Shown here one piece after another: positions 1-64,000 of a DNA stretch of 64,000 bases (within the stretch, counting starts at the first letter, position 1; every line of letters starts with the position of its first letter). The notes beneath the pieces are model-generated. The model saw only the letters and a list, made by a program, of their open reading frames with translations, did not search any database and was not told the DNA's origin. The position numbers and the translations under genes were made by a program. This DNA is from Promethearchaeota archaeon (GTDB lineage: Archaea > Asgardarchaeota > Lokiarchaeia > Sigyniarchaeales > SOKP01), in contig JBHLNF010000002.1 in the NCBI GenBank assembly GCA_048937405.1, positions 416,001 through 480,000 of the forward strand, written 5' to 3'.

Positions 1-2
1 TA

Positions 3-1163
3 GAAACTCAGAACATTACTCTTTTTATTTCTTTTTTAAATAAAATTAAGTACAAAGCAAGTAAAGATATATTATCCGCTAAAAGAATCATTAATTCAGA
101 GAATTTTAATTATATAAATTCAATAATTGAAAGTGAAGAACAAATCAACCTGTCTCATCCTAAATTAAAAAAGATAGTATCAATTATAAAAGAGGAAGTT
201 GAGGAGTTTAATAACAACAAAATTCTTATTTTTACACAATATCGTGAAATGGCAGAATTTCTCAAGAATTTTTTAAAAAATGAATTTAAAGAACAATTTA
301 AAATTGAAAAATTTATTGGTCAAACATCAAAAACGGATGATACAGGATTTCCTCAGCATTTACAGATAGAAATAATGAATAAATTTAGAGAAGGAATAAT
401 AGACATTCTTATTGCTACAAGTGTTGCTGAAGAAGGATTAGATATTCCTAATGTAGATGCAATAATCTTTTTTGAACCTGTTCCATCAGAAATTAGATTA
501 ATTCAAAGAAGAGGAAGAACTGGTAGATACGCTCCAGGAAGATGTTATATACTTGTTACAGAAGAGACTGCTGATATCCCCTTTTTTATTGTTGCTAGGC
601 GTAAAGAAAGTTCTATGAATTCAGTTCTATCTGATTCTGGACAATTAAATTTAAATGAAAACTTAAAAAGAAAAAAAATTGAGTTTCCTCAACAAAAAGA
701 AAAACGTCAAGAATCTCATATTTTTAAAAATTTTAGAGAAAAGAGAGAATTAGAACAAGAATTTTTATCAAATCGATCTATAGAAGAGATTCTTTTCCGA
801 TTAGATAATTTCTGTAATAGTGAAGAATATAAAAATATCAAAAATTGTGGTGTTACATTTTATTCAGACTTAATAAAATTTGATGAATCCACTATACGAG
901 AAAAAATAAAAGAATTAAAAGTTCATAAAAATAATAAACCTAATCACCAAAAAATATATTTAAATAAACATGTAAAAACCTTAGTAAATTTAGTTAAGAT
1001 TTATGGTATTAATGGTTCATTAAATTACAATAAATTTCAAGAACTTGCTCAAGAAGAGGATATTATTGATAGGAAGTTTTATCTTCATTTCGATCAAGCC
1101 TGTTCTTTAGGATATCTCAAAAAATTAGATAATCAGGTCCATTTTATTATGGATTTTGATTAG
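3..1163 (+). CDS. Hef/FANCM-like SF2 helicase, C-terminal part (5' end outside window)
   Basis: The frame is open from nt 3 (ETQNITL...HPKLKKI...KILIFTQYREMAE), upstream of the listed Met. It contains helicase motifs IV (IFTQYR), V (ATSVAEEGLDIP) and VI (IQRRGRTGR). Confidence 0.85.
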   Translation, partial: ETQNITLFISFLNKIKYKASKDILSAKRIINSENFNYINSIIESEEQINLSHPKLKKIVSIIKEEVEEFNNNKILIFTQYREMAEFLKNFLKNEFKEQFKIEKFIGQTSKTDDTGFPQHLQIEIMNKFREGIIDILIATSVAEEGLDIPNVDAIIFFEPVPSEIRLIQRRGRTGRYAPGRCYILVTEETADIPFFIVARRKESSMNSVLSDSGQLNLNENLKRKKIEFPQQKEKRQESHIFKNFREKRELEQEFLSNRSIEEILFRLDNFCNSEEYKNIKNCGVTFYSDLIKFDESTIREKIKELKVHKNNKPNHQKIYLNKHVKTLVNLVKIYGINGSLNYNKFQELAQEEDIIDRKFYLHFDQACSLGYLKKLDNQVHFIMDFD

Positions 1164-1217
1164 CTTGAATTTTAATATAAGAAAAAAAGTTAAAAAACCC
1201 ATATTATGAAATGGTAA

Positions 1218-4200
1218 TCAATTAATTGTTTGTTCTTTATTTTTTTTTAGTACATAAAAGATTAAAATAAGAATTGTTAGGGTTATAGGCAACGCAATTA
1301 CGACGGGATTATTTCCACTAAAAAGATAAAAATAATAGGTGATAGTAATAATAGAAGCAAATAAAGCGATTACACTTCCATACTGACTAGCCAAATTTTT
1401 CAGATGACGTAACATCATATTTAATTTATAATTAGTGCTTTTTATAACTTCTAATTCAGTTTCATCTAATTCATCTAAAACTTCGGGATTTTCGAAATAA
1501 ATAGCAATTCGAGGATCAAACTTGCCTTCTAATTCTCCTGAACTAATTAAAAATAGTAAATGGTCTTGAATATTTTGTTTTTTTATTTTTAATTCATTGT
1601 TTAAAAAACCAACTGTCAAATATTCATTCGCTACAGCTTTTATTGTCATTTTTATATATGATTTTAAAATCAAACGTTCCAACGCTTTTACTTTTTCGTT
1701 TAAAATCTCAAAATATTCCTCAATAAATTTATTAAAATCATCTAAAACGAATTTAGATATTTGTAAAAAGTTTTTTGACTTTTTAGAAAAATCCTTAATG
1801 GTATTTTCAATGTGTTTTTTAACTTCTTTTATCTCTAATTCAATATTCTTAGCTCGTTTTTGGATGAGATAATTACATTTCTTGAATTCTTTAATTTCAA
1901 TATTATCTTCTACTTTCCTTTCCAAATTACCTAGTAATTGACTCAAATGAATTTTTTTATTATTTATTATTATTATTAATTGTTCACGGAATGATTCATT
2001 CTTCAATGAAGTTATCTTATCAGTAATTTTGTGAACTTTATTATCAAATTCATTACTATAAGAATTTTTCGATCTCACATACAATTCTCTTATTTCAGGA
2101 ATTAGCTTATTTAAATCCTCAGTTGCATTCAAAACTGATTTTATTTGTTCCTCAACCTTATTTTGAACTTTTTTGAAATTTTCATTAATTAAATGCTTTT
2201 CAGTTTCATAAATGTCTTGAATTTTTATATAATTATCATAGTTTTCCATCCTTCTGAAAACTTTATTACTAAACTCTCTTATTTCATTATTGAGATTATT
2301 GAATTGTTTTTCAAGGTAATTATGCATTTTATTAAATAAGTTAAGACTACTTTTTATATCACTAATAGCAATTCTGTCATTTTCTAAAATTGATTCAAAA
2401 TATTTTTTGGTTTCAATGAATTCGGTTCTTTCTTGGAGAATTTTAAGATCTCTTGCTTTTTCATTGAACTTATTAGGGAGAAAATCATCGAAGATATTTA
2501 ATTCATTAATTCTATTTTGAAGCTCTAACATATTTACATTTAAGGTTCTATTCCTTATACTTGAATCATATAGTGCTAAAATTTTGCCAATTCTCTCTCT
2601 ATTTAATTTTAATAAATGATTATCCACATAATTTTTAAGATCTTTGTTTAAATAATAATAATCTGTGTACACTAAAATGGATTTTTCATCCTCATTAAGT
2701 TCTGCATTCATTTTTGAAAGATCTATCATATCCTTTAATCTACTGATGAGGACTTTGCATGATAATTTTACTTCATTTTTTAAATCATCTAATTTAATGT
2801 AATTTGTTTTCTTCTCAATTGCTATTATGTTTACGCTATTTGAAATTACTTTATTAATATATTCATCTTTTAAAATAGAAAGATCATCGTTAAAAGATTC
2901 AATGAAATTTTCCCATTGAATTATACTTAATTCTGACTGTTCCTTAAAATTCTCAATATTTTTTGTACATTCATTTATTTTTTTTAAATATAACTTTTTT
3001 GATTTAGTGAATTGACTCTGAATATGATCAAATTCTTTATTAATCTGGTCAATTTTCAAATTATCAGAATGATCAAAATTATTTTTGATTATTTTTAGTT
3101 GAGATTTCAAATTTGAAATTTCTTGTGAAACAAAATTATCAAAATCTTCAATTTTAGATTTATTTCTCTCCTCAGCTATAAATTTTTTTAACGTTTTAAC
3201 CTGATTGGCAATTAATTCAATTACTTCAGCTTCTAATTCTTCTAAAATCTCCTGTAAATGGCGATAAAGTAAATAAAGTTTTTGTTTCTTTCGTATCTCT
3301 CGTTTTACAATAGACTGAATCTCTTTGATTTCAGCTATTTTCTCTTTCATCAAGAGATCATATTCTCTCTTGGTGAAATTATAAGCATCTTGAAAATCAT
3401 TTGCTTTTATTTTATTTTTTGCTTTTTCTCCAATTTCTAATATTTCTGCTTTTATCTGTTTACTAACGTCCTCTATTTTTTGAAGATTTATGTTGAAAAA
3501 TTGAAATCCTTTGATATAGAAATCAAATTCAGTATTAAATTGTTCTTTAATTTTTATCCAATTTTCAATTATTTTTTTATGTTTTTTAACAATTTTCTTT
3601 TCCTTAACTGTAATCTGTTGAGAAACACCATATATTATATGATCATATTTTCTTACATTTTGAGAAAGTTGGTCCAAACTTTGAATAATAAGATTTAATT
3701 CTACCTCGTCATATTTCTTTTCAAGAATCTCGTTAAATTGTTTCTTAAATAAATCTAATTTTTTTATTAAGTCCTCCTCTAAAACGTCTATTTTTTCATT
3801 TAAAGTCTCTAATAAACTAGATAAATTTCTTAATTCTTCTTTTTCTTGAATTTTACCTTTTAGATATGACTCAACTTCTGATAATTTCTTCTGTAAAACA
3901 GAATATTCTTTTTTCCATTGAGCTATTTCTGAACCTAAACTTGCTTGTATATTAATATATTTAAGAATCTCATTAAAAGAACCTTCAATATTCTCATTTA
4001 AAAAGTCTGCTTCCATTAAAGCATCACGTAGAATAAATTTTAAGCGTTCTTTTGCATAATTAGTCTCATTTATTACAAGATAACTTTCAATTTCTTCTCG
4101 AATTTGAGAACTGATATTTTTTAGCTTCAAAGTCATATTATAGATATCATTCTTGATATCATCTAGTTTCTCTTTTTCTTCATATAGTCTTTCTGTATTT

Positions 4201-5630
4201 AGATCCACATCAGAAATAATAATCTTTTTCAATAGATATTTTAAATAAAATAAATATTTAGTCCTAAATCCTAAAAATGATTTTTTAGTTCTTATAGCAC
4301 CAATGAATAATTTTTTATTTACCATATCCTTTATTGTAGGGAAAATATCTTCTTTTAATTTTAAAGGTTCTAAATGCTCTGTTTTATGTTTTTTGAAAAG
4401 TTCAGAAAGGGATATTATACTATTGTTATTCAATTTATTATAAAAATTTTTAAAGAATTCTTTCTTGCCATAACTGAAATTACTGATATAATTCTTGAAT
4501 TCAATCTCATTATCTAAAATCTGTAATTTAAAATTATAATTGAGATTAATGTATAAAATAAGTTCATCTATATATTCTACTAATCCAAAAGTCGACTTTA
4601 ATTGATTTATATCAACATACTTTTCTTTTTCAAGTTGTCTGAATAAAACCCTTTCAATTTCATCACTAAATTTTTTCCAAACGATAGATAAAAGAATTAT
4701 TAATTTTGAAGTTTCATTTAATATTTCAGAATTCCAATTCTCTGGATTCTTTAATATTTCTTTTAATTTTTGAGTAATAAAGGAATAAATTCCTGCAGGA
4801 TTATAATCCAATAACCATGAATATAATTCAAGGATATAAACTAACCAGAAAGTGATATCAACGTTATCATCCTGATTAAAACTGAAACCACCATTTTCTT
4901 TCTGAAGCTGTTGAAGTAATTGAAGTTCTTTATCTTTAACCTCCATATCCAAATCTAAATATTTAAGGCAAAGTAATCTAAAAATTAACGAGGAATCTTT
5001 TTTCTTTTCTCCCGTATATGTACGGAACTGCTCTCTATTTAAACGGACATCCACTCCAAGGATTGTAAATATTTCCATCACATAAAATAACAATTTTGAC
5101 GTAGAAATATTTCTACAAATTTCACAATCTTTGGCTTGGCAATGTATAAACTTATTCCCCTTTTTCAGTGATAAAATAAAATTTCTAATTTGTTCTTTTA
5201 CTTGAGTTCTTCCTTCGGATAACATGTATTGATTTAATAAACCTGCAGTTTTTAAACAGGACAGCGCAAAGAATGTAGAACAAATATCAGGATCATTATT
5301 AGAATGGGGAGTAGAAATAAATCCTATTTTATTATCCAGCTGAACTTCACAATTTTTAATAAAAGAAAAAATTTCATCCCTATTTTTCCTTTTTTCTAGT
5401 TTTAAATATTTCCGAAGCAATAGTAACCAAAAGACATTTTCAAGATTTAGATGCGATGTATTTATAAATTTTTGATTAAAATGTTCATAGAATTCAATTA
5501 TTTTATTATATTCACTATAATAAAAAATTAGAATATCTCTTCGTTTAATATTTATAAAAGATTTAAATGGTTCTTTTTTAAATTTTGTTATGTAAGGATA
5601 TGCAAATTTCTCTTCGTACGCATTGCTCAA
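1218..5630 (-). CDS. Large protein: N-terminal prenyltransferase-like alpha/alpha toroid, long coiled coils, PCI/winged-helix-like segments, C-terminal TM helices
   Basis: Toroid repeats IGFIS..PDICSTFFA and QKENGGFS..DITFW; extensive heptad-rich K/E/L/I regions; PCI-like segments (LKDMIDLSKMNAELN; LLFLISSGELEGKFD); two hydrophobic helices at the C-terminus. Confidence 0.6.
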   Translation of the reverse strand: MSNAYEEKFAYPYITKFKKEPFKSFINIKRRDILIFYYSEYNKIIEFYEHFNQKFINTSHLNLENVFWLLLLRKYLKLEKRKNRDEIFSFIKNCEVQLDNKIGFISTPHSNNDPDICSTFFALSCLKTAGLLNQYMLSEGRTQVKEQIRNFILSLKKGNKFIHCQAKDCEICRNISTSKLLFYVMEIFTILGVDVRLNREQFRTYTGEKKKDSSLIFRLLCLKYLDLDMEVKDKELQLLQQLQKENGGFSFNQDDNVDITFWLVYILELYSWLLDYNPAGIYSFITQKLKEILKNPENWNSEILNETSKLIILLSIVWKKFSDEIERVLFRQLEKEKYVDINQLKSTFGLVEYIDELILYINLNYNFKLQILDNEIEFKNYISNFSYGKKEFFKNFYNKLNNNSIISLSELFKKHKTEHLEPLKLKEDIFPTIKDMVNKKLFIGAIRTKKSFLGFRTKYLFYLKYLLKKIIISDVDLNTERLYEEKEKLDDIKNDIYNMTLKLKNISSQIREEIESYLVINETNYAKERLKFILRDALMEADFLNENIEGSFNEILKYINIQASLGSEIAQWKKEYSVLQKKLSEVESYLKGKIQEKEELRNLSSLLETLNEKIDVLEEDLIKKLDLFKKQFNEILEKKYDEVELNLIIQSLDQLSQNVRKYDHIIYGVSQQITVKEKKIVKKHKKIIENWIKIKEQFNTEFDFYIKGFQFFNINLQKIEDVSKQIKAEILEIGEKAKNKIKANDFQDAYNFTKREYDLLMKEKIAEIKEIQSIVKREIRKKQKLYLLYRHLQEILEELEAEVIELIANQVKTLKKFIAEERNKSKIEDFDNFVSQEISNLKSQLKIIKNNFDHSDNLKIDQINKEFDHIQSQFTKSKKLYLKKINECTKNIENFKEQSELSIIQWENFIESFNDDLSILKDEYINKVISNSVNIIAIEKKTNYIKLDDLKNEVKLSCKVLISRLKDMIDLSKMNAELNEDEKSILVYTDYYYLNKDLKNYVDNHLLKLNRERIGKILALYDSSIRNRTLNVNMLELQNRINELNIFDDFLPNKFNEKARDLKILQERTEFIETKKYFESILENDRIAISDIKSSLNLFNKMHNYLEKQFNNLNNEIREFSNKVFRRMENYDNYIKIQDIYETEKHLINENFKKVQNKVEEQIKSVLNATEDLNKLIPEIRELYVRSKNSYSNEFDNKVHKITDKITSLKNESFREQLIIIINNKKIHLSQLLGNLERKVEDNIEIKEFKKCNYLIQKRAKNIELEIKEVKKHIENTIKDFSKKSKNFLQISKFVLDDFNKFIEEYFEILNEKVKALERLILKSYIKMTIKAVANEYLTVGFLNNELKIKKQNIQDHLLFLISSGELEGKFDPRIAIYFENPEVLDELDETELEVIKSTNYKLNMMLRHLKNLASQYGSVIALFASIITITYYFYLFSGNNPVVIALPITLTILILIFYVLKKNKEQTIN

Positions 5631-5838
5631 TACTAAATAAGCCCCAGAGATGTTAATTTCTTTTTTTGTTAGTAATATAAATCAATCCATATATTTCTTT
5701 GGAATCAAAAATATTGAGTATGTGAATATTTCGTATATATAAAATCTCTTTATCTAATATTATCAATAACCTATCAATTTATGATAATATATTTGTAATA
5801 AATTATCAAAAAAATCTAATAATTATCAAAAAGAACAC

Positions 5839-6477
5839 TTATTTCTCTCTATTGTTTGTTTTGGATCGTGTAAGCAAATTTTTATTAAGATAAACACATA
5901 TTCCTGTAGAAATTAATGAAACGATGAAAAAAAAAAAAATTACATTAAATATTCCTGGTGATTTAGGTAAATTTATATACACATAATACTCCTCAGACTT
6001 TCCTACATTCTCAGATAAAGATGAATCTTTTGCCGAGATCTGAATAATATATTCACCCCCATTAGAATATGCACTAACATTACTCCAATAATAAAACCAT
6101 AAATTTTCATTTTCATAAAACATAGTGGCATTGAATAATGAAGTAGTCTGATTTGAGATTTGAAGTGTAACACTCCCATTTAAAGGAGGATTCTCATCAC
6201 TCACATTAACTTCTATAATAAATGTATAAACATTGATTATGGTATTGTTCTCACTGGGATTGATGAAGCTAATGATTGGAGATGATGTATCTTCATCTGA
6301 TCCTTGAGCTATATATACATCCCTATTATCAGTAAGATGATTTCTAAAATCATCTTGATTCCATAAAAAAGCATAATAATGAAACATAACAAGTACTAAA
6401 AAAAGAATATACAAAATAATATCCTTAAAGAATATCTTTCTCTCTTTCCCATTCAACACTAAAGCCATTGCTAACAA
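5839..6477 (-). CDS. Membrane-anchored surface protein with Ig-like domain
   Basis: N- and C-terminal TM segments flank a beta-rich domain (PIISFINP...YIIQISAKD) with several N-x-S/T sequons. Confidence 0.6.
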   Translation of the reverse strand: MLAMALVLNGKERKIFFKDIILYILFLVLVMFHYYAFLWNQDDFRNHLTDNRDVYIAQGSDEDTSSPIISFINPSENNTIINVYTFIIEVNVSDENPPLNGSVTLQISNQTTSLFNATMFYENENLWFYYWSNVSAYSNGGEYIIQISAKDSSLSENVGKSEEYYVYINLPKSPGIFNVIFFFFIVSLISTGICVYLNKNLLTRSKTNNREK

Positions 6478-6622
6478 TGCTTTTTGTTATATTGAATCAT
6501 AATTCTAATATAAAATTAAGTAATGAAATAAATTTATTTTTAGAAATCTAATTGATTTATAGAATTAAAAAAATAGAATGTATAAAAAAGAATAAAAAAA
6601 AGAAATAAGATTTTAATTAATA

Positions 6623-8050
6623 TTATTTTTTGTCTTTTGGTAAATGGCCTATCTCTTCTCTAATAGATGGGGTTAAAAAGTCTTTTTCCGTAGGCTTATT
6701 TAATATCTCTAAAAGATTATATTCTGTGATCATTTGAAGGATTCCCAGAACTTTCATACCATGCTCGTACATATCGTTCGCATCGGACAAATTCCTCCAA
6801 CAAAATGGACACTCAGTTGTTAAAATATCCGCTCCAACAGCATTCGCTTCATCACATCGTAAACTTGCTGTTTTAAGTGAAAATTCAGGATATCCTGCCC
6901 TTACTCCACCTCCAGCTCCGCAACACATACTATCAATTTTTATTCTGTACATCTCTTTGAATACTAAACCTACATCCTCCTCAAGTTTTCTAAGAATGAT
7001 ACGTGGAACTTCATACCATGCTTCGATTGCTTTATCAATCGCTCGATGTTCTATTATAAGCTTCGTTGATTCTTTTATCATTTCTTGCTCCATATCGATA
7101 GCAAAATGTCTGCCTGTATGACAAGGATCATGATAAGTAACAACTTTTCCTTTCAATTCTTTGTTTGGTTTGAATTTGATTTTCTCTTGTTGCACTAATC
7201 TTGCAACAAGTTCAAATGCGTGTTGTGTTTTAAATGGAAGCTTCTCATCCTCACCCATCCATTTTGGATAATCGATAGTAAAAGTTCTATAACAACCTGC
7301 ACAACTAAAATAGACCATTTTGACATTCTTGAAAGCTTCGAGATTTTTTCTCATTAATTCCTGAGCGGTATCAACTGCCCCAATTCTAAAGAATGGACTT
7401 CCACAACATACTTCATCATCAACTAAGGTAAAATTCATCCCTAATTGCTCAAATAATTTAGCAGTTGCAATTGCTACTTCTACTTGACGATAACTAGCTG
7501 TACATCCAACGTAATAGGCAATTTTTGCATCCTTATTATCAATAAACTTTTCTAGTCCTGCATCCTTCGCCCATTTCATTCTTTCACTAGCAGCTCCACC
7601 ATATGGATTATTTCTTTCTTTGACTAATTTATCCACTACCTCATGTTTATCGATCATCGGTATACCAGCTTCTATACATGCTGCCCTCAATGATTCAATG
7701 ATATCAACAGTAGGAACCTTATTTTCACATTGCGCTGAGCATTGACCACATGTTATACAGGGTAAAAATACATCTCGCACTTCTTCACTAAATTCTAAAT
7801 CACCACTTAAAATCGAGCGAGCAATCCACATTTTACCGGCATTCCAGAAAGCTTCCCATCCATATTCTATTCCCGCAGGACATGCATCTACCATTCCTTC
7901 ATAAAGAACCGTTCCTTGCTTTCCTGCAAATTCTCCTATTCCCTCCCTATCAGGTTCATTCGAATAAGCAAATCTACATGCTTTACAATGAATACATTTA
8001 TAAACCTCTTTTTTTAATTCTTCTAATCTTTCCATTCCTGTTTTTGCCAT
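6623..8050 (-). CDS. Fe-S oxidoreductase, HdrD/GlpC-like (ferredoxin motifs plus two CCG domains)
   Basis: CxxCxxC motifs (CIHCKAC, CITCGQC..C), VCCG, YHDPCH, MCCGAGGG, ECPFC. SD-like GGAGGT lies upstream of the ATG. Confidence 0.9.
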   Translation of the reverse strand: MAKTGMERLEELKKEVYKCIHCKACRFAYSNEPDREGIGEFAGKQGTVLYEGMVDACPAGIEYGWEAFWNAGKMWIARSILSGDLEFSEEVRDVFLPCITCGQCSAQCENKVPTVDIIESLRAACIEAGIPMIDKHEVVDKLVKERNNPYGGAASERMKWAKDAGLEKFIDNKDAKIAYYVGCTASYRQVEVAIATAKLFEQLGMNFTLVDDEVCCGSPFFRIGAVDTAQELMRKNLEAFKNVKMVYFSCAGCYRTFTIDYPKWMGEDEKLPFKTQHAFELVARLVQQEKIKFKPNKELKGKVVTYHDPCHTGRHFAIDMEQEMIKESTKLIIEHRAIDKAIEAWYEVPRIILRKLEEDVGLVFKEMYRIKIDSMCCGAGGGVRAGYPEFSLKTASLRCDEANAVGADILTTECPFCWRNLSDANDMYEHGMKVLGILQMITEYNLLEILNKPTEKDFLTPSIREEIGHLPKDKK

Positions 8051-8071
8051 TTTTTTATCAACCTCCTTTCT

Positions 8072-9562
8072 TTATGGAAGAGCAAGTCTCCCTGGGTGCA
8101 TTATCATATTTGGATCAACAAGCTTTTTAAAAGCCCTTAGATATTTCCAATACATTCCTGCTTGATAATACGCTTGTATATGAATGTATGGGTCTGGTCT
8201 ATAATTTAACCAACCTTGTTTTAACGCGTATTCTGTAGTCTCTCTATTTAATTCTTGAACTCTTTCGAAATCTGACTGTTTAGTGGAGTCAAAACCAATT
8301 ATAGGCATACATATCGCTTGTCTGCAACGCTCAATACTAGCTACCCAAATTGTAGGGGGAAGACCATGTTTCTCCGCCGCTTTTATATACATATCGCAAA
8401 AGTGAGCGCATTCATTCCATGGTGTATACCATGTAATAAAGAGAAAACCAGCTTCCCATAAACTATATGAAATTGCTAGTTTATTTGGCTTTTTCATTCG
8501 ACTTGCTATTTGTTTAGGATGTAATTCTTGTTTTACAAGAGCATCAGGATCTTTTGCTCGCTTTTTAAAATCTTCTGCTTGTTTGTCGATAGTCTCAATT
8601 ACATGCTCCAATTCGCTTTTTTCTTGAGCCCAAATCTCCCAATTCATCCACCATGGTGCAACTCCAAGTTCCTTATAGAATTCATAATCATGTGGGACTT
8701 TATCTTTTGGCCAGCGAGTCATAACTAAAGGATAATTTCCTCCCTGAACCATTACAGTATGATGAGCAATTCCAAACTCTTTTTTACCAACTTCAAGAGT
8801 TAAGTCTTGCATATCATAAGGATTCGACATACACCAGACAACTACAGTTTTATGTTTTGGGTGGGGATAAATTTTCACAGCAGCTTTAGTAATAACACCC
8901 ATAGACCCTTGAGAACCCATTAAATAACTCCACATATCAGGACCTAAACCATATTTATAAAATGGTTTAGCAAAAGGAAGTGCCCAAGATCCAGTTCGTA
9001 CTACATCTCCATTAGGGAAAACAATTTCTCCACACATAAAATTATCTCCCTGTGGACCAACTGAAGACGTATATAAAGAGAATCCCCGATCAATTGCATC
9101 TCCCATAACTGTCGCTGCTGGAGGTGCACCATCAGGAATAGGGGGTGCCCAATCTGGGTGGTTTTTATTCATATAAGCCCAGAGTTCCCCATTAGTAACT
9201 CCCGGTTCTATAATACAATATCGATTTTCCTCATCGATTTCAATGATCCTTTTCATTCTTCCTAAATCAAGAACAACTCCACCAGGTCTTATTGTAGGGC
9301 ATGCAAATCCTCCAGATAACCCACCGGAGATAGGACTTACAGGGATCTTTTCAGCAGAACAATAAATCAATATTTTGCGTATCTCCTCGACATATTTCGG
9401 TCTAATAACGATATTAGGAATCTGTGACTCTAATCCCATAACTGATTTTGCCAAATAACCCGCAGTAATTGCCTTGTTGTTTGTAGCAAATTCTTTACCG
9501 ACAATACCAATCATAGCTTCTAAATCTTTTTCATCTGGTAATTTATAGCTCATATTTTCCAA
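8072..9562 (-). CDS. FAD-binding oxidoreductase, VAO/PCMH (GlcD-like) family
   Basis: VLDLGRMKRI, IEPGVT, GDAIDRG, GPD..LMGSQGSMGVITK and C-terminal DPNMIMHPG. Co-oriented with the CCG protein, 21 bp apart. Confidence 0.88.
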   Translation of the reverse strand: MENMSYKLPDEKDLEAMIGIVGKEFATNNKAITAGYLAKSVMGLESQIPNIVIRPKYVEEIRKILIYCSAEKIPVSPISGGLSGGFACPTIRPGGVVLDLGRMKRIIEIDEENRYCIIEPGVTNGELWAYMNKNHPDWAPPIPDGAPPAATVMGDAIDRGFSLYTSSVGPQGDNFMCGEIVFPNGDVVRTGSWALPFAKPFYKYGLGPDMWSYLMGSQGSMGVITKAAVKIYPHPKHKTVVVWCMSNPYDMQDLTLEVGKKEFGIAHHTVMVQGGNYPLVMTRWPKDKVPHDYEFYKELGVAPWWMNWEIWAQEKSELEHVIETIDKQAEDFKKRAKDPDALVKQELHPKQIASRMKKPNKLAISYSLWEAGFLFITWYTPWNECAHFCDMYIKAAEKHGLPPTIWVASIERCRQAICMPIIGFDSTKQSDFERVQELNRETTEYALKQGWLNYRPDPYIHIQAYYQAGMYWKYLRAFKKLVDPNMIMHPGRLALP

Positions 9563-9854
9563 CCTATTAATAATTCTTCTAAATCTTGTTTTTTTATAAT
9601 TTAAAATATTATTTTGGAAAATTAAGTACTAAATTTTAATTTTTCTTATATCTTTTACAAGTAAACAAAGATTTTTTCTTTATTTTTAGAGTATTGTTTT
9701 AATTAATTAAAGTGTATTAAACATTCTTTAATGATAGAAATAGTTTGAGAATAACTTCAGAAATTCTTTTCTTATCTTGTTTTAAAGATATGAGTTGAAT
9801 TATTCTTCTATTATAAATATTATTTTTATCTAATTAGGTATTGCTATACCAAAA

Positions 9855-10424
9855 TTATATTTCTTGAATTTCCTGATCTAATCCTATTTGGTTATATTCA
9901 CTATTAATATTAGAAAATGTCGAGAATTTTCTATGTTTATTATCATTTATAATGAATTTATGAAAAGTTTTATTTTGATCATCAATAAATTCTCTAAATT
10001 CTTCATAAATTTCTTTTAATGTCATTTTTCTATTATTTAGGGGGCCTTCTTGCTTGATACTTTTGTTTTCACTATTTTTTTCCTTATTTATAGGGACAAA
10101 TTTCACAATATCTCTATCATAAATTATTTGCTCAAATAGATCACGATCTTTATTATCAAATTGACTAAATGCTTTGACACCATTGCTTAAATTTTTTGTA
10201 CTTTCTTGGTTCAATTCCAAATCAACCTTTTGATATCCTCGAATTTGAAATTGATTGTCCATAAAAAATTGAAAGTGATGAGGGCAAATTAGACCTTTTT
10301 GGATTGAAATTGTAGTTAATCGAGAGTTTTTATTTATTTGTGATCTTGGTATACCAACAAGATCTCTGGTTTTACAGATTGGACAAATGACTTGAATCTT
10401 ATTTGTCTTTGTAATAATATTCAT
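9855..10424 (-). CDS. Zn-ribbon-like hypothetical protein (CPxC...CxHxF family)
   Basis: CPICKT...ICPHHFQFFMD..IRGYQKVD; paralogous N-terminus at 53551-54399. Confidence 0.6.
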   Translation of the reverse strand: MNIITKTNKIQVICPICKTRDLVGIPRSQINKNSRLTTISIQKGLICPHHFQFFMDNQFQIRGYQKVDLELNQESTKNLSNGVKAFSQFDNKDRDLFEQIIYDRDIVKFVPINKEKNSENKSIKQEGPLNNRKMTLKEIYEEFREFIDDQNKTFHKFIINDNKHRKFSTFSNINSEYNQIGLDQEIQEI

Positions 10425-10535
10425 TAAGAATCACAAAATTAAATTAATTAAAAGTATTTTATATGTCTCTAAATTGGCATATTTAAACTTCTGCAATTCT
10501 CTCTTTTTATTAAAAATTCATTAAATCACAAAAAA

Positions 10536-11339
10536 TTATCTTCTTAAGAATATTTTCGATGAATACCTTATACCAATAAAGAGAAAGAATAGAGAAAAAA
10601 TTAGCGTTAAAGGCAATTGTCCTATTATAATGTAGGCGAAATTAGGTTCTGCTGAATAGAAATACAACGTAATGGTTACTCCTAAAAATATGAACGAATT
10701 TGTAAGGGCAATTTTCCAGTTTGGAGACAAAAATCCAAAAATTAAATTTGGAGGTAAAAACAGAATAACGATATTTGCTGTTGATAACAATATTAAAATT
10801 GGCATGAAAGTTGTGAATAATTGATCCGCGTTATAGAATCGGTTTAAATTAAAGTATTGAAAAATGAATAAAGTTGTATTTATACTCATAAAAATTAAAA
10901 AAAATGATAAAGGTCCAACGATTAACCATGATAATAGTGTCCTTATAATCGGTTTTTGCATTACTTTTCCTTTTAAATTATTATTAAATATTTCTTCCAT
11001 CTCCTCAGGAAAAATTAATTCTGGATTATAATCAGGAGAATATGAGTCAATAAAATCTTGCATCATATTTTTAAGAATTTTTGAAACTAATTCGTTATTT
11101 TCATTCACTCCTACAACAGCAGCCACGAGAAATCTTTCTTCTTCGTTAGGAACTAAAATTAGTTTATCATTCTCACCGAGATCAACATTTTTAACTACAC
11201 TTCCAAGAGCTTCTCTACTAAAATTAGCAATTGAGGAGAAGAATCCTATTAGAATATTTTCATCATATTTTTTTTCCATAAAATTTTTCGAATATAATAA
11301 AATTCCATTTTCATCTAAGAAATATACACTTTTTATCAT
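10536..11339 (-). CDS. Longin-like domain fused to multi-pass membrane domain
   Basis: The N-terminus MIKSVYFLDENGILLYSKNF..LIGFFSSIANFS is a typical longin beta-beta-alpha start; the C-terminal half has about 4 TM helices. Confidence 0.7.
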   Translation of the reverse strand: MIKSVYFLDENGILLYSKNFMEKKYDENILIGFFSSIANFSREALGSVVKNVDLGENDKLILVPNEEERFLVAAVVGVNENNELVSKILKNMMQDFIDSYSPDYNPELIFPEEMEEIFNNNLKGKVMQKPIIRTLLSWLIVGPLSFFLIFMSINTTLFIFQYFNLNRFYNADQLFTTFMPILILLSTANIVILFLPPNLIFGFLSPNWKIALTNSFIFLGVTITLYFYSAEPNFAYIIIGQLPLTLIFSLFFLFIGIRYSSKIFLRR

Positions 11340-11369
11340 ATTAATCTCTCAATTTATTAATTTTCAATT

Positions 11370-13115
11370 TTATTTATAATCTTGTTCAAAAAATTCTTTA
11401 TAATCCTCTAAAGATGCTTTAGATCTTTTAAAACTGAAAAGATATTTACCGAATAATTCTATTAGGCGAATTATCATCTTGTTTGGGTTATCTTTTAGAA
11501 ATATTTTATACTTTTCATTTTTTCTCTCTTCTTGAATTTTGGCTACTTCATCAAACTTATATAGTTTCTCAATTAATCTCTCATCCGGATTATTTAATTC
11601 TATGGTAATAATTTCACCTGATTGAGGCAATTCTTCAATTAATTTTTTGAATGTCCCAATTTTTGATTCTTTTTTACCAATGGTTAATATTTGATCACAA
11701 TTAGAAACAATTCCCTCTGGAGCATGAAAAATTAGAATTACATTAAATTTCTCTTTTATTTTTTCCATAGAATTATTGAATTTATCATATTCTAATCGAT
11801 CTAATATTTCAAAGGGAATAAAGAACATAATTATTGAAGGAAATTTTACCAAAGCTTTAGCAATTGAAAATAAAAGGAAATCTAAATGATTTAATTCTGA
11901 ACAACGCTTATTTTTCTTAAGTGATAATCCTGTAAGCTCTAAGGCATTTTTAATATACGATTTACCATGAATTAATCTCCTTGAAGGAGCTACGAATATT
12001 TCTCCAATTATCTCATCAATCCTAGGAACAAATCCCGCAGTTTTTAATATCAGTTGGAGTTTGGATTTTCGATTTTTCAGAATTCCTTTAATGTCAATTT
12101 TATATTTAATTGCTTTCTTGACTTTCATATTTAATATTTTTGATTCATGCGCCTGAGGTAATATTACTATTTTTTCTAAATCTTTTCTATTTAAAAATTG
12201 AACCTCTTTTCCAAAAATTTCAATATTCCCAAAAAAATCAGAAAAATTCCCAGCAATACTCCAAAAAAGATAAAATAAATCATATTTATGTTCTGTATCA
12301 GATAATAGTTCTTCATCATAAAGAATCCCTATTGATTTTCCTCTGTGAATCCTGAAAGAAACATTTTGTATTCCATTCTCTATAGAGACATTTTTCAATA
12401 TTAAGTGTTGAGAATTTGGTCCTAATCTATCTAATTTTAACCGTTTTTCGATTATATTACAAATTACCTCAATTATTTGATAAATGTGGGGGGGATTTAG
12501 TTCATTCCAATTTTTAATTATATCTTCTTTGATAAAATCTCTTTCACTTATAATCTTTGAAAGTGTTCTTGAAAAGGAAAATAATGGTATAAGAGGGTAT
12601 TTTTCAAAATTTATATGTAATTTAATCACAAAATAAGGAAAAGAAATTCTAAATTCTCTATTATAAGGATTACTATCAACCATATAATTTTCAAATCTCT
12701 CATCTAATAACTCAACTTCTCTATCAAGTAGCATTATATGATTTTGAAATTCCTTTCGAATGAGGTTCCTCATACGTTCGATGATTTTTTTAGGACTAAC
12801 TAGTCCATCCTCATCGAAATCAGGATCAACAATAATTTCATTAAAATCAAATTCATCTATAAGGGGTGTATAAATTTTTAATAAAGGTACTCCCTTGTCC
12901 TTTACATCCTGATTAGTAAAGAATAATACTTCGATAAAAGATTTTTTATAGATTAAATTTAAAATTGAAGCAATACCAAAAGTGTTTTCTCTATATGTCA
13001 TCCAAAAACGTCTAGAAAATCTGACAGCATCCAAAATTTTCAGTCTAAGACGCTCTAATTCAAGGTTTCTAGAGGGCTTAAAAAATTTAGATTTCTTCAA
13101 ATCCTTAGATTTCAT
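11370..13115 (-). CDS. RWD/UBC-like domain(s) fused to degenerate ABC ATPase
   Basis: VIKLHINFEKYPLIPLFSF...KNWNELNPPHIYQIIEVI is a UBC/RWD-like pattern. It is followed by an ABC-fold scaffold (NVSFRIHRGKSIGIL, ILPQ, CDQILTI) lacking Walker A GKS/T, LSGGQ and Walker B DE. Confidence 0.6.
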   Translation of the reverse strand: MKSKDLKKSKFFKPSRNLELERLRLKILDAVRFSRRFWMTYRENTFGIASILNLIYKKSFIEVLFFTNQDVKDKGVPLLKIYTPLIDEFDFNEIIVDPDFDEDGLVSPKKIIERMRNLIRKEFQNHIMLLDREVELLDERFENYMVDSNPYNREFRISFPYFVIKLHINFEKYPLIPLFSFSRTLSKIISERDFIKEDIIKNWNELNPPHIYQIIEVICNIIEKRLKLDRLGPNSQHLILKNVSIENGIQNVSFRIHRGKSIGILYDEELLSDTEHKYDLFYLFWSIAGNFSDFFGNIEIFGKEVQFLNRKDLEKIVILPQAHESKILNMKVKKAIKYKIDIKGILKNRKSKLQLILKTAGFVPRIDEIIGEIFVAPSRRLIHGKSYIKNALELTGLSLKKNKRCSELNHLDFLLFSIAKALVKFPSIIMFFIPFEILDRLEYDKFNNSMEKIKEKFNVILIFHAPEGIVSNCDQILTIGKKESKIGTFKKLIEELPQSGEIITIELNNPDERLIEKLYKFDEVAKIQEERKNEKYKIFLKDNPNKMIIRLIELFGKYLFSFKRSKASLEDYKEFFEQDYK

Positions 13116-16100
13116 TAACTTTTGGCACCTCCATTGCTTTATAACGAAAATATTGTTCCATTTTTGAATCTATTTGTTTTACTTCTTTAATTGATTCTTT
13201 TCCCATCTCTTCTTCTATTTTTTCAACCAACATATCGATATTTAAATTAGTGAAAATTGAATAATTTGTACCTACTTTATTTTCTAAGACTTTATCAATC
13301 CCTTCAATCCCTTCGAGTTTATTAATTACATTTTCTTTTATATTTGTAAATTCAACTTCAATCGATCTTCCCTTTCCAGGTAAATTAACTAAAAGTGATT
13401 TAGGCTGTCCAAAATCTATCATTCCACGCTTTCGACCAAAGATAGCAACTAGATTACAAAATCTAGACTCTTCAGGATAGTGGGTAATAACAACTAATGT
13501 TGTATTGAATTGCTCATTAATCTTAGTTAATACAAGCCATAAGTTTTCTCGTACAACAGGATCCAAACCGCTAGTTGGTTCATCTAAAATTAAAAACATC
13601 GGTGAATGCATTAGTCCTATTGCAATACTAACTCTTCTTTTTTGCCCACCAGAGAGATTTTTAACGTACTCATCTATTTTATCCTCAATTTCTAGGCTGC
13701 GTAAAATTCGCTTCGCTCGACTCATAATCTCTTTTTCTGTAAGACCATACTGGCTTCCAAAATATAATAAATTTTCAAACGTGGTAAAATTATGATAAAT
13801 TTTACCTAAATCTTGAGGAACATACCCATATATTGGTCTAATTCTTCTTGAAATTCTTCTATTCATATTCATTCCATAAATTTGACAAAATCCAGTAATT
13901 TTTCTCATACCTAATAAACCTTTAATAAAGGTTGATTTCCCTGCACCGCTCTCTCCTAAAATTCCTAAAATTTTTCCATGCTTTACATTCATAGAAACGG
14001 AATCAACTATTAATTTTCCTCCTGCAAAAATACTTAAATTTTCACAATTAATTGCGGGAAATTTTTTTAAATAGGATTCATTAAGTTTCCCTCCAAAACC
14101 AAATAATAATTTAATTCTTTGTGGTATAGAAAGCCGTTGATAGAGTTTAAACAATATAAAAAATCCAATACCCGCAGCTTCAATAAGCAGAATATATGTT
14201 AATAAAAGGTTCCAAGGTTTTGAATCAAAACTTTGATCATATTGCAATTCATCTACAATAACAATTGCATTAGCCATATTTCTTAAATCACCTCCAAATC
14301 CTGGATTATCACCCACTCCTCCTGTATTAAAACTAATACATTGAATATACCAATTTAAAGTAGTTTTTATATTTTCTGGCTGAAATCTGTAGTCATAAAG
14401 CCCTTTTGATCCAAAATAAGTAATCATAAAGTTGGATGGTAAGTCAAGATAAGCCCCAAAAGCGGGTAAAACTAAAAACGAGCCATCTGAAGTTTGTGAG
14501 TTCTTTAGAAACTCGATGGCGGCTATTTTAGCCATTGGCTCAGAATTTAATAAATCAGTGAAAATTTCCAATCCATAATAAGTTGAAATAACATCACTAT
14601 GGAAGCCTATAAATAAAGAAAATCCACCATCTGGATTTTGACATGATCTCATCCAATGAGTAAGATTAACATGATTGATATTATCTAAATCATTGATTAC
14701 TTCCAACGAATATAAAGCCCAATACGTGCTTTCCATAGTTGACATATTTGAATTAATTAAATATATCAGTATTTGATAAACTGCTCCATACATGTTTAAA
14801 ACTGCTTCTACATCCTGACCCACACTAAATCCACCATCTGGATTTTGAAGATCGACTAAATAATTTGTAATATTCCCAATCTCATCATCTTCAGGCCATT
14901 TATTTGTAAAAGGAAAAAGGATTTTATAAATATTTAATCCACAATAGGTAGCATATAAAGTGGCATTTTCACCAGGAGAGGATGAAAATCCACCATTATA
15001 AGGATTATAACATCTATCAACAAAATTTGTTATGTTTTTCAATATTTCTTCATTCATAATCTCTTTATTTATAAATTCAGTAAATATTTCAGGATTATAA
15101 TTATAAAGGGCTGAGATCCCGTTAAAATTTGCTTCAATTGTAGTGCTTCCAAATAATGAATTTTGTCCTTGAAAAAAATGAAGCCATTCATAATAATTAA
15201 GAGTTGCTTCTCTAATATCAGCAAGGTTACTTTCAGTTAAGGACTCTAATTTGAGACTATCAATTGACTTCATAGCAGCCCACCCTGATATAAAATCGGA
15301 ATTATCATTCGAAATTGGATTTGAACGAAAACCTCCATCTCCATTTGAACAATTAAGTATAAAAGAAAGAGTCTTTTGTTCATCAAATAGCAAAGGATTA
15401 TATAAACCTAATCTCCTTAATGATGATAAAGCATAATATGTCGATTGGACATCAGAAGGTCCACCTAAAATATTAGAAAAACCATAATCTATAACATTAT
15501 ATAGCGAATTAAAATAGGTATAAATAGCCGACAATTCTGCAGAAGAATAGGTCATATTCATTCCTAAAAATGCTTGAATGCCATAATAGGTTGATTCGGC
15601 TGTTGCTACACTTAAAGCATCATTTGTCAATTTATAACTTCCTACTAGCCATGTGGAATTAATATATTTTGAAATATTATCATTTCTAAGGATGAAATCA
15701 CCATTTAAAATATTAGCTAAATCAATAGCACATGAAGTAGATCTTAAATCAGTAATATTTAAAAAGGGAATTAACTTAAATCCCCCTTCTTTTTTGTTCA
15801 GTGAATTATTTAGATAATTTAAAATATTGTCTGTCTGATTTTGCTGAATTTTATTTAGCAAATATGATTGATTTGCAATCTCTAAAGTCTTTATTGCTTG
15901 ATATGTAGAAATCATATTTCCCAATCCACCTATATCTGAATATGAACCATCTATATTTTGTTTTTCAAAAATATAATCAAAGAATATATTTGGTTTATAA
16001 TCTTTTACATGTTTATTCGAAATATCATTTGGATTTACAAGATCTGAAGAATATAATTCAACAAACGTAAAATTTATTGAATCAACTGCTCTAAAATTTG

Positions 16101-16308
16101 AATCTAAAGTTGGTTCTATGAACAATCCATCATCATTTTGATGTGTCCATGTGAAAAAAACAGCATTGTCTTTAATGAATTGAACATCTTCATTTTTAAT
16201 ATATTCAATATAAGGAATATTAACTAGAATAATAGATATAATTGGAACACCTACTAGAATTCCCAAAACCAAGATATTTTTTAGCAATCGTTTTGTTTTG
16301 TGACCCAA
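13105..16308 (-). CDS. Extracellular prenyltransferase/squalene-cyclase-repeat domain + TM + ABC ATPase fusion
   Basis: N-terminal TM; repeated QNxDGGF/DGSF toroid motifs with many sequons; a second TM; intact NBD (GESGAGKS, YVPQ, LSGGQ, LILDEPT, ITH). Confidence 0.85.
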   Translation of the reverse strand: MGHKTKRLLKNILVLGILVGVPIISIILVNIPYIEYIKNEDVQFIKDNAVFFTWTHQNDDGLFIEPTLDSNFRAVDSINFTFVELYSSDLVNPNDISNKHVKDYKPNIFFDYIFEKQNIDGSYSDIGGLGNMISTYQAIKTLEIANQSYLLNKIQQNQTDNILNYLNNSLNKKEGGFKLIPFLNITDLRSTSCAIDLANILNGDFILRNDNISKYINSTWLVGSYKLTNDALSVATAESTYYGIQAFLGMNMTYSSAELSAIYTYFNSLYNVIDYGFSNILGGPSDVQSTYYALSSLRRLGLYNPLLFDEQKTLSFILNCSNGDGGFRSNPISNDNSDFISGWAAMKSIDSLKLESLTESNLADIREATLNYYEWLHFFQGQNSLFGSTTIEANFNGISALYNYNPEIFTEFINKEIMNEEILKNITNFVDRCYNPYNGGFSSSPGENATLYATYCGLNIYKILFPFTNKWPEDDEIGNITNYLVDLQNPDGGFSVGQDVEAVLNMYGAVYQILIYLINSNMSTMESTYWALYSLEVINDLDNINHVNLTHWMRSCQNPDGGFSLFIGFHSDVISTYYGLEIFTDLLNSEPMAKIAAIEFLKNSQTSDGSFLVLPAFGAYLDLPSNFMITYFGSKGLYDYRFQPENIKTTLNWYIQCISFNTGGVGDNPGFGGDLRNMANAIVIVDELQYDQSFDSKPWNLLLTYILLIEAAGIGFFILFKLYQRLSIPQRIKLLFGFGGKLNESYLKKFPAINCENLSIFAGGKLIVDSVSMNVKHGKILGILGESGAGKSTFIKGLLGMRKITGFCQIYGMNMNRRISRRIRPIYGYVPQDLGKIYHNFTTFENLLYFGSQYGLTEKEIMSRAKRILRSLEIEDKIDEYVKNLSGGQKRRVSIAIGLMHSPMFLILDEPTSGLDPVVRENLWLVLTKINEQFNTTLVVITHYPEESRFCNLVAIFGRKRGMIDFGQPKSLLVNLPGKGRSIEVEFTNIKENVINKLEGIEGIDKVLENKVGTNYSIFTNLNIDMLVEKIEEEMGKESIKEVKQIDSKMEQYFRYKAMEVPKVNEI

Positions 16309-16313
16309 ATCAA

Positions 16314-17315
16314 TTATTTTCTAATCACCTTTAAATCATTCGAACTAATTATTTTTTCTTCCTCTTGTAAAATTCTAATTTGAAAGTATCTTCTAAAAGT
16401 AGCGAGATCTTTACTCATTGAAGTTATGATAATATTATTATCTAACATATACTCGATTAATTTTGATAAATTTTCCTCATAATTTTCCATTAGAACCTCA
16501 ATTGCTTCATTTCCTACTCTTATTATTCTTCTTATAGACGGAAATTTCTCAATAAATGCAATTATTTTTTCATTTAGATTTTGAATTGTAAACCTTGCTA
16601 TTAATCCTTCACTTGGTAAGGAAGATATTAGGTTTTGAGAGGTATCAAACTCTAATAACCTTCCATCTCTTAAAATTGCTGCTTTATCACATATTAATGC
16701 AGCTTCTAAATCATGAGTAATTATAAACATCGTCGTATTTAATCTTTGGTTTAGTTTCTTTAAATAGCTAAGTATATCATAGCGTTTCGAGGCATCCACG
16801 CCAGTAGTAGGCTCGTCTAAGAACAAAACATCTGGATTATGAATTAAACCGATAGCCATTGACAATCGTTTCTTTTCTCCACCGCTCATTTTTTCAACTT
16901 TCTTTTTCCAAGTATCTTCTGGAATATCAAGGATTTTAAACAATTTTTTTGCTATTTCTTTTGCATTTTTTTTATTCATTCCATATGTAGAGGTAAAGAC
17001 CTCAACGTTTACCATTGGATCTAATTCGAAATATAAATTTAACATTTCAAGTTGTGGAACATATCCAATATTGCTGAGAATCTTTGAATGATTACTCTTT
17101 TTATCAGGAGATAAACCAGTAACTTTAACTTCTCCAGACCAATTTTTTTTTTCAATTTGACAGGTCATTACTCTGACTATGGTTGTCTTTCCTGCTCCTG
17201 AAATTCCAAATAAGCCTATAATTTCTCCTTTATCAACAGTAAAGCTAACGTCATGAACAACATGTTTTTCTCCAAATTTAACATTTAAATTTTTTACATC
17301 TACCATCCTTTTCAT
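16314..17315 (-). CDS. ABC transporter ATP-binding protein (ABC-2/DrrA type)
   Basis: GISGAGKT, YVPQ, MSGGE, LFLDEPT, ITHD. Confidence 0.95.
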   Translation of the reverse strand: MKRMVDVKNLNVKFGEKHVVHDVSFTVDKGEIIGLFGISGAGKTTIVRVMTCQIEKKNWSGEVKVTGLSPDKKSNHSKILSNIGYVPQLEMLNLYFELDPMVNVEVFTSTYGMNKKNAKEIAKKLFKILDIPEDTWKKKVEKMSGGEKKRLSMAIGLIHNPDVLFLDEPTTGVDASKRYDILSYLKKLNQRLNTTMFIITHDLEAALICDKAAILRDGRLLEFDTSQNLISSLPSEGLIARFTIQNLNEKIIAFIEKFPSIRRIIRVGNEAIEVLMENYEENLSKLIEYMLDNNIIITSMSKDLATFRRYFQIRILQEEEKIISSNDLKVIRK

Positions 17316-17336
17316 TGTTTCAAGAGAACTAATTGC

Positions 17337-18626
17337 TTACACCTCATATTTTCTCCTTTTAAATATTATAAATGATACCATTGTCAAGATAGAACTAATA
17401 GCTAATAACCAAAAGAAGTGTAATCCCAGAATTGATTGACCTTTTTGAATTATACCGCGAAGTAAGGGATCTCCATGAGATAGAGGCAAAATATATGCAA
17501 TAACTTGCAAATAGGGAGGCATACCTTCAATAGGAATAAAAATTCCACTTAAAAGAACGGCAACAAGAAAAACAGCAAGAAATAACTGATTTGCTTGAGT
17601 CTTTGTTTTGCTCATTGAGCTAATAAAAACTCCCATCGTCAATCCAGAAAAACCAATTATGAATAGAGCAAGAAATAAATCTATTAGAGTACCCGCTATA
17701 TATAATCCCATTGATAAACCACTGATTAGCAATAAAGTAACTTGAAATAATAATACTAGAGTATATGTAATATATTTAGATATTAAAATTTCTGATCTCT
17801 TTACTGGAGTGAGTAATAATCGCGCAATCGGTTTCTCTTGAACAATTACTAATATTGATAATACAAAAGCGATACCAAAAACCATAAATGAAAGGGCCAT
17901 TACAATACTAGAATTGAAATTATGACTATATCCTTCAGGAATAATAAATTCTTCAAATCCATGAAGTTCAAATTGGGGTGTAAGATTATTCTCATTTACA
18001 AATATCTTAATTGAATCATAAACGGCGTTAAGACTCTGTTGAATAAACTGAATTTCTGAGGCATCTGGAACACAATCAATCAATCCTGGTAAACCAAATT
18101 TAAGTAATTCAGTAAAATCGACAGGCAAAGATAGAATAATTGAGATCTCCCCAGATATTAGAGCGTTTCTGGCTGTTTCCATTGCATATATCTCTTCAGT
18201 TGCGTTATAAAATTGAACTAAATCAAGCATAACCGACTTATTTACAGCCTCTACATATGGTATGGTATAATTATCTAAATATGATTCTGTTAAATCATTT
18301 TGGTTAATAACTATATTAGAATCGTATGATATTAACATACAAGGAATTGATTGCGTTTCGGGAGGTGTATCTGTCATTGTAAACCCTAACATAACTATTA
18401 TTAAAGGAGGTAACACGATAGCAAGCAGGAGATTAAATTTATCAGTCCATAAAAGTCTAAATTCTTTTTTAACCTGTTTTAAGATTCTTAGAGCGTTATT
18501 TTTTGATTTTAAAATTTTTTCAATAAATTTATTAAAATCAGGTTTTAGATTGGATACTTTACTTTTTACCTTCTCAAAATTTGGCTTGATTTTAGAATAC
18601 TTCTCTTTAATCTTTTTTTTATCCAA
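17337..18626 (-). CDS. ABC-2 type permease with extracellular domain
   Basis: VKKEFRLL start, one TM plus loop plus 5 TM, RLLLTPV, LSGIFIPIEGMP..LPLSH. Confidence 0.9.
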   Translation of the reverse strand: MDKKKIKEKYSKIKPNFEKVKSKVSNLKPDFNKFIEKILKSKNNALRILKQVKKEFRLLWTDKFNLLLAIVLPPLIIVMLGFTMTDTPPETQSIPCMLISYDSNIVINQNDLTESYLDNYTIPYVEAVNKSVMLDLVQFYNATEEIYAMETARNALISGEISIILSLPVDFTELLKFGLPGLIDCVPDASEIQFIQQSLNAVYDSIKIFVNENNLTPQFELHGFEEFIIPEGYSHNFNSSIVMALSFMVFGIAFVLSILVIVQEKPIARLLLTPVKRSEILISKYITYTLVLLFQVTLLLISGLSMGLYIAGTLIDLFLALFIIGFSGLTMGVFISSMSKTKTQANQLFLAVFLVAVLLSGIFIPIEGMPPYLQVIAYILPLSHGDPLLRGIIQKGQSILGLHFFWLLAISSILTMVSFIIFKRRKYEV

Positions 18627-18657
18627 CCTTAAAGGTTTTTTTTTAATCTTAACTATA

Positions 18658-19812
18658 TTACACCTCTAATTTCTTAAACATGTAGATGAAATATGCTAAT
18701 GATGCATAAATTAAAGAGCTTAAATTAAGCCAAAATATACTAATTAAATTAGGAGGTAATCCTTTTAATGTTATTTCAGTTATCAATGGAACTGCATTTG
18801 ATAATGGAAGCATATTCATAAAAATTTGTATACCTCCTTCCGTATCACCTAAAGGAAGTATACTTCCCGAAAAAAGTATTATAATAATAAACATAATTAG
18901 ATACATTTGATTAGCACTTTGTTCTGTAGGGCTTAATGCAGAAATAAATAACCCAATACAGATTCCACTAAAACCGATCATTATAAGTACTAAAAAGAAA
19001 TAAAATAATGAACCCAAACTATACAATCCAAAAAATGCAGTTAAAATAAAAATCTCTGTGGATTGAAGTAGCATAATTGCAGAATTAGCAATTAATTTAC
19101 TTAAAATGATTTCTCTTTTAGCAGTTGGAGTTATAAGCATTCGAGGAAGTGGACCCTCGGAGACTATTGAAAGAGAAGTTAAGTTCATAGTTGTTCCAAG
19201 AATTATAATGGGTAGAATTAAAGGGATTGCATAATTTAAAATTGCTGATTCCCAAAAAGGGACATCAAATTCTAAATAAGGCACCATAATAGTAAAATTT
19301 GCCATCATATCTGTCTGTGCTCTAAATAATGCTATAGGTTCTTGAATTGCAACTTCAACTGCTGTTATTGCCGCGAGATCAGAAGCATCAATATGATATA
19401 TCAGAATTGGATTGGATTTATTCTCAACTAACTCTGAAAAATTACTTGGTAAAACAATAATTATATCTATATCTCCACTTCTTAAGAGTTCATAACAAGT
19501 CTGGTATGCATTTTCGTATTCATCTAAATTAGTAGCATTATAATAACCATGAAATCCCCATGATGAGGTACTATTTTGCATTATTGATATGAAAGTTTCA
19601 TCATATTTTGAAGAATTCGTAGGAAAGTCATCATATGTAGGCATATCATCGAGTGTGATAATAGCAGATGTAAAAAATTTTGTAAGACCCCCCCCAGTAG
19701 TTAAACCAAAAACTAAGATTAGTAATACAGGAATTATAAATATTAAAATTAATGTTCTTTTATCTGCTCTAATTCTACCAAATTCCTTTCGTATTAATCC
19801 GCCTAGATACAT
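18658..19812 (-). CDS. ABC-2 type permease with extracellular domain
   Basis: IRKEFGRIRAD, RMLITP, FSGSILP; same topology as its neighbour. Confidence 0.9.
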   Translation of the reverse strand: MYLGGLIRKEFGRIRADKRTLILIFIIPVLLILVFGLTTGGGLTKFFTSAIITLDDMPTYDDFPTNSSKYDETFISIMQNSTSSWGFHGYYNATNLDEYENAYQTCYELLRSGDIDIIIVLPSNFSELVENKSNPILIYHIDASDLAAITAVEVAIQEPIALFRAQTDMMANFTIMVPYLEFDVPFWESAILNYAIPLILPIIILGTTMNLTSLSIVSEGPLPRMLITPTAKREIILSKLIANSAIMLLQSTEIFILTAFFGLYSLGSLFYFFLVLIMIGFSGICIGLFISALSPTEQSANQMYLIMFIIIILFSGSILPLGDTEGGIQIFMNMLPLSNAVPLITEITLKGLPPNLISIFWLNLSSLIYASLAYFIYMFKKLEV

Positions 19813-20107
19813 TATATAGGGCTCTTAGGGACTAAATCAACTATGCTGTAATTTTAATTAATCAAATTAATATAGTAAATGATACTTTAAAAGAAAAATT
19901 GTTATTTATATTTAAAATTAGAAAGAATGTGGTCTAAAGATTTATCAAAAAAAAACTAATTCTTTCTAATATTATCTATTTGAAGGAGAAAAATCATTTT
20001 TCTAGTTTTCTTTTTCATTTCAAAATTATAATCTTAACCTTTAATTTCACTGGATAAATCATATAACATAACTATTTTTTATTTTAAATTATCGACTAAA
20101 TATTATT

Positions 20108-21502
20108 ATGAAAGAACTTGATTTTTTTTTTGATCCTAAATCAGTTGCAATAATTGGGGCTTCAGATAATTATAAATTCGGATATGCTACAACAAAATAT
20201 TTATTGAACTCAAAATTTAAAACATATCCAGTTAACCTCAATAAGCAAGAGATTCATGGACATAAAGTTTATAAGAACATAAAAGATATTCATGAAGATG
20301 TTGAATTAGCGATAGTCCTTGTTGGTAATGAATATGTTCTTCAAGTTGTTAAGGATTGTATTGAAAAGGGTGTAAAAGGGATAATAATAGAAACAGCCGG
20401 TTTTGCGGAGACAGGATTAAAAAAATATATTAATATTCAACATCAAATTGAAAAAATCGCTAAAGATTCAAAGGTTCGAATTATAGGTCCCAATTGCATA
20501 GGAGTAACTAATTTTAATAATCAGTTTTCTTCAGCAGATATGGATTTTGATAAAGCGATTAAAGGATCAATTGCAGTTATAGCTCAATCAGGTGTTTTAG
20601 GAAATATCTTTGTTGATTGGGCTCAAGACAAAGGTATTGGATTTTCAAAAACCATTACAATAGGAAATAAACTAGATGTTGATGAAGTTGATATGCTTAA
20701 TTATTTGAATGATGATCCCGAAACTAAAATTATTACTCTCTATTTAGAAGGCACAAAGCGTGGAAAAGAATTTATAGAGACACTCAAGAATATGAAAAAA
20801 CCAGTAATAATACTTAAAAATGGGAGAAGTGAAATTGGCTCTAAAGCTGTTAATAGTCATACAGGATCACTAGCGGGGAATGACAAAATTTATGATGCTG
20901 CTATCAAACAAAATTCTAAAATTTTTCGAGTTAAAAATTTCTATGAAATGTTTACTATTGCTCATATTTTTGATACTCAACCTTTACCTAGAGGGAAAAA
21001 TATAGCAATAGTAACGGGATCAGGAAGTTTAGGTGCTTTAGCATGTGATGAGATTGAAAGACATGGATTAAATCTTGCGAATTTAAGTAAAAACACAGTC
21101 TCACTTATTAAATCCGTGATTCCTAATTGGGTTTCAATTAGAGGTACCATAGATTTAGGACCGTCTTTATTTCAGACATTTGTCACCTCTATGAAAGCAA
21201 TTTTTGAAGATAAAAATGTTGATGCTATATTATACATTTTTTCAGTCCCTCGGTGGCCACTACAACTTAGGGGCTCTATGGCCTCAGAATGGGCAATTCA
21301 ACAATTTAATATAGTAAAAAAGTTAATTCAGGAATTTAATAAACCAATTGCTTGCGTATGCTTTGGATCGAGATGGACATTTGAATTTCTTAGAAAAGCA
21401 GAATCATTAACCAATCCTGAAATTAAAATTCCTATAATTAGCAGAATAAAACATGCTATTAAAGCTTTTAAAATCATGCATGAATACAATTTAGAACTAT
21501 AG
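20108..21502 (+). CDS. Acyl-CoA synthetase (NDP-forming) alpha subunit / CoA-binding protein
   Basis: PKSVAIIGAS, IIGPNCIG, AQSG, SHTGSLAG (phospho-His motif). Confidence 0.9.
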   Translation: MKELDFFFDPKSVAIIGASDNYKFGYATTKYLLNSKFKTYPVNLNKQEIHGHKVYKNIKDIHEDVELAIVLVGNEYVLQVVKDCIEKGVKGIIIETAGFAETGLKKYINIQHQIEKIAKDSKVRIIGPNCIGVTNFNNQFSSADMDFDKAIKGSIAVIAQSGVLGNIFVDWAQDKGIGFSKTITIGNKLDVDEVDMLNYLNDDPETKIITLYLEGTKRGKEFIETLKNMKKPVIILKNGRSEIGSKAVNSHTGSLAGNDKIYDAAIKQNSKIFRVKNFYEMFTIAHIFDTQPLPRGKNIAIVTGSGSLGALACDEIERHGLNLANLSKNTVSLIKSVIPNWVSIRGTIDLGPSLFQTFVTSMKAIFEDKNVDAILYIFSVPRWPLQLRGSMASEWAIQQFNIVKKLIQEFNKPIACVCFGSRWTFEFLRKAESLTNPEIKIPIISRIKHAIKAFKIMHEYNLEL

Positions 21503-21650
21503 CAGAATTTTTAAAATTTTAAGTTTTAATTCTGAATCTAATTATTTTATTATTATCCTAATTTAAAAACCCTTTTTTTAAAAATTGGACTCCAAATTTT
21601 TTTAATTTAATTAAAATCTCCTCTTAATTAAGTAAAAAATAAATATTGGA

Positions 21651-22181
21651 GTGATAAAAAAAATGGATGGATTAAATTTTTTTGGCACCACATGGCAAGA
21701 AATTGTTGATTGGTTTCTGATTCAACCACTTTATGCACAAGTCCTTGTTTTAATAGGTGTTATTGCAGTTTTAATTCTTGCGGTAATTTTAGTATACTAT
21801 ATTCTAAAGGGTGTTGGATATTTAATATATTATATTTTAAAAGGACTATATTATCTTTTCAAAGGAATCGGTTTACTATTTTATAAGGGCTTTCAAGGAT
21901 TATATTACGCAATTTCAGGGAAACCTAAACCCAATAAAAATCAAGATGATACACAACAATTTTCACCTCAGGTTATAATAGTTAAACAACCAAAAGAACC
22001 TATTGTTCCAATTCAAGAAACCACTCAAATTGTTAGACCTGAAGTGACGTATTGTAGTGAATGTGGAATGAAATTCTCAGAATCGATGATTCAAACTTTA
22101 TCAGAAAGAGGATTTGCCTACTGTATTCATTGTGGAAATAAAAAAACTCAAGAAAACCATATGAGTATTGAAGTTCAATAA
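21651..22181 (+). CDS. Membrane protein with C-terminal zinc ribbon
   Basis: Hydrophobic N-half with repeated YYILKG; CSECG...CIHCG. Confidence 0.65.
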   Translation: MIKKMDGLNFFGTTWQEIVDWFLIQPLYAQVLVLIGVIAVLILAVILVYYILKGVGYLIYYILKGLYYLFKGIGLLFYKGFQGLYYAISGKPKPNKNQDDTQQFSPQVIIVKQPKEPIVPIQETTQIVRPEVTYCSECGMKFSESMIQTLSERGFAYCIHCGNKKTQENHMSIEVQ

Positions 22182-22223
22182 TTTTTTTATTCTCTTTTTT
22201 TTAATCAATTTTAGAAAATTAAT

Positions 22224-22823
22224 TCATATCAGTATATTATTTCTAAAATATCTTTTGCTGATGTTATAATATAAATAGAATACTAAGAGGTAATGAATTA
22301 GTATACAAAAGATTATTCCAAAACTTAGAAACATATAGCCAAGGTATAATCCCATTAAGAAAGGATATATCAAGTTTACTAATAAAAGTGTTCTATTTTT
22401 ATATGAAAACCATGCATGGAAATGATATAATGAAAAGATTAGGCTTGAAATAAAAATAACAGACAGATCATCTAAATTTAATGAATTTATCAAGATTCCA
22501 ATTAGATAATACCTAAAAATTAATTCTTCCATAATCATTGTTAATGGTAAAAATATCAATATGATTTTTCTATTATTTCCTTCAATTAAAGCATTTGTAA
22601 CATCATGTTTCCGCATCAATTCGATATTATCCTTATTGAAAATAAAAATTTCAATAAATTTTCCTATGGTTAGAAGAATAAGTAAACCAAAGAGTAAAAA
22701 TAAAATTATAAAAAGATTAAATTCTCTGATTACAAGATATCTAACATTAAAGCCAAAAAATATTGGAATAAACAATAATATAGATACAAGAGTAATAATT
22801 GTGTATTTATTAGAGTTTTCCAA
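22224..22823 (-). CDS. CPBP family intramembrane metalloprotease (Abi/Rce1-like)
   Basis: EELIFR, FSLYH and H motifs within TM helices. Confidence 0.85.
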   Translation of the reverse strand: MENSNKYTIITLVSILLFIPIFFGFNVRYLVIREFNLFIILFLLFGLLILLTIGKFIEIFIFNKDNIELMRKHDVTNALIEGNNRKIILIFLPLTMIMEELIFRYYLIGILINSLNLDDLSVIFISSLIFSLYHFHAWFSYKNRTLLLVNLIYPFLMGLYLGYMFLSFGIIFCILIHYLLVFYLYYNISKRYFRNNILI

Positions 22824-22881
22824 GATTCTACATACCTAAATTCCAATCTTTTATTTAATTTAGCGATATAAGTAAGAAAAT

Positions 22882-23166
22882 TCAATTAGGATAATCATTT
22901 TTAGAGCCCATTAGAGTAGTGGTTTCTTCAATCCACTGCGATAATTCCTGATCTAATCTACAATAAGTGACTACTTTATCTATATCTTTTAATTTAGAAA
23001 AAGAACATTCAACCATAACATCCCACCCTCCATACACAGGAGTGGCATAAGTAATTTTCCAATCTTCATCTGGTTGAGTAGATTTTAAGTCTTTTAATTT
23101 TTCAACAACGCTCCATTCTGTTCCAACTGCTTTTAAACGAATCAATATGTATCCTCGATAATAAAT
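22882..23166 (-). CDS. Stand-alone Lrp/AsnC ligand-binding (RAM-like) domain protein; start uncertain (ATT 23166 or TTG 23145)
   Basis: YRGYILIRL...VYGGWDVMVE...ETTTL pattern; SD-like GAGGTG at 23173-23178. Confidence 0.65.
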   Translation of the reverse strand: MYYRGYILIRLKAVGTEWSVVEKLKDLKSTQPDEDWKITYATPVYGGWDVMVECSFSKLKDIDKVVTYCRLDQELSQWIEETTTLMGSKNDYPN

Positions 23167-23370
23167 TTCCTACACCTCGATTTTTTCAATTTAAGAAAAT
23201 TTTCTTCTTCTTTCTAATATTTATTTAACTTTAAATTGGAATATATTAAAGTAATTTAATGTTGCTATTATAAATTGTTTTAATAAACATTTAAGGTAAA
23301 ACTACTAAAAATGATTGGTATACATCATAATATAACTAAAATTGTCTTAGACACCTCAATCAACTTTCTC

Positions 23371-23388
23371 TTTACTCAAGTTTAAATA
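23371..23388 (+). promoter_or_regulatory. Putative BRE/TATA promoter element, copy 1 (TTTACTCAAGTTTAAATA)
   Basis: Identical 18-mer at 25502-25519; both copies lie about 75-80 nt upstream of paralogous Rag-like genes and end in TTTAAATA. Confidence 0.65.
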
Positions 23389-23463
23389 ATTCGACTTTTT
23401 TTTCTTTATAAAAAATCACAATTTTTGTCTTTTTTTTTAAAAATAAAAAGTTGAATTTTCCTT

Positions 23464-24366
23464 ATGACAACAAAAATCACTTTTATTGGTATGCCTGAAG
23501 TAGGAAAGACAACCATTAAGAAAGTAATTTTCGATGGAGAAGATCCAAATAAATTAATTTTATTTCCTCTTGAAGCCTCTTTAAGGATTGATTATTCTGT
23601 ACATGAGTTTATGGGTTCTAAAATTGTTTTAATAGATACTCCAGGGCAAACTTTATCAGATTTATTAGAAAATGATGAAAAGCAAAAAAGAGCCTTCGAA
23701 AATGCTAATGCGATAATCTATATTTTCGATTATCCTACTTACATAAAAAATTCTGAAGCGATAATCAATGATATCAGGAATCTTTATAATGTCAATAGAA
23801 AACATGAATTTGGGGCTAAAATTATATTGTTTTTACATAAAGTCGATCTTATCCTAGCTAAAAAAATTGGTTTTAAACTTGCTATTGTCCAAAAACAAAT
23901 TAATAAATTACTAAGTTTGCCTGAGGATTTGCCTATTCATTTTACAAGCTTACATCCTAACTTAATATATACAGTTTATAATGCGTTATCAGATACAATC
24001 GGGATATTTTCAGATGAAATTTCAAGTTTAAAGAATATACTTAAAAACTTCATGAAGGAGTTATCTAAGACAATTATTTTAGTATCTAATAAAGAAGATA
24101 ACCTAATAATTCAAATATTATCTGATGATTTTGATACATCTCTTCTCTTTTCTATTTATGAAAATATTTATAGATCACGCAAATCACCAGATGATATCTT
24201 AGCTAAGAGCAGTTTAATTATGTTAGATTCCAATATATTGCATGTTGTGAAGTCAAATATCTCAACTTTGAATATAAATTTTAAAAACATGATAATAATA
24301 TCTGAAACACTAAAAATTAATGAGTTAGAAAACCTAATTGGAGAAATCAAAGAGAGAATAAATTGA
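23464..24366 (+). CDS. Rag/Gtr-like small GTPase with C-terminal roadblock/longin-like domain (copy 1)
   Basis: G1 GMPEVGKT, G3 DTPGQ, Rag-type G4 HKVD, G5 FTSL; C-terminal alpha/beta extension. Confidence 0.8.
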   Translation: MTTKITFIGMPEVGKTTIKKVIFDGEDPNKLILFPLEASLRIDYSVHEFMGSKIVLIDTPGQTLSDLLENDEKQKRAFENANAIIYIFDYPTYIKNSEAIINDIRNLYNVNRKHEFGAKIILFLHKVDLILAKKIGFKLAIVQKQINKLLSLPEDLPIHFTSLHPNLIYTVYNALSDTIGIFSDEISSLKNILKNFMKELSKTIILVSNKEDNLIIQILSDDFDTSLLFSIYENIYRSRKSPDDILAKSSLIMLDSNILHVVKSNISTLNINFKNMIIISETLKINELENLIGEIKERIN

Positions 24367-24382
24367 TTCTAAGACCATAAAT

Positions 24383-25420
24383 ATGTTACGTCAAGCTTAT
24401 ATACTTCTTAATGATGAGCTTCTATATCAAAAAAGTTATGCAAAAGGTATTGATGCTTCTTTTTTTACAAAAGTATACTCGAGAGTTAAAAAAGATTCAT
24501 TTTCTTTAAAAGGAAGTGAAATTGGTCTTTTTGAGTTTTTTGAAAGTAGAATTTCATATATAGTTGATAAAGAACTAAAATTAATTTTTCTTCTTATTGT
24601 TGGATTCTCAGATGATTTTGATGGTATTAAACTACTTCTACTCGATTTGAAGAAAAAATTTTTGAATACTTTTGGTCAGAATATTAGAAATAATGATATA
24701 TCCTTCAAAACTGAAGATATCAATCCCATTATTGATTCTATTCAAAGGAATTTCAAGGCAAAAATCTCAATAGTAGGGAGTTCAGGAGTAGGAAAAACAA
24801 CAATCGCTAGGCTAATTAAAGCTGAAGAAATTCCTATTGAACATATCCCTACTATCACTGGTAAGGTTGCAACTATTAAACTTGAAGAAACAAGTCTTTA
24901 TTTATGGGATTTTGCAGGTCAAGATGATTTTGATTATCTCTGGGAAAATTTCATGATGGGGAGTGATGCTATACTTGTAATGACAGATTCTACTCTAGAA
25001 AATATTGAAAAAAGCAAAAAATTTATAGATATTGCTAGTAAAATTACCCCTTATTCACGTATCGCAATTATTGCTAATAAACAAGACTTACCCAACGCAA
25101 TGAAAATAGAAGATATCGAAGAAAAAATGGGGCAAAAAACCTATGCTATGATTGGAATAGATCCAAATAATAGAATTAAAATCATAAGGATAATTGCAGA
25201 TCTCTTAGATATTAATCCTCAAGTATCACCACTATTAAAGCCAATGCTTGAAAGAGAACTTTTGATGCATAAAGTACAAAATGCATTAGATCAAGGGAAC
25301 CTCAATGATACCGTAGAATTTTTTGATAGAATTAGTAGAGTATGTTATGAAATTGGAGATCAAAGACAAGCCATTGAATTTAAAAGTAAAGCTGATAAGT
25401 TACGTCTTTTAGTAGATTAG
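24383..25420 (+). CDS. Longin domain + Arf-like small GTPase + helical C-terminus (copy 1)
   Basis: Longin-like N-terminus; GSSGVGKT, PTI, WDFAGQ, NKQD; TPR/MIT-like tail. Confidence 0.85.
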   Translation: MLRQAYILLNDELLYQKSYAKGIDASFFTKVYSRVKKDSFSLKGSEIGLFEFFESRISYIVDKELKLIFLLIVGFSDDFDGIKLLLLDLKKKFLNTFGQNIRNNDISFKTEDINPIIDSIQRNFKAKISIVGSSGVGKTTIARLIKAEEIPIEHIPTITGKVATIKLEETSLYLWDFAGQDDFDYLWENFMMGSDAILVMTDSTLENIEKSKKFIDIASKITPYSRIAIIANKQDLPNAMKIEDIEEKMGQKTYAMIGIDPNNRIKIIRIIADLLDINPQVSPLLKPMLERELLMHKVQNALDQGNLNDTVEFFDRISRVCYEIGDQRQAIEFKSKADKLRLLVD

Positions 25421-25501
25421 GTATATATTCATTTTCATAAATTTCTTTTATTATATATCCTATTGGAATTGAAAAAGATTCTCTAAATGGAAATCTATCG
25501 T

Positions 25502-25519
25502 TTTACTCAAGTTTAAATA
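25502..25519 (+). promoter_or_regulatory. Putative BRE/TATA promoter element, copy 2
   Basis: Exact repeat of 23371-23388. Confidence 0.65.
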
Positions 25520-25598
25520 CATCAATTATTATTTGAATATAAAAAAATACTTATTTTTCCTAGTAAAAAATATAGTTATAGAAGTAAGATGCTGAATT

Positions 25599-26516
25599 AT
25601 GATAACAAAACGCGTTTCCTTGGTTGGCAAGCCTGCAGTTGGAAAGACAACAATTAAGAAAGTAATTTTTGAAGGAGAAGATCCTAATGAATTAGTTCTT
25701 TTCCCTCTCGAAGCAACAATTGGGATACAATATTCTGTGCATGAATTTATGAATATGAAAATAAGTTTAATAGATACACCTGGTCAATCCTTACCAATCC
25801 TATTACAGGATGAAGAAAAACAGATTACATCGTTTGAAAATACAGGGGCAATAATATATATTTTTGATTATCCAACCTGGATTACTGATTCTCAAGCTAT
25901 TATTGATGATATTCAAACTATATATAAAATTAATAAAAAACATAATTTTGGATCGAAAATTATTTTGTTTTTACATAAAGTTGATCTTTTAATAGATAAG
26001 AAGATTGGGAGTAGACTTGATCTTATTGGAAAACAAATATATAATCAATTAGATCTACCAGAAAAGTTTCCTATATATTTCACCAGTTTACATCCAAATT
26101 TAATTTACACAATCTATAATGCAATTTCAGATACAATTAGTAATTTTTCAGAAGATTCTTCAAGATTGAAAGAGATTTTAAAGAAATTAGTAGAAAAAAC
26201 TTCTAAAACAATATGCTTTGTTTCTAATAAAGAAGGTAACCTAATTATTCAGACTTCTAGTTTAGATTTTGATACAACTACTCTTTATTATTTATATGAA
26301 AAAATATATCACTCAATTAAAACCACAGAGCAACCTCTTTTTAACAGTAAGTTTATAAACGCAGGACCTAAATTATTATATGTGATAGTTGAGGATATTA
26401 ATAAATTTCATCCTAACTTTAAAAATCTACTATTTTTCTCCGAAGTATTGAAAGAAAATGAATTGAATACGTTAACAAATGAAGTTAAGAAAAAACTTGA
26501 GCAATTATATAATTAA
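25599..26516 (+). CDS. Rag/Gtr-like small GTPase with C-terminal roadblock/longin-like domain (copy 2)
   Basis: GKPAVGKT, DTPGQ, HKVD, FTSLHPN; clear paralogue of 23464-24366. Confidence 0.8.
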   Translation: MITKRVSLVGKPAVGKTTIKKVIFEGEDPNELVLFPLEATIGIQYSVHEFMNMKISLIDTPGQSLPILLQDEEKQITSFENTGAIIYIFDYPTWITDSQAIIDDIQTIYKINKKHNFGSKIILFLHKVDLLIDKKIGSRLDLIGKQIYNQLDLPEKFPIYFTSLHPNLIYTIYNAISDTISNFSEDSSRLKEILKKLVEKTSKTICFVSNKEGNLIIQTSSLDFDTTTLYYLYEKIYHSIKTTEQPLFNSKFINAGPKLLYVIVEDINKFHPNFKNLLFFSEVLKENELNTLTNEVKKKLEQLYN

Positions 26517-26537
26517 TATATTATTGAGAAAAAAGAG

Positions 26538-27575
26538 ATGCTAAGACAAATCTATATAATTTTAAATGACAGAATAATATATCAACGGAATTATGCTAAA
26601 GGTTTAGATGAAACTCTTTTTTCAAATGTCCTTTTAAATATCAAAAAAACGGTTTTTGCCAAATTTGCTGAAGAAACTGCATCTTATGAGTTTTTTACAT
26701 ATAAACTTTCATATATTGTAGAGAAAAGTTTGAAATTAATATTACTTTTTGTTACTGGTCTAGGAGATGATTTTAAGAATATAAAACCTCAATTACAGAA
26801 TTTTAAAAAAGAATTCATAGATTATTTTGGTGATAATTTAACTTCTGATAATCCAACAATCATCACTGATGTTCTTGATCCTATAATTGATGCCATTCAT
26901 AGAAATTTAAAACCTAAAATATCTATTGTGGGATTTTCTGGAGTAGGGAAAACTACTACTACTAAACTAATAAAATCAGAAGAAATCCCAATGCAACATA
27001 TCCCAACTATTACTGGTGAGGTTGCAACAATAAAAATTGGCAAATTACACTTCTTCCTATGGGATTTTGCAGGTCAAGATCAATTTGATTTTCTTTGGGA
27101 GAAATTTATTAAGGGAAGCGATGCTGTTCTCTTGATGACGGATTCAACATTAGAAAACCTTGAAAAAAGTAAATATTTCTTTGAATTAGTTAATAAGATA
27201 ATCCCATACGCTCGTTTAGCAGTTATTGCTAACAAACAAGATCTTCCAGAGGCAATGAAGATAGAGGATATTGAGAGATTAATGGGACAAAAAACTTATT
27301 CTATGATTGCTATTGACCCATATAATCGACCAAAAATGATTCGTATTATAGCAGATCTTTTAGATATGGATGCAAAAGTATCACCATTATTAAAACCTAT
27401 TTTTGAAAGAGATTTATTGATGGATAAAGTTCAAAATGCTTTAGAACAAGGAGAATTTAACCAAGCAGTTGAAATTTTTGAAAAAATAAGTAATTTATGT
27501 TTAGAACTGGGAGATGATTCTCTTTCAATAGAGCTCCAAGAAAAGGCAGATAAAATTAAAAGTCTATTAGGATAA
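26538..27575 (+). CDS. Longin domain + Arf-like small GTPase + helical C-terminus (copy 2)
   Basis: GFSGVGKT, WDFAGQ, NKQD; paralogue of 24383-25420. Confidence 0.85.
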   Translation: MLRQIYIILNDRIIYQRNYAKGLDETLFSNVLLNIKKTVFAKFAEETASYEFFTYKLSYIVEKSLKLILLFVTGLGDDFKNIKPQLQNFKKEFIDYFGDNLTSDNPTIITDVLDPIIDAIHRNLKPKISIVGFSGVGKTTTTKLIKSEEIPMQHIPTITGEVATIKIGKLHFFLWDFAGQDQFDFLWEKFIKGSDAVLLMTDSTLENLEKSKYFFELVNKIIPYARLAVIANKQDLPEAMKIEDIERLMGQKTYSMIAIDPYNRPKMIRIIADLLDMDAKVSPLLKPIFERDLLMDKVQNALEQGEFNQAVEIFEKISNLCLELGDDSLSIELQEKADKIKSLLG

Positions 27576-29234
27576 TTACCATGTTCTTGTTAAATTTTGG
27601 AGAAAAACCAATACTTCATCCTTTTTAATAGGTACAATATCAGACCGAAAAACAATTTGATTTTCTTTATATAGGATTATAAACTTCATTATTACAGATT
27701 CTTCATTTTCTAAAGCTTTTTCTATATTATTTAATGTATCTTCAGCAATTTTTTCTGGTAAAACATCATAAACACTTCTTCCGATAAAATTTTCAGTAGA
27801 AGTAGCTATTTTGAAAATTTTTTCTATTTTACTATCTAATTGAGCATCTATGAAAATTCCCTCTGCAGATATTCGAAAAATCGAGAAAGGAATATGTTTC
27901 ATAAGAATTGAATTTTTAGCTTCATTTTGTAATAATTCTTCTTGATTTTTGAGTTTATCTATCGCTGTTCCTATCTCCAAAGCAATTGAAATAATTAATT
28001 CCATCTCATCAGGAGAAATCTTTTTGTTATCATTTAGAATCATATTAATTGATCCAATAATTTCAAATTTTGAAAATAGAGGGATCACCGCTCCTGAAAT
28101 TGAATTATCCCCTTTAAAAAACTGTTTTATAGCGCTTGGAAAATTCTCATTAAAGAGTGCTACTCCTTGTGAAAAAACAATTTCAAAAGGACTAGTTTTA
28201 ATATTGATATTATTATTATTTTCATAAAAGAATTGTGGAAGTCCCTTATGAGCTTTGATTGTTGCTACATTCTGCAATTTATTAACTAGATATATACAAC
28301 ATCCATTAAGGTTTAGAAAATTAATAATGGAATTTATTGTTTTGTCAAGAAGCTCAGATAAGCTAGTTGCCTGATTTGCAATACTGATAAAATTATTCAG
28401 GGTATCTATTTTCTTAGCATGTCCCTTAAGTTTCTCTTCAATTGAATAAACATCAGTAAAATCATGAAATAGATATTGAATATAAAATTCTTCTCCTAAC
28501 TTTATTTCATTTACACTGACTTCTAAATATAAAAGTGTACCTGTGGATTCCTTCTTTCTTGAAATTATTGGGGGTGGTTGTTCTAGTAAGTGATAAATCA
28601 TATTTGGATCGACTAAACCTTCATCAAATAGATCAAGTTGCAATGCTTTAATCCCAACAATTTCTTCCCTAGTCTTTTCCACTAATCTTTCAGCTTCTAA
28701 ATTCGCATCAATTATTACCCCCGTATCACGATTCATAATGAATATTGCATCTCGAGCTGCCTGAAACAAAGATTGATAACGTTGTTCGGCCATTTCTAAA
28801 GTTTTGAGTACAGGTTTGATTGATTCAAAATATGAGAAAAAGAAATTTTGAATTTCTTTTAACTTATTAGTATCAGCCTTGTGATCTTTAGGTTCATAAT
28901 CGAATGCTAGATAAGCATCGTCAAGGTTGATAAGATAATTAGCAAATCCTTTAAGAAGTCTATTAGCTAACATTAAACTTATCTGGGTTTTAATATCAGT
29001 TAATATTGTTATTAAGAAACTCTCATACCCTCCTCTAGCAAATTTATTAGGTTGTTTGAAGAATAAATTTGCAGTCTTAATTTCTTTAAAAATATGAATA
29101 AAAACACCCTTGGTTGGGAGTTCTATTAGTGATGGAATATCTTGAATGCTTTCATCTTTTAATGAATCTGGTGCTTTCAAAAAAATGCTTGGTCCATAAA
29201 GAGGATCAAAACGTACAAGCAATAATCCAATCAA
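27576..29234 (-). CDS. uDENN/longin-like N-terminal domain + PAS + GAF + PAS sensor protein (no kinase domain)
   Basis: N-terminal RFDPLYGP..ARGGYE; PAS (RYQSLFQAARDAIF..IIDANLEAE); GAF (CIYL..VIPL..IIGSI); C-terminal PAS ending FLQNLT. Confidence 0.75.
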   Translation of the reverse strand: MIGLLLVRFDPLYGPSIFLKAPDSLKDESIQDIPSLIELPTKGVFIHIFKEIKTANLFFKQPNKFARGGYESFLITILTDIKTQISLMLANRLLKGFANYLINLDDAYLAFDYEPKDHKADTNKLKEIQNFFFSYFESIKPVLKTLEMAEQRYQSLFQAARDAIFIMNRDTGVIIDANLEAERLVEKTREEIVGIKALQLDLFDEGLVDPNMIYHLLEQPPPIISRKKESTGTLLYLEVSVNEIKLGEEFYIQYLFHDFTDVYSIEEKLKGHAKKIDTLNNFISIANQATSLSELLDKTINSIINFLNLNGCCIYLVNKLQNVATIKAHKGLPQFFYENNNNINIKTSPFEIVFSQGVALFNENFPSAIKQFFKGDNSISGAVIPLFSKFEIIGSINMILNDNKKISPDEMELIISIALEIGTAIDKLKNQEELLQNEAKNSILMKHIPFSIFRISAEGIFIDAQLDSKIEKIFKIATSTENFIGRSVYDVLPEKIAEDTLNNIEKALENEESVIMKFIILYKENQIVFRSDIVPIKKDEVLVFLQNLTRTW

Positions 29235-29487
29235 GATATTTCACGTCTTTATAGATATAATTACGAATTTTTAATAATAATAGAATTATAAAAATTTATT
29301 GATATACAATTGTTTTTTAACAATATATACAGAAATTAGTCCCAATGAATTTTAAAGTTAAATGAAATAAGAAAATATTAGTATATATTTTAGCTTAAAG
29401 TAGTCATAACTCCCTCTTAAGACAGTCAACATCAATTTATATTTCTATAGAGAAATATTCTAAAAGGATAAATTTTTTTTCATTATC

Positions 29488-30153
29488 ATGGAGGATTTAA
29501 ATACTTATTTACAACCAACAGAATTTCTTGATTTTAATAAAAAAAGTGTAAGTAGAAAAGCTTTTGAAATTACAGATGGGCTAACAACCGATAAAGAAAA
29601 GGCTATTGCTCTATTTTATTGGGTTAGAGATAAAATCAAGTATAACATGTATACATATGATCCAAGTAATAAATCAAATCTTAAAGCTTCTGTTACATTA
29701 CATAGAGGTAATGGATTTTGTATGTCAAAAGCTATTTTATTATCAACTTTTGCTAGAGCAGTAGGTATTCCTGCAAGAATTCATATGGTCGATATTATTA
29801 ATCACAAAATTCCTAATTGGATTGAGGAATTAATGGGAACTAGAACATTTCATTGTCATGGTTATAGTGAATTATATATAGATGGGAAATGGAGTAAATT
29901 AACTCCCGTCTTTGATAAAAAAACAGTAATTAAGGCAGGTTATGAACCATTAGTAGAATATGACGGAGAAAATGATGCTCTTTTAGCTCAATATGATAAA
30001 GAAGGGAATTTATTCGTAGAGTATACTGAAGATCATGGTATTTATACTGATGTACCATTAGAAAAAATTAGAGATATCTTCGCAAAAAACTATGGTAAGT
30101 TTCGTGATAAAGAAAAGTTTCAAAAACTTGTAAAATTAAAAAGAGAAAAATAA
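29488..30153 (+). CDS. Transglutaminase-like protein
   Basis: GFCMSKAILL...ARAVGIPAR...HGYSELYIDGKW. Confidence 0.88.
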   Translation: MEDLNTYLQPTEFLDFNKKSVSRKAFEITDGLTTDKEKAIALFYWVRDKIKYNMYTYDPSNKSNLKASVTLHRGNGFCMSKAILLSTFARAVGIPARIHMVDIINHKIPNWIEELMGTRTFHCHGYSELYIDGKWSKLTPVFDKKTVIKAGYEPLVEYDGENDALLAQYDKEGNLFVEYTEDHGIYTDVPLEKIRDIFAKNYGKFRDKEKFQKLVKLKREK

Positions 30154-30154
30154 T

Positions 30155-31078
30155 TTACATTTTAGAAAATTTATTCTTTCTTAATCCAAAATCTTTTAAA
30201 TAAATTTTATATTTTCCTAAATTTCCTCCATAGTTTCCGGCAGAAACTTTGATTAATCCCTCTATTTTTATTATTCCTTCGATAACTCGTAACATTGTCT
30301 TCTTAATTGTATCAAGGTCTAAGGCGTTAAACACAATTTCAGGTATCGAATATACACCATCTGGTACCTTGAATTCTTCAGATGGTATTTTACTTCTCAA
30401 TGTTGGACAATATGGATGATTTGTTGTAGGACCAATTTCAGGAAACTTAGTTTCAATTTTTGATCCTGCCGAACACACATCAAAAATACTGCATACATTG
30501 TCTATTTCTGAAATAATCTTAATAGCTTCTCGTCCTACCTTAATTCCAGAATCAATGGAATCACAAAATAACCATAGATTTCCTCCCATAACGCCTTTAG
30601 AGTAAGCAAGATTATGTTCTATTAAAAAGTCATATCCCATCATAATTGGAACAGAGATCATTTTTCTTTCAAATTTCATTATTACTTCTTCATATGCATC
30701 TCCGCAATGTCCAACATTATTCATCATATCAAAATTCATTTCAGTTTCAAAAGGAAAGTGATCAAAAACCGCCGTGGTAGGAACAACTAAAATTCCTTGT
30801 CTAATACGTTTTCCTAATTGTTCATATAGTTTAGAAATTGCTTTTTTTCCTGTTCCAGTAACCCATAGTTGAACAATAGCGCCGAGTCTCCCATCAATAG
30901 TTTTCTTCTCTGTAAGCCATCTAACAATACCTCCTTCAGCATCTCCAAAAACCGTAGATGGTAAGGCGATAAACGAGTTGACGGCTTTGTTTAAAAACTC
31001 AGCATCTTGAGCTGTAACCATTATTTGACAACATAATCCCTCAAATGCCTCACAATAAGTATCTTCAATAATCACCAT
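30155..31078 (-). CDS. ftr: Formylmethanofuran--tetrahydromethanopterin formyltransferase
   Basis: IEDTYCEAF, PTTAVF, GVMGGN, SAGSK, TTNHPYCPTL, SAGNYGGNLG. Confidence 0.9.
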   Translation of the reverse strand: MVIIEDTYCEAFEGLCCQIMVTAQDAEFLNKAVNSFIALPSTVFGDAEGGIVRWLTEKKTIDGRLGAIVQLWVTGTGKKAISKLYEQLGKRIRQGILVVPTTAVFDHFPFETEMNFDMMNNVGHCGDAYEEVIMKFERKMISVPIMMGYDFLIEHNLAYSKGVMGGNLWLFCDSIDSGIKVGREAIKIISEIDNVCSIFDVCSAGSKIETKFPEIGPTTNHPYCPTLRSKIPSEEFKVPDGVYSIPEIVFNALDLDTIKKTMLRVIEGIIKIEGLIKVSAGNYGGNLGKYKIYLKDFGLRKNKFSKM

Positions 31079-31194
31079 ACTAATCAGATATAGATAATTA
31101 CTGAAAAGATAAATACTTAATATTATCCTATTTACTTATTAAGTCTAAAAAATTTAATAATTTACTAAAAAAAAAATATCAGAAAAGTAATAAA

Positions 31195-32118
31195 ATGCCC
31201 AGAGCAATAATATTTTATGAAATTGATCCTTCATTTGGACCTAATATTATCGCAGAATATTATTTAAAACAAAATGAAAAAATTCTTCCTTCTGTTTTAA
31301 AAGATTTTTCAGATAAGCACATTTCAAAAGGTTTAATTGAAGCAACAATCTTTAATGAAGATAATCGTTATTTTTCAAAAAAAATTAATGCTGAATCTTT
31401 ACATAAAGAAAATCTTTATATTAGCTTTATATTGCAAGAGGGAGAAGATATTGTTTCTTTAAAGAGTATCTTTGAAAATATAGAGAAGAAAACTGTCCAA
31501 AATTATACTGATGATAAGAAAAAGATGAATAAAATTCTTCAAGATGCATTAAATTCAATTTTGAGTCTATTACAGAAATTACAAGAACCAAAAATTATAA
31601 AAGAAACTATTAATGAGAGGACTAAGAAAATGCTTGATGATGGAAAACTAACAGAAGCACGCGATTTGATAGACTTAGGTGAAGATATTCCAAAAAAACT
31701 AGCAGCTGAAGTTAAATTAGCAGGACAATTATTAAATGATGGGTTTTATAGAAAAGCTAAGAAAAGTTATTTAAAAGCAGCCGAATTAGCGGACATTATA
31801 CAAGAAGAAGAAATTGCATCATTTTTAAGAAGTAAGGGGGAACAGGTTGGATTGTTTCCTGACTTGATAAAAGAACGGGAAACTCTAAATAAACAATTAG
31901 AGAAAATTTTCAATGATATTGATATATCTCAATTATTTTTATATAATAATCTTATCGAACCAATAGATAAATTAATTGAGATTTCACATTCATTTGAAGA
32001 TCATGAATTTATAACTGACTTGACGAAACTAAAACAAATTTCTCAGAGAGCTTCTAGATTAGCAAAAGAACTAAATGAAGCAGATAAAAAAATAGAAGAG
32101 ATTTTAAAAAAATTTTAA
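31195..32118 (+). CDS. uDENN/longin-like N-terminal domain + helical repeat protein
   Basis: AIIFYEIDPSFGPNII start resembles NPRL2/DENN-type longin; TPR/MIT-like helices (YRKAKKSYLKAAELA). Confidence 0.55.
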   Translation: MPRAIIFYEIDPSFGPNIIAEYYLKQNEKILPSVLKDFSDKHISKGLIEATIFNEDNRYFSKKINAESLHKENLYISFILQEGEDIVSLKSIFENIEKKTVQNYTDDKKKMNKILQDALNSILSLLQKLQEPKIIKETINERTKKMLDDGKLTEARDLIDLGEDIPKKLAAEVKLAGQLLNDGFYRKAKKSYLKAAELADIIQEEEIASFLRSKGEQVGLFPDLIKERETLNKQLEKIFNDIDISQLFLYNNLIEPIDKLIEISHSFEDHEFITDLTKLKQISQRASRLAKELNEADKKIEEILKKF

Positions 32119-32140
32119 GTTTGTAAATTTATTTAGGTGT

Positions 32141-33949
32141 TTATCCATCTGAAGGAGAATTTTCCTCGAGTGGTGGTTGATATTCTCCAATATCCTTAAA
32201 AATTATTTTACAAATATCCCAGCCCTCTTTCGGTGGATATTTTAATGCATTCTCGATTAACTTTTCTCCAATCTCATTATTTATTTCTACTTTATGGATA
32301 TCAGGATTGTCTTTAAGAATCATTTCATATTTTGCTCCCCCAGTTCCCGAAGGTACGATTAATAGACCTGAATCAATTGCTCTTTCGGTCATAGCATCTT
32401 TTAATCTTTTAGCAGCATAATATCCAGCAACTCCAGCACTTCTATCAAAAGTTTTAATAGATGGTATTTCTAAACCCCATTTCTTGCCTTCAGCTTCAAT
32501 TGCAGCAGCTAAAGTTTGTGATCTTTTACCAAGTTTAAATTTAAACTCCATCTGTGTTTTGAATTTTTTCTTTTTTTCTCCTCCAACCATCTCTATATAT
32601 TTTAAAGTAGCACCAGCTACAGATTGAGGATTAACATCAATTGAATATTCTTCCTCTGCGAGAATATCATCGATTGTCTTCTTAATGACCTCTCTTGGTT
32701 TAGAAAAATCAACAATTTCTTCAGCTTCTACTTGAGGTGTTGCTGTAGCAACCATATCAACTCCAACTTCCAATAATTGATCAACAGTCATTTCTTCCAT
32801 AACTACTTTATCTATGAATCTTCTACAAAGTTTAATTGAATTTCGAGGGTTCCCTTGTGTTTTTTCAAATATTAATTCAATTAATTTTTCATTTAATGGA
32901 AAAAGCGGATATAAGGGGGGATTCAAGTTATTGTCTTCCCAGAAAGCTTCCATTGATTTTGAGAAAAAAATCTTTAAGTCATTTAAACTAAATGGTCTTA
33001 ATTCTTGTTCAGGCTCCATACGGGATCTTAATGGAGCATCTGCTATCTCTATAATTCTAGGCCAGATTTCCTTCAGGACAGCAATAGTAATGACTAATCC
33101 TTTAACCTCATTATAGAGTCTTTTCAATATTTCAAGAAATTTTCTTTCGGCAGATTCACCAAACATTCTAAATGGGGACTCTAATTCATCAAAATAAAGA
33201 ATAAGCACTTTGTCTAAGTTTTCTGTAACAATTTTAATCAGAGCAAGACATACATCATCCTCTTCGACTACAGAATTAATTCCTAGTTCACTTAACTCCT
33301 CATCTTCTAGATCTTCACCGAGAAGCCACCTTTCAGCAAGAGCTTTCTTATTTTTATCTAATTGATAAGTCACTAAAGCTTTTACACAATCAGCAAATAC
33401 ACCAGGAAATTCTCTTATCCCCTTCTGAATTACTTCTTCAATCTTTGGTTTTTGGAAAACACCTTTTTTAAGACCACCCCATTTTCTTAATAATTTCTCA
33501 GAAACAACATCAAGCAATCCTGCACCAAGTTCCTCAATAATACAGGTATAAACATGAAGTAGAACACGTATACTAGCGGGAGGGCTTGGAACATATACAA
33601 TTGTCCAATCAGCAGAAGTTGATACTTTACCAGCGTCAACTTCCTCTAATTCAGTATCAGTTTCCAATTTCTTTTTGTTTTCACGTTCTTTATCTTTAAA
33701 TGAGTGATAGGCATGTGTTTTACCTGTTCCTGCAGAACCAAGGATTGGAATTAATCTTGAACTTCGATCCCGATATGTTTGTTGCACAAGTCTATATACT
33801 TCTCTGTCTATATGGCTTCTTGGACGTGCAATATCAACTTTGTCAGGAATATCCCCTCTAGATGCGAATTTTGAGAAAGGTAATATTGGAGCTTCTCTTA
33901 AAACATCCAAATACATCTCTTTATCATCATCAGAAAGTTCAGAATACAT
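32141..33949 (-). CDS. AAA+/P-loop NTPase (possibly BrxD/DUF2791-like)
   Basis: Walker A GSAGTGKT, Walker B LYFDELE, LRSR arginine-finger region, GNPR sensor-2. Confidence 0.75.
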   Translation of the reverse strand: MYSELSDDDKEMYLDVLREAPILPFSKFASRGDIPDKVDIARPRSHIDREVYRLVQQTYRDRSSRLIPILGSAGTGKTHAYHSFKDKERENKKKLETDTELEEVDAGKVSTSADWTIVYVPSPPASIRVLLHVYTCIIEELGAGLLDVVSEKLLRKWGGLKKGVFQKPKIEEVIQKGIREFPGVFADCVKALVTYQLDKNKKALAERWLLGEDLEDEELSELGINSVVEEDDVCLALIKIVTENLDKVLILYFDELESPFRMFGESAERKFLEILKRLYNEVKGLVITIAVLKEIWPRIIEIADAPLRSRMEPEQELRPFSLNDLKIFFSKSMEAFWEDNNLNPPLYPLFPLNEKLIELIFEKTQGNPRNSIKLCRRFIDKVVMEEMTVDQLLEVGVDMVATATPQVEAEEIVDFSKPREVIKKTIDDILAEEEYSIDVNPQSVAGATLKYIEMVGGEKKKKFKTQMEFKFKLGKRSQTLAAAIEAEGKKWGLEIPSIKTFDRSAGVAGYYAAKRLKDAMTERAIDSGLLIVPSGTGGAKYEMILKDNPDIHKVEINNEIGEKLIENALKYPPKEGWDICKIIFKDIGEYQPPLEENSPSDG

Positions 33950-34137
33950 TTTAATCTCCTATCCAGTTTTTACTTTTTGATAAATAAGTTTTTATGTGGA
34001 ATAGATTTATTAATTCAAACAATTTTTTCTAGAATATAAGCTAATTAGTATTTAGCTGTTATAATATTTAATTAAAAATATTGCCTATTAAATTTATTTG
34101 ATAGTATAATGTTTATTGCATTTAAGGAGGAACAAAT

Positions 34138-34800
34138 ATGCCGAAAAAAAATAATGATGAAAATGAAGATGAGAAAGAAGAAAAAAAAGACACTTTTGAT
34201 TTTTATAAGTTTTTTGAGGATCCTCAAAAATTTTTCAGTGATCCAAATAAATTCTTACTAGATCCTAATAAAATATTTCAATCCAAGCAATTTCGACACA
34301 TGTTTAAAGATATATTTGAAAGAATCATGAAAAATTTGCCTCCAGAATTTCAAAATCTTTCTCCTGAGGAGATAATGAGGGAATTTAAAAAGAATCAGTC
34401 TAAGTTTGGATTTCCGATAATGTATGGATTCAATATTAATCTTGGTCCTGATGGTCCAACCATAGATTCTTTTGGTAATGTTAAACCTAAACCATATTCT
34501 GGAGAACCTGAAGTTAAAAAAGTTAGAGAACCATTAACTGAAGTAAGTGAGCAAGATGACAATATAATAATAATATGTGAGATGCCTGGAGTCACAAGGG
34601 AAGAGATTGAGATAAAAGCTACTACAAGATCATTAACAATCTCTACGGAATCTAAGGATAAAGGACGCAATTATTATAAAGAAATTGAGCTACCTTCCCC
34701 AATTAATTCAGATTATGCACGGGCAAGATATACTAATGGAATTTTGGAAGTGAAATTGAAAAAAATTGATGAAAAACAAACAAATATTAAGATTGAATAA
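34138..34800 (+). CDS. hsp20: Small heat shock protein (archaeal Hsp20)
   Basis: GF.I.LGPDG..FGN, REPL.EV, EMPGV, ARYTNGILEVKL, C-terminal IKIE. Confidence 0.92.
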   Translation: MPKKNNDENEDEKEEKKDTFDFYKFFEDPQKFFSDPNKFLLDPNKIFQSKQFRHMFKDIFERIMKNLPPEFQNLSPEEIMREFKKNQSKFGFPIMYGFNINLGPDGPTIDSFGNVKPKPYSGEPEVKKVREPLTEVSEQDDNIIIICEMPGVTREEIEIKATTRSLTISTESKDKGRNYYKEIELPSPINSDYARARYTNGILEVKLKKIDEKQTNIKIE

Positions 34801-34944
34801 TTAATCTTAGATTAATCTGATTGAATATTATCTTTTTTAGGTTATATCTTTTTAAAATCGAAATCTATTTTCACATCTTTCTACAAAAACTATATTAATT
34901 GCTTTATCAAATTAGATTATAATTAATTTAAATTTGAAAAAGAA

Positions 34945-35988
34945 ATGGCGGAAAAAGGAGAATTTTTATCTAGAAAGGCTTTAATAATAATTGGAATTAC
35001 CTGGATAGCAATATTAATAATTGGTCTGATTTCATTAATCCCTGAGGTAAATGAAGCGTTTTATAGCGACAATTCTACTATTAGGGCAATATTTAATGCT
35101 ATTACTTATCTTGGCGAACCGATTGTTTTTGTAGTGATCATTTCAATGTTATACATAGTGTATAATAAGAAATTTGCGAAGACTTTAACTTTAAGTCTAA
35201 TATTATCATATTATTTAAATGGAATCGTAAAGGAAATTTTTCAAGATGCAAGACCAGACACTAATATAGACCCAACGGAAGAGTTGGGTGTTATTGAATC
35301 ATCTTATGGCTTTCCTTCAGCGCATACTCAAAATGCGGTTGCATTTTGGGGATATAGTTCTTATGAATTTAAAGATAGAAAGAAGTATCAGGAAATTCCA
35401 ATTATTCCTGTTGTTTTTTCTGTTATCATTTTTCTTGTCTCAATTTCACGGATAATAATCGGTACACATGATTTACAGGATATTATCGGAGGATTACTGT
35501 TGGGTATAGGTTTCTTATTAGTATTCATCTATTTAGAACCAACTATGACTTCACAGTTTAATAAACTTAGCTTTAATGGGAAAATTATTTTAACAGTACT
35601 TGTTTCTTTAGCATTTTTACTAATAGGAACATTATTATTTCCTAGAGCATATGTAGAATTAGCACGTCAAAATGAACCCCCAGATTATCCAGATGCTGGA
35701 GCTTTTAGCTTAGTAGGAGGTGTTATATTAGGTTTCGGTGTTGGCTATCTGCTAGAACAGGAGTACGTGAAATATAATCCTTCAGCACTTACAATTAAAA
35801 AGAAAATACTTAACTTAATAATTAGTTTAATTATTATTTTTATCGTATTTTTACCACTTGAATATCTAATAGAGATTGATAGTGCTTTTTATAGATTCTT
35901 TAAATACGGTCTAACAGCGTTTACAATAGCTTTTGTCTGTCCACTGATTTGCACAAAAATCGATTTAAAATCGAAAATAACTAAATAA
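34945..35988 (+). CDS. PAP2 family membrane phosphatase
   Basis: K..FQDARP, FPSAH, SRIIIGTHD. Confidence 0.9.
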   Translation: MAEKGEFLSRKALIIIGITWIAILIIGLISLIPEVNEAFYSDNSTIRAIFNAITYLGEPIVFVVIISMLYIVYNKKFAKTLTLSLILSYYLNGIVKEIFQDARPDTNIDPTEELGVIESSYGFPSAHTQNAVAFWGYSSYEFKDRKKYQEIPIIPVVFSVIIFLVSISRIIIGTHDLQDIIGGLLLGIGFLLVFIYLEPTMTSQFNKLSFNGKIILTVLVSLAFLLIGTLLFPRAYVELARQNEPPDYPDAGAFSLVGGVILGFGVGYLLEQEYVKYNPSALTIKKKILNLIISLIIIFIVFLPLEYLIEIDSAFYRFFKYGLTAFTIAFVCPLICTKIDLKSKITK

Positions 35989-36310
35989 TTATTTTTTTTA
36001 ATTATTTCCTATCAAGAGATTAAATCCTAATTTAATGCTACTTCTACTGTCCTTCTAGCGAATTCTTTTATGAGAATTCGATTTACTAAAATTTTATCGC
36101 CCTCTTTTATCTGATTATGGGGAGTCACAATTTGATTTATATAAATATCGTCCCTAATCGGATGTGGCACAACTTCCTCCAAAATCATATTAATTTTGTG
36201 AAAAATTTGTCCAATATAAAATTTCCTATTTATCAATTAACAAAAAGGAATTTTTATCCTTTGGTAATGAATATCTAGAGTTTCATAGAGCAGAAATATA
36301 TCTGTAATAC

Positions 36311-36763
36311 TCAAAACAAACTTAAATATGATTCAACTTTCTCTTTTCCTTCAGGATTTTTAATACATTCAAGAATTATCTTCGACAATTCCTTTTTTTT
36401 TTTAAAATATATTTCCATTATCTCTTCCATTGTGTTTTCGGGATATCTTTCCGCTAAGGCAACATCTCTCCTTGGGCATCCATTGCGACGCATACAACAA
36501 TAGGAAAGTGACCCAAAGCATACTACTTCTGAATCCCAATTATTTTCCTTCGAAAAGTTTTCTTTAATTTTTATAAATTCTTCAGAGCTCAGCCCTAGCT
36601 CATTCAATACTTCATCTCTCTTGCATTTAAAAATATATGTCAGAGAATACCCTGGTTTGCAACAAAATGTTAAAGCACGGTAATCCCCTCCCATACATAA
36701 GGGTACTGGTGCGTTTCTTTCCCATCCTGGTAAGTCTCTAATTTTGTCTTCGTTTAACTTCAA
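36311..36763 (-). CDS. Methanogenesis marker 9-like Cys-rich domain protein
   Basis: WERNAP..LCMGGDYRALTFCCKP, CFGSLSYCC..CP.RD. Confidence 0.75.
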   Translation of the reverse strand: MKLNEDKIRDLPGWERNAPVPLCMGGDYRALTFCCKPGYSLTYIFKCKRDEVLNELGLSSEEFIKIKENFSKENNWDSEVVCFGSLSYCCMRRNGCPRRDVALAERYPENTMEEIMEIYFKKKKELSKIILECIKNPEGKEKVESYLSLF

Positions 36764-36817
36764 TATAAGCCAATTAATTCCAATATTATCTAAAAATTAA
36801 TATGATGATTATAAGAG

Positions 36818-36946
36818 GGCTCGGTACGGGAATTGAACCCGTCTTTCCCCAGCAAAAGAATATATCTTAGACTTCTAGGGATTCACATTAGGGTCTCTAT
36901 AAGAAATAGAAACGTCCCCAATACTAACCACTATACAAACCGAGCC
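36818..36946 (-). tRNA. tRNA-His(GUG) with two introns (32/33: 36913-36888; 45/46: 36874-36845)
   Basis: Spliced product G GCTCGGT TT GTAT AGTGGTTA GTAT T GGGGA CTGTGAA TCCCT AGAG ACGGG TTCAATT CCCGT ACCGAGC C folds into a cloverleaf with encoded G-1:C73. Both junction pairs form a 4-bp helix flanked by 3-nt bulges. No CCA is encoded. Confidence 0.85.
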
Positions 36947-37201
36947 ACATTTTCTAAAATTTGTTAATAAAAACTAATAAATAATACTAAAAAAATTTTC
37001 TTCTTTAAATCTTGAAAAATATATTTGAATCAAAAAAGTTAATATTATTTTAAGAGAATGCTTGAAATAATCACTTTAAGATCCTTAAGAGTGCTAACGA
37101 GGGAGCCCAAGAGTTAACAAAAAAAAATTAAAAGGATTTTATAGTTTTTTTAAACTTTTTCTTTTATATTAAGCTTTCAGCCAAACTCTTTGGAGTTAAA
37201 A

Positions 37202-37861
37202 TTAACTTGCAACGAATTCAATAGAGAACTGATTGAGATCTGGAGATTGATAAAGATAAAATGGATCACTTGGGTCTGAAGTTACCCTCATCTCTATATA
37301 GTCATTCCCATCACTTAGAACATAACCACTTGCATGAACTTGATACCACGTTTGTATAGAAGAGGGAGTCCTATAACTGACCATAATAAAATCAAAATTC
37401 CCGTTTTTACGAAGTTCTAATTCATATTTGTAAGGCGTGGTTAAATCGTGCAATTGCATAGTAATTTGTATTCTATACCATCCTGCTTTAATTAAAGTTA
37501 ACCTTATACCTGTGCGAGTGACAGTGATATAGCTTGAATCGTTGTAAGAATTATCTATAAGTTCAACAAGCCAATCGGTTGTTAAAGTATATGGAGCATA
37601 ATCGGTATTTTCGTCGAGGTTATCCCATATTCCTACTAGCTTCTCTCCTGAATCTCTAGATTGGGTCGAAATTATAGGTTGGATCGAAATGAAGATGTAT
37701 ATACTTAATCCAAGGGCAATAATGCTTATAATTCCAAAAATAATTGTACCTGTATTTTTTGACATAAGAATCTCACAAAATTTTATTTTAAAATTAATTT
37801 CTTTACATTTAAAACTTACCTGTATTGTAATAATTAAATTGAAAAAAATCCATTGAACCAC
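37202..37861 (-). CDS. Membrane-anchored hypothetical protein (beta-sandwich-like); true start probably the internal MSKNTG
   Basis: Signal-anchor helix followed by a beta-rich domain (AGWYRIQIT...DYIEMRV). Confidence 0.55.
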   Translation of the reverse strand: MVQWIFFNLIITIQVSFKCKEINFKIKFCEILMSKNTGTIIFGIISIIALGLSIYIFISIQPIISTQSRDSGEKLVGIWDNLDENTDYAPYTLTTDWLVELIDNSYNDSSYITVTRTGIRLTLIKAGWYRIQITMQLHDLTTPYKYELELRKNGNFDFIMVSYRTPSSIQTWYQVHASGYVLSDGNDYIEMRVTSDPSDPFYLYQSPDLNQFSIEFVAS

Positions 37862-38074
37862 GAGGATATAATTACTTAATATGTCTTACTAAAAATTCCT
37901 TAATTTTTTCTATTAACTCATCTCTATATTCAAGACGCGACCATTCTTCAGCTTTGAATAGGTTCAGGCTTAGAGTGTAAGGGTTTTTTGCTTAAATGGA
38001 GTGGTAGGTTTTGAGATGAGAAGGGAGGGAGTATTTTTTTGAATGTAGATTTTATTTCTTCTTTATCAGATTTT

Positions 38075-38123
38075 TTGGAAAAGTCAATTCAGAGTCTGAT
38101 TTCAATGAAAATTCATTTGAAAA
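38075..38123. repeat. 49-bp imperfect direct repeat, copy A
   Basis: Matches 41061-41109 at 41 of 49 positions without gaps (manual alignment). Confidence 0.7.
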
Positions 38124-38496
38124 GAGATTCAATAATTCAATTAAGTTCAGTGGTTTAAATTTGAAATTTTTTGTTAGATAACAATTCATTATTTCTACAA
38201 TAGCTTTAAATTTTGTGTCAATATTCTCGAAATAATTTTCTTTCAACTTATTTATATATATATATAAAATTAATTTCAAGCCAAAATGGTTTTGTAACTA
38301 AGGGATTTAGGATGGAGGAGATCTGATAAGTCTTACGGAGATTTGGGAAGAGAAGCAATGCATCTTCATTTTTTTGCATTTTTAGCAATCTTATAAACAT
38401 CAACTAATTTATTAAAAGAATAATTCAAACTCTTTTTGTGTAAATTGGAATTTTTAAAAAAATTCTTCTCCCCCTTTCTATATAAAAAGAATTTAG

Positions 38497-39843
38497 CTAT
38501 TCAACAATTTTTATAAATTTTTTTATAGTAGGTTCTAAATAATTATACCAATGCTTACAAGCATTGTTCTTAAAAAAACTTTCTTTATTAAAAGTATGCT
38601 TTGGACAACCTCCCATACAAATTGGCAAATAGCGACAAATAACACATTGTTCATTCTCAAAAATATTATATTTTGTCCATTTTTTATAAATAGGATGTTC
38701 CCAATAAGGTTCCCATATAAATCCACCACTTAATTGAAGATTGTCAATCTCAAGTCCACAATTAAATATTTTCCCTGAAGGGTGAACGCATACTGACCAT
38801 TCTGAAATAGCTCCACAGGGTTTTTGGAAAATTTTAGGATATTCGAATATCTCTTTTGGATTGATATCAGAAAACCTTTTACACAATTCTTGTTGAAATT
38901 TCAGAACATAAAAATACCAATCTTTAGGATCAATTGCTCTTTCGCATGTATTTAGACAATTTGGGGTAAGAGGTCCGATCATTGCTATATAAGGTCTTAT
39001 ATTTTTTTTAATTTTTAAAATTCCATATTTTTCCATTTTGTCTAAAAATTCAAAAGCTTTCTTTATTGAATAACGATCAACATTGATCCTAAGATTTATG
39101 ATAAATCTTTTTGAAGCTTTTTTTATTCCACGAATAACATCTTCAAATGATGCAGTCCCATCAATATAGGGTCTGTTTAAATTATGTATTTCTGGAAGAC
39201 CATCAAGTGTAATTTGAATTCTTTTAATGCAAATTTTTGAGAGAATTTTTACTGTCTTTGAATTTAAAAGCGTACCATTTGAGACCAAGGATGCTTCATA
39301 AAAAATATTATTTTCTTTAACTAAATTCATTATATTTCTTGAAAGATTTTTTATTAAACCTAATTTTAATAAAGGTTCGCCACCATACCATTCTACTTTA
39401 AGTACCTTTATATTCTGGGATTTAATTCTTCTTTTTATCTCCTTTATTATTGCTCTACATACTTCTTGACTCATAGATATATCTAAATGTCTCTGATAAC
39501 AATATGTACATCTTAAATTACAATTAAGCGTAGGAATAATGGTTAAATAGAAGGTCTTGGGATTAGGAGGAGAAAAAAACCTTTTTTTAATTATATTCAA
39601 TTCGCTAATGTTTTCAAGTACAATAAATCCTCCATTAATCAATAGTTTTGCAATTTTTTTAATATGTATGGGGATATCATTCAATTCAAAACAATTATTA
39701 GTAAGTTCTTCTACAATATTCTTTATATTTTTGGGGATGCGTAGAAGACCACCCTGCAAACTATTGAATAGATACGATGTATCACTTTCACCAAATCTAA
39801 TCCAAAAGTTATAATTTGAACTAATATAAGTCATTCTTTCCAA
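38497..39843 (-). CDS. Radical SAM/SPASM domain peptide maturase
   Basis: CNLRCTYC; WYGGEPLL; seven-Cys SPASM pattern (CGA..G.IFNC...CVIC..IC.GGC...C); N-terminal RRE/PqqD-like extension (SNYN..YLFNSLQG). Confidence 0.9.
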   Translation of the reverse strand: MERMTYISSNYNFWIRFGESDTSYLFNSLQGGLLRIPKNIKNIVEELTNNCFELNDIPIHIKKIAKLLINGGFIVLENISELNIIKKRFFSPPNPKTFYLTIIPTLNCNLRCTYCYQRHLDISMSQEVCRAIIKEIKRRIKSQNIKVLKVEWYGGEPLLKLGLIKNLSRNIMNLVKENNIFYEASLVSNGTLLNSKTVKILSKICIKRIQITLDGLPEIHNLNRPYIDGTASFEDVIRGIKKASKRFIINLRINVDRYSIKKAFEFLDKMEKYGILKIKKNIRPYIAMIGPLTPNCLNTCERAIDPKDWYFYVLKFQQELCKRFSDINPKEIFEYPKIFQKPCGAISEWSVCVHPSGKIFNCGLEIDNLQLSGGFIWEPYWEHPIYKKWTKYNIFENEQCVICRYLPICMGGCPKHTFNKESFFKNNACKHWYNYLEPTIKKFIKIVE

Positions 39844-39870
39844 TGCATCAATTATATTTAGAGATATTAT

Positions 39871-40038
39871 TTATGCAAAACAGGTATCCCCACTCCCACA
39901 CAGTCGTGCTTTAGGATCTGGCCATTTTTCTCTTGGCTCCATCACCCAAAGATCATTTAACTTTATTTTTTTTAGTTCTTCTAAAGGAATTGCAGATAAC
40001 CTTTTGAGTTTGATTCCTACTTTTTTCTTTTCCTCCAT
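39871..40038 (-). CDS. Putative RiPP precursor peptide, 55 aa (not in ORF track)
   Basis: MEEKKKVGIKLKRLSAIPLEELKKIKLNDLWVMEPREKWPDPKARLCGSGDTCFA*. The stop is 27 bp before the rSAM start on the same strand; there is an alternative in-frame ATG at 40047. Confidence 0.75.
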   Translation of the reverse strand: MEEKKKVGIKLKRLSAIPLEELKKIKLNDLWVMEPREKWPDPKARLCGSGDTCFA

Positions 40039-40194
40039 ATATCTCATTCACGGATTTCGGTTATTGAAATTATTTTGCAATAATTTACAATAATGTAAAT
40101 CTCAATATTATTTAAGTTTTTTTAAATTAAGTCTCCTTCAGAATTAAAGAGAAAATAAAAAAAGAGTAATTATAAATTTAAGATTCTTGAATGA

Positions 40195-41091
40195 TTATAT
40201 AAATGAAGTTAAACTGTATCCCAAACGTGCTACTTCAGCTGATTGGATTTGAACGTAAAGATCACCGGAAAGAATACCGTTTCCAAATATTAGGTGTTGC
40301 TTAGGAGTCAATCCTAGAGAAGAATTGGCCAAATGATAATACAAGCGTTTTTGGGTCAAATTAGGAAGCACATTTTCAATAAAATATGAAGATGCTAAAT
40401 AGATATTAAATACTTCCTCTTCATAATCTACTAACGTTATTTTATCGATTATTGCTTGTCCATATATAGTACACACATAATCTCCTCCTCTTAAAAACCA
40501 TGCATGAACCATACGGGATAAATCTACTGAAATTGTATGGCCCATTGAGACAGTAACCTCAAAAATCTCATCTTGAAACTCAGGAGTCACACATTTAGCT
40601 CTAATTTGGATACACGGCTCAGGACGAGGTCCAGCTAGCATACCTACAACATATGTTTTGACTCCATCGACAGAGATGATAACATCACCCTCTGTAGGAT
40701 TATCACAAGTTGCCGGTATAATGTTTTCAATTGGTTTTTCATCACCATCAGCAATTACTATCTTTGTGCCTCTTATAAAACAAGTAGGTGGTTTTCCAAC
40801 GAGATTACCAAATTGTGTTAAAGGAAAAACACCTATTCCTACAAGTTCATGAGTAAAATCAATTTTATTCTGAAATTTAGATTTTAAAACCATATCCATT
40901 AATTTAACATCCATTAAACTCAATTTTCTTACCTCAAAATTATGAATCTCTAAATTGATAATATAATTGAAGATGAGCAAATATTTAACTTTTTTGTCAA
41001 AAATTCTTTGAAAAGGTTCAAGTATTTTTAAATTTTGTCCCAATTTCCCTTGAAATTGGGTTGGAAAGGTAAATTCAGAGTTAGTTTTCAA
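40195..41091 (-). CDS. Hint (Hedgehog/intein-like) domain protein; start uncertain
   Basis: Block A PT|CFIRGTKIVIADG..KPIENI, block B VSMGH, block F VFNI, end GNGILSGD (no His-Asn). Confidence 0.8.
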   Translation of the reverse strand: MKTNSEFTFPTQFQGKLGQNLKILEPFQRIFDKKVKYLLIFNYIINLEIHNFEVRKLSLMDVKLMDMVLKSKFQNKIDFTHELVGIGVFPLTQFGNLVGKPPTCFIRGTKIVIADGDEKPIENIIPATCDNPTEGDVIISVDGVKTYVVGMLAGPRPEPCIQIRAKCVTPEFQDEIFEVTVSMGHTISVDLSRMVHAWFLRGGDYVCTIYGQAIIDKITLVDYEEEVFNIYLASSYFIENVLPNLTQKRLYYHLANSSLGLTPKQHLIFGNGILSGDLYVQIQSAEVARLGYSLTSFI

Positions 41092-41109
41092 TAAAAAATC
41101 CTTTGAAAA
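41061..41109. repeat. 49-bp imperfect direct repeat, copy B
   Basis: 41/49 identical to 38075-38123. Confidence 0.7.
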
Positions 41110-41261
41110 AAATTTAAGAAAGTCTCTATAATAATTACTAAATTGAAATCCTTTTAATTTTACAAGTTAGCGAAAAACCAGATAATAATTTTGATATTTG
41201 ATAGAGAAATTAGTATGTAATCTATAAATTAAAAGAATCATTTTTTAATAAATAATTTAGG

Positions 41262-42545
41262 GTGTATGAATTGAACGAAATGAAGAGAGAAAAAATAAGG
41301 AAAAACCAAGAGAGTGGATTTACACTAGCGCGTGAGCAAAAGATACAGACTGTTTATTCAGGTATATATGTAATTGGGGCGATTGGAAATGCTGTTGCTA
41401 TCGAGACTGACTTTGGATTCATTCAAATTGACACCGGTACTGATGAAAAAATGGCAAAAAATATTATTGCTCAACTTAGAACAATTTCAGATATCCCAAT
41501 TCATACAATCATTTATAGTCACGGGCATAATAGTTATAATTTTGGAATAAAAGCTTTTCTCAAGGAGGCTGAAAAACGCGGAGAACCTCGTCCTCAAATC
41601 ATTGCTCATGAGCGTCTTCCTGTGCGTTACTGGCGCTATCAAGAGACTTTAGAACTTCAAAATTATCTTTCGAATATTCAATTCCGGTACCCTCTCGAAA
41701 GAAAAATGCAAAATGTCTATGTTTTTCCAGATATAACTTTTAGTGATATTTTACGCCTGAATATGGGAAATCGTACGGTGGAGATTCTTTGGGCACCCTC
41801 GGAAACAGATGATTCTATCGCAGTGTGGTTACCTAAGGAACGTGTACTCTACGGTGGCCCTGCAGTGATAATGAGTTGTCCCAACATCGGAACACCGTTA
41901 CGTACAATACGCGATTCTATACGCTGGGCTGACACCTTAGATAAGATGATTAACTTACGTCCGGATGTACTGATTCCATCATATGGTTCTACTATAAAAG
42001 GAACCGAAGAAATTCAAAAAATACTTGGAAACATGGTTGAAGGTCTCAGATATTTAAGACGCGAGGTTGTAAAGAGAATGAATCAAGGAATGACCGATGT
42101 AGAGATTTTACATGATATTAATTATCCACCCGAGCTATTTGATCAACCATGGACTAAACCAACTTATGGATGTCCTGATATGATCGTGCGAGATATTTAT
42201 CGTTCAGAAAATGGTTGGTGGGACCGAAATCCGACCAATCTTCATCCTGCTAGACCTGATTTGGCAGCTAGGGCAATTTTTGAGGCTATTGGAGATCACA
42301 AACAGGTGTTGGAAAAGGCTAAGCAATTAATGGATTCAGGTGAGGTTCAGTTAGCACTTCATGTTATTGATCTCTTGGCTCTAGCAAATGGGGAAGAAAG
42401 AGAGATATGGGAAGCGAAAAAACTTAAATCGAAATTACTTCACCTCAAATCTAAGGAAGTTCCTTCAATTGTTTCCACTAATCTCTATTTAAGCCATGCA
42501 GATCTTCTTGATAAAATGATTCAGGATCATAATACAGAAGAATAA
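41262..42545 (+). CDS. Alkyl/aryl-sulfatase-like MBL-fold hydrolase with dimerization domain
   Basis: IDTG, IIYSHGH, APSETDD, PNIGTP.R, YG..VRDIY...GWWD.NP.NLHP. Confidence 0.82.
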   Translation: MYELNEMKREKIRKNQESGFTLAREQKIQTVYSGIYVIGAIGNAVAIETDFGFIQIDTGTDEKMAKNIIAQLRTISDIPIHTIIYSHGHNSYNFGIKAFLKEAEKRGEPRPQIIAHERLPVRYWRYQETLELQNYLSNIQFRYPLERKMQNVYVFPDITFSDILRLNMGNRTVEILWAPSETDDSIAVWLPKERVLYGGPAVIMSCPNIGTPLRTIRDSIRWADTLDKMINLRPDVLIPSYGSTIKGTEEIQKILGNMVEGLRYLRREVVKRMNQGMTDVEILHDINYPPELFDQPWTKPTYGCPDMIVRDIYRSENGWWDRNPTNLHPARPDLAARAIFEAIGDHKQVLEKAKQLMDSGEVQLALHVIDLLALANGEEREIWEAKKLKSKLLHLKSKEVPSIVSTNLYLSHADLLDKMIQDHNTEE

Positions 42546-43111
42546 TTTTTATCAATATTTTTCAATAAAAAATTCAATAATGTATCAACAGCATCTTCTA
42601 AATCTCCAGAATTATCTATAATATAATCTGCTTCAGGAAATTCTTGGTTTAATCGTGCTCGATTAATTCTTTCTTCTAACATTTCTGAATTTTCTCTTCC
42701 CCGCTTACTTAAACGCTTAATAATTATATCAAGAGGAGCATCTATAAAAACTACTTTAATATTTTTATAAAGTTCTCTAGCTCTATGCACTATTGTCCGA
42801 CTCACATTGATTATGACAGGATTTCCTTTTTTAAGAAATTCATCAATTTCTATTGGAATTCCATAATCTAGATTATAAATATGCCATTTCAATGCAAATT
42901 GCCCATTTTCTTCCATGTATTTAAATTTTTCTACAGTAATTGATATGTTTTTTTCAGTTTGAGAGGATTCTCTTGTAATATATCTTTTTGGAGCATAAAT
43001 CTGTTTCAAATGGGAAGGATATTTTTTGATGATTTCAGAGATTATAGTATCCTTCCCAGATCCAGAATTCCCAACAATTAAAAATAGTGTACCCATTAAT
43101 TCTTTTGCCAT
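42527..43111 (-). CDS. phnN: Ribose 1,5-bisphosphokinase / guanylate kinase-like P-loop kinase
   Basis: VGNSGSGKD, RYITR, FALKW..YGI, NVSR, RGRE. Confidence 0.75.
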   Translation of the reverse strand: MAKELMGTLFLIVGNSGSGKDTIISEIIKKYPSHLKQIYAPKRYITRESSQTEKNISITVEKFKYMEENGQFALKWHIYNLDYGIPIEIDEFLKKGNPVIINVSRTIVHRARELYKNIKVVFIDAPLDIIIKRLSKRGRENSEMLEERINRARLNQEFPEADYIIDNSGDLEDAVDTLLNFLLKNIDKNYSSVL

Positions 43112-43273
43112 TTTACTCTACTTATTACACTTTTAATTAATACTCAATCCACGTTTCTATTAAGTGTTAAATCACTTTAGAATGATTAAGTCTAAAATGG
43201 ATATATATTATATAAATTGAATGATTTATACTGAAAATAAAAAAGAATTAAAATATAATTAACGATATAAATC

Positions 43274-43285
43274 TTAGTTAACTAA
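43274..43285. promoter_or_regulatory. Palindrome TTAGTTAACTAA, candidate operator of the DtxR-family regulator
   Basis: Perfect 12-bp palindrome just downstream of TATA-like GATATAAA and 38 nt upstream of the regulator ATG. Confidence 0.4.
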
Positions 43286-43323
43286 TTTATTATACTAGAA
43301 ATTTTGAACATTCTCCTAAAATA

Positions 43324-43746
43324 ATGGCGAAAAGAAGAATAAATGAAAACACAAAAATATCGGATATTCCAGAGAGTTATCAGAGATATTTAGATGAGAT
43401 TCATTCAATTTCTAAAAATAAAAAAGGTGGATGGGTGAGTAACAAGGAGATTGCTGAGAATCTTAAAGTAGAACCTGCTTCGGTAAGTGGTATGCTCGAA
43501 AAACTAAAAAAAAAGGAATTAATTAAATGGGAACCAAGAAAAGCTATAAGGTTAACAGAAAAGGGAAAAAAAATTGCTAAGCAATTAGATGAGACACACA
43601 CCCTACTTCATCAGTTTTTTGCAGAAGTATTAAAAATAGAAGATCAAGAGGTTATCGAGGACCTATCTTGTGAAATAGAACATCATATTACTCGGGATGT
43701 AAAGAATTCATTAAAAGAATTCCTCTCAAAATATTCAGATAATTAG
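43324..43746 (+). CDS. DtxR/MntR family metal-dependent transcriptional regulator
   Basis: YL..I, EIAENLKVEPASVSGML, LTEKG, CEIEHH. Confidence 0.9.
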   Translation: MAKRRINENTKISDIPESYQRYLDEIHSISKNKKGGWVSNKEIAENLKVEPASVSGMLEKLKKKELIKWEPRKAIRLTEKGKKIAKQLDETHTLLHQFFAEVLKIEDQEVIEDLSCEIEHHITRDVKNSLKEFLSKYSDN

Positions 43747-43811
43747 ATTTAATTATAATCCTTAATTCATTGATGCAATGAACATAAATTATATTCTTAA
43801 AAGTATTTAAA

Positions 43812-44573
43812 ATGTCTGAGGAAATAAAGCAAAAAATTAATCAAGTCAATGAGATCTTTGAAAATTTTTCCAACTTTATTGAATTGAGTGATTTTAGATC
43901 ATATTTATTATTTACATTAACTAGTCAAGTACCCACAAATATCTTGGCTCAAATTGGCTTAGGCGGTAATAAAGAGATTATCAATTTACCTTATAATCCA
44001 TTATTCAATATATATTATCAGAAAATTAATTTAATCTCTGCAGGATCTCTAATAATTTTCATAAAAAACAACCCAATTACTGATAAATTCACTTTAGATA
44101 AAGAAGATCCTATAATAAAAACTTATCTCAACACTAATGAAATGAGTCTTGCTTTTCGAGGTAAAGAGAAATTTCTTTTACCAAAAATTAGTGATTGTAG
44201 TGCTTTTGATATTGATGGAAATTCAAAATTAAATGTAAAAGTCGATGATATTTTCCATTCTTTAGAAAGTTTTTTAGCTGTTGCTGAACCAAACTTAATT
44301 TTTGTTATTGATGCGACAAATGAATCAGAATCTGATCTAATCTTTACCTTTAATATGATGCCAGAAATGCCAAGTCGCATGGATCAGAAGGTTTTAAAAA
44401 TTGATGTATTTTTTGATAAAGATCATAAAACAAAAGATATGGTTTATCTAAAACGAGAAGAAGATTTTACTGTTAAATTTTTAAAAGATATAAAAGAAGT
44501 GAGTCATGCTGACTTATATAAATCCGCTTTTTCGTTAATTTTACATGTTAAATCGTTTTTAAAACCATATTAA
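43812..44573 (+). CDS. Hypothetical protein
   Basis: 253-aa ORF with normal composition; no motif recognised. Confidence 0.6.
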   Translation: MSEEIKQKINQVNEIFENFSNFIELSDFRSYLLFTLTSQVPTNILAQIGLGGNKEIINLPYNPLFNIYYQKINLISAGSLIIFIKNNPITDKFTLDKEDPIIKTYLNTNEMSLAFRGKEKFLLPKISDCSAFDIDGNSKLNVKVDDIFHSLESFLAVAEPNLIFVIDATNESESDLIFTFNMMPEMPSRMDQKVLKIDVFFDKDHKTKDMVYLKREEDFTVKFLKDIKEVSHADLYKSAFSLILHVKSFLKPY

Positions 44574-44810
44574 AATAAATTTCACTTCTCTTTTTTTTAC
44601 TTTTTACCATAAATTAATTTATTCAGGTTGCTATTATCGCATTAATATTAATAATAGCATTATTAGGTTATTGATAGAAATATATTCGTTAGCCATTAAT
44701 CAATTAATATCATTAAAGGATTAATATAGTTAATTTATAAAACATCCGACAAAATATATAAAATATAGTTATCATACCTCGTCTAAATTTTAAGAAATTT
44801 ACAAAAAGGG

Positions 44811-45023
44811 TTGTCTAAATTGAAAATCATTACAATTAATTTACCAGAAAAATATTTACAAGCAATTCAAATTCTTAATGATATGGGGGTCTATCCTTCC
44901 CGTAGTGAAGCTATAAGAATTGCATTGCATCAATTTTTAACAAATGAGTTGAAAATGTTTAAAGATCTCGAAGATGACTGCTTTAAAATGTTAATAAGAA
45001 GTAAATCTAAAAAAAATAATTAA
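44811..45023 (+). CDS. Ribbon-helix-helix (CopG/Arc/MetJ) protein
   Basis: IITINLP..YL......GVYPSRSEAIR. Confidence 0.85.
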   Translation: MSKLKIITINLPEKYLQAIQILNDMGVYPSRSEAIRIALHQFLTNELKMFKDLEDDCFKMLIRSKSKKNN

Positions 45024-45288
45024 TTCCTCTTTTTTTTATTATCTTTAAATTTTAGAATTTATGGATATAAACGATCCCCGTTGATTTTTTTATAACCCTG
45101 TATATGTGTAATTTTCAATTTTTCTCTTATAATTGAGATAATTTATATCCTAATTCGTTAAAAACTTCGAATTTTTATTTTCTTGTGCTTATAGATCAAG
45201 ATATAAATATCTAATTATTATATTTTCATTTAGAACCAAATGATTCAGAATTTGTTTTTTTGTAAAAAACTTTTTAAAGGTAAAATTA

Positions 45289-45927
45289 ATGAAAATTGCA
45301 ATTATTGGGACAGGAAGATTAGGAACAGCACTGGGGAAAATTTGGGCAGAAAAAGAACATAAAATTATGTTTGGATCTCTTGATCCACAGAAAGCCAAGA
45401 AATTAGCTAATTCAATAGGATTTGGTACAGTTGGTAGTACATATGAAGAAGCTGTAAAATTTTCTGATGTAATCATTCTAGCAGTTCCTTGGTCAGGCGC
45501 AAAAGAATCAATCCAAAACGCAGGAAATCTAAATGATAAGATTATTATAGATTCTACAACTACTGCAGCTCCTCATGTAGGTGGACCAATGATTTCACCT
45601 ACTCCATCGGCAGCAGAAAAAATCGCAAAATGGGCAGTAGGGGCAAAAGTAGTAAAAGCAGTTCACACAATTGGAGTAGAAAGTCTAAAAAAATTACAAT
45701 TCGGTTCCCAAACAGCAAGTTTATTTATTTGTGGAGATTATTTAGATGCCAAATCAAAAGCGAAAGAATTAGGATTTGATCTTGGATTTGATGTTATTGA
45801 CGCGGGACCATTAATAAATGCTAGACTTATTGAACCTCTGGGAATGCTTTGGATTGAGTTAGCTTATAATCAGGGAATGGGTACTGATATTGCATTCAAA
45901 TTATTGCGACGTAGATTGGCAAAATAA
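45289..45927 (+). CDS. NADPH-dependent F420 reductase-like oxidoreductase
   Basis: MKIAIIGTGRLG, ILAVPW, VVKA, ICGD, DAGPL.NARLIEP. Confidence 0.82.
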   Translation: MKIAIIGTGRLGTALGKIWAEKEHKIMFGSLDPQKAKKLANSIGFGTVGSTYEEAVKFSDVIILAVPWSGAKESIQNAGNLNDKIIIDSTTTAAPHVGGPMISPTPSAAEKIAKWAVGAKVVKAVHTIGVESLKKLQFGSQTASLFICGDYLDAKSKAKELGFDLGFDVIDAGPLINARLIEPLGMLWIELAYNQGMGTDIAFKLLRRRLAK

Positions 45928-46094
45928 AAAACTGAAATATACTGTTTTTTCTTTCCAGTTTTATTTTAAAATATTAACATAAAGTGTTTTTATCTTTTTT
46001 TAATACATAAATCTAAAAAATAGAGTAAATTTTAAACTTATAAATAATCATATTTAAAATTATATTATAACAACTGCTTTGTATTAATTGAAAA

Positions 46095-47135
46095 ATGAAG
46101 ATTGCACGATATTTTAGTAATGATAACATAATAACTGATGAAATGCCTAAACCAATAATTGGTCCAGAAGAATTTCTTGTCAAAGTTAAAAAATCTGGCA
46201 TTTGTGGCTCAGATATTTTGGAATATTATCGAAAAGCAAAAATGAAAAAATTAGGTGTTGATTCATTAATTTTGGGTCATGAAATCGCAGGTGATATCGC
46301 TGAGATTGGTGAATCAGTTAAACACCTAAAAGTAGGAGATCGTGTATTTGTTTCTCATCATGTTCCTTGTTTTGAATGTTACTATTGTAAACAGGGACAT
46401 CATACAGCATGTGAATTACTTCATAACACAAATTTTGATCCTGGTGGTTTTGCTGAATATGTTAGAATACCCAAAATCAATATAGAAAAAAAAGGGGTTT
46501 ACGTTTTAGATAAGAATATCTCTTATGAGGAAGCCGTATTTATTGAACCTTTAGGATGTGTATGCAGAGCACAACGTTTAGCAAATGTTAAAAAAGGATC
46601 TTTTGTCTTGGTTTTAGGATGTGGTGTATCTGGGTTATTGCATATACGATTAGCAAAACTAAGAGGTGCTGAAAAGATAATTGCTACAGATATTAATGAG
46701 TTTCGTCTCCAAAAGGCAAAAGAATTTGGAGCAGATGAAATATTTAACGCTAATGTAGATTTACCTAAAGAAATAAAAGAAATAAATAAGTTTAGATTAG
46801 CTGATATTGTGATAGTATGTACCGGTGCTTTATCTGCAGCCAATCAAGCTTTAGAATGTGCAGCTCCAGGAAGCAAAGTCATTTTTTTTGCAGTTCCACG
46901 GCCAGGAATAAATTTACAGGTTCCCATAAACAAATATTGGAGAAATGAAATTACAATTATGACGTCTTATGGTGCAGCACCCGAGGACCTTGATGAGGCA
47001 TATAATTGGATACTTTCAAAGCGAATAGATGTAATAGATCTAATTACTCATAGATTCCCTCTCAGTAAAGCTGAAGAAGCTTTTAAAGTTGTGTGTCAAG
47101 CTACTAATTCTATGAAGGTACTACTTGAACCTTAA
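46095..47135 (+). CDS. Zn-dependent alcohol/polyol dehydrogenase (MDR family)
   Basis: GICGSD, GHE, CxxCxxC...C, GCGVSG. Confidence 0.92.
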   Translation: MKIARYFSNDNIITDEMPKPIIGPEEFLVKVKKSGICGSDILEYYRKAKMKKLGVDSLILGHEIAGDIAEIGESVKHLKVGDRVFVSHHVPCFECYYCKQGHHTACELLHNTNFDPGGFAEYVRIPKINIEKKGVYVLDKNISYEEAVFIEPLGCVCRAQRLANVKKGSFVLVLGCGVSGLLHIRLAKLRGAEKIIATDINEFRLQKAKEFGADEIFNANVDLPKEIKEINKFRLADIVIVCTGALSAANQALECAAPGSKVIFFAVPRPGINLQVPINKYWRNEITIMTSYGAAPEDLDEAYNWILSKRIDVIDLITHRFPLSKAEEAFKVVCQATNSMKVLLEP

Positions 47136-47142
47136 AGGATCC

Positions 47143-48069
47143 CTAATCTAGATTCAATAATTTTGCTGCATTTTCTCCTAGAATAGCTTCAATTTCTTCC
47201 TCTGAAAAGACTATTCCTTTTGGAGACGTTTTAGGTAGACTTTTTATCTTTTCAATTAGTTTTTTTGCTGGTAAAATAACATCGTAAAATGGGGAATCAG
47301 ACCCAAATAATATCTTTTCCACCCCAACATAATCAATTATATCTCGCAATTCTCGACAGAATAACTCAAATTTCCCAAAAGCATACGGTCCCCACATAGC
47401 GAAATCTCCATAAAGATTTGGATTATGTACTGCAAGTGCAGCCCAAGGTCTCCAATTTATTTGCCCCATATGAGCAGCAATTACTCTAAGATGAGGAAAG
47501 TCAGCTAGAATGTCAGAAAGAACTAGAGGATCTGTAAATTTACTTCTTACAGCTCGGAGTGGACCAGTATGAGTTAATAATATACCATTATTCTTCTCTA
47601 AATAACCTAATAATTCATAAGATTCAGGACCACTAGGATCAAAACCAGTATCGGGGTGATATTTAAGTCCCTTCATATCAAATTCCTCAAAACATTGTTT
47701 CAGCATATCTAAAGCTTCTGAACGCCGGGGATCAACTCCAGCAAAAGCCATCAATCTATTAGGGTATTCCTTAGCAATTTCGCTGATTCTCTTATTAAGA
47801 TATTGATTTAATTCAGGTGTGAAATTTTCATTGTTAATGTTATCGACACGGCAGACTATAGTAAAATCTATATTTGCATTATCCATGTGTTCTATTACTT
47901 TTTTGCCCTCCTTATCACTCCATAATACTACACATTTTTGAATTAATGCATCCTCATCTGGTTTTAATCCCATAATTTTAGCTACTCTTAGAAGCTCCGG
48001 AATACCAAATTTGACCGCTTCAGGCGTTACATCAATAGGACTAAGATGATAATGAACATCTATAATCAT
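47143..48069 (-). CDS. Amidohydrolase_2 family protein
   Basis: IDVHYH, GLKYHP, HTG, AHMG, FGSD. Confidence 0.9.
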   Translation of the reverse strand: MIIDVHYHLSPIDVTPEAVKFGIPELLRVAKIMGLKPDEDALIQKCVVLWSDKEGKKVIEHMDNANIDFTIVCRVDNINNENFTPELNQYLNKRISEIAKEYPNRLMAFAGVDPRRSEALDMLKQCFEEFDMKGLKYHPDTGFDPSGPESYELLGYLEKNNGILLTHTGPLRAVRSKFTDPLVLSDILADFPHLRVIAAHMGQINWRPWAALAVHNPNLYGDFAMWGPYAFGKFELFCRELRDIIDYVGVEKILFGSDSPFYDVILPAKKLIEKIKSLPKTSPKGIVFSEEEIEAILGENAAKLLNLD

Positions 48070-48209
48070 TTTAAACCTCTCACTTTTTTACTCCTAGTTT
48101 TTAATTAATAATTATTATAATATTCTAAACTTAATTTATTTGAACAATTTTAGAAATTTACTCAATATGTTTTTAATCCAGTTAAAGTATAATTTAGAGA
48201 ATACTCTTT

Positions 48210-49196
48210 TTAAAAATTTTGACTCTGTTGAATATGTTTTCTTATAATCCATGATTCCCAAAATCTATAAATATCTGATACAAAACCTTTTAATTTCTTT
48301 TTAGGGAAGAATAAATCCATCTTAAGTAATTCATCGACAGCTCTGTTCTCAGATTTATTTAATAGATTCTTTTCTCTTAGAGCTTTATCTACTTTTTCTT
48401 GATTAATTCGAATTTTTTCTCTCATATAGTCAAAAGGAGAGTTATCTGGATATTTTACAATATAAGAATGACTTGAAGTTAAATATTTACTATTATTAAG
48501 GAAAATTTTCTCTGCTTTATTAATATCTTCTATATATTGAGTAATTGAACATTGTTTGAATCCATACCAAGGACCATAACCTTCTATTTGTGGTGAAGGT
48601 TTATCGAAACCTAAACAACTAATATGAAAAACTTTATCATCAGGTAAAAAGAATCCTGTATGTCCATTTGAATGCCCAGAAAAAGATAATGTGTTGATCT
48701 TAAAATCTTCAAATTTTAGTGTTTCTCCTGGTCTAAATGAATTAACTTGAGTACATTTTTGAAATCCATTAGCTTGTGCGAAACTTTTAACAGTATCGAA
48801 GTCAAGTTCTTCATCAAATCCAAAACCCTTATAAAAAATATGAAGATCTAATAAAAACTCTGCCTCTGGGTGTGGAGCATAGATTGCTGCTCCAACTTCT
48901 TCCCAAGCATGAATATGACAAGTGTGGTCAAGATGACCATGAGAACATACATAATTTGAAATAGGACCATAGATTTTATTTAAAGAAAATACATATTTTG
49001 GTTCTATGTTTAAATCAAGAACCACAGTTTTTTTATTGTGACCTCCTGTTGGTAAAATGAGAAGCCCATCACAGCAAGAAAAAAAGAACGGATGCTTTAT
49101 TTGATGGATTAATAGAATATTTTCTTTTACTTGTCTAATTTCAAGGTTTTCGATTTTTGGTAAAGTCATAGAAATAAAATGTTGCAAACTATTCAA
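48210..49196 (-). CDS. MBL-fold metallo-hydrolase
   Basis: SHGHLDH, GHSNGH, SSH. Confidence 0.85.
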   Translation of the reverse strand: MNSLQHFISMTLPKIENLEIRQVKENILLIHQIKHPFFFSCCDGLLILPTGGHNKKTVVLDLNIEPKYVFSLNKIYGPISNYVCSHGHLDHTCHIHAWEEVGAAIYAPHPEAEFLLDLHIFYKGFGFDEELDFDTVKSFAQANGFQKCTQVNSFRPGETLKFEDFKINTLSFSGHSNGHTGFFLPDDKVFHISCLGFDKPSPQIEGYGPWYGFKQCSITQYIEDINKAEKIFLNNSKYLTSSHSYIVKYPDNSPFDYMREKIRINQEKVDKALREKNLLNKSENRAVDELLKMDLFFPKKKLKGFVSDIYRFWESWIIRKHIQQSQNF

Positions 49197-49315
49197 TATA
49201 TTGCGATATAAAATAAATTAGAATTTAATAAATTAACCTTGAAGAATTTTGTTTTTTGAAAAAAGATTTCTCATGATGAGAAAAGGATTGAAAGAACTTG
49301 AAGACATTTTGATCT

Positions 49316-49723
49316 TTATCTAAGTAGTGGTTTTATTTTATCTTCCTGTTGGAGAAAAACAAGTATAAAAAGAGCAAGCATAATGATAGTGATTACAATT
49401 GTTAATGCAATCATAACAGGATCAAAAGCGGGGATACTAATAATTGATGTAACAAAATTAGCAAATAACCATACAATTTCAAGGATTACAACAATTTTAA
49501 CTTCTTTCCATTCTTTAGCCATCATTCCAAAAAGAGAACCCACAGTAAGTCCTGCAAAAGCAGAAGCAATTGTTAAGGACAAAGCACGAACATCATCGTT
49601 AACATATAATCCATATGTAGGACCTGTAGTATCAGGCATGAAAAACAGAATTGTAAAAATAATCCCTATTACAAAATGGATTAAAAACGTTAATTTCGTA
49701 AATTTTTGAATTTGCTCTACCAT
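49316..49723 (-). CDS. Small 4-TM membrane protein
   Basis: Four hydrophobic helices. Confidence 0.7.
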   Translation of the reverse strand: MVEQIQKFTKLTFLIHFVIGIIFTILFFMPDTTGPTYGLYVNDDVRALSLTIASAFAGLTVGSLFGMMAKEWKEVKIVVILEIVWLFANFVTSIISIPAFDPVMIALTIVITIIMLALFILVFLQQEDKIKPLLR

Positions 49724-49924
49724 ATTTTAATTCACTTTTTTTAGTTTCTTTTATTATTTAATTTTGTTTTAATATATTCCCTTTTATATAAATATACAAA
49801 TTTTACTAGCATTAGGATAATAAGAAAATTTAGTGATAAAGTAAAAACTTTTATATTCAATGAATTTCTTTTTAAAGGAGAATGAGTAGGACAGAAAAAG
49901 TTAAAAAATCCTTATAAGTAGATT

Positions 49925-51016
49925 TTAGGATTGCTTCAGTTTTCTACTTATTAGAATTGCTATAAAAGAAAAAATACCGAGTAGAAAGAAAAGATTATAT
50001 CCTGAAATTAGTCCATTTTCTCTCACACAATTATTATTTTTGATATTATTATTAGCTCCTCCGTATTCATCTTTGATACAATAATCGTTTCCTAATAATA
50101 TATTTCCCGTGACTGTGTTATTATGACTATTAGATAAATACATACCAAATTGATTATCATTTGCAGTATTTTCCGAAATAGTGTTATTATTACTAGACGA
50201 TAATTGTATCCCAACAAAACCATTATTGGCGATGTTTCCTGAGAGAACGTTATTATTAGAAAAAGATAAATATATTGACCTCCCATCTCGAATATCATTT
50301 GCGGTATTTCCCGAGAGAGAATTATTATTACATTCCCCTAAATATATCCCAAAAAAGTTGTTATTATTTACAGTATTTTCCGAGATACTGTTATTATCAC
50401 ATGCACCTAAACTTAACCCACTATTACTATTGTTATTTGCCGTGTTTCCCGAGAAATTGTTATAATCACAAAAGCCTCCATATATTCCATTTCGATTATT
50501 ATTTGCAATGTTTCTTAAAATGTTATTATTATAACTATTTAATAAATTTATACCCCGTTGAAAGCCATGTGAACAATTATTCTCAATTAATTGGGCATTT
50601 GTTACATTTGATAATTTAATTCCTTCATTAGAATAATCTCCTGTATTATAGAGTGTACAATTTTCAATCCTAAAATATACAATGGAATTCTCAATTATGA
50701 TGCCACTTGTTGATCCTCCCACATTAATTACCAAATCTTCTATTAAATATGGTTCAGAATAAGTGCCATTTCATGTACAAATTCCTGCTTCTTTAGCGAC
50801 AGACCAATTAAAGCTTGGATCGATATCATCAATATAAATCGGTCCCAAAACAGCTGAGATTTCTAAATTTTTATAAATAAATTGATTATTATGAATCAAA
50901 CTCATACCATATTCTCTGGTTTCAATTACTGGGTTATAGGTAAAAAGAGGTAAGAAAGCGAAAATGATCCCTAACACTAATAAAATTATTAATTTTGGAT
51001 TTGAAGGTGATTTCAT
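49925..51016 (-). pseudogene. NosD/CASH parallel beta-helix surface protein interrupted by an in-frame TGA (50771-50773)
   Basis: The two listed ORFs are in one frame: ...AGICT*NGTYSEPYLIEDLVINVGG. Signal peptide, GIYL..SNNN..SGNTAN repeats and a GY+TM+basic (Loki-CTERM-like) tail are present. Confidence 0.75.
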
Positions 51017-51318
51017 TCTAATTTCATCTAATTTTATTAAAATAAATTATAAAGAAATTTTATCTCTAATATAAGTTAAACTTTAGATTTTAAATAAATT
51101 TACTAATTGAATTTCACTCTGTCTGGACATTCTAATAAAATTATAAAGATTTCATTCTCTAATAAAAAAGTGGATTATAAAATATCTATAATTTTGGCAA
51201 CTCTATAAATTTATAATGTATTTAGTTAATTTTTTAGTAATCTCTCTTTAAACTATCTTCAAATTTAATATATTTTACAGAAATTTCTATTTATAAATAA
51301 AAGACTAAACTATTTTGT

Positions 51319-52605
51319 ATGAATGATTATAATCTCTTTCGAATTAAAAATCAGACTTATCCAACTTTAAAATTTATAGAGGATTTAAGATGTGAATTAA
51401 GAAATTATTCTGAAGAATTAGCAATGATTTTTCCAAAAAGAATTACCAAATATTCTAATAGAGATCTTTCAAGACTATGGAATGGATATGATTATTATAT
51501 AAAAAATCTGAAAAGGAGAAAAGAAACCTACAGAATTGAAAATGAAAAATTAGATTTATTAAAAACTAGAATATTTAATTTTTATGGTTCAAAGTCTATT
51601 AAATGTTTTGACATTATCCAAAGATATGAGAAGTATAAAATTGATCGGAATTTACTATTTTTTATGCTTAGAGCAGAATTGGGCAGAATTTCTGGATTAA
51701 TTGAAGTTACTAATGAGGAAATGGGTATAATTTTGCAGGGTACACCATATTACATTCATGATAAGATATTTTTTATAAGAAGCCAAAATCCCAATTTCAA
51801 ATTTTCTATAGAAAGGCTTGACTATATGGAGCAGAACATTAAAATTATTTTTGTTTTTAAAGCTAAAGGCATATTAAAATTTATTCAAAAATATAAAAGG
51901 ATTAATCCAGACTTAAAATTGTATTCAAAACAACAATATGTAATCAAGAAACCATATTTTTTTAAGAAAATAGATACTTTTGAGAAAGCATATTGGTTTG
52001 GTTTTTTACAAGCAGATGGATGGTTAGATTTAAAGGAATGTCGTTTAGGTCTCGAACTCTCAATTAAAGATAAAGATCAAGTTATTGCATGGGCAAAATT
52101 AATGGGACTTGAATCTAATCGTGTAAAAGAGCGTATTAGAATCCTAAAATATAAAGGAAAAATAAAGAGTTTTAAAATGGTAAATTTAAAGTTTGTTTGT
52201 AAACCAATGGCAATAGATCTTTTTAATCATGGATTTATAAAATTAAAAAAAGGAACTCTTGATATTCCAAAATTTGTTACAAAAAGTATAAGAAAAAAAA
52301 ATAAGATTATAGCATATGCATGGCTTTTGGGATTATTTGATGGAGATGGAACTCTAAATGAAGATAAGAAATTAGTTAGACTTTATTCGAATAATAAAAT
52401 GCTTCTAATTAAAATTAAATACTATTTTAATATTTGTTATGGTGTTCTAAAAAACCATGAAGGACAATTATGTGAATTCATATCGAAAAATTCAAATAGT
52501 GAGTATATTAAATCAAAACCTCAATATTCTTTGCAAATAGATTGGGACATTTTTAAAAACAATTTAAATATTAGAAATTATGGATTACAAAGAAAACGAG
52601 TTTAA
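51319..52605 (+). CDS. Free-standing LAGLIDADG homing endonuclease-like protein
   Basis: Two motifs, AYWFGFLQADG and AWLLGLFDGDG; basic N-terminal extension. Confidence 0.8.
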   Translation: MNDYNLFRIKNQTYPTLKFIEDLRCELRNYSEELAMIFPKRITKYSNRDLSRLWNGYDYYIKNLKRRKETYRIENEKLDLLKTRIFNFYGSKSIKCFDIIQRYEKYKIDRNLLFFMLRAELGRISGLIEVTNEEMGIILQGTPYYIHDKIFFIRSQNPNFKFSIERLDYMEQNIKIIFVFKAKGILKFIQKYKRINPDLKLYSKQQYVIKKPYFFKKIDTFEKAYWFGFLQADGWLDLKECRLGLELSIKDKDQVIAWAKLMGLESNRVKERIRILKYKGKIKSFKMVNLKFVCKPMAIDLFNHGFIKLKKGTLDIPKFVTKSIRKKNKIIAYAWLLGLFDGDGTLNEDKKLVRLYSNNKMLLIKIKYYFNICYGVLKNHEGQLCEFISKNSNSEYIKSKPQYSLQIDWDIFKNNLNIRNYGLQRKRV

Positions 52606-52636
52606 ATAGATTTAATATTAAATTACAAAAAAAAAT

Positions 52637-53431
52637 TTAAAGTCCTTTTGGACTATTTTGATAAATTTTAAATGCTTCCTCAACAGAAGCGTTTTCATGA
52701 ACTATTGCGCGTACAGCTTTAATCATTCCAATAGGGGAATCGCTTTGGAATATATTCCTTCCCATGTCGACACCGATTGCTCCTCTATCAATAGCATCCT
52801 TACTCATTTGCAATGCATCTTTTTCTGGAATTTTTCGTCCACCTGCGATAACAATTGGTGCAGGACAAATGCCTGTAACTTCTTGAAAGTTCTCACAATA
52901 ATACGTCTTTACAAAAGTAGCACCCATTTCTGCTGCCATTCTGCTTGCCATTCCTAGATATCGTGCATCTCTAACCATTTCTCTACCTACAGCTGTGACC
53001 GCTAAAGTAGGAATACCATATTGTTGCCCCCAGTTGACTAATTTTGATAAATTCATTAAAGATTGCTTCTCATATTCACCTCCCACAAATATTGAGCAAG
53101 TAATCGCAGAAACATTTAATCTTAATGCATCATCTACAGCAACATTTATTTCTTCATTAGAGAGTTCTTTTAACATTGAAGCACCAGCAGATACGCGTAA
53201 AACAATTGGTACATCAAGTTCTGAAGGTACACAATTTCTTAGCATCCCACGTGTAAGCATTAGTGCGTCAGCATATTCAAATAATGGGGTCATATCACTA
53301 AAACATTTTAATTGACCGGGAATATTTCCGAAATATCCATGATCGATAGCTAACATTACGCATCGTCCAGATTTAGGTTTGATGATCCTATTTAGCCTAT
53401 TTTGAAAGCCCCAATCACCCACTACAACCAT
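52637..53431 (-). CDS. lsrF: LsrF-like class I aldolase/thiolase
   Basis: DWG..NRL.RI, LAIDHGY, VKTYY, IAGG.K, DMGRNIFQ. Confidence 0.85.
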   Translation of the reverse strand: MVVVGDWGFQNRLNRIIKPKSGRCVMLAIDHGYFGNIPGQLKCFSDMTPLFEYADALMLTRGMLRNCVPSELDVPIVLRVSAGASMLKELSNEEINVAVDDALRLNVSAITCSIFVGGEYEKQSLMNLSKLVNWGQQYGIPTLAVTAVGREMVRDARYLGMASRMAAEMGATFVKTYYCENFQEVTGICPAPIVIAGGRKIPEKDALQMSKDAIDRGAIGVDMGRNIFQSDSPIGMIKAVRAIVHENASVEEAFKIYQNSPKGL

Positions 53432-53550
53432 TTTTTGTTCCCTCTTTAATATTTTGAATATAAAATTAGGTTTATTTTTTTAAAATAAATTAATGATCGC
53501 TATTTTATTTTTTCTAAAAAATCTACAAAAGAAACATCATTAAAAAATAT

Positions 53551-54399
53551 TTAAAGCACACTTAAGAATTTTCCCACTCTGCTCTTAATTTTTGAGGCTA
53601 AGCTTTTTGAAATATTCCGTTTTATAAACTCTTTTATTAAATTCAAGCGGTAATTGTTAATTTTCTTTATTTGTAGATCATTTGAAATTTTTTCTATTAG
53701 CTCATCTTCATAAATTTCGCTAATATCCTTAAGAACTGAAATTGTATATTTAACTTCTTTTACAAAATTGATAATATCTTGTCGTAATAGCATTATTTGT
53801 TGCTCTCCATCCATAATTTCGATTGCTCGTTTAATGATATCCTCTTCAAATTTAAGTTTCGATGTCCACGGAGTTTGAAAAATGTTTTGATGTGTATCCA
53901 TTATAAAAGCATCCGAATCTTTAATTTTAATTTTATTCAGTGTTTTCTTTTCAAGTAGAAAAAAAGTTTTATTACCTCTGTATTCCTCCGGTAAGAAATT
54001 ATCCCAAATACTATTAAGTGATTCCTCATTATATTCGAAATCATCATCATTTAAAATATACGTAGGATAATTGAAGATTTTTGCATGTATTAAATTTAAA
54101 ATGCCATATACTCCAAAAATCTTAATCAAATTTCTTAGATTGCCTTTTTCTGAAACTTCAGTTTTATCCAATTGAGCAATATGCATCAGTTGGATGTCAA
54201 TTTTATCGTATCCTATTATATTTCCTTTTGTGTCTACGAATACAATAAACTGATGCTGTGGACATACAGCTTTTATAGGTACTTGTATTTTAATAGAGCC
54301 AAATTTTTTTTGAGAAAAAACAGCTTCAGGAATATTAATACTTTTCACAATTCCACATATTGGACATTTAACTTCGAGTGTTTTAAATATATCAGTCAT
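53551..54399 (-). CDS. Zn-ribbon-like hypothetical protein (paralogous N-terminus to 9855-10424)
   Basis: CPICG...VCPQHQFIVFVD..IIGYDKID. Confidence 0.6.
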   Translation of the reverse strand: MTDIFKTLEVKCPICGIVKSINIPEAVFSQKKFGSIKIQVPIKAVCPQHQFIVFVDTKGNIIGYDKIDIQLMHIAQLDKTEVSEKGNLRNLIKIFGVYGILNLIHAKIFNYPTYILNDDDFEYNEESLNSIWDNFLPEEYRGNKTFFLLEKKTLNKIKIKDSDAFIMDTHQNIFQTPWTSKLKFEEDIIKRAIEIMDGEQQIMLLRQDIINFVKEVKYTISVLKDISEIYEDELIEKISNDLQIKKINNYRLNLIKEFIKRNISKSLASKIKSRVGKFLSVL

Positions 54400-54591
54400 T
54401 ATTTAAATTATTTAAGAAATATTTGTAAAAATATTATTGTGCACAAGAATAAATAATTTTTTTTTAGATATGTCTTTATTCATTCTGAATTTTACTTTTT
54501 AATAAATCCAAATTAAAATTTTTTATATTTTCAAATCTTCTAGTAATCAATATCTAGCTACTTGGATTTAAATTTAATTTAAGAGATATTT

Positions 54592-55896
54592 ATGGAAATT
54601 GAAGTTTTAAAAGAAGATTCTGAGTATATGTATAATATCATAGAAAAGATAATTGACGAATGTGGACCGCGAATGCCATGTAGTCCTCAAGAAGCCAAAA
54701 GTGCGGAAATCATTAAAAAAGAACTTGAACAAACATGTGATGAAGTAAAGATTGAACCTTTCAGATGTCATCCAAGAGCAGCGCTTGGGTGGATAAGGAT
54801 TGCAATTCTAACTGTTGTAATGTCGTTTAGTTTATTTTTTTTAATAAAACTATTTCAGGATTCAATATGGGTATATTTATTGTCTGTTTTATCATCGTTT
54901 TTTATAATATTAGGAATTACAATTGCGTGGGAGGAGTTTTTCTGTTATAAAGAATTTATTGATCCTATTTTTAAAGAAAAAGAATCACAAAATGTTATTG
55001 GTAAGATAAAATCTCCGGATAAAATTAATAAAATCATAATTTTTTCAGGTCACCATGATAGTGCTTTGCAATTTAATCTTTTAAGATATTTTAAATATGG
55101 TTATGTACCAATAGTCTTTCTAGGATTGGGCATTTTTTTTCTCTGGTTTCTCGTTTCTTTATTTTTCTTATTTTTAACCCTCTTCACATTTATCATAGAT
55201 TTTGTTAAGATATATGATTTTTTCTTTTACATAGCACTTTGTTTAATAATAATCGCAGCTGCACCAATGGTGCTTTTGCTGTTTTTTGTTACCCCTGGAA
55301 AAGGAGCCAATAAGGTTCCTGGTGCAGTAGACAACTTAAGTGCGGTTGCTGTTGTACTAGGTATTGGCAGATATCTAAAGAATAATAAAGAATTAATTCC
55401 TAAAAACACAGAAATAAGGTTAATTTCATTTGGATGTGAGGAAGCTTTTTTAAGAGGTGCCTATCGTTATGTAAAAAATCACTTAGATGGATTAAAAAGA
55501 TATGATACAGAATGTGTGAATATGGATGGAATTCAAAGTTTGAAAAACCTTTCATTTTTAGATAAAGAACCTACGACTAGAACGATTCATAGTGAAGAAG
55601 TTGTTCAAAAACTTAATGAAGCTGCTAAATTAGTTGGTGTTAAAGTAAAAGTGTCTAGTTTAGGAGGAGGAAGCTTTCTAGAAAATATTGTAGGTATAAT
55701 AGGAGGAGGTACTGATGCTACTGCTTTTTCAAAATCAAATATTAAAGCAAGTAGCATCACAGCTATAAATCTATTAAAATTTGTTCATTTTTACCATCAG
55801 GAAACAGATACTCTCGATAAAATAGAAGAGGGTGCATTGGAATGTGCTTTAAAGCTATGTCTTGGATATTTGATAAACGAATCTCAAAATAAATAA
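54592..55896 (+). CDS. M28 family peptidase with membrane-spanning insertions
   Basis: GHHDS, GAVDNLSA, GCEE, NMD, TDA, YH..D. Confidence 0.85.
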   Translation: MEIEVLKEDSEYMYNIIEKIIDECGPRMPCSPQEAKSAEIIKKELEQTCDEVKIEPFRCHPRAALGWIRIAILTVVMSFSLFFLIKLFQDSIWVYLLSVLSSFFIILGITIAWEEFFCYKEFIDPIFKEKESQNVIGKIKSPDKINKIIIFSGHHDSALQFNLLRYFKYGYVPIVFLGLGIFFLWFLVSLFFLFLTLFTFIIDFVKIYDFFFYIALCLIIIAAAPMVLLLFFVTPGKGANKVPGAVDNLSAVAVVLGIGRYLKNNKELIPKNTEIRLISFGCEEAFLRGAYRYVKNHLDGLKRYDTECVNMDGIQSLKNLSFLDKEPTTRTIHSEEVVQKLNEAAKLVGVKVKVSSLGGGSFLENIVGIIGGGTDATAFSKSNIKASSITAINLLKFVHFYHQETDTLDKIEEGALECALKLCLGYLINESQNK

Positions 55897-55999
55897 TAGC
55901 AATTAATGCCATTTTTAATTTAATTAGAATATCTTCAATAAGCTTTTTGAATGACTCTTCAATAAAATTAAGAAATTAAAAAAGAAAAATAAAGTGAAA

Positions 56000-58585
56000 T
56001 CAGAAATCTGTTCTTTCTTTAGCGAGCAATCTTACAATAATCATTATGAGGAGAGTTGGAACAACGCCAATACCAAAAACTAAGAACAATGTTGCGTTAA
56101 AAAGATTTGGGAAAGTAACGTTTAAAAATAATTGACCTATCGTATCTATTAAATAATGTATTATTATACTAGGTATCAGGCTTTTAGTTTTAGTATACAT
56201 ATAAGCAAAAGCAAAACCCAAAAAGCTAGCAAATATTATTTGCATAAAAGTAAGATAATAGTTTTGTCCACTTAATAGATTCAATAAATGAAAAAGACCA
56301 AAAAACAAACCGTTTAGAATTATTGAAGTAGTTCGAGAATATTTTTTTAATTGCAAATTTAATATAACACCTCTAAAAGCTACTTCTTCCCATAATCCTG
56401 CTCTAAGCATAAATAGGAATATAAACCATCCCATTCTAAGACTTCCTGATTCTATTCTAGGATTTCTTAACAGAATACTAGGATCGAATGAATAACTGCC
56501 AAGAATTATAGCAAAAAGTACTGTAGAAAACCCAAATACTACAATACTAGCAATACATATTAAAAGATTACGCCATACGGGTTTAAAAGTAACTAATTTA
56601 ATTGTTTGAGTATATTCTTTAAATGATTCTTTATTTGGTAATTTTAATCCTAACGGAACTAATACTAACCATAATAACGCCAACAATCCAAGGTTTATAA
56701 AGAAGTCACTCAATAATGTTGCTAATACTGGAAGATCTAATAAAATGGGTAATAAAAGGAATTCAATTGGACCTACTAAGAACATAAAAACAAAATATAA
56801 AGCCATCAATGAGAAAGTTCCCCAATTTACATGTTCTCTTAGAAAACCTCCTGTAATATAATCCCTGATTTCTTCTTTCTTAGGAAATAATCTGGAAAAC
56901 GCAAATATCAAAATAATCAATGAAATAATACCAATTATCCCTAAGGTTATTATTGTAATCTCAAATCCGAAGAGAACAAATAATATTGACCCTATTATAA
57001 AAATAGTAATAAAAAAAGCACCTTCTATTAGGATCATGCTAATCCATTTTATAATCTTATGTTCTTTATTTAATTCTACAAGAACATACTTATATTTCAT
57101 TTGACCAAATAACTTAATTTTCATTTCAAACAAGAGTAATAAGAAAGACCAAGCAATAGGTAAACTTACTAAAAGTAATATAAGTACAATGATTGAATTC
57201 AATAGAATTGTAAGTATTAATGAGGTTAAGGTAAGAGACAATCCTTGAATAGACAAGATTAGAAATATCTTCCCTTTTGCCTGATCTCTAGGGAGTATCG
57301 GTAAGGAAGCTACTGTAGATGAGCCTGATTCTTCAATATTTAGAAATCCCACAATTAACATAAATGGAATAATGAGGTAAACGATGAGAATAATACTCCA
57401 TAGGATTAATATTCCCTCGATCGAGGTTATTGCCATTGTGATTGCTGTAGTCATTGTAAAAATAAAAAATAATGGATAAAATATTGGTAAGAAGATAAAC
57501 ATAAATGATTGAATATCTCGAGTAGATGATGTAATGTCTTTTCGAATATAGGCTATAATACTTGAAGTGGATTTTATTTCAATTTCAATCTCTTTCTTTT
57601 CTGTCTTTTCAGTTTTAATTTCTGCTGATATCGCACTATGCAGTGATTTTTGAGCATGTTTAAATAACCTCCATACAAAAACTAAAAATAAGGCAAAACC
57701 AGTAAAAGAAGTAAGAATAATACCTAAATGTAATTGACCTGAAATAGTAGCTAATGATATTAAATATGCTGAAGAAAAAGGATATGGTATAATGCCTAAA
57801 AAAATGATTAAAAAAATGTTAGGTTCGCTATTAGCAAAAACTTCGAAAAGACTCTCAACTGTAGTTATTCCCCAGCTAAAAATAAAACTGCTTGTAAACA
57901 TTATGATAAAATATCCAAGCATAGTTATAGTTCTGAGTAAGTTTGCTCTTCTTGATCCGGATTTCGATTCTGCAAAAAGAAAACTCATCTTTTCTCCAAC
58001 AATGACTAGTACACTAAAGCAAAATAAAATATTAAAAAAGGATGTTAATAATGACGCAAGGAAAATCAGTATATTTTGTGTTCCTATTAACATAATAACT
58101 GGAAATCCAATCATTAAAACTATCATAGGGATATCGAGATTACGAAATATTGTCATTATACCAATTTTTTTTAAGTTTTTTTTAGATATAGGAAGTGTTT
58201 GCAACCATTTGAAAGAATTACCTGACATAAATGAACTAGTTGATATCATACCTAACATTAAGAAATATAGAAGCGTTAATCCAAAATAAAGCACAAATAG
58301 AAGAGATGATATAAAAAAAAGTGTATTTATCGTATAAACACCTTCAGTAAGATGCTCATTAATTGAAAAAAAACTTGCTAATGGAAAAATAGGTAATACT
58401 AAAAATAGAAATGAAAATACAATTTTAAGCACATTAAATTGAGTTTTAACATAGTTCTTGTTTCTCTTAAATTTTTCAATTAGTCTTGCTTGATGAGCAC
58501 CCGCACTTGCTATTTGACTATCCATTAAAATTTCATAACAGGTGAATTTTGATAGATGGTAAAACTTTAAATTTTCTTCTTCCAT
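56000..58585 (-). CDS. ABC transporter permease fused to C-terminal CPBP intramembrane protease
   Basis: Many TM helices with duplicated (T/S)LPI motifs and YIRKD; C-terminal WEEVAFRG, FGLFH, IIHYLID. Confidence 0.8.
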   Translation of the reverse strand: MEEENLKFYHLSKFTCYEILMDSQIASAGAHQARLIEKFKRNKNYVKTQFNVLKIVFSFLFLVLPIFPLASFFSINEHLTEGVYTINTLFFISSLLFVLYFGLTLLYFLMLGMISTSSFMSGNSFKWLQTLPISKKNLKKIGIMTIFRNLDIPMIVLMIGFPVIMLIGTQNILIFLASLLTSFFNILFCFSVLVIVGEKMSFLFAESKSGSRRANLLRTITMLGYFIIMFTSSFIFSWGITTVESLFEVFANSEPNIFLIIFLGIIPYPFSSAYLISLATISGQLHLGIILTSFTGFALFLVFVWRLFKHAQKSLHSAISAEIKTEKTEKKEIEIEIKSTSSIIAYIRKDITSSTRDIQSFMFIFLPIFYPLFFIFTMTTAITMAITSIEGILILWSIILIVYLIIPFMLIVGFLNIEESGSSTVASLPILPRDQAKGKIFLILSIQGLSLTLTSLILTILLNSIIVLILLLVSLPIAWSFLLLLFEMKIKLFGQMKYKYVLVELNKEHKIIKWISMILIEGAFFITIFIIGSILFVLFGFEITIITLGIIGIISLIILIFAFSRLFPKKEEIRDYITGGFLREHVNWGTFSLMALYFVFMFLVGPIEFLLLPILLDLPVLATLLSDFFINLGLLALLWLVLVPLGLKLPNKESFKEYTQTIKLVTFKPVWRNLLICIASIVVFGFSTVLFAIILGSYSFDPSILLRNPRIESGSLRMGWFIFLFMLRAGLWEEVAFRGVILNLQLKKYSRTTSIILNGLFFGLFHLLNLLSGQNYYLTFMQIIFASFLGFAFAYMYTKTKSLIPSIIIHYLIDTIGQLFLNVTFPNLFNATLFLVFGIGVVPTLLIMIIVRLLAKERTDF

Positions 58586-58595
58586 CTCATTAAAC

Positions 58596-59399
58596 CTATA
58601 TATTTCTCGATTTAAAGGATTGTCTTAACTTCTCAACTATTTCATTTACAGATGTGTCTTGCTCAGTTAACCTTAAAAAAACATCCTCCAAGCTTGCTCC
58701 GATTTTGTTAGATTGCTTGCGAAGTTCTTCCATTGTGCCAATCCCAACCATTTTACCTTTATTTATAATCCCTATTCTATCACATAAATCTTGAGCAATC
58801 TCCATAATATGTGTTGAAAATAATACTGATCCACCCCTTTGTGTATGAATTTCTAATATAGATTTAAATACTCTTACAGATTTTGCATCTAAGCCTGAGA
58901 TTGGTTCATCTAAAATCAGTAAATCTGGTTCATGAAGGATAGCTGCTATTATTTGCAATTTTTGTTTATTACCGTGGGATAAGGTAGCAATTAATTGATC
59001 ATAATATTCCTCTGCTTCCAAGCTTTCTAAATATTCTTTTGCGAGAACAGTCGTTTTTTCTTCATCTAATTGTCTTATTGAGGCAATAAAATTGAACAAA
59101 TTTTTTGGAGTTAATGATTTGAAAATCAATGGCTCCTCACTTACATACCCAATTCGACGTTTAATCTCCACTTCATCACGTTCAGGATTCATCCCAAACA
59201 CACTCATTTCTCCTTCATTTGGCTCAAGCAATCCTAATAATAGCTTTATTGTGGTTGTTTTTCCAGCCCCATTTGGTCCTAAAAGTCCAAAAACTTCACC
59301 TTGATGAACACTAAAAGATATCCCATCTACGGCTTTAACATCACCAAAAAATTTCTTTAATCCATCGACTTTAATTATTTCATGATTAGACATTGTCAA
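58596..59399 (-). CDS. ABC transporter ATP-binding protein
   Basis: GPNGAGKT, LSHGN, LILDEP, STH. Confidence 0.95.
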   Translation of the reverse strand: MTMSNHEIIKVDGLKKFFGDVKAVDGISFSVHQGEVFGLLGPNGAGKTTTIKLLLGLLEPNEGEMSVFGMNPERDEVEIKRRIGYVSEEPLIFKSLTPKNLFNFIASIRQLDEEKTTVLAKEYLESLEAEEYYDQLIATLSHGNKQKLQIIAAILHEPDLLILDEPISGLDAKSVRVFKSILEIHTQRGGSVLFSTHIMEIAQDLCDRIGIINKGKMVGIGTMEELRKQSNKIGASLEDVFLRLTEQDTSVNEIVEKLRQSFKSRNI

Positions 59400-59621
59400 T
59401 CAATAAAATTGATATTTTAACATAAATTTTCGCAGAAAAAATTATATATATACATTTATATTTTTACATATAATACTATATTTAAATATTATGAAATATT
59501 CTTAGTTAAGGTAAAAAGCTTTTCTACCAATAGATTATAATTATTTTAATGATATATCTCAGTATATATTAATTCCATAGAAACACATAATTTTGAATTC
59601 AAATCCAATATCATACCCGTC

Positions 59622-60566
59622 TCATTCCTGATTGACGATTATTACTATTGAAATTATTATTATTATCGTCCCAACTAAATGGGCTATACTAAACGTTTCT
59701 CCAAGAATAATAGTGGCAAAAAATGCAGAAGATATCGGAGTAGGGGCCAATAAAGTAGTTGCTTTTGAAACATCCAAATAAGAGAGTGTTAAATACCAAC
59801 ATATTAGTCCTGATCCGTACACGGCTCCCATTACAAAAAAAAATAATAAATTGGCAGGTTCAGTAAAAAGATAATAATCTGGAGTAAAGAAGATTAAATA
59901 AGTAGATAATAAAACCATACCAGATATAAAATTCCTAAGAAAGACCATTTGAATTGGTGTTGCTTCATTTCTAGTAAATATTGGTTTTGTTAGTGTATGA
60001 CCAACCATATATAAAAACGCAATTAATAGTAATATTCCTACTCCAATCAAAATATTGATACTTATTTCAAGTAGACTAAAAAATTGAGTAATACTTATCG
60101 CCAAACCAAAAAATAGTACAAATGAAAATAAAATTTGAATTTTTGTTATCTTTTCTTTTAAAATTAAATATCCTAAAATTATTCCAAAAAAAACTGTGGT
60201 TTTTTGAGTTAAAGAACCATTAATAGCACCAGCCAAATCATAGCCTACAAAGAAGAAAACTTGGTTTACACTGAATACAATTCCAATAAAAATTAATAAA
60301 GAAAGATTTTTCTTCCAGTTTTTTAAATACTCAAATTTTTTATATTCATTTATATTACTATTAAAATTTTGAGTTTTTTTCTTCAAAATTTTTAATTCAT
60401 AAACCATTATTGGTAAAAAAATTATTGATTCAACCAAACATGTCATAGCTCCTGAGATATACGCATCAACAGCGCTAGGTCTTGAAATTGCAATTATTGG
60501 TTGTAATCCAACAAAAAAGATTGCTATAAACCCAGTTACTAGACCTTTCTTAATGTTTTTATCCAA
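59622..60566 (-). CDS. DMT/EamA family transporter
   Basis: About 10 TM helices; LKEKI and LGETF repeat-end motifs. Confidence 0.85.
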   Translation of the reverse strand: MDKNIKKGLVTGFIAIFFVGLQPIIAISRPSAVDAYISGAMTCLVESIIFLPIMVYELKILKKKTQNFNSNINEYKKFEYLKNWKKNLSLLIFIGIVFSVNQVFFFVGYDLAGAINGSLTQKTTVFFGIILGYLILKEKITKIQILFSFVLFFGLAISITQFFSLLEISINILIGVGILLLIAFLYMVGHTLTKPIFTRNEATPIQMVFLRNFISGMVLLSTYLIFFTPDYYLFTEPANLLFFFVMGAVYGSGLICWYLTLSYLDVSKATTLLAPTPISSAFFATIILGETFSIAHLVGTIIIIISIVIIVNQE

Positions 60567-60640
60567 CGTAAATATGAAAATGTAGTGAATACTTTAAAGT
60601 TTTATTTTGAAAGTAATTAGTTAATTTTTTTCAAAAATAA

Positions 60641-62068
60641 TTATTTTAAAGCTTTTTTAACTATCTTGCTTAATTCATTTGCTAAAGTTTCCTCAATTGG
60701 TTTTATAGAGGGTTTTTCTAATATTTGAATAGAAAGGTTCTTTGCCCTTTTTCTAGCAGATTGAGAACCCTTTTCTTTCCATGTATCTCTTGTCATTCTA
60801 TCTATTATCGAACTTGGAAGAAATAATTCTTTTCTAAAATACTTTAGTGTTGATGGATGAGATAATAATTCTTGCTTTGATTCATAATCATTTAATATTT
60901 CTGAAGCAAATGGGGAACCGTAATTTTCAATTCCTTGTAATAACCTTTTAACCATTCCAACTATTTCATTATCAATAATTAATTTTTCAATACTTTGTGT
61001 AGATTCAAAATCAAGCATTCCAGGACCAGAAACCATATTTATACCTGCTAATCCTGCTAAAAGCGCACCCATTCCTGCTTCAAAACCTGCCTGCGCATCT
61101 GGTATTTTTGAATCACTAAGCGACATATACGCATGTGTAGGAAGTTTTAAGAATTTGCCTATTTCAGTATCACCAATATTAATCATCATTGTTTCTATCG
61201 CACCCATAGGAGTTGTACCGTGTTTCATATCAAAAACTGCTGGAGATCCTCCCCAAATTAATGGTGCACCACGTTTTGCTAATTGAACTATAACTACTCC
61301 AGCAAGACATTCAGCACAGTGTTGAGTTATTGATCCTATTAGTGTTATTGGGGCACTGGCGCCAGCTAAAGGCATAGATACAAATTCGGAAGGAATCATA
61401 CTTTTTGCAGCATCTATTAATGATTGAGTTGTGAGATCCGACCATTTTAAAGGTGGACTGGGACAAGCATCGAATATGGCTAGTGGTTTTTTTGCTAAAT
61501 CATCTTCAGATAATCTACATGTTAGAAGGATTTCTTTCATGATAGAGAAACTTTCTTTCCGAAAGGTTCCTGTTATTACAGGTTTATAACAATGAGATAA
61601 AGCAAGATATAATCTATGCCAGTCCTGAGCCTTTTTTGGAACATCTTGATAAATTAAAGCAGTACTCTGTGCTTCAATATATTCTAATTGATCAACTATT
61701 TTTGAAAACCTAATGAAATCTTTGGATTCCGCTTCTCTAATTTCTCCACTATCCTCATCCAGAATAAAAATTGCAGCAGATCCTGGATCAAAATGAGTAT
61801 TGTCATCTTTTAATGTAATATGGGCATTACCCTCTCGATCGAATAAAGTAATATCATGAGGAACTGTTTCTAAACATTTATCTATTAAATCAGAGGGAAT
61901 GAAATATCGTAATCCTTCATGACTGATACCATTTTGTTCAAATAAATTAATTGCTTCTTGATTTTCAATAAAAACTCCTTGATTTTCAAGAATAAATTTA
62001 GCTTCTTCAAAAATTTGTTCTTTATGTTCAATATCTAAAATTTTTATACTTGGTTTAATAATCGGCAA
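60641..62068 (-). CDS. MttB-superfamily (trimethylamine/quaternary amine) methyltransferase, non-pyrrolysine
   Basis: SPPLKW, PLAGASAPITLIG, GAIET, DSKIPDAQAGFE, GML; no in-frame TAG. Confidence 0.88.
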   Translation of the reverse strand: MPIIKPSIKILDIEHKEQIFEEAKFILENQGVFIENQEAINLFEQNGISHEGLRYFIPSDLIDKCLETVPHDITLFDREGNAHITLKDDNTHFDPGSAAIFILDEDSGEIREAESKDFIRFSKIVDQLEYIEAQSTALIYQDVPKKAQDWHRLYLALSHCYKPVITGTFRKESFSIMKEILLTCRLSEDDLAKKPLAIFDACPSPPLKWSDLTTQSLIDAAKSMIPSEFVSMPLAGASAPITLIGSITQHCAECLAGVVIVQLAKRGAPLIWGGSPAVFDMKHGTTPMGAIETMMINIGDTEIGKFLKLPTHAYMSLSDSKIPDAQAGFEAGMGALLAGLAGINMVSGPGMLDFESTQSIEKLIIDNEIVGMVKRLLQGIENYGSPFASEILNDYESKQELLSHPSTLKYFRKELFLPSSIIDRMTRDTWKEKGSQSARKRAKNLSIQILEKPSIKPIEETLANELSKIVKKALK

Positions 62069-62095
62069 GTAGTTAATCTCCTCCTTCGCAAAATT

Positions 62096-62980
62096 TTAAA
62101 GAGAGTCTATGATTTTTCGGATTGCATTTATCGTTTGCGGAGAAGTCCCACAACACCCCCCTACTACTTTTGCTCCTAATCTAATCATTTCTTTTATATC
62201 TTTAGCAAATTCATCAACAGGTTGTTCATAGTATGTTTTATCTCCTTTTATAACTGGTTGACCTGCATTAGGTTTTACTGAAAGTGGTTTATCCGTAATT
62301 TCAATTGCATTTTTTAATAAATCAATCATATCATCAGATCCCAGAGTGCAATTTGTTCCAATAACATCTACATCTTCATTATTTAGAGTTTCTATGCATT
62401 TTTCTAATGAATCCCCCATTATTGTGAAAAATCCTCTCTTGCTTCTACTATAAGTGATTGAAGCGATTAATGGTTTTTTAGAAACATCTCGAACTGCTTT
62501 AATGGCTATTATCATTTCTTTGAGGTCAGAAATTGTTTCAATATGCCACAGATCTACACCAGGTTCTAATAACTTCACTTGAGTCAAAAAACTAGAATAC
62601 CATTGTTCACTTGAAGCATTTCCTACTGGAGGTCTAAATTCACCAGTAGGACCGATATCACCTACAATTAAACATTCAGAAGGGCGAACTTTTTCGATAT
62701 TCTCTAACGCATTTTTAATAATCTCTTCAATTCGACTTTCAAGATTATGACGCTTTAAATTTAAAGGAGTCGATCCAAATGTGTTTGTTTGACACATATC
62801 TGAACCAGCATTATAATAATTTCCATGGATCTCAGAGATTATCTTTGGTTCTTCAATATTTAAGAGATCTGGTATTCTTCCTGATTTTAATCCTCTTTTT
62901 ATCAGTTCACTCCCAAATCCACCATCAAAAAGTACAATCTTAGAGTCGTCATTTAACCAATCATGAAACAACATTTTCAT
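62096..62980 (-). CDS. Homocysteine S-methyltransferase domain protein (MetH N-terminal-like)
   Basis: FDGG.G, TNTFG, GDIGPTG, GTNC, PNAG.P, GGCCGT.P. Confidence 0.92.
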   Translation of the reverse strand: MKMLFHDWLNDDSKIVLFDGGFGSELIKRGLKSGRIPDLLNIEEPKIISEIHGNYYNAGSDMCQTNTFGSTPLNLKRHNLESRIEEIIKNALENIEKVRPSECLIVGDIGPTGEFRPPVGNASSEQWYSSFLTQVKLLEPGVDLWHIETISDLKEMIIAIKAVRDVSKKPLIASITYSRSKRGFFTIMGDSLEKCIETLNNEDVDVIGTNCTLGSDDMIDLLKNAIEITDKPLSVKPNAGQPVIKGDKTYYEQPVDEFAKDIKEMIRLGAKVVGGCCGTSPQTINAIRKIIDSL

Positions 62981-63003
62981 CCTTTATATAACTATTATTA
63001 TTA

Positions 63004-63648
63004 TTATTTTTTTAAAAGAGATTTAACTAGTCTAACCGCTTCAATAGCGTTTTCAGCAAAACCATCAGCATAGCATTCTTTTACCCAAGCATTCGTTACT
63101 GGTGCACCACCAAAAATAACTTTAAATTTATTCGAAATATTCCTTTCTCTTAAAATTTCAATAATTTTCTTTTGACCAATCATAGTAGTTGTTAATAAAG
63201 CGGAAACACCAATGATATCTGCTTCTTTCTTAATAGCCTCCTCTACTATTTTTTCAGCTGGAACATCAGCTCCTAGATCGTAAACCTCAAATCCATAAGC
63301 TTTCAACATAGTACCAACGATAGTTTTTCCAATTGAATGTATATCCCCTTCAATCGTAGCTATCACTACTTTCCCGAGTGAGATTCTTTCTATTCCTTTT
63401 TCTAAATATGGTATTAGAAGATCCAGACTGCTTTGTAATATATGTGCTCCTCTCATTAATTCTGGTAAAAAAAAATCCCCTTCTTCCCATAGTTTTCCAA
63501 CTTTCCGAATTCCCGCAGCATATCCCCTCTCAATAACATCAAGTAAATTCATGTTTTCATTTATTGCTCTATTAGCTAATTCAAGAGCTTTTTCTTCATC
63601 TAAATCAACAATAGAATCAACAATTTCTTTGAAAAAATTATTAGACAA
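63004..63648 (-). CDS. Corrinoid (B12-binding) protein of a methyltransferase system
   Basis: Cap domain FLPEL; DIHSIGK; SALLTTT; GGAP. Confidence 0.92.
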   Translation of the reverse strand: MSNNFFKEIVDSIVDLDEEKALELANRAINENMNLLDVIERGYAAGIRKVGKLWEEGDFFLPELMRGAHILQSSLDLLIPYLEKGIERISLGKVVIATIEGDIHSIGKTIVGTMLKAYGFEVYDLGADVPAEKIVEEAIKKEADIIGVSALLTTTMIGQKKIIEILRERNISNKFKVIFGGAPVTNAWVKECYADGFAENAIEAVRLVKSLLKK

Positions 63649-63852
63649 TTAAATCTCCTCATATTTTTTTGATAATTAAATTAAATTTGAGATTAAAAAT
63701 TAAAATACTATTTAATTTGATACAAGAAATAAAAAAAGACCTTATTCTTAAGGCTTTATTTTTATTTATTTCATACAGGAAAAATCTTAGTCTAAGTCAA
63801 AGAAAAAAAGTTGATAGAATAAAAACATTAAAATTAGAATATTATGTAATCT

Positions 63853-63999
63853 TTAAATGATAGCGATTGCATCAATTTCAATTAGAATTCCACTTAATGG
63901 AAGATTTGAAACTTCTACAGTACTTCTTGCAGGAAATTTTTCAGTTACTCCATTTTCCTCAAAAAAAGTTTTATAAATTTCATTCATTGCTTTAAAATC
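63853..63999 (-). CDS. RidA/YjgF family protein, C-terminal part (5' end outside window; not in ORF track)
   Basis: DFKAMNEIYKTFF...FPARSTVEVSNLP..ILIEIDAIA*. Confidence 0.85.
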   Translation of the reverse strand, partial: DFKAMNEIYKTFFEENGVTEKFPARSTVEVSNLPLSGILIEIDAIAII

Positions 64000-64000
64000 A

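Follow-up and report, generated by a model that had tools for sequence, protein, structure and literature searches.

A conserved six-gene cluster for a probable ABC-2 exporter from Lokiarchaeia with a toroid-ATPase fusion, an RWD-like dead ATPase and a membrane longin protein

Six adjacent genes in the window, the 64,000-nucleotide stretch of DNA analysed here, are best read as one operon encoding one membrane machine, in which a type V (ABC-2) exporter core is combined with an acceptor protein (T) and a module of two further proteins (D and L); we put the probability of this reading at roughly 0.45. The core is an ordinary ABC-2 export pump. It is joined by three undescribed parts, namely a fusion of a toroid with an ATPase (T), a dead ATPase with an RWD-like domain (D) and a longin protein of the membrane (L). 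A description of this six-gene system was not found in the literature searched, nor was a characterised counterpart of the architecture, in agreement with the preliminary description, which did not recognise it from characterised systems.

According to the preferred reading two different permeases, P1 and P2, both of which extend a large loop outside the cell, would be driven by two different ATPases with intact catalytic motifs, N and the ATPase end of T. The latter protein would leave the cell with one helix, expose a double toroid of ~670 residues and return with a second helix into its ATPase. The most likely job of such a pump would be to move a hydrophobic, lipid-like cargo from the membrane to the outside, where the toroids, present once in each pump, may receive or hold it. 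D would be a degenerate copy of the T ATPase that no longer binds ATP and carries a non-catalytic interaction domain of the UBC/RWD type, and together with L, anchored by its four helices, it could sit on the cytoplasmic side of the pump as a module for regulation or docking that has no enzymatic function. The domain identities, the intact or dead state of the motifs, the topology, the conserved order and the loss of the cluster as a unit are shown by the analysis, whereas the assembly of all six proteins, the contact between D and L, the direction of transport and the cargo are what we infer. The exporter is probably of type V, similar to ABCA, ABCH and DrrA, and its cargo probably lipid-like; for an archaeon our guess would be an isoprenoid lipid or a polyprenyl-linked compound, a guess made only from family resemblance and from what the toroid fold is called. 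Drugs, peptides and glycans are likewise exported by ABC-2 pumps of the DrrA type.

The cluster (10536-19812, minus strand) consists of six co-oriented ORFs transcribed in the order P1-P2-N-T-D-L (Table 1). They are separated by gaps of 31, 21, 5 and 30 bp, and T and D overlap by 11 bp. The ORF list matches exactly the six packed minus-strand genes, with gaps of about 5-31 bp and one 11-bp overlap, that had been reported before. The six domain assignments made at that time also stand, by Pfam for P1, P2, N and T, by structure model and profiles for D and by structure matches for L, and the surplus of NBD-like subunits regarded as atypical was found again, with two active and one dead subunit for two permeases. 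Because it is the only long gap adjoining the cluster, the divergent intergenic region upstream of P1 is likely to be the promoter region, while the T6 run behind L is a possible archaeal oligo-T terminator.

Table 1. Positions in the window of the six genes, their domains and the flanking elements.
Feature	Position	Strand	Description and basis
P1	18658..19812	-	ABC-2 permease, 384 aa; Pfam ABC2_membrane_3 E 1.4e-25
P2	17337..18626	-	ABC-2 permease, 429 aa; Pfam ABC2_membrane_3
N	16314..17315	-	plain active ABC ATPase, 333 aa; Pfam ABC_tran E 5.8e-25
T	13105..16308	-	1067-aa fusion: TM, double prenyltransferase-like toroid, TM, active ABC ATPase
T ectodomain	14209..16221	-	residues 30-700, toroid in two halves, both with DGGF-type repeats
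T nucleotide-binding domain	13108..14076	-	residues about 745-1067
D	11370..13115	-	581 aa, two small alpha/beta domains followed by dead ABC ATPase fold; model pLDDT 84.8
D domain 1	12801..13070	-	residues 16-105, helix-strands-helix, RWD-like order; secondary structure of model
D domain 2	12438..12794	-	residues 108-226, UBC/RWD superfamily; YPxxP and W...PPH motifs
D pseudo-NBD	11373..12419	-	residues 233-581, with C-terminal regulatory-type domain; structure match
L	10536..11339	-	267 aa, longin domain and four TM helices; model pLDDT 77.9
L longin domain	10965..11339	-	residues 1-125, predicted cytoplasmic; model topology and structure matches
L membrane domain	10551..10952	-	residues 130-263, four predicted helices; model and TM prediction
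Intergenic region	19813..20107	.	295 bp, AT-rich, divergent, between P1 and CoA-ligase-like gene; candidate promoter region
T6 run	10529..10535	-	directly after L stop codon, sequence read; candidate terminator

The two permeases reach 90.6 bits (P1) and 82.6 bits (P2) with ABC2_membrane-type Pfam models, for which the gathering cut-off is 31.6. In P1 the TM prediction places the large outside loop between TM1 and TM2. The TTG start of P2 is uncertain, the orthologues aligning from about residue 20-57 onward. The nearest solved relative of P2 is insect ABCH (9ju6/8z01, E 2e-11), and those of N are the NBDs of ABCA3/ABCA1 (E 7e-40). Walker A, signature and Walker B are all intact in each of the 44 N orthologues (strict pattern), and direct reading of the window sequences confirmed the Walker motifs of both N and T. 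The ABCA proteins (ABCA1/3/4/7) and arthropod ABCH have in common with the present system the type V fold, large outside domains and a regulatory domain after the ATPase. Their outside domain, however, is a loop of the permease and not a toroid, and they are single chains or homodimers; the similarity of their NBDs to N leaves the cargo unfixed.

A second group of relatives comprises the prokaryotic ABC-2/type V exporters DrrAB, NodIJ, GldAFG and YbhFSR/RbbA with two different permeases and DrrA-type ATPases, which like the system studied here combine permeases of the Pfam families ABC2_membrane/ABC2_membrane_3 with ATPases possessing a C-terminal domain; that of N is of the DrrA type. None of them is known to possess an ATPase that crosses the membrane into an ectodomain, and neither a third ATPase that is dead nor subunits of the longin or RWD type are known for them. 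The best NCBIfam matches belong to this group (DrrA, RbbA, NodI, GldA) and all lie far below the cut-offs. For N the best is the DrrA subfamily (E 1.8e-56), with 191.6 bits against a cut-off of 312.45, and the others are further below, so that the named exporter equivalogs DrrA, NodI, GldA and RbbA were rejected. The annotation "multidrug ATPase" is given to these genes by some sources.

T matches the Pfam families Prenyltrans (E 1.9e-36) and ABC_tran (E 6.2e-27). Its Prenyltrans repeats occur in four stretches and score 126.5 bits against a Pfam cut-off of 26.5, and the two toroid halves align with each other (E 5e-7). TM helices are predicted at residues 11-29 and 701-719. Because a single TM helix precedes the cytoplasmic NBD, the ectodomain is predicted to lie outside the cell; it is joined to the ATPase by one helix and a linker of ~30 residues. 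The ATPase itself is intact in its motifs, with Walker A and signature present in 57/57 orthologues and the DEPT motif of Walker B in equally many by a looser pattern. For an ATPase threaded to a double toroid on the outside no described ABC counterpart was found.

The repeat family is the one of RabGGTase beta, FTase beta and the terpene cyclases, but the T toroid is doubled, predicted to be extracellular and matched in the repeats only, also in the case of RabGGTase beta (E 2.5e-13). Neither the thioester motif CxEQ nor the cyclase motif DxDD was found in the toroids, and in the ectodomain of 64 orthologues no His column reaches 90% conservation. A role of the toroid as prenyltransferase beta enzyme was rejected on account of the repeats-only match, the predicted position outside the cell and the missing conserved His for the zinc site, the latter judged by residue conservation and not by structural superposition. 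As to layout, and in layout alone, the system resembles MlaFEDB and LptB2FGC. In these an ABC core is accompanied by a membrane-anchored outside acceptor (MlaD, LptC), and in Mla the ATPase also bears MlaB, a small subunit on the cytoplasmic side that is not an enzyme. In the present system, in contrast, acceptor and ATPase would be fused in one protein, while a longin protein and a pseudo-ATPase with RWD-like domain make up the cytoplasmic parts.

The architecture of T is also the starting point for the best placed of the alternatives, a mechanotransmitter like FtsEX or MacB/LolCDE, in which ATP hydrolysis would move the T toroids on a target at the cell surface (such as S-layer, glycan or a bound partner protein) and P1 and P2 would serve as stator. 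The mechanical link between ATPase and ectodomain is unusually direct, and next to the membrane the ectodomain shows strong conservation (G664...R676, N677, P698, W699). However, P1 and P2 have the ABC-2/type V fold and not the type VII fold of the known mechanotransmitters, the closest solved relatives of P2 and N are real lipid exporters, and no catalytic motif was found in the toroids. We regard this alternative as unlikely.

D is represented by 173 close homologues, all from Asgard archaea and none with a named function, and the whole protein has no match to a Pfam family. All matches of a structure search with the whole D model concern the NBD part. Residues 233-580 have the NBD fold, with Z 21.3 to CbiO (3gfo; rmsd 4.8 A/235 residues) and Z 20.6 to 4yer (rmsd 3.0 A/259 residues). 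Since Walker A and Walker B are both missing (0/66 orthologues each, a signature-like motif being found in 8/66), this part is a pseudo-ATPase. Its profile is closer to the NBD of T than to N (median 84 versus 51 bits), and the two ranges do not overlap (74.6-103.8 and 32.6-71.2 bits, respectively). This resemblance to T above N fits an origin of the ATPase part of D by duplication of the neighbouring T gene.

In front of the pseudo-ATPase the earlier RWD/UBC-like call holds for domain 2, which has support from sequence, whereas domain 1 has a matching order of secondary structure elements alone. Domain 1 is family-specific in sequence, since in a search of 1.84 billion proteins it was matched by orthologues alone, and its profile shows no similarity to domain 2 (hhalign probability 0.1%). 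For domain 2 Pfam RWD is the top family, with a direct match in 2/16 members (E 6.7e-4). Among 80 distant profile matches (E <= 1e-3, 1.84 billion proteins) UQ_con was found in 19 and RWD in 16, with best E values of 4e-12 and 1.6e-10, respectively, and a transitive profile link leads to Pfam RWD, UQ_con, BRE, UBC_like and FANCL_d1. In the model the order of helix, four strands and helices fits RWD/UBC, and P174, P177 and W203 are invariant. The YPxxP motif, the secondary-structure order and the lack of a catalytic Cys are shared with GCN2 RWD, Vps23 UEV, FANCL and BRE; D differs from these by the fusion to a dead ABC ATPase, a combination which was not found in the literature searched or in Pfam annotation. 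No Cys occupies an invariant or almost invariant position in residues 1-232, and therefore E2 chemistry is not expected. D as an active E2 ubiquitin-conjugating enzyme was rejected, the catalytic Cys after an HPN-type motif not being found.

L has 150 homologues, again all Asgard, and all are named hypothetical. In the model its longin domain consists of two strands, a helix, three strands and two helices, and the structure matches are VAMP7 (Z 13.5, rmsd 2.3 A/110 residues), AP-3 mu (13.4), Sec22 (13.1) and SR-alpha SRX (11.3), while Roadblock/MglB proteins match lower (Z <= 10.1). Foldseek gave E values of 9e-5 to 5e-3 to AP sigma/mu, zeta-COP and TRAPP. Taken together with Ykt6 and AP sigma/mu, the same fold and topology are found at Z 13.5-11 and rmsd 2.3-3.3 A/104-122 residues, with sequence identity of 9-15%. 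L differs from these proteins by the lack of a SNARE motif, by a four-helix anchor instead of one tail anchor and by its place in an ABC pump operon. The model has no SNARE-type coil between longin domain and membrane. A longin SNARE of the Sec22/VAMP7/Ykt6 type was rejected, because the first TM starts ~5 residues past the last longin helix.

A more far-reaching version of the preferred reading, which we consider quite unlikely, would make D and L true pump subunits that couple a lipid-type exporter to Asgard eukaryotic signature proteins (such as small GTPases or further longin/RWD proteins). If this coupling were true, membrane-lipid export would stand under a trafficking-type protein network in an archaeon, and longin and E2-fold domains of Asgard archaea would have their first defined biochemical job.

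In total 71 loci were found, all in MAGs of Lokiarchaeia/Helarchaeales, and almost all of them show the order P1-P2-N-T-D-L. The concern raised in the preliminary description, that the genes might not be syntenic elsewhere, falls away because synteny is near-universal wherever the system is present. In loci with room for the neighbour D and L are adjacent in 58/60 and T and D in 51/54 cases, an arrangement not due to chance, and both adjacencies persist across lineages with only 23-45% identity. The system was not found in ~190 genomes of other Asgard families, and with D as query it was not found either in the two genomes of the sister family that consist of a single contig. It is also missing from about half of the closest relatives and is therefore dispensable. 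Four genomes of the same genus (90-100% complete) have neither D nor T. In three of these, read at the locus, n475-n496-n189 abuts CoA-ligase-n176 and exactly the six genes are missing, and since the flanks are unchanged the cluster behaves as a unit. The association of D and L is looser in some places. In two Helarchaeales loci (L093, L094) the transcription of D is divergent and L does not lie next to it, and L-type longin-TM paralogues are also found away from any such pump; therefore the pairing of D and L is not obligatory.

That the system occurs patchily, like a cassette, in only some half of the relatives would suit an accessory trait, as expected if the cluster were an ordinary DrrAB-type self-protection or drug/peptide efflux pump, with toroid, RWD and longin parts as lineage-specific decorations of little functional weight. 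DrrA as best NCBIfam match of N and the multidrug annotation point in the same direction. Against this stands that DrrA, like every other NCBIfam match, is far below the cut-offs and that the three extra parts are kept wherever the system occurs, even where identity falls to 23-37%, which argues for selection on them. We think this explanation improbable.

Less probable again is an outside-in sensor, whose toroids would bind an external ligand and whose ABC core would signal this to the cytoplasm, while small GTPases or a ubiquitin-like machinery would be recruited by the RWD-like domain of D and the longin domain of L. This is the bolder part of the interpretation given in the preliminary description. 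Folds of the longin and RWD/UBC-like kind serve in protein docking, the relatives of D domain 2 in other proteins co-occur with RING, JAB and longin domains, and L is immediately followed by a PAS histidine kinase and a response regulator in one lineage. However, the conserved cluster has no GTPase or ubiquitin-system gene in any lineage examined, the neighbours outside the six genes differ among lineages and are retained where the cluster has been lost, and both ATPases have intact catalytic motifs, as expected of a working pump.

The least probable explanation, two unrelated systems that merely adjoin (a four-gene ABC-2 exporter of P1, P2, N and T, and a separate D-L pair), can appeal to the pump-free L-type proteins, to the two Helarchaeales loci and to one genome (L026) in which L lies beside a short D-like ORF far from any pump genes, but is opposed by the overlap of D and T, by the adjacencies retained among distant lineages, by the seeming derivation of D from the T ATPase and by the joint loss of D and T.

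Longin, roadblock and E2/RWD-like genes occur by the hundred in Asgard genomes, but seldom in a context that informs on their roles. One longin and one RWD-like protein locked in a conserved operon with a recognisable, assayable machine offer a direct experimental handle. Should the cargo of the exporter be an isoprenoid lipid, the system would bear on archaeal membrane remodelling in the lineage closest to eukaryotes.

A further observation concerns both domain types of the D-L module. Three fusion proteins of ~250 aa found elsewhere (P0314, P0326 and P0300) unite an L-type longin domain with a D-type RWD-like domain, and for P0314 hhalign gave 96.7% and 96.8%. Such fusions may be taken as a Rosetta-stone sign, and thus as a hint from sequence, that the two domains function jointly.

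Six co-oriented minus-strand genes lie at positions 10536-19812, and the ORF listing returned the same coordinates, gaps (31, 21, 5 and 30 bp) and single overlap (11 bp, between the genes encoding the 1067-aa T and the 581-aa D) as the preliminary description. They encode two ABC-2 permeases (P1, P2), a plain ABC ATPase (N), a TM-toroid-TM-ATPase fusion (T), a UBC/RWD-like protein with a pseudo-ATPase (D) and a longin-TM protein (L). Upstream of the cluster is a divergent AT-rich region of 295 bp, and the stop codon of L is followed by a T6 run.

Positions in the window of the cluster genes and of neighbouring features
Feature	Positions	Strand	Source
P1	18658-19812	-	ORF listing
P2	17337-18626	-	ORF listing
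N	16314-17315	-	ORF listing
T	13105-16308	-	ORF listing
D	11370-13115	-	ORF listing
L	10536-11339	-	ORF listing
EF-hand-like loop of D	12816-12854	-	
Zinc-ribbon-like protein (n189)	9855-10424	-	
GlcD-like/GlpC-like pair (n496, n475)	6623-9562	-	
1470-aa toroid protein	1218-5630	-	
CAAX endopeptidase-like protein	22224-22823	-	

The proposed transporter core of two ABC-2 permeases and a plain ATPase was borne out. P1 and P2 score well over the Pfam cut-offs for ABC2_membrane_3 and ABC2_membrane, and in each a long outside loop is predicted after the first helix. Walker A, signature, Walker B and the H-loop His are present in N and in the ATPase end of T; the first three are kept in all 44 N orthologues, while Walker A and signature are kept in 57/57 T orthologues, as is Walker B (DEPT) by a looser pattern. 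With D as a pseudo-ATPase next to the motif-intact N and T, the unusual count of three NBD-like subunits for two permeases also holds. Because two permeases are accompanied by two ATPases with intact motifs, the transporter appears complete, and P1, P2, N and T very probably form a working ABC-2 pump. The nearest solved structures are the NBDs of ABCA3, ABCA1, ABCA4 and ABCA7 for N (E 7e-40 to 1e-30) and an insect ABCH lipid exporter for P2 (E 2e-11). This likeness is a family resemblance of the type V fold, by which the cargo is not fixed.

For T, hydropathy predicts two helices, residues 11-29 and 701-719; basic residues precede the first and follow the second. Since its ATPase must be cytoplasmic, the 670 residues between the helices should be located outside the cell. 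This region matches Pfam Prenyltrans in four stretches (E 1.9e-36) and RabGGTase beta (E 2.5e-13), in alignments which span the repeat units only. T is a toroid-TM-ATPase fusion, as first described. The two halves of the ectodomain align with each other (E 5e-7), and therefore it is probably a double toroid. Among 64 orthologues neither a His conserved at 90% or more nor a thioester CxEQ, cyclase DxDD or DCTAE motif was found in the toroids. For lack of a conserved His, CxEQ or DxDD, we treat the toroid as binding or structural rather than as a prenyltransferase enzyme. Shorter T-like proteins (626-636 aa, ectodomain plus ATPase) adjoin a single ABC-2 permease on the opposite strand in two Helarchaeota loci (L096, L097), which points to a broader family of ABC ATPases tethered to an ectodomain.

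D matches no Pfam family. In its AlphaFold model (pLDDT 84.8) residues 233-580 adopt an ABC NBD fold followed by a C-terminal domain (Z 21.3 to 3gfo, 20.6 to 4yer), and the listing of a whole-model structure search was filled by NBD matches. Neither Walker A nor Walker B was found in any of 66 D orthologues and a signature-like motif survives in only 8 of them; judged by its motifs, D is a pseudo-ATPase. The profile of its NBD scores higher on the NBD of T (74.6-103.8 bits) than on N (32.6-71.2 bits), which suggests that D arose from the neighbouring T.

The remaining part of D, residues 1-232, is modelled as two small helix-strands-helix domains. Domain 2 (108-226) carries the invariant P174, P177 and W203 within YPxxP and W...PPH motifs, and for 2 of the 16 members Pfam RWD is the top direct match (E 6.7e-4). 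Among 1.84 billion representatives 118 proteins were matched by a profile of residues 1-232, and the 80 distant matches include UQ_con (19), RWD (16), BRE (4), UBC_like (3) and FANCL UBC-like (2) proteins. No Cys is conserved in this part of the orthologues, so that domain 2 would be of the RWD/UEV type and not an active E2. In the ESM Atlas feature search the same residues reached UFC1 clusters at 0.75-0.77, all sub-threshold, and a PDB profile search gave weak matches to UEV (E 0.25) and, at a DxDxDG-like loop, to EF-hand proteins (E 1e-3). For domain 1 (16-105) hhalign detected no sequence relation to domain 2, and in the search of 1.84 billion representatives only orthologues were matched; its putative RWD-like status is read only from the order of secondary-structure elements in the model. 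The earlier label of an RWD/UBC-like domain fused to a dead ATPase therefore stands for the NBD and, by the profile links, for domain 2, and for domain 1 it comes down to that element order.

The loop between the two N-terminal domains (residues ~88-100), DPDFDEDGLVSP, resembles an EF-hand calcium loop, with matches to secretagogin and calmodulin at E 1e-3 to 2 in the PDB profile search. Loki-type orthologues retain this loop, those of Helarchaeales do not, and its last position is Lys instead of the EF-hand Glu/Asp. A 568-aa protein encoded elsewhere in the same genome (G000:C18:109400-111103, minus strand) contains two or more D-type RWD-like domains in tandem; many relatives, pump-less ones among them, have an orthologue of it (550-600 aa).

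In the model of L (267 aa, pLDDT 77.9) two strands, one helix, three further strands and a pair of helices precede four membrane helices, and there is no SNARE coil. VIA-align matches the first part to VAMP7 (Z 13.5, rmsd 2.3 A over 110 residues), AP-3 mu (13.4), Sec22 (13.1) and the SRX domain of SR-alpha (11.3). Foldseek and VIA-align alike rank true longin domains first and Roadblock/MglB lower, in agreement with the longin-TM assignment made before. From the even helix count and the basic C-terminus the longin domain is expected to be cytoplasmic. In other Asgard-type assemblies an L-type longin and, after it, a D-type RWD-like domain are combined in three representative proteins (about 250 aa each); one of them, P0314, gives hhalign probabilities of 96.7% (E 3.9e-10) and 96.8% (E 3.1e-10), respectively. 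As is classic for such fusions, they hint that the domains of D and L may act together.

Taken as a whole, the six genes may encode a type V exporter which would move hydrophobic, lipid-like cargo, with the outside toroids of T as a possible acceptor and with D and L as a putative non-catalytic, cytoplasmic regulatory or docking module. We give this picture a probability of about 0.45. As to its components, we lean towards D and L belonging physically to the pump, and an isoprenoid or lipid as the cargo we consider less likely than not. MlaFEDB and LptB2FGC have an outside acceptor and a small cytoplasmic subunit, and in layout the six-gene system would be comparable to them. Two rival readings take the machine as a mechanotransmitter or as an outside-in sensor.

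A further rival, two unrelated systems which happen to be neighbours, has to be weighed against the distribution of the genes. The preliminary description had proposed to check synteny across Asgard genomes, and in 16 regions of relatives the six genes stand in the same order, even where identity falls to 23-40% in other families of the class. With each species represented by one genome, 71 loci were found, which all belong to Promethearchaeota/Lokiarchaeia or Helarchaeota MAGs or to bins mislabelled as such. L directly follows D in 58 of the 60 loci with room and T directly precedes it in 51/54, the exceptions being Helarchaeales loci with a divergent D; near the divergent D of locus L022 a 255-aa ORF was considered as L and rejected, as it is not homologous. 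Both D and T are absent in four same-genus genomes (90-100% complete). In three of these the interval was read: n475, n496 and n189 are followed directly by a CoA-ligase-like gene and n176, with exactly the six cluster genes gone between intact flanks. This fixes the boundaries, as originally drawn, and means that all six are retained or lost as one. Because several cluster-bearing genera have the same flanks, repeated loss would be the simpler history.

Among 251 genomes across the phylum, the full D N-terminus was found only in about 29 of the 54 from the window's own family and in a single further family of the class; it was not found in 26 other families, represented by about 190 genomes. 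Full-length D occurs in 15 of the 36 genomes of the genus. Of two single-contig genomes in the sister family, one (G044, 4.4 Mb) had no match to D and the other (G055, 6.0 Mb) only weak partial matches, the best of ordinary NBD type (E 1.1e-5). The system may thus be lacking in that family's most complete genomes, which bears on the choice of an experimental host.

An ordinary drug pump, also a rival reading, has the source annotation 'multidrug ATPase subunit' and the best NCBIfam match of N (DrrA subfamily) on its side, the latter far under cut-off. Sources also annotate cluster proteins as 'hypothetical' or 'prenyltransferase/squalene oxidase repeat-containing'. No published description of the system came up in the Asgard/Lokiarchaeota literature searched for RWD, longin, ABC, prenyltransferase and toroid, and the main text of a 2020 Asgard diversity preprint does not mention ABC, RWD or prenyl.

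Several neighbours were considered as further members. The 189-aa protein n189 (P0483), with an N-terminal CxxC...CxHH zinc-ribbon-like motif, is a direct neighbour of the operon in most of the family's loci, either downstream of L or upstream of P1; it was rejected as a seventh gene since, although syntenic, it is in place when the six are absent. For the same reason linkage was rejected for the CoA ligase, the 1470-aa toroid protein and the pair of a GlcD-like FAD protein (496 aa) and a CCG/4Fe-4S protein (475 aa; best matches TfrB, LdhH and GlpC), which follows the operon in many loci. Near its N-terminus the 1470-aa protein matches the Prenyltrans toroid (E 2.7e-9), and an orthologue shows a PCI domain match. 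It occurs in 23 related loci and also in three of the four operon-less genomes (not found in G006, 90% complete), so that it does not depend on the pump. One sub-lineage has, in about 19 loci, a PAS-PAS-PAS histidine kinase (749 aa; e.g. L047:12693-14942) and a single-domain response regulator (127 aa; e.g. L046:8217-8600) directly after L. In a more distant lineage this place is taken by a GlpD/GlpA-like glycerol-3-phosphate dehydrogenase (L088:9344-11035), which may be a coincidence or a weak lead to glycerol-phosphate/lipid metabolism. An Rce1-like CAAX prenyl endopeptidase (CPBP, 199 aa, E 6.6e-13) is encoded 2.4 kb upstream of the operon.
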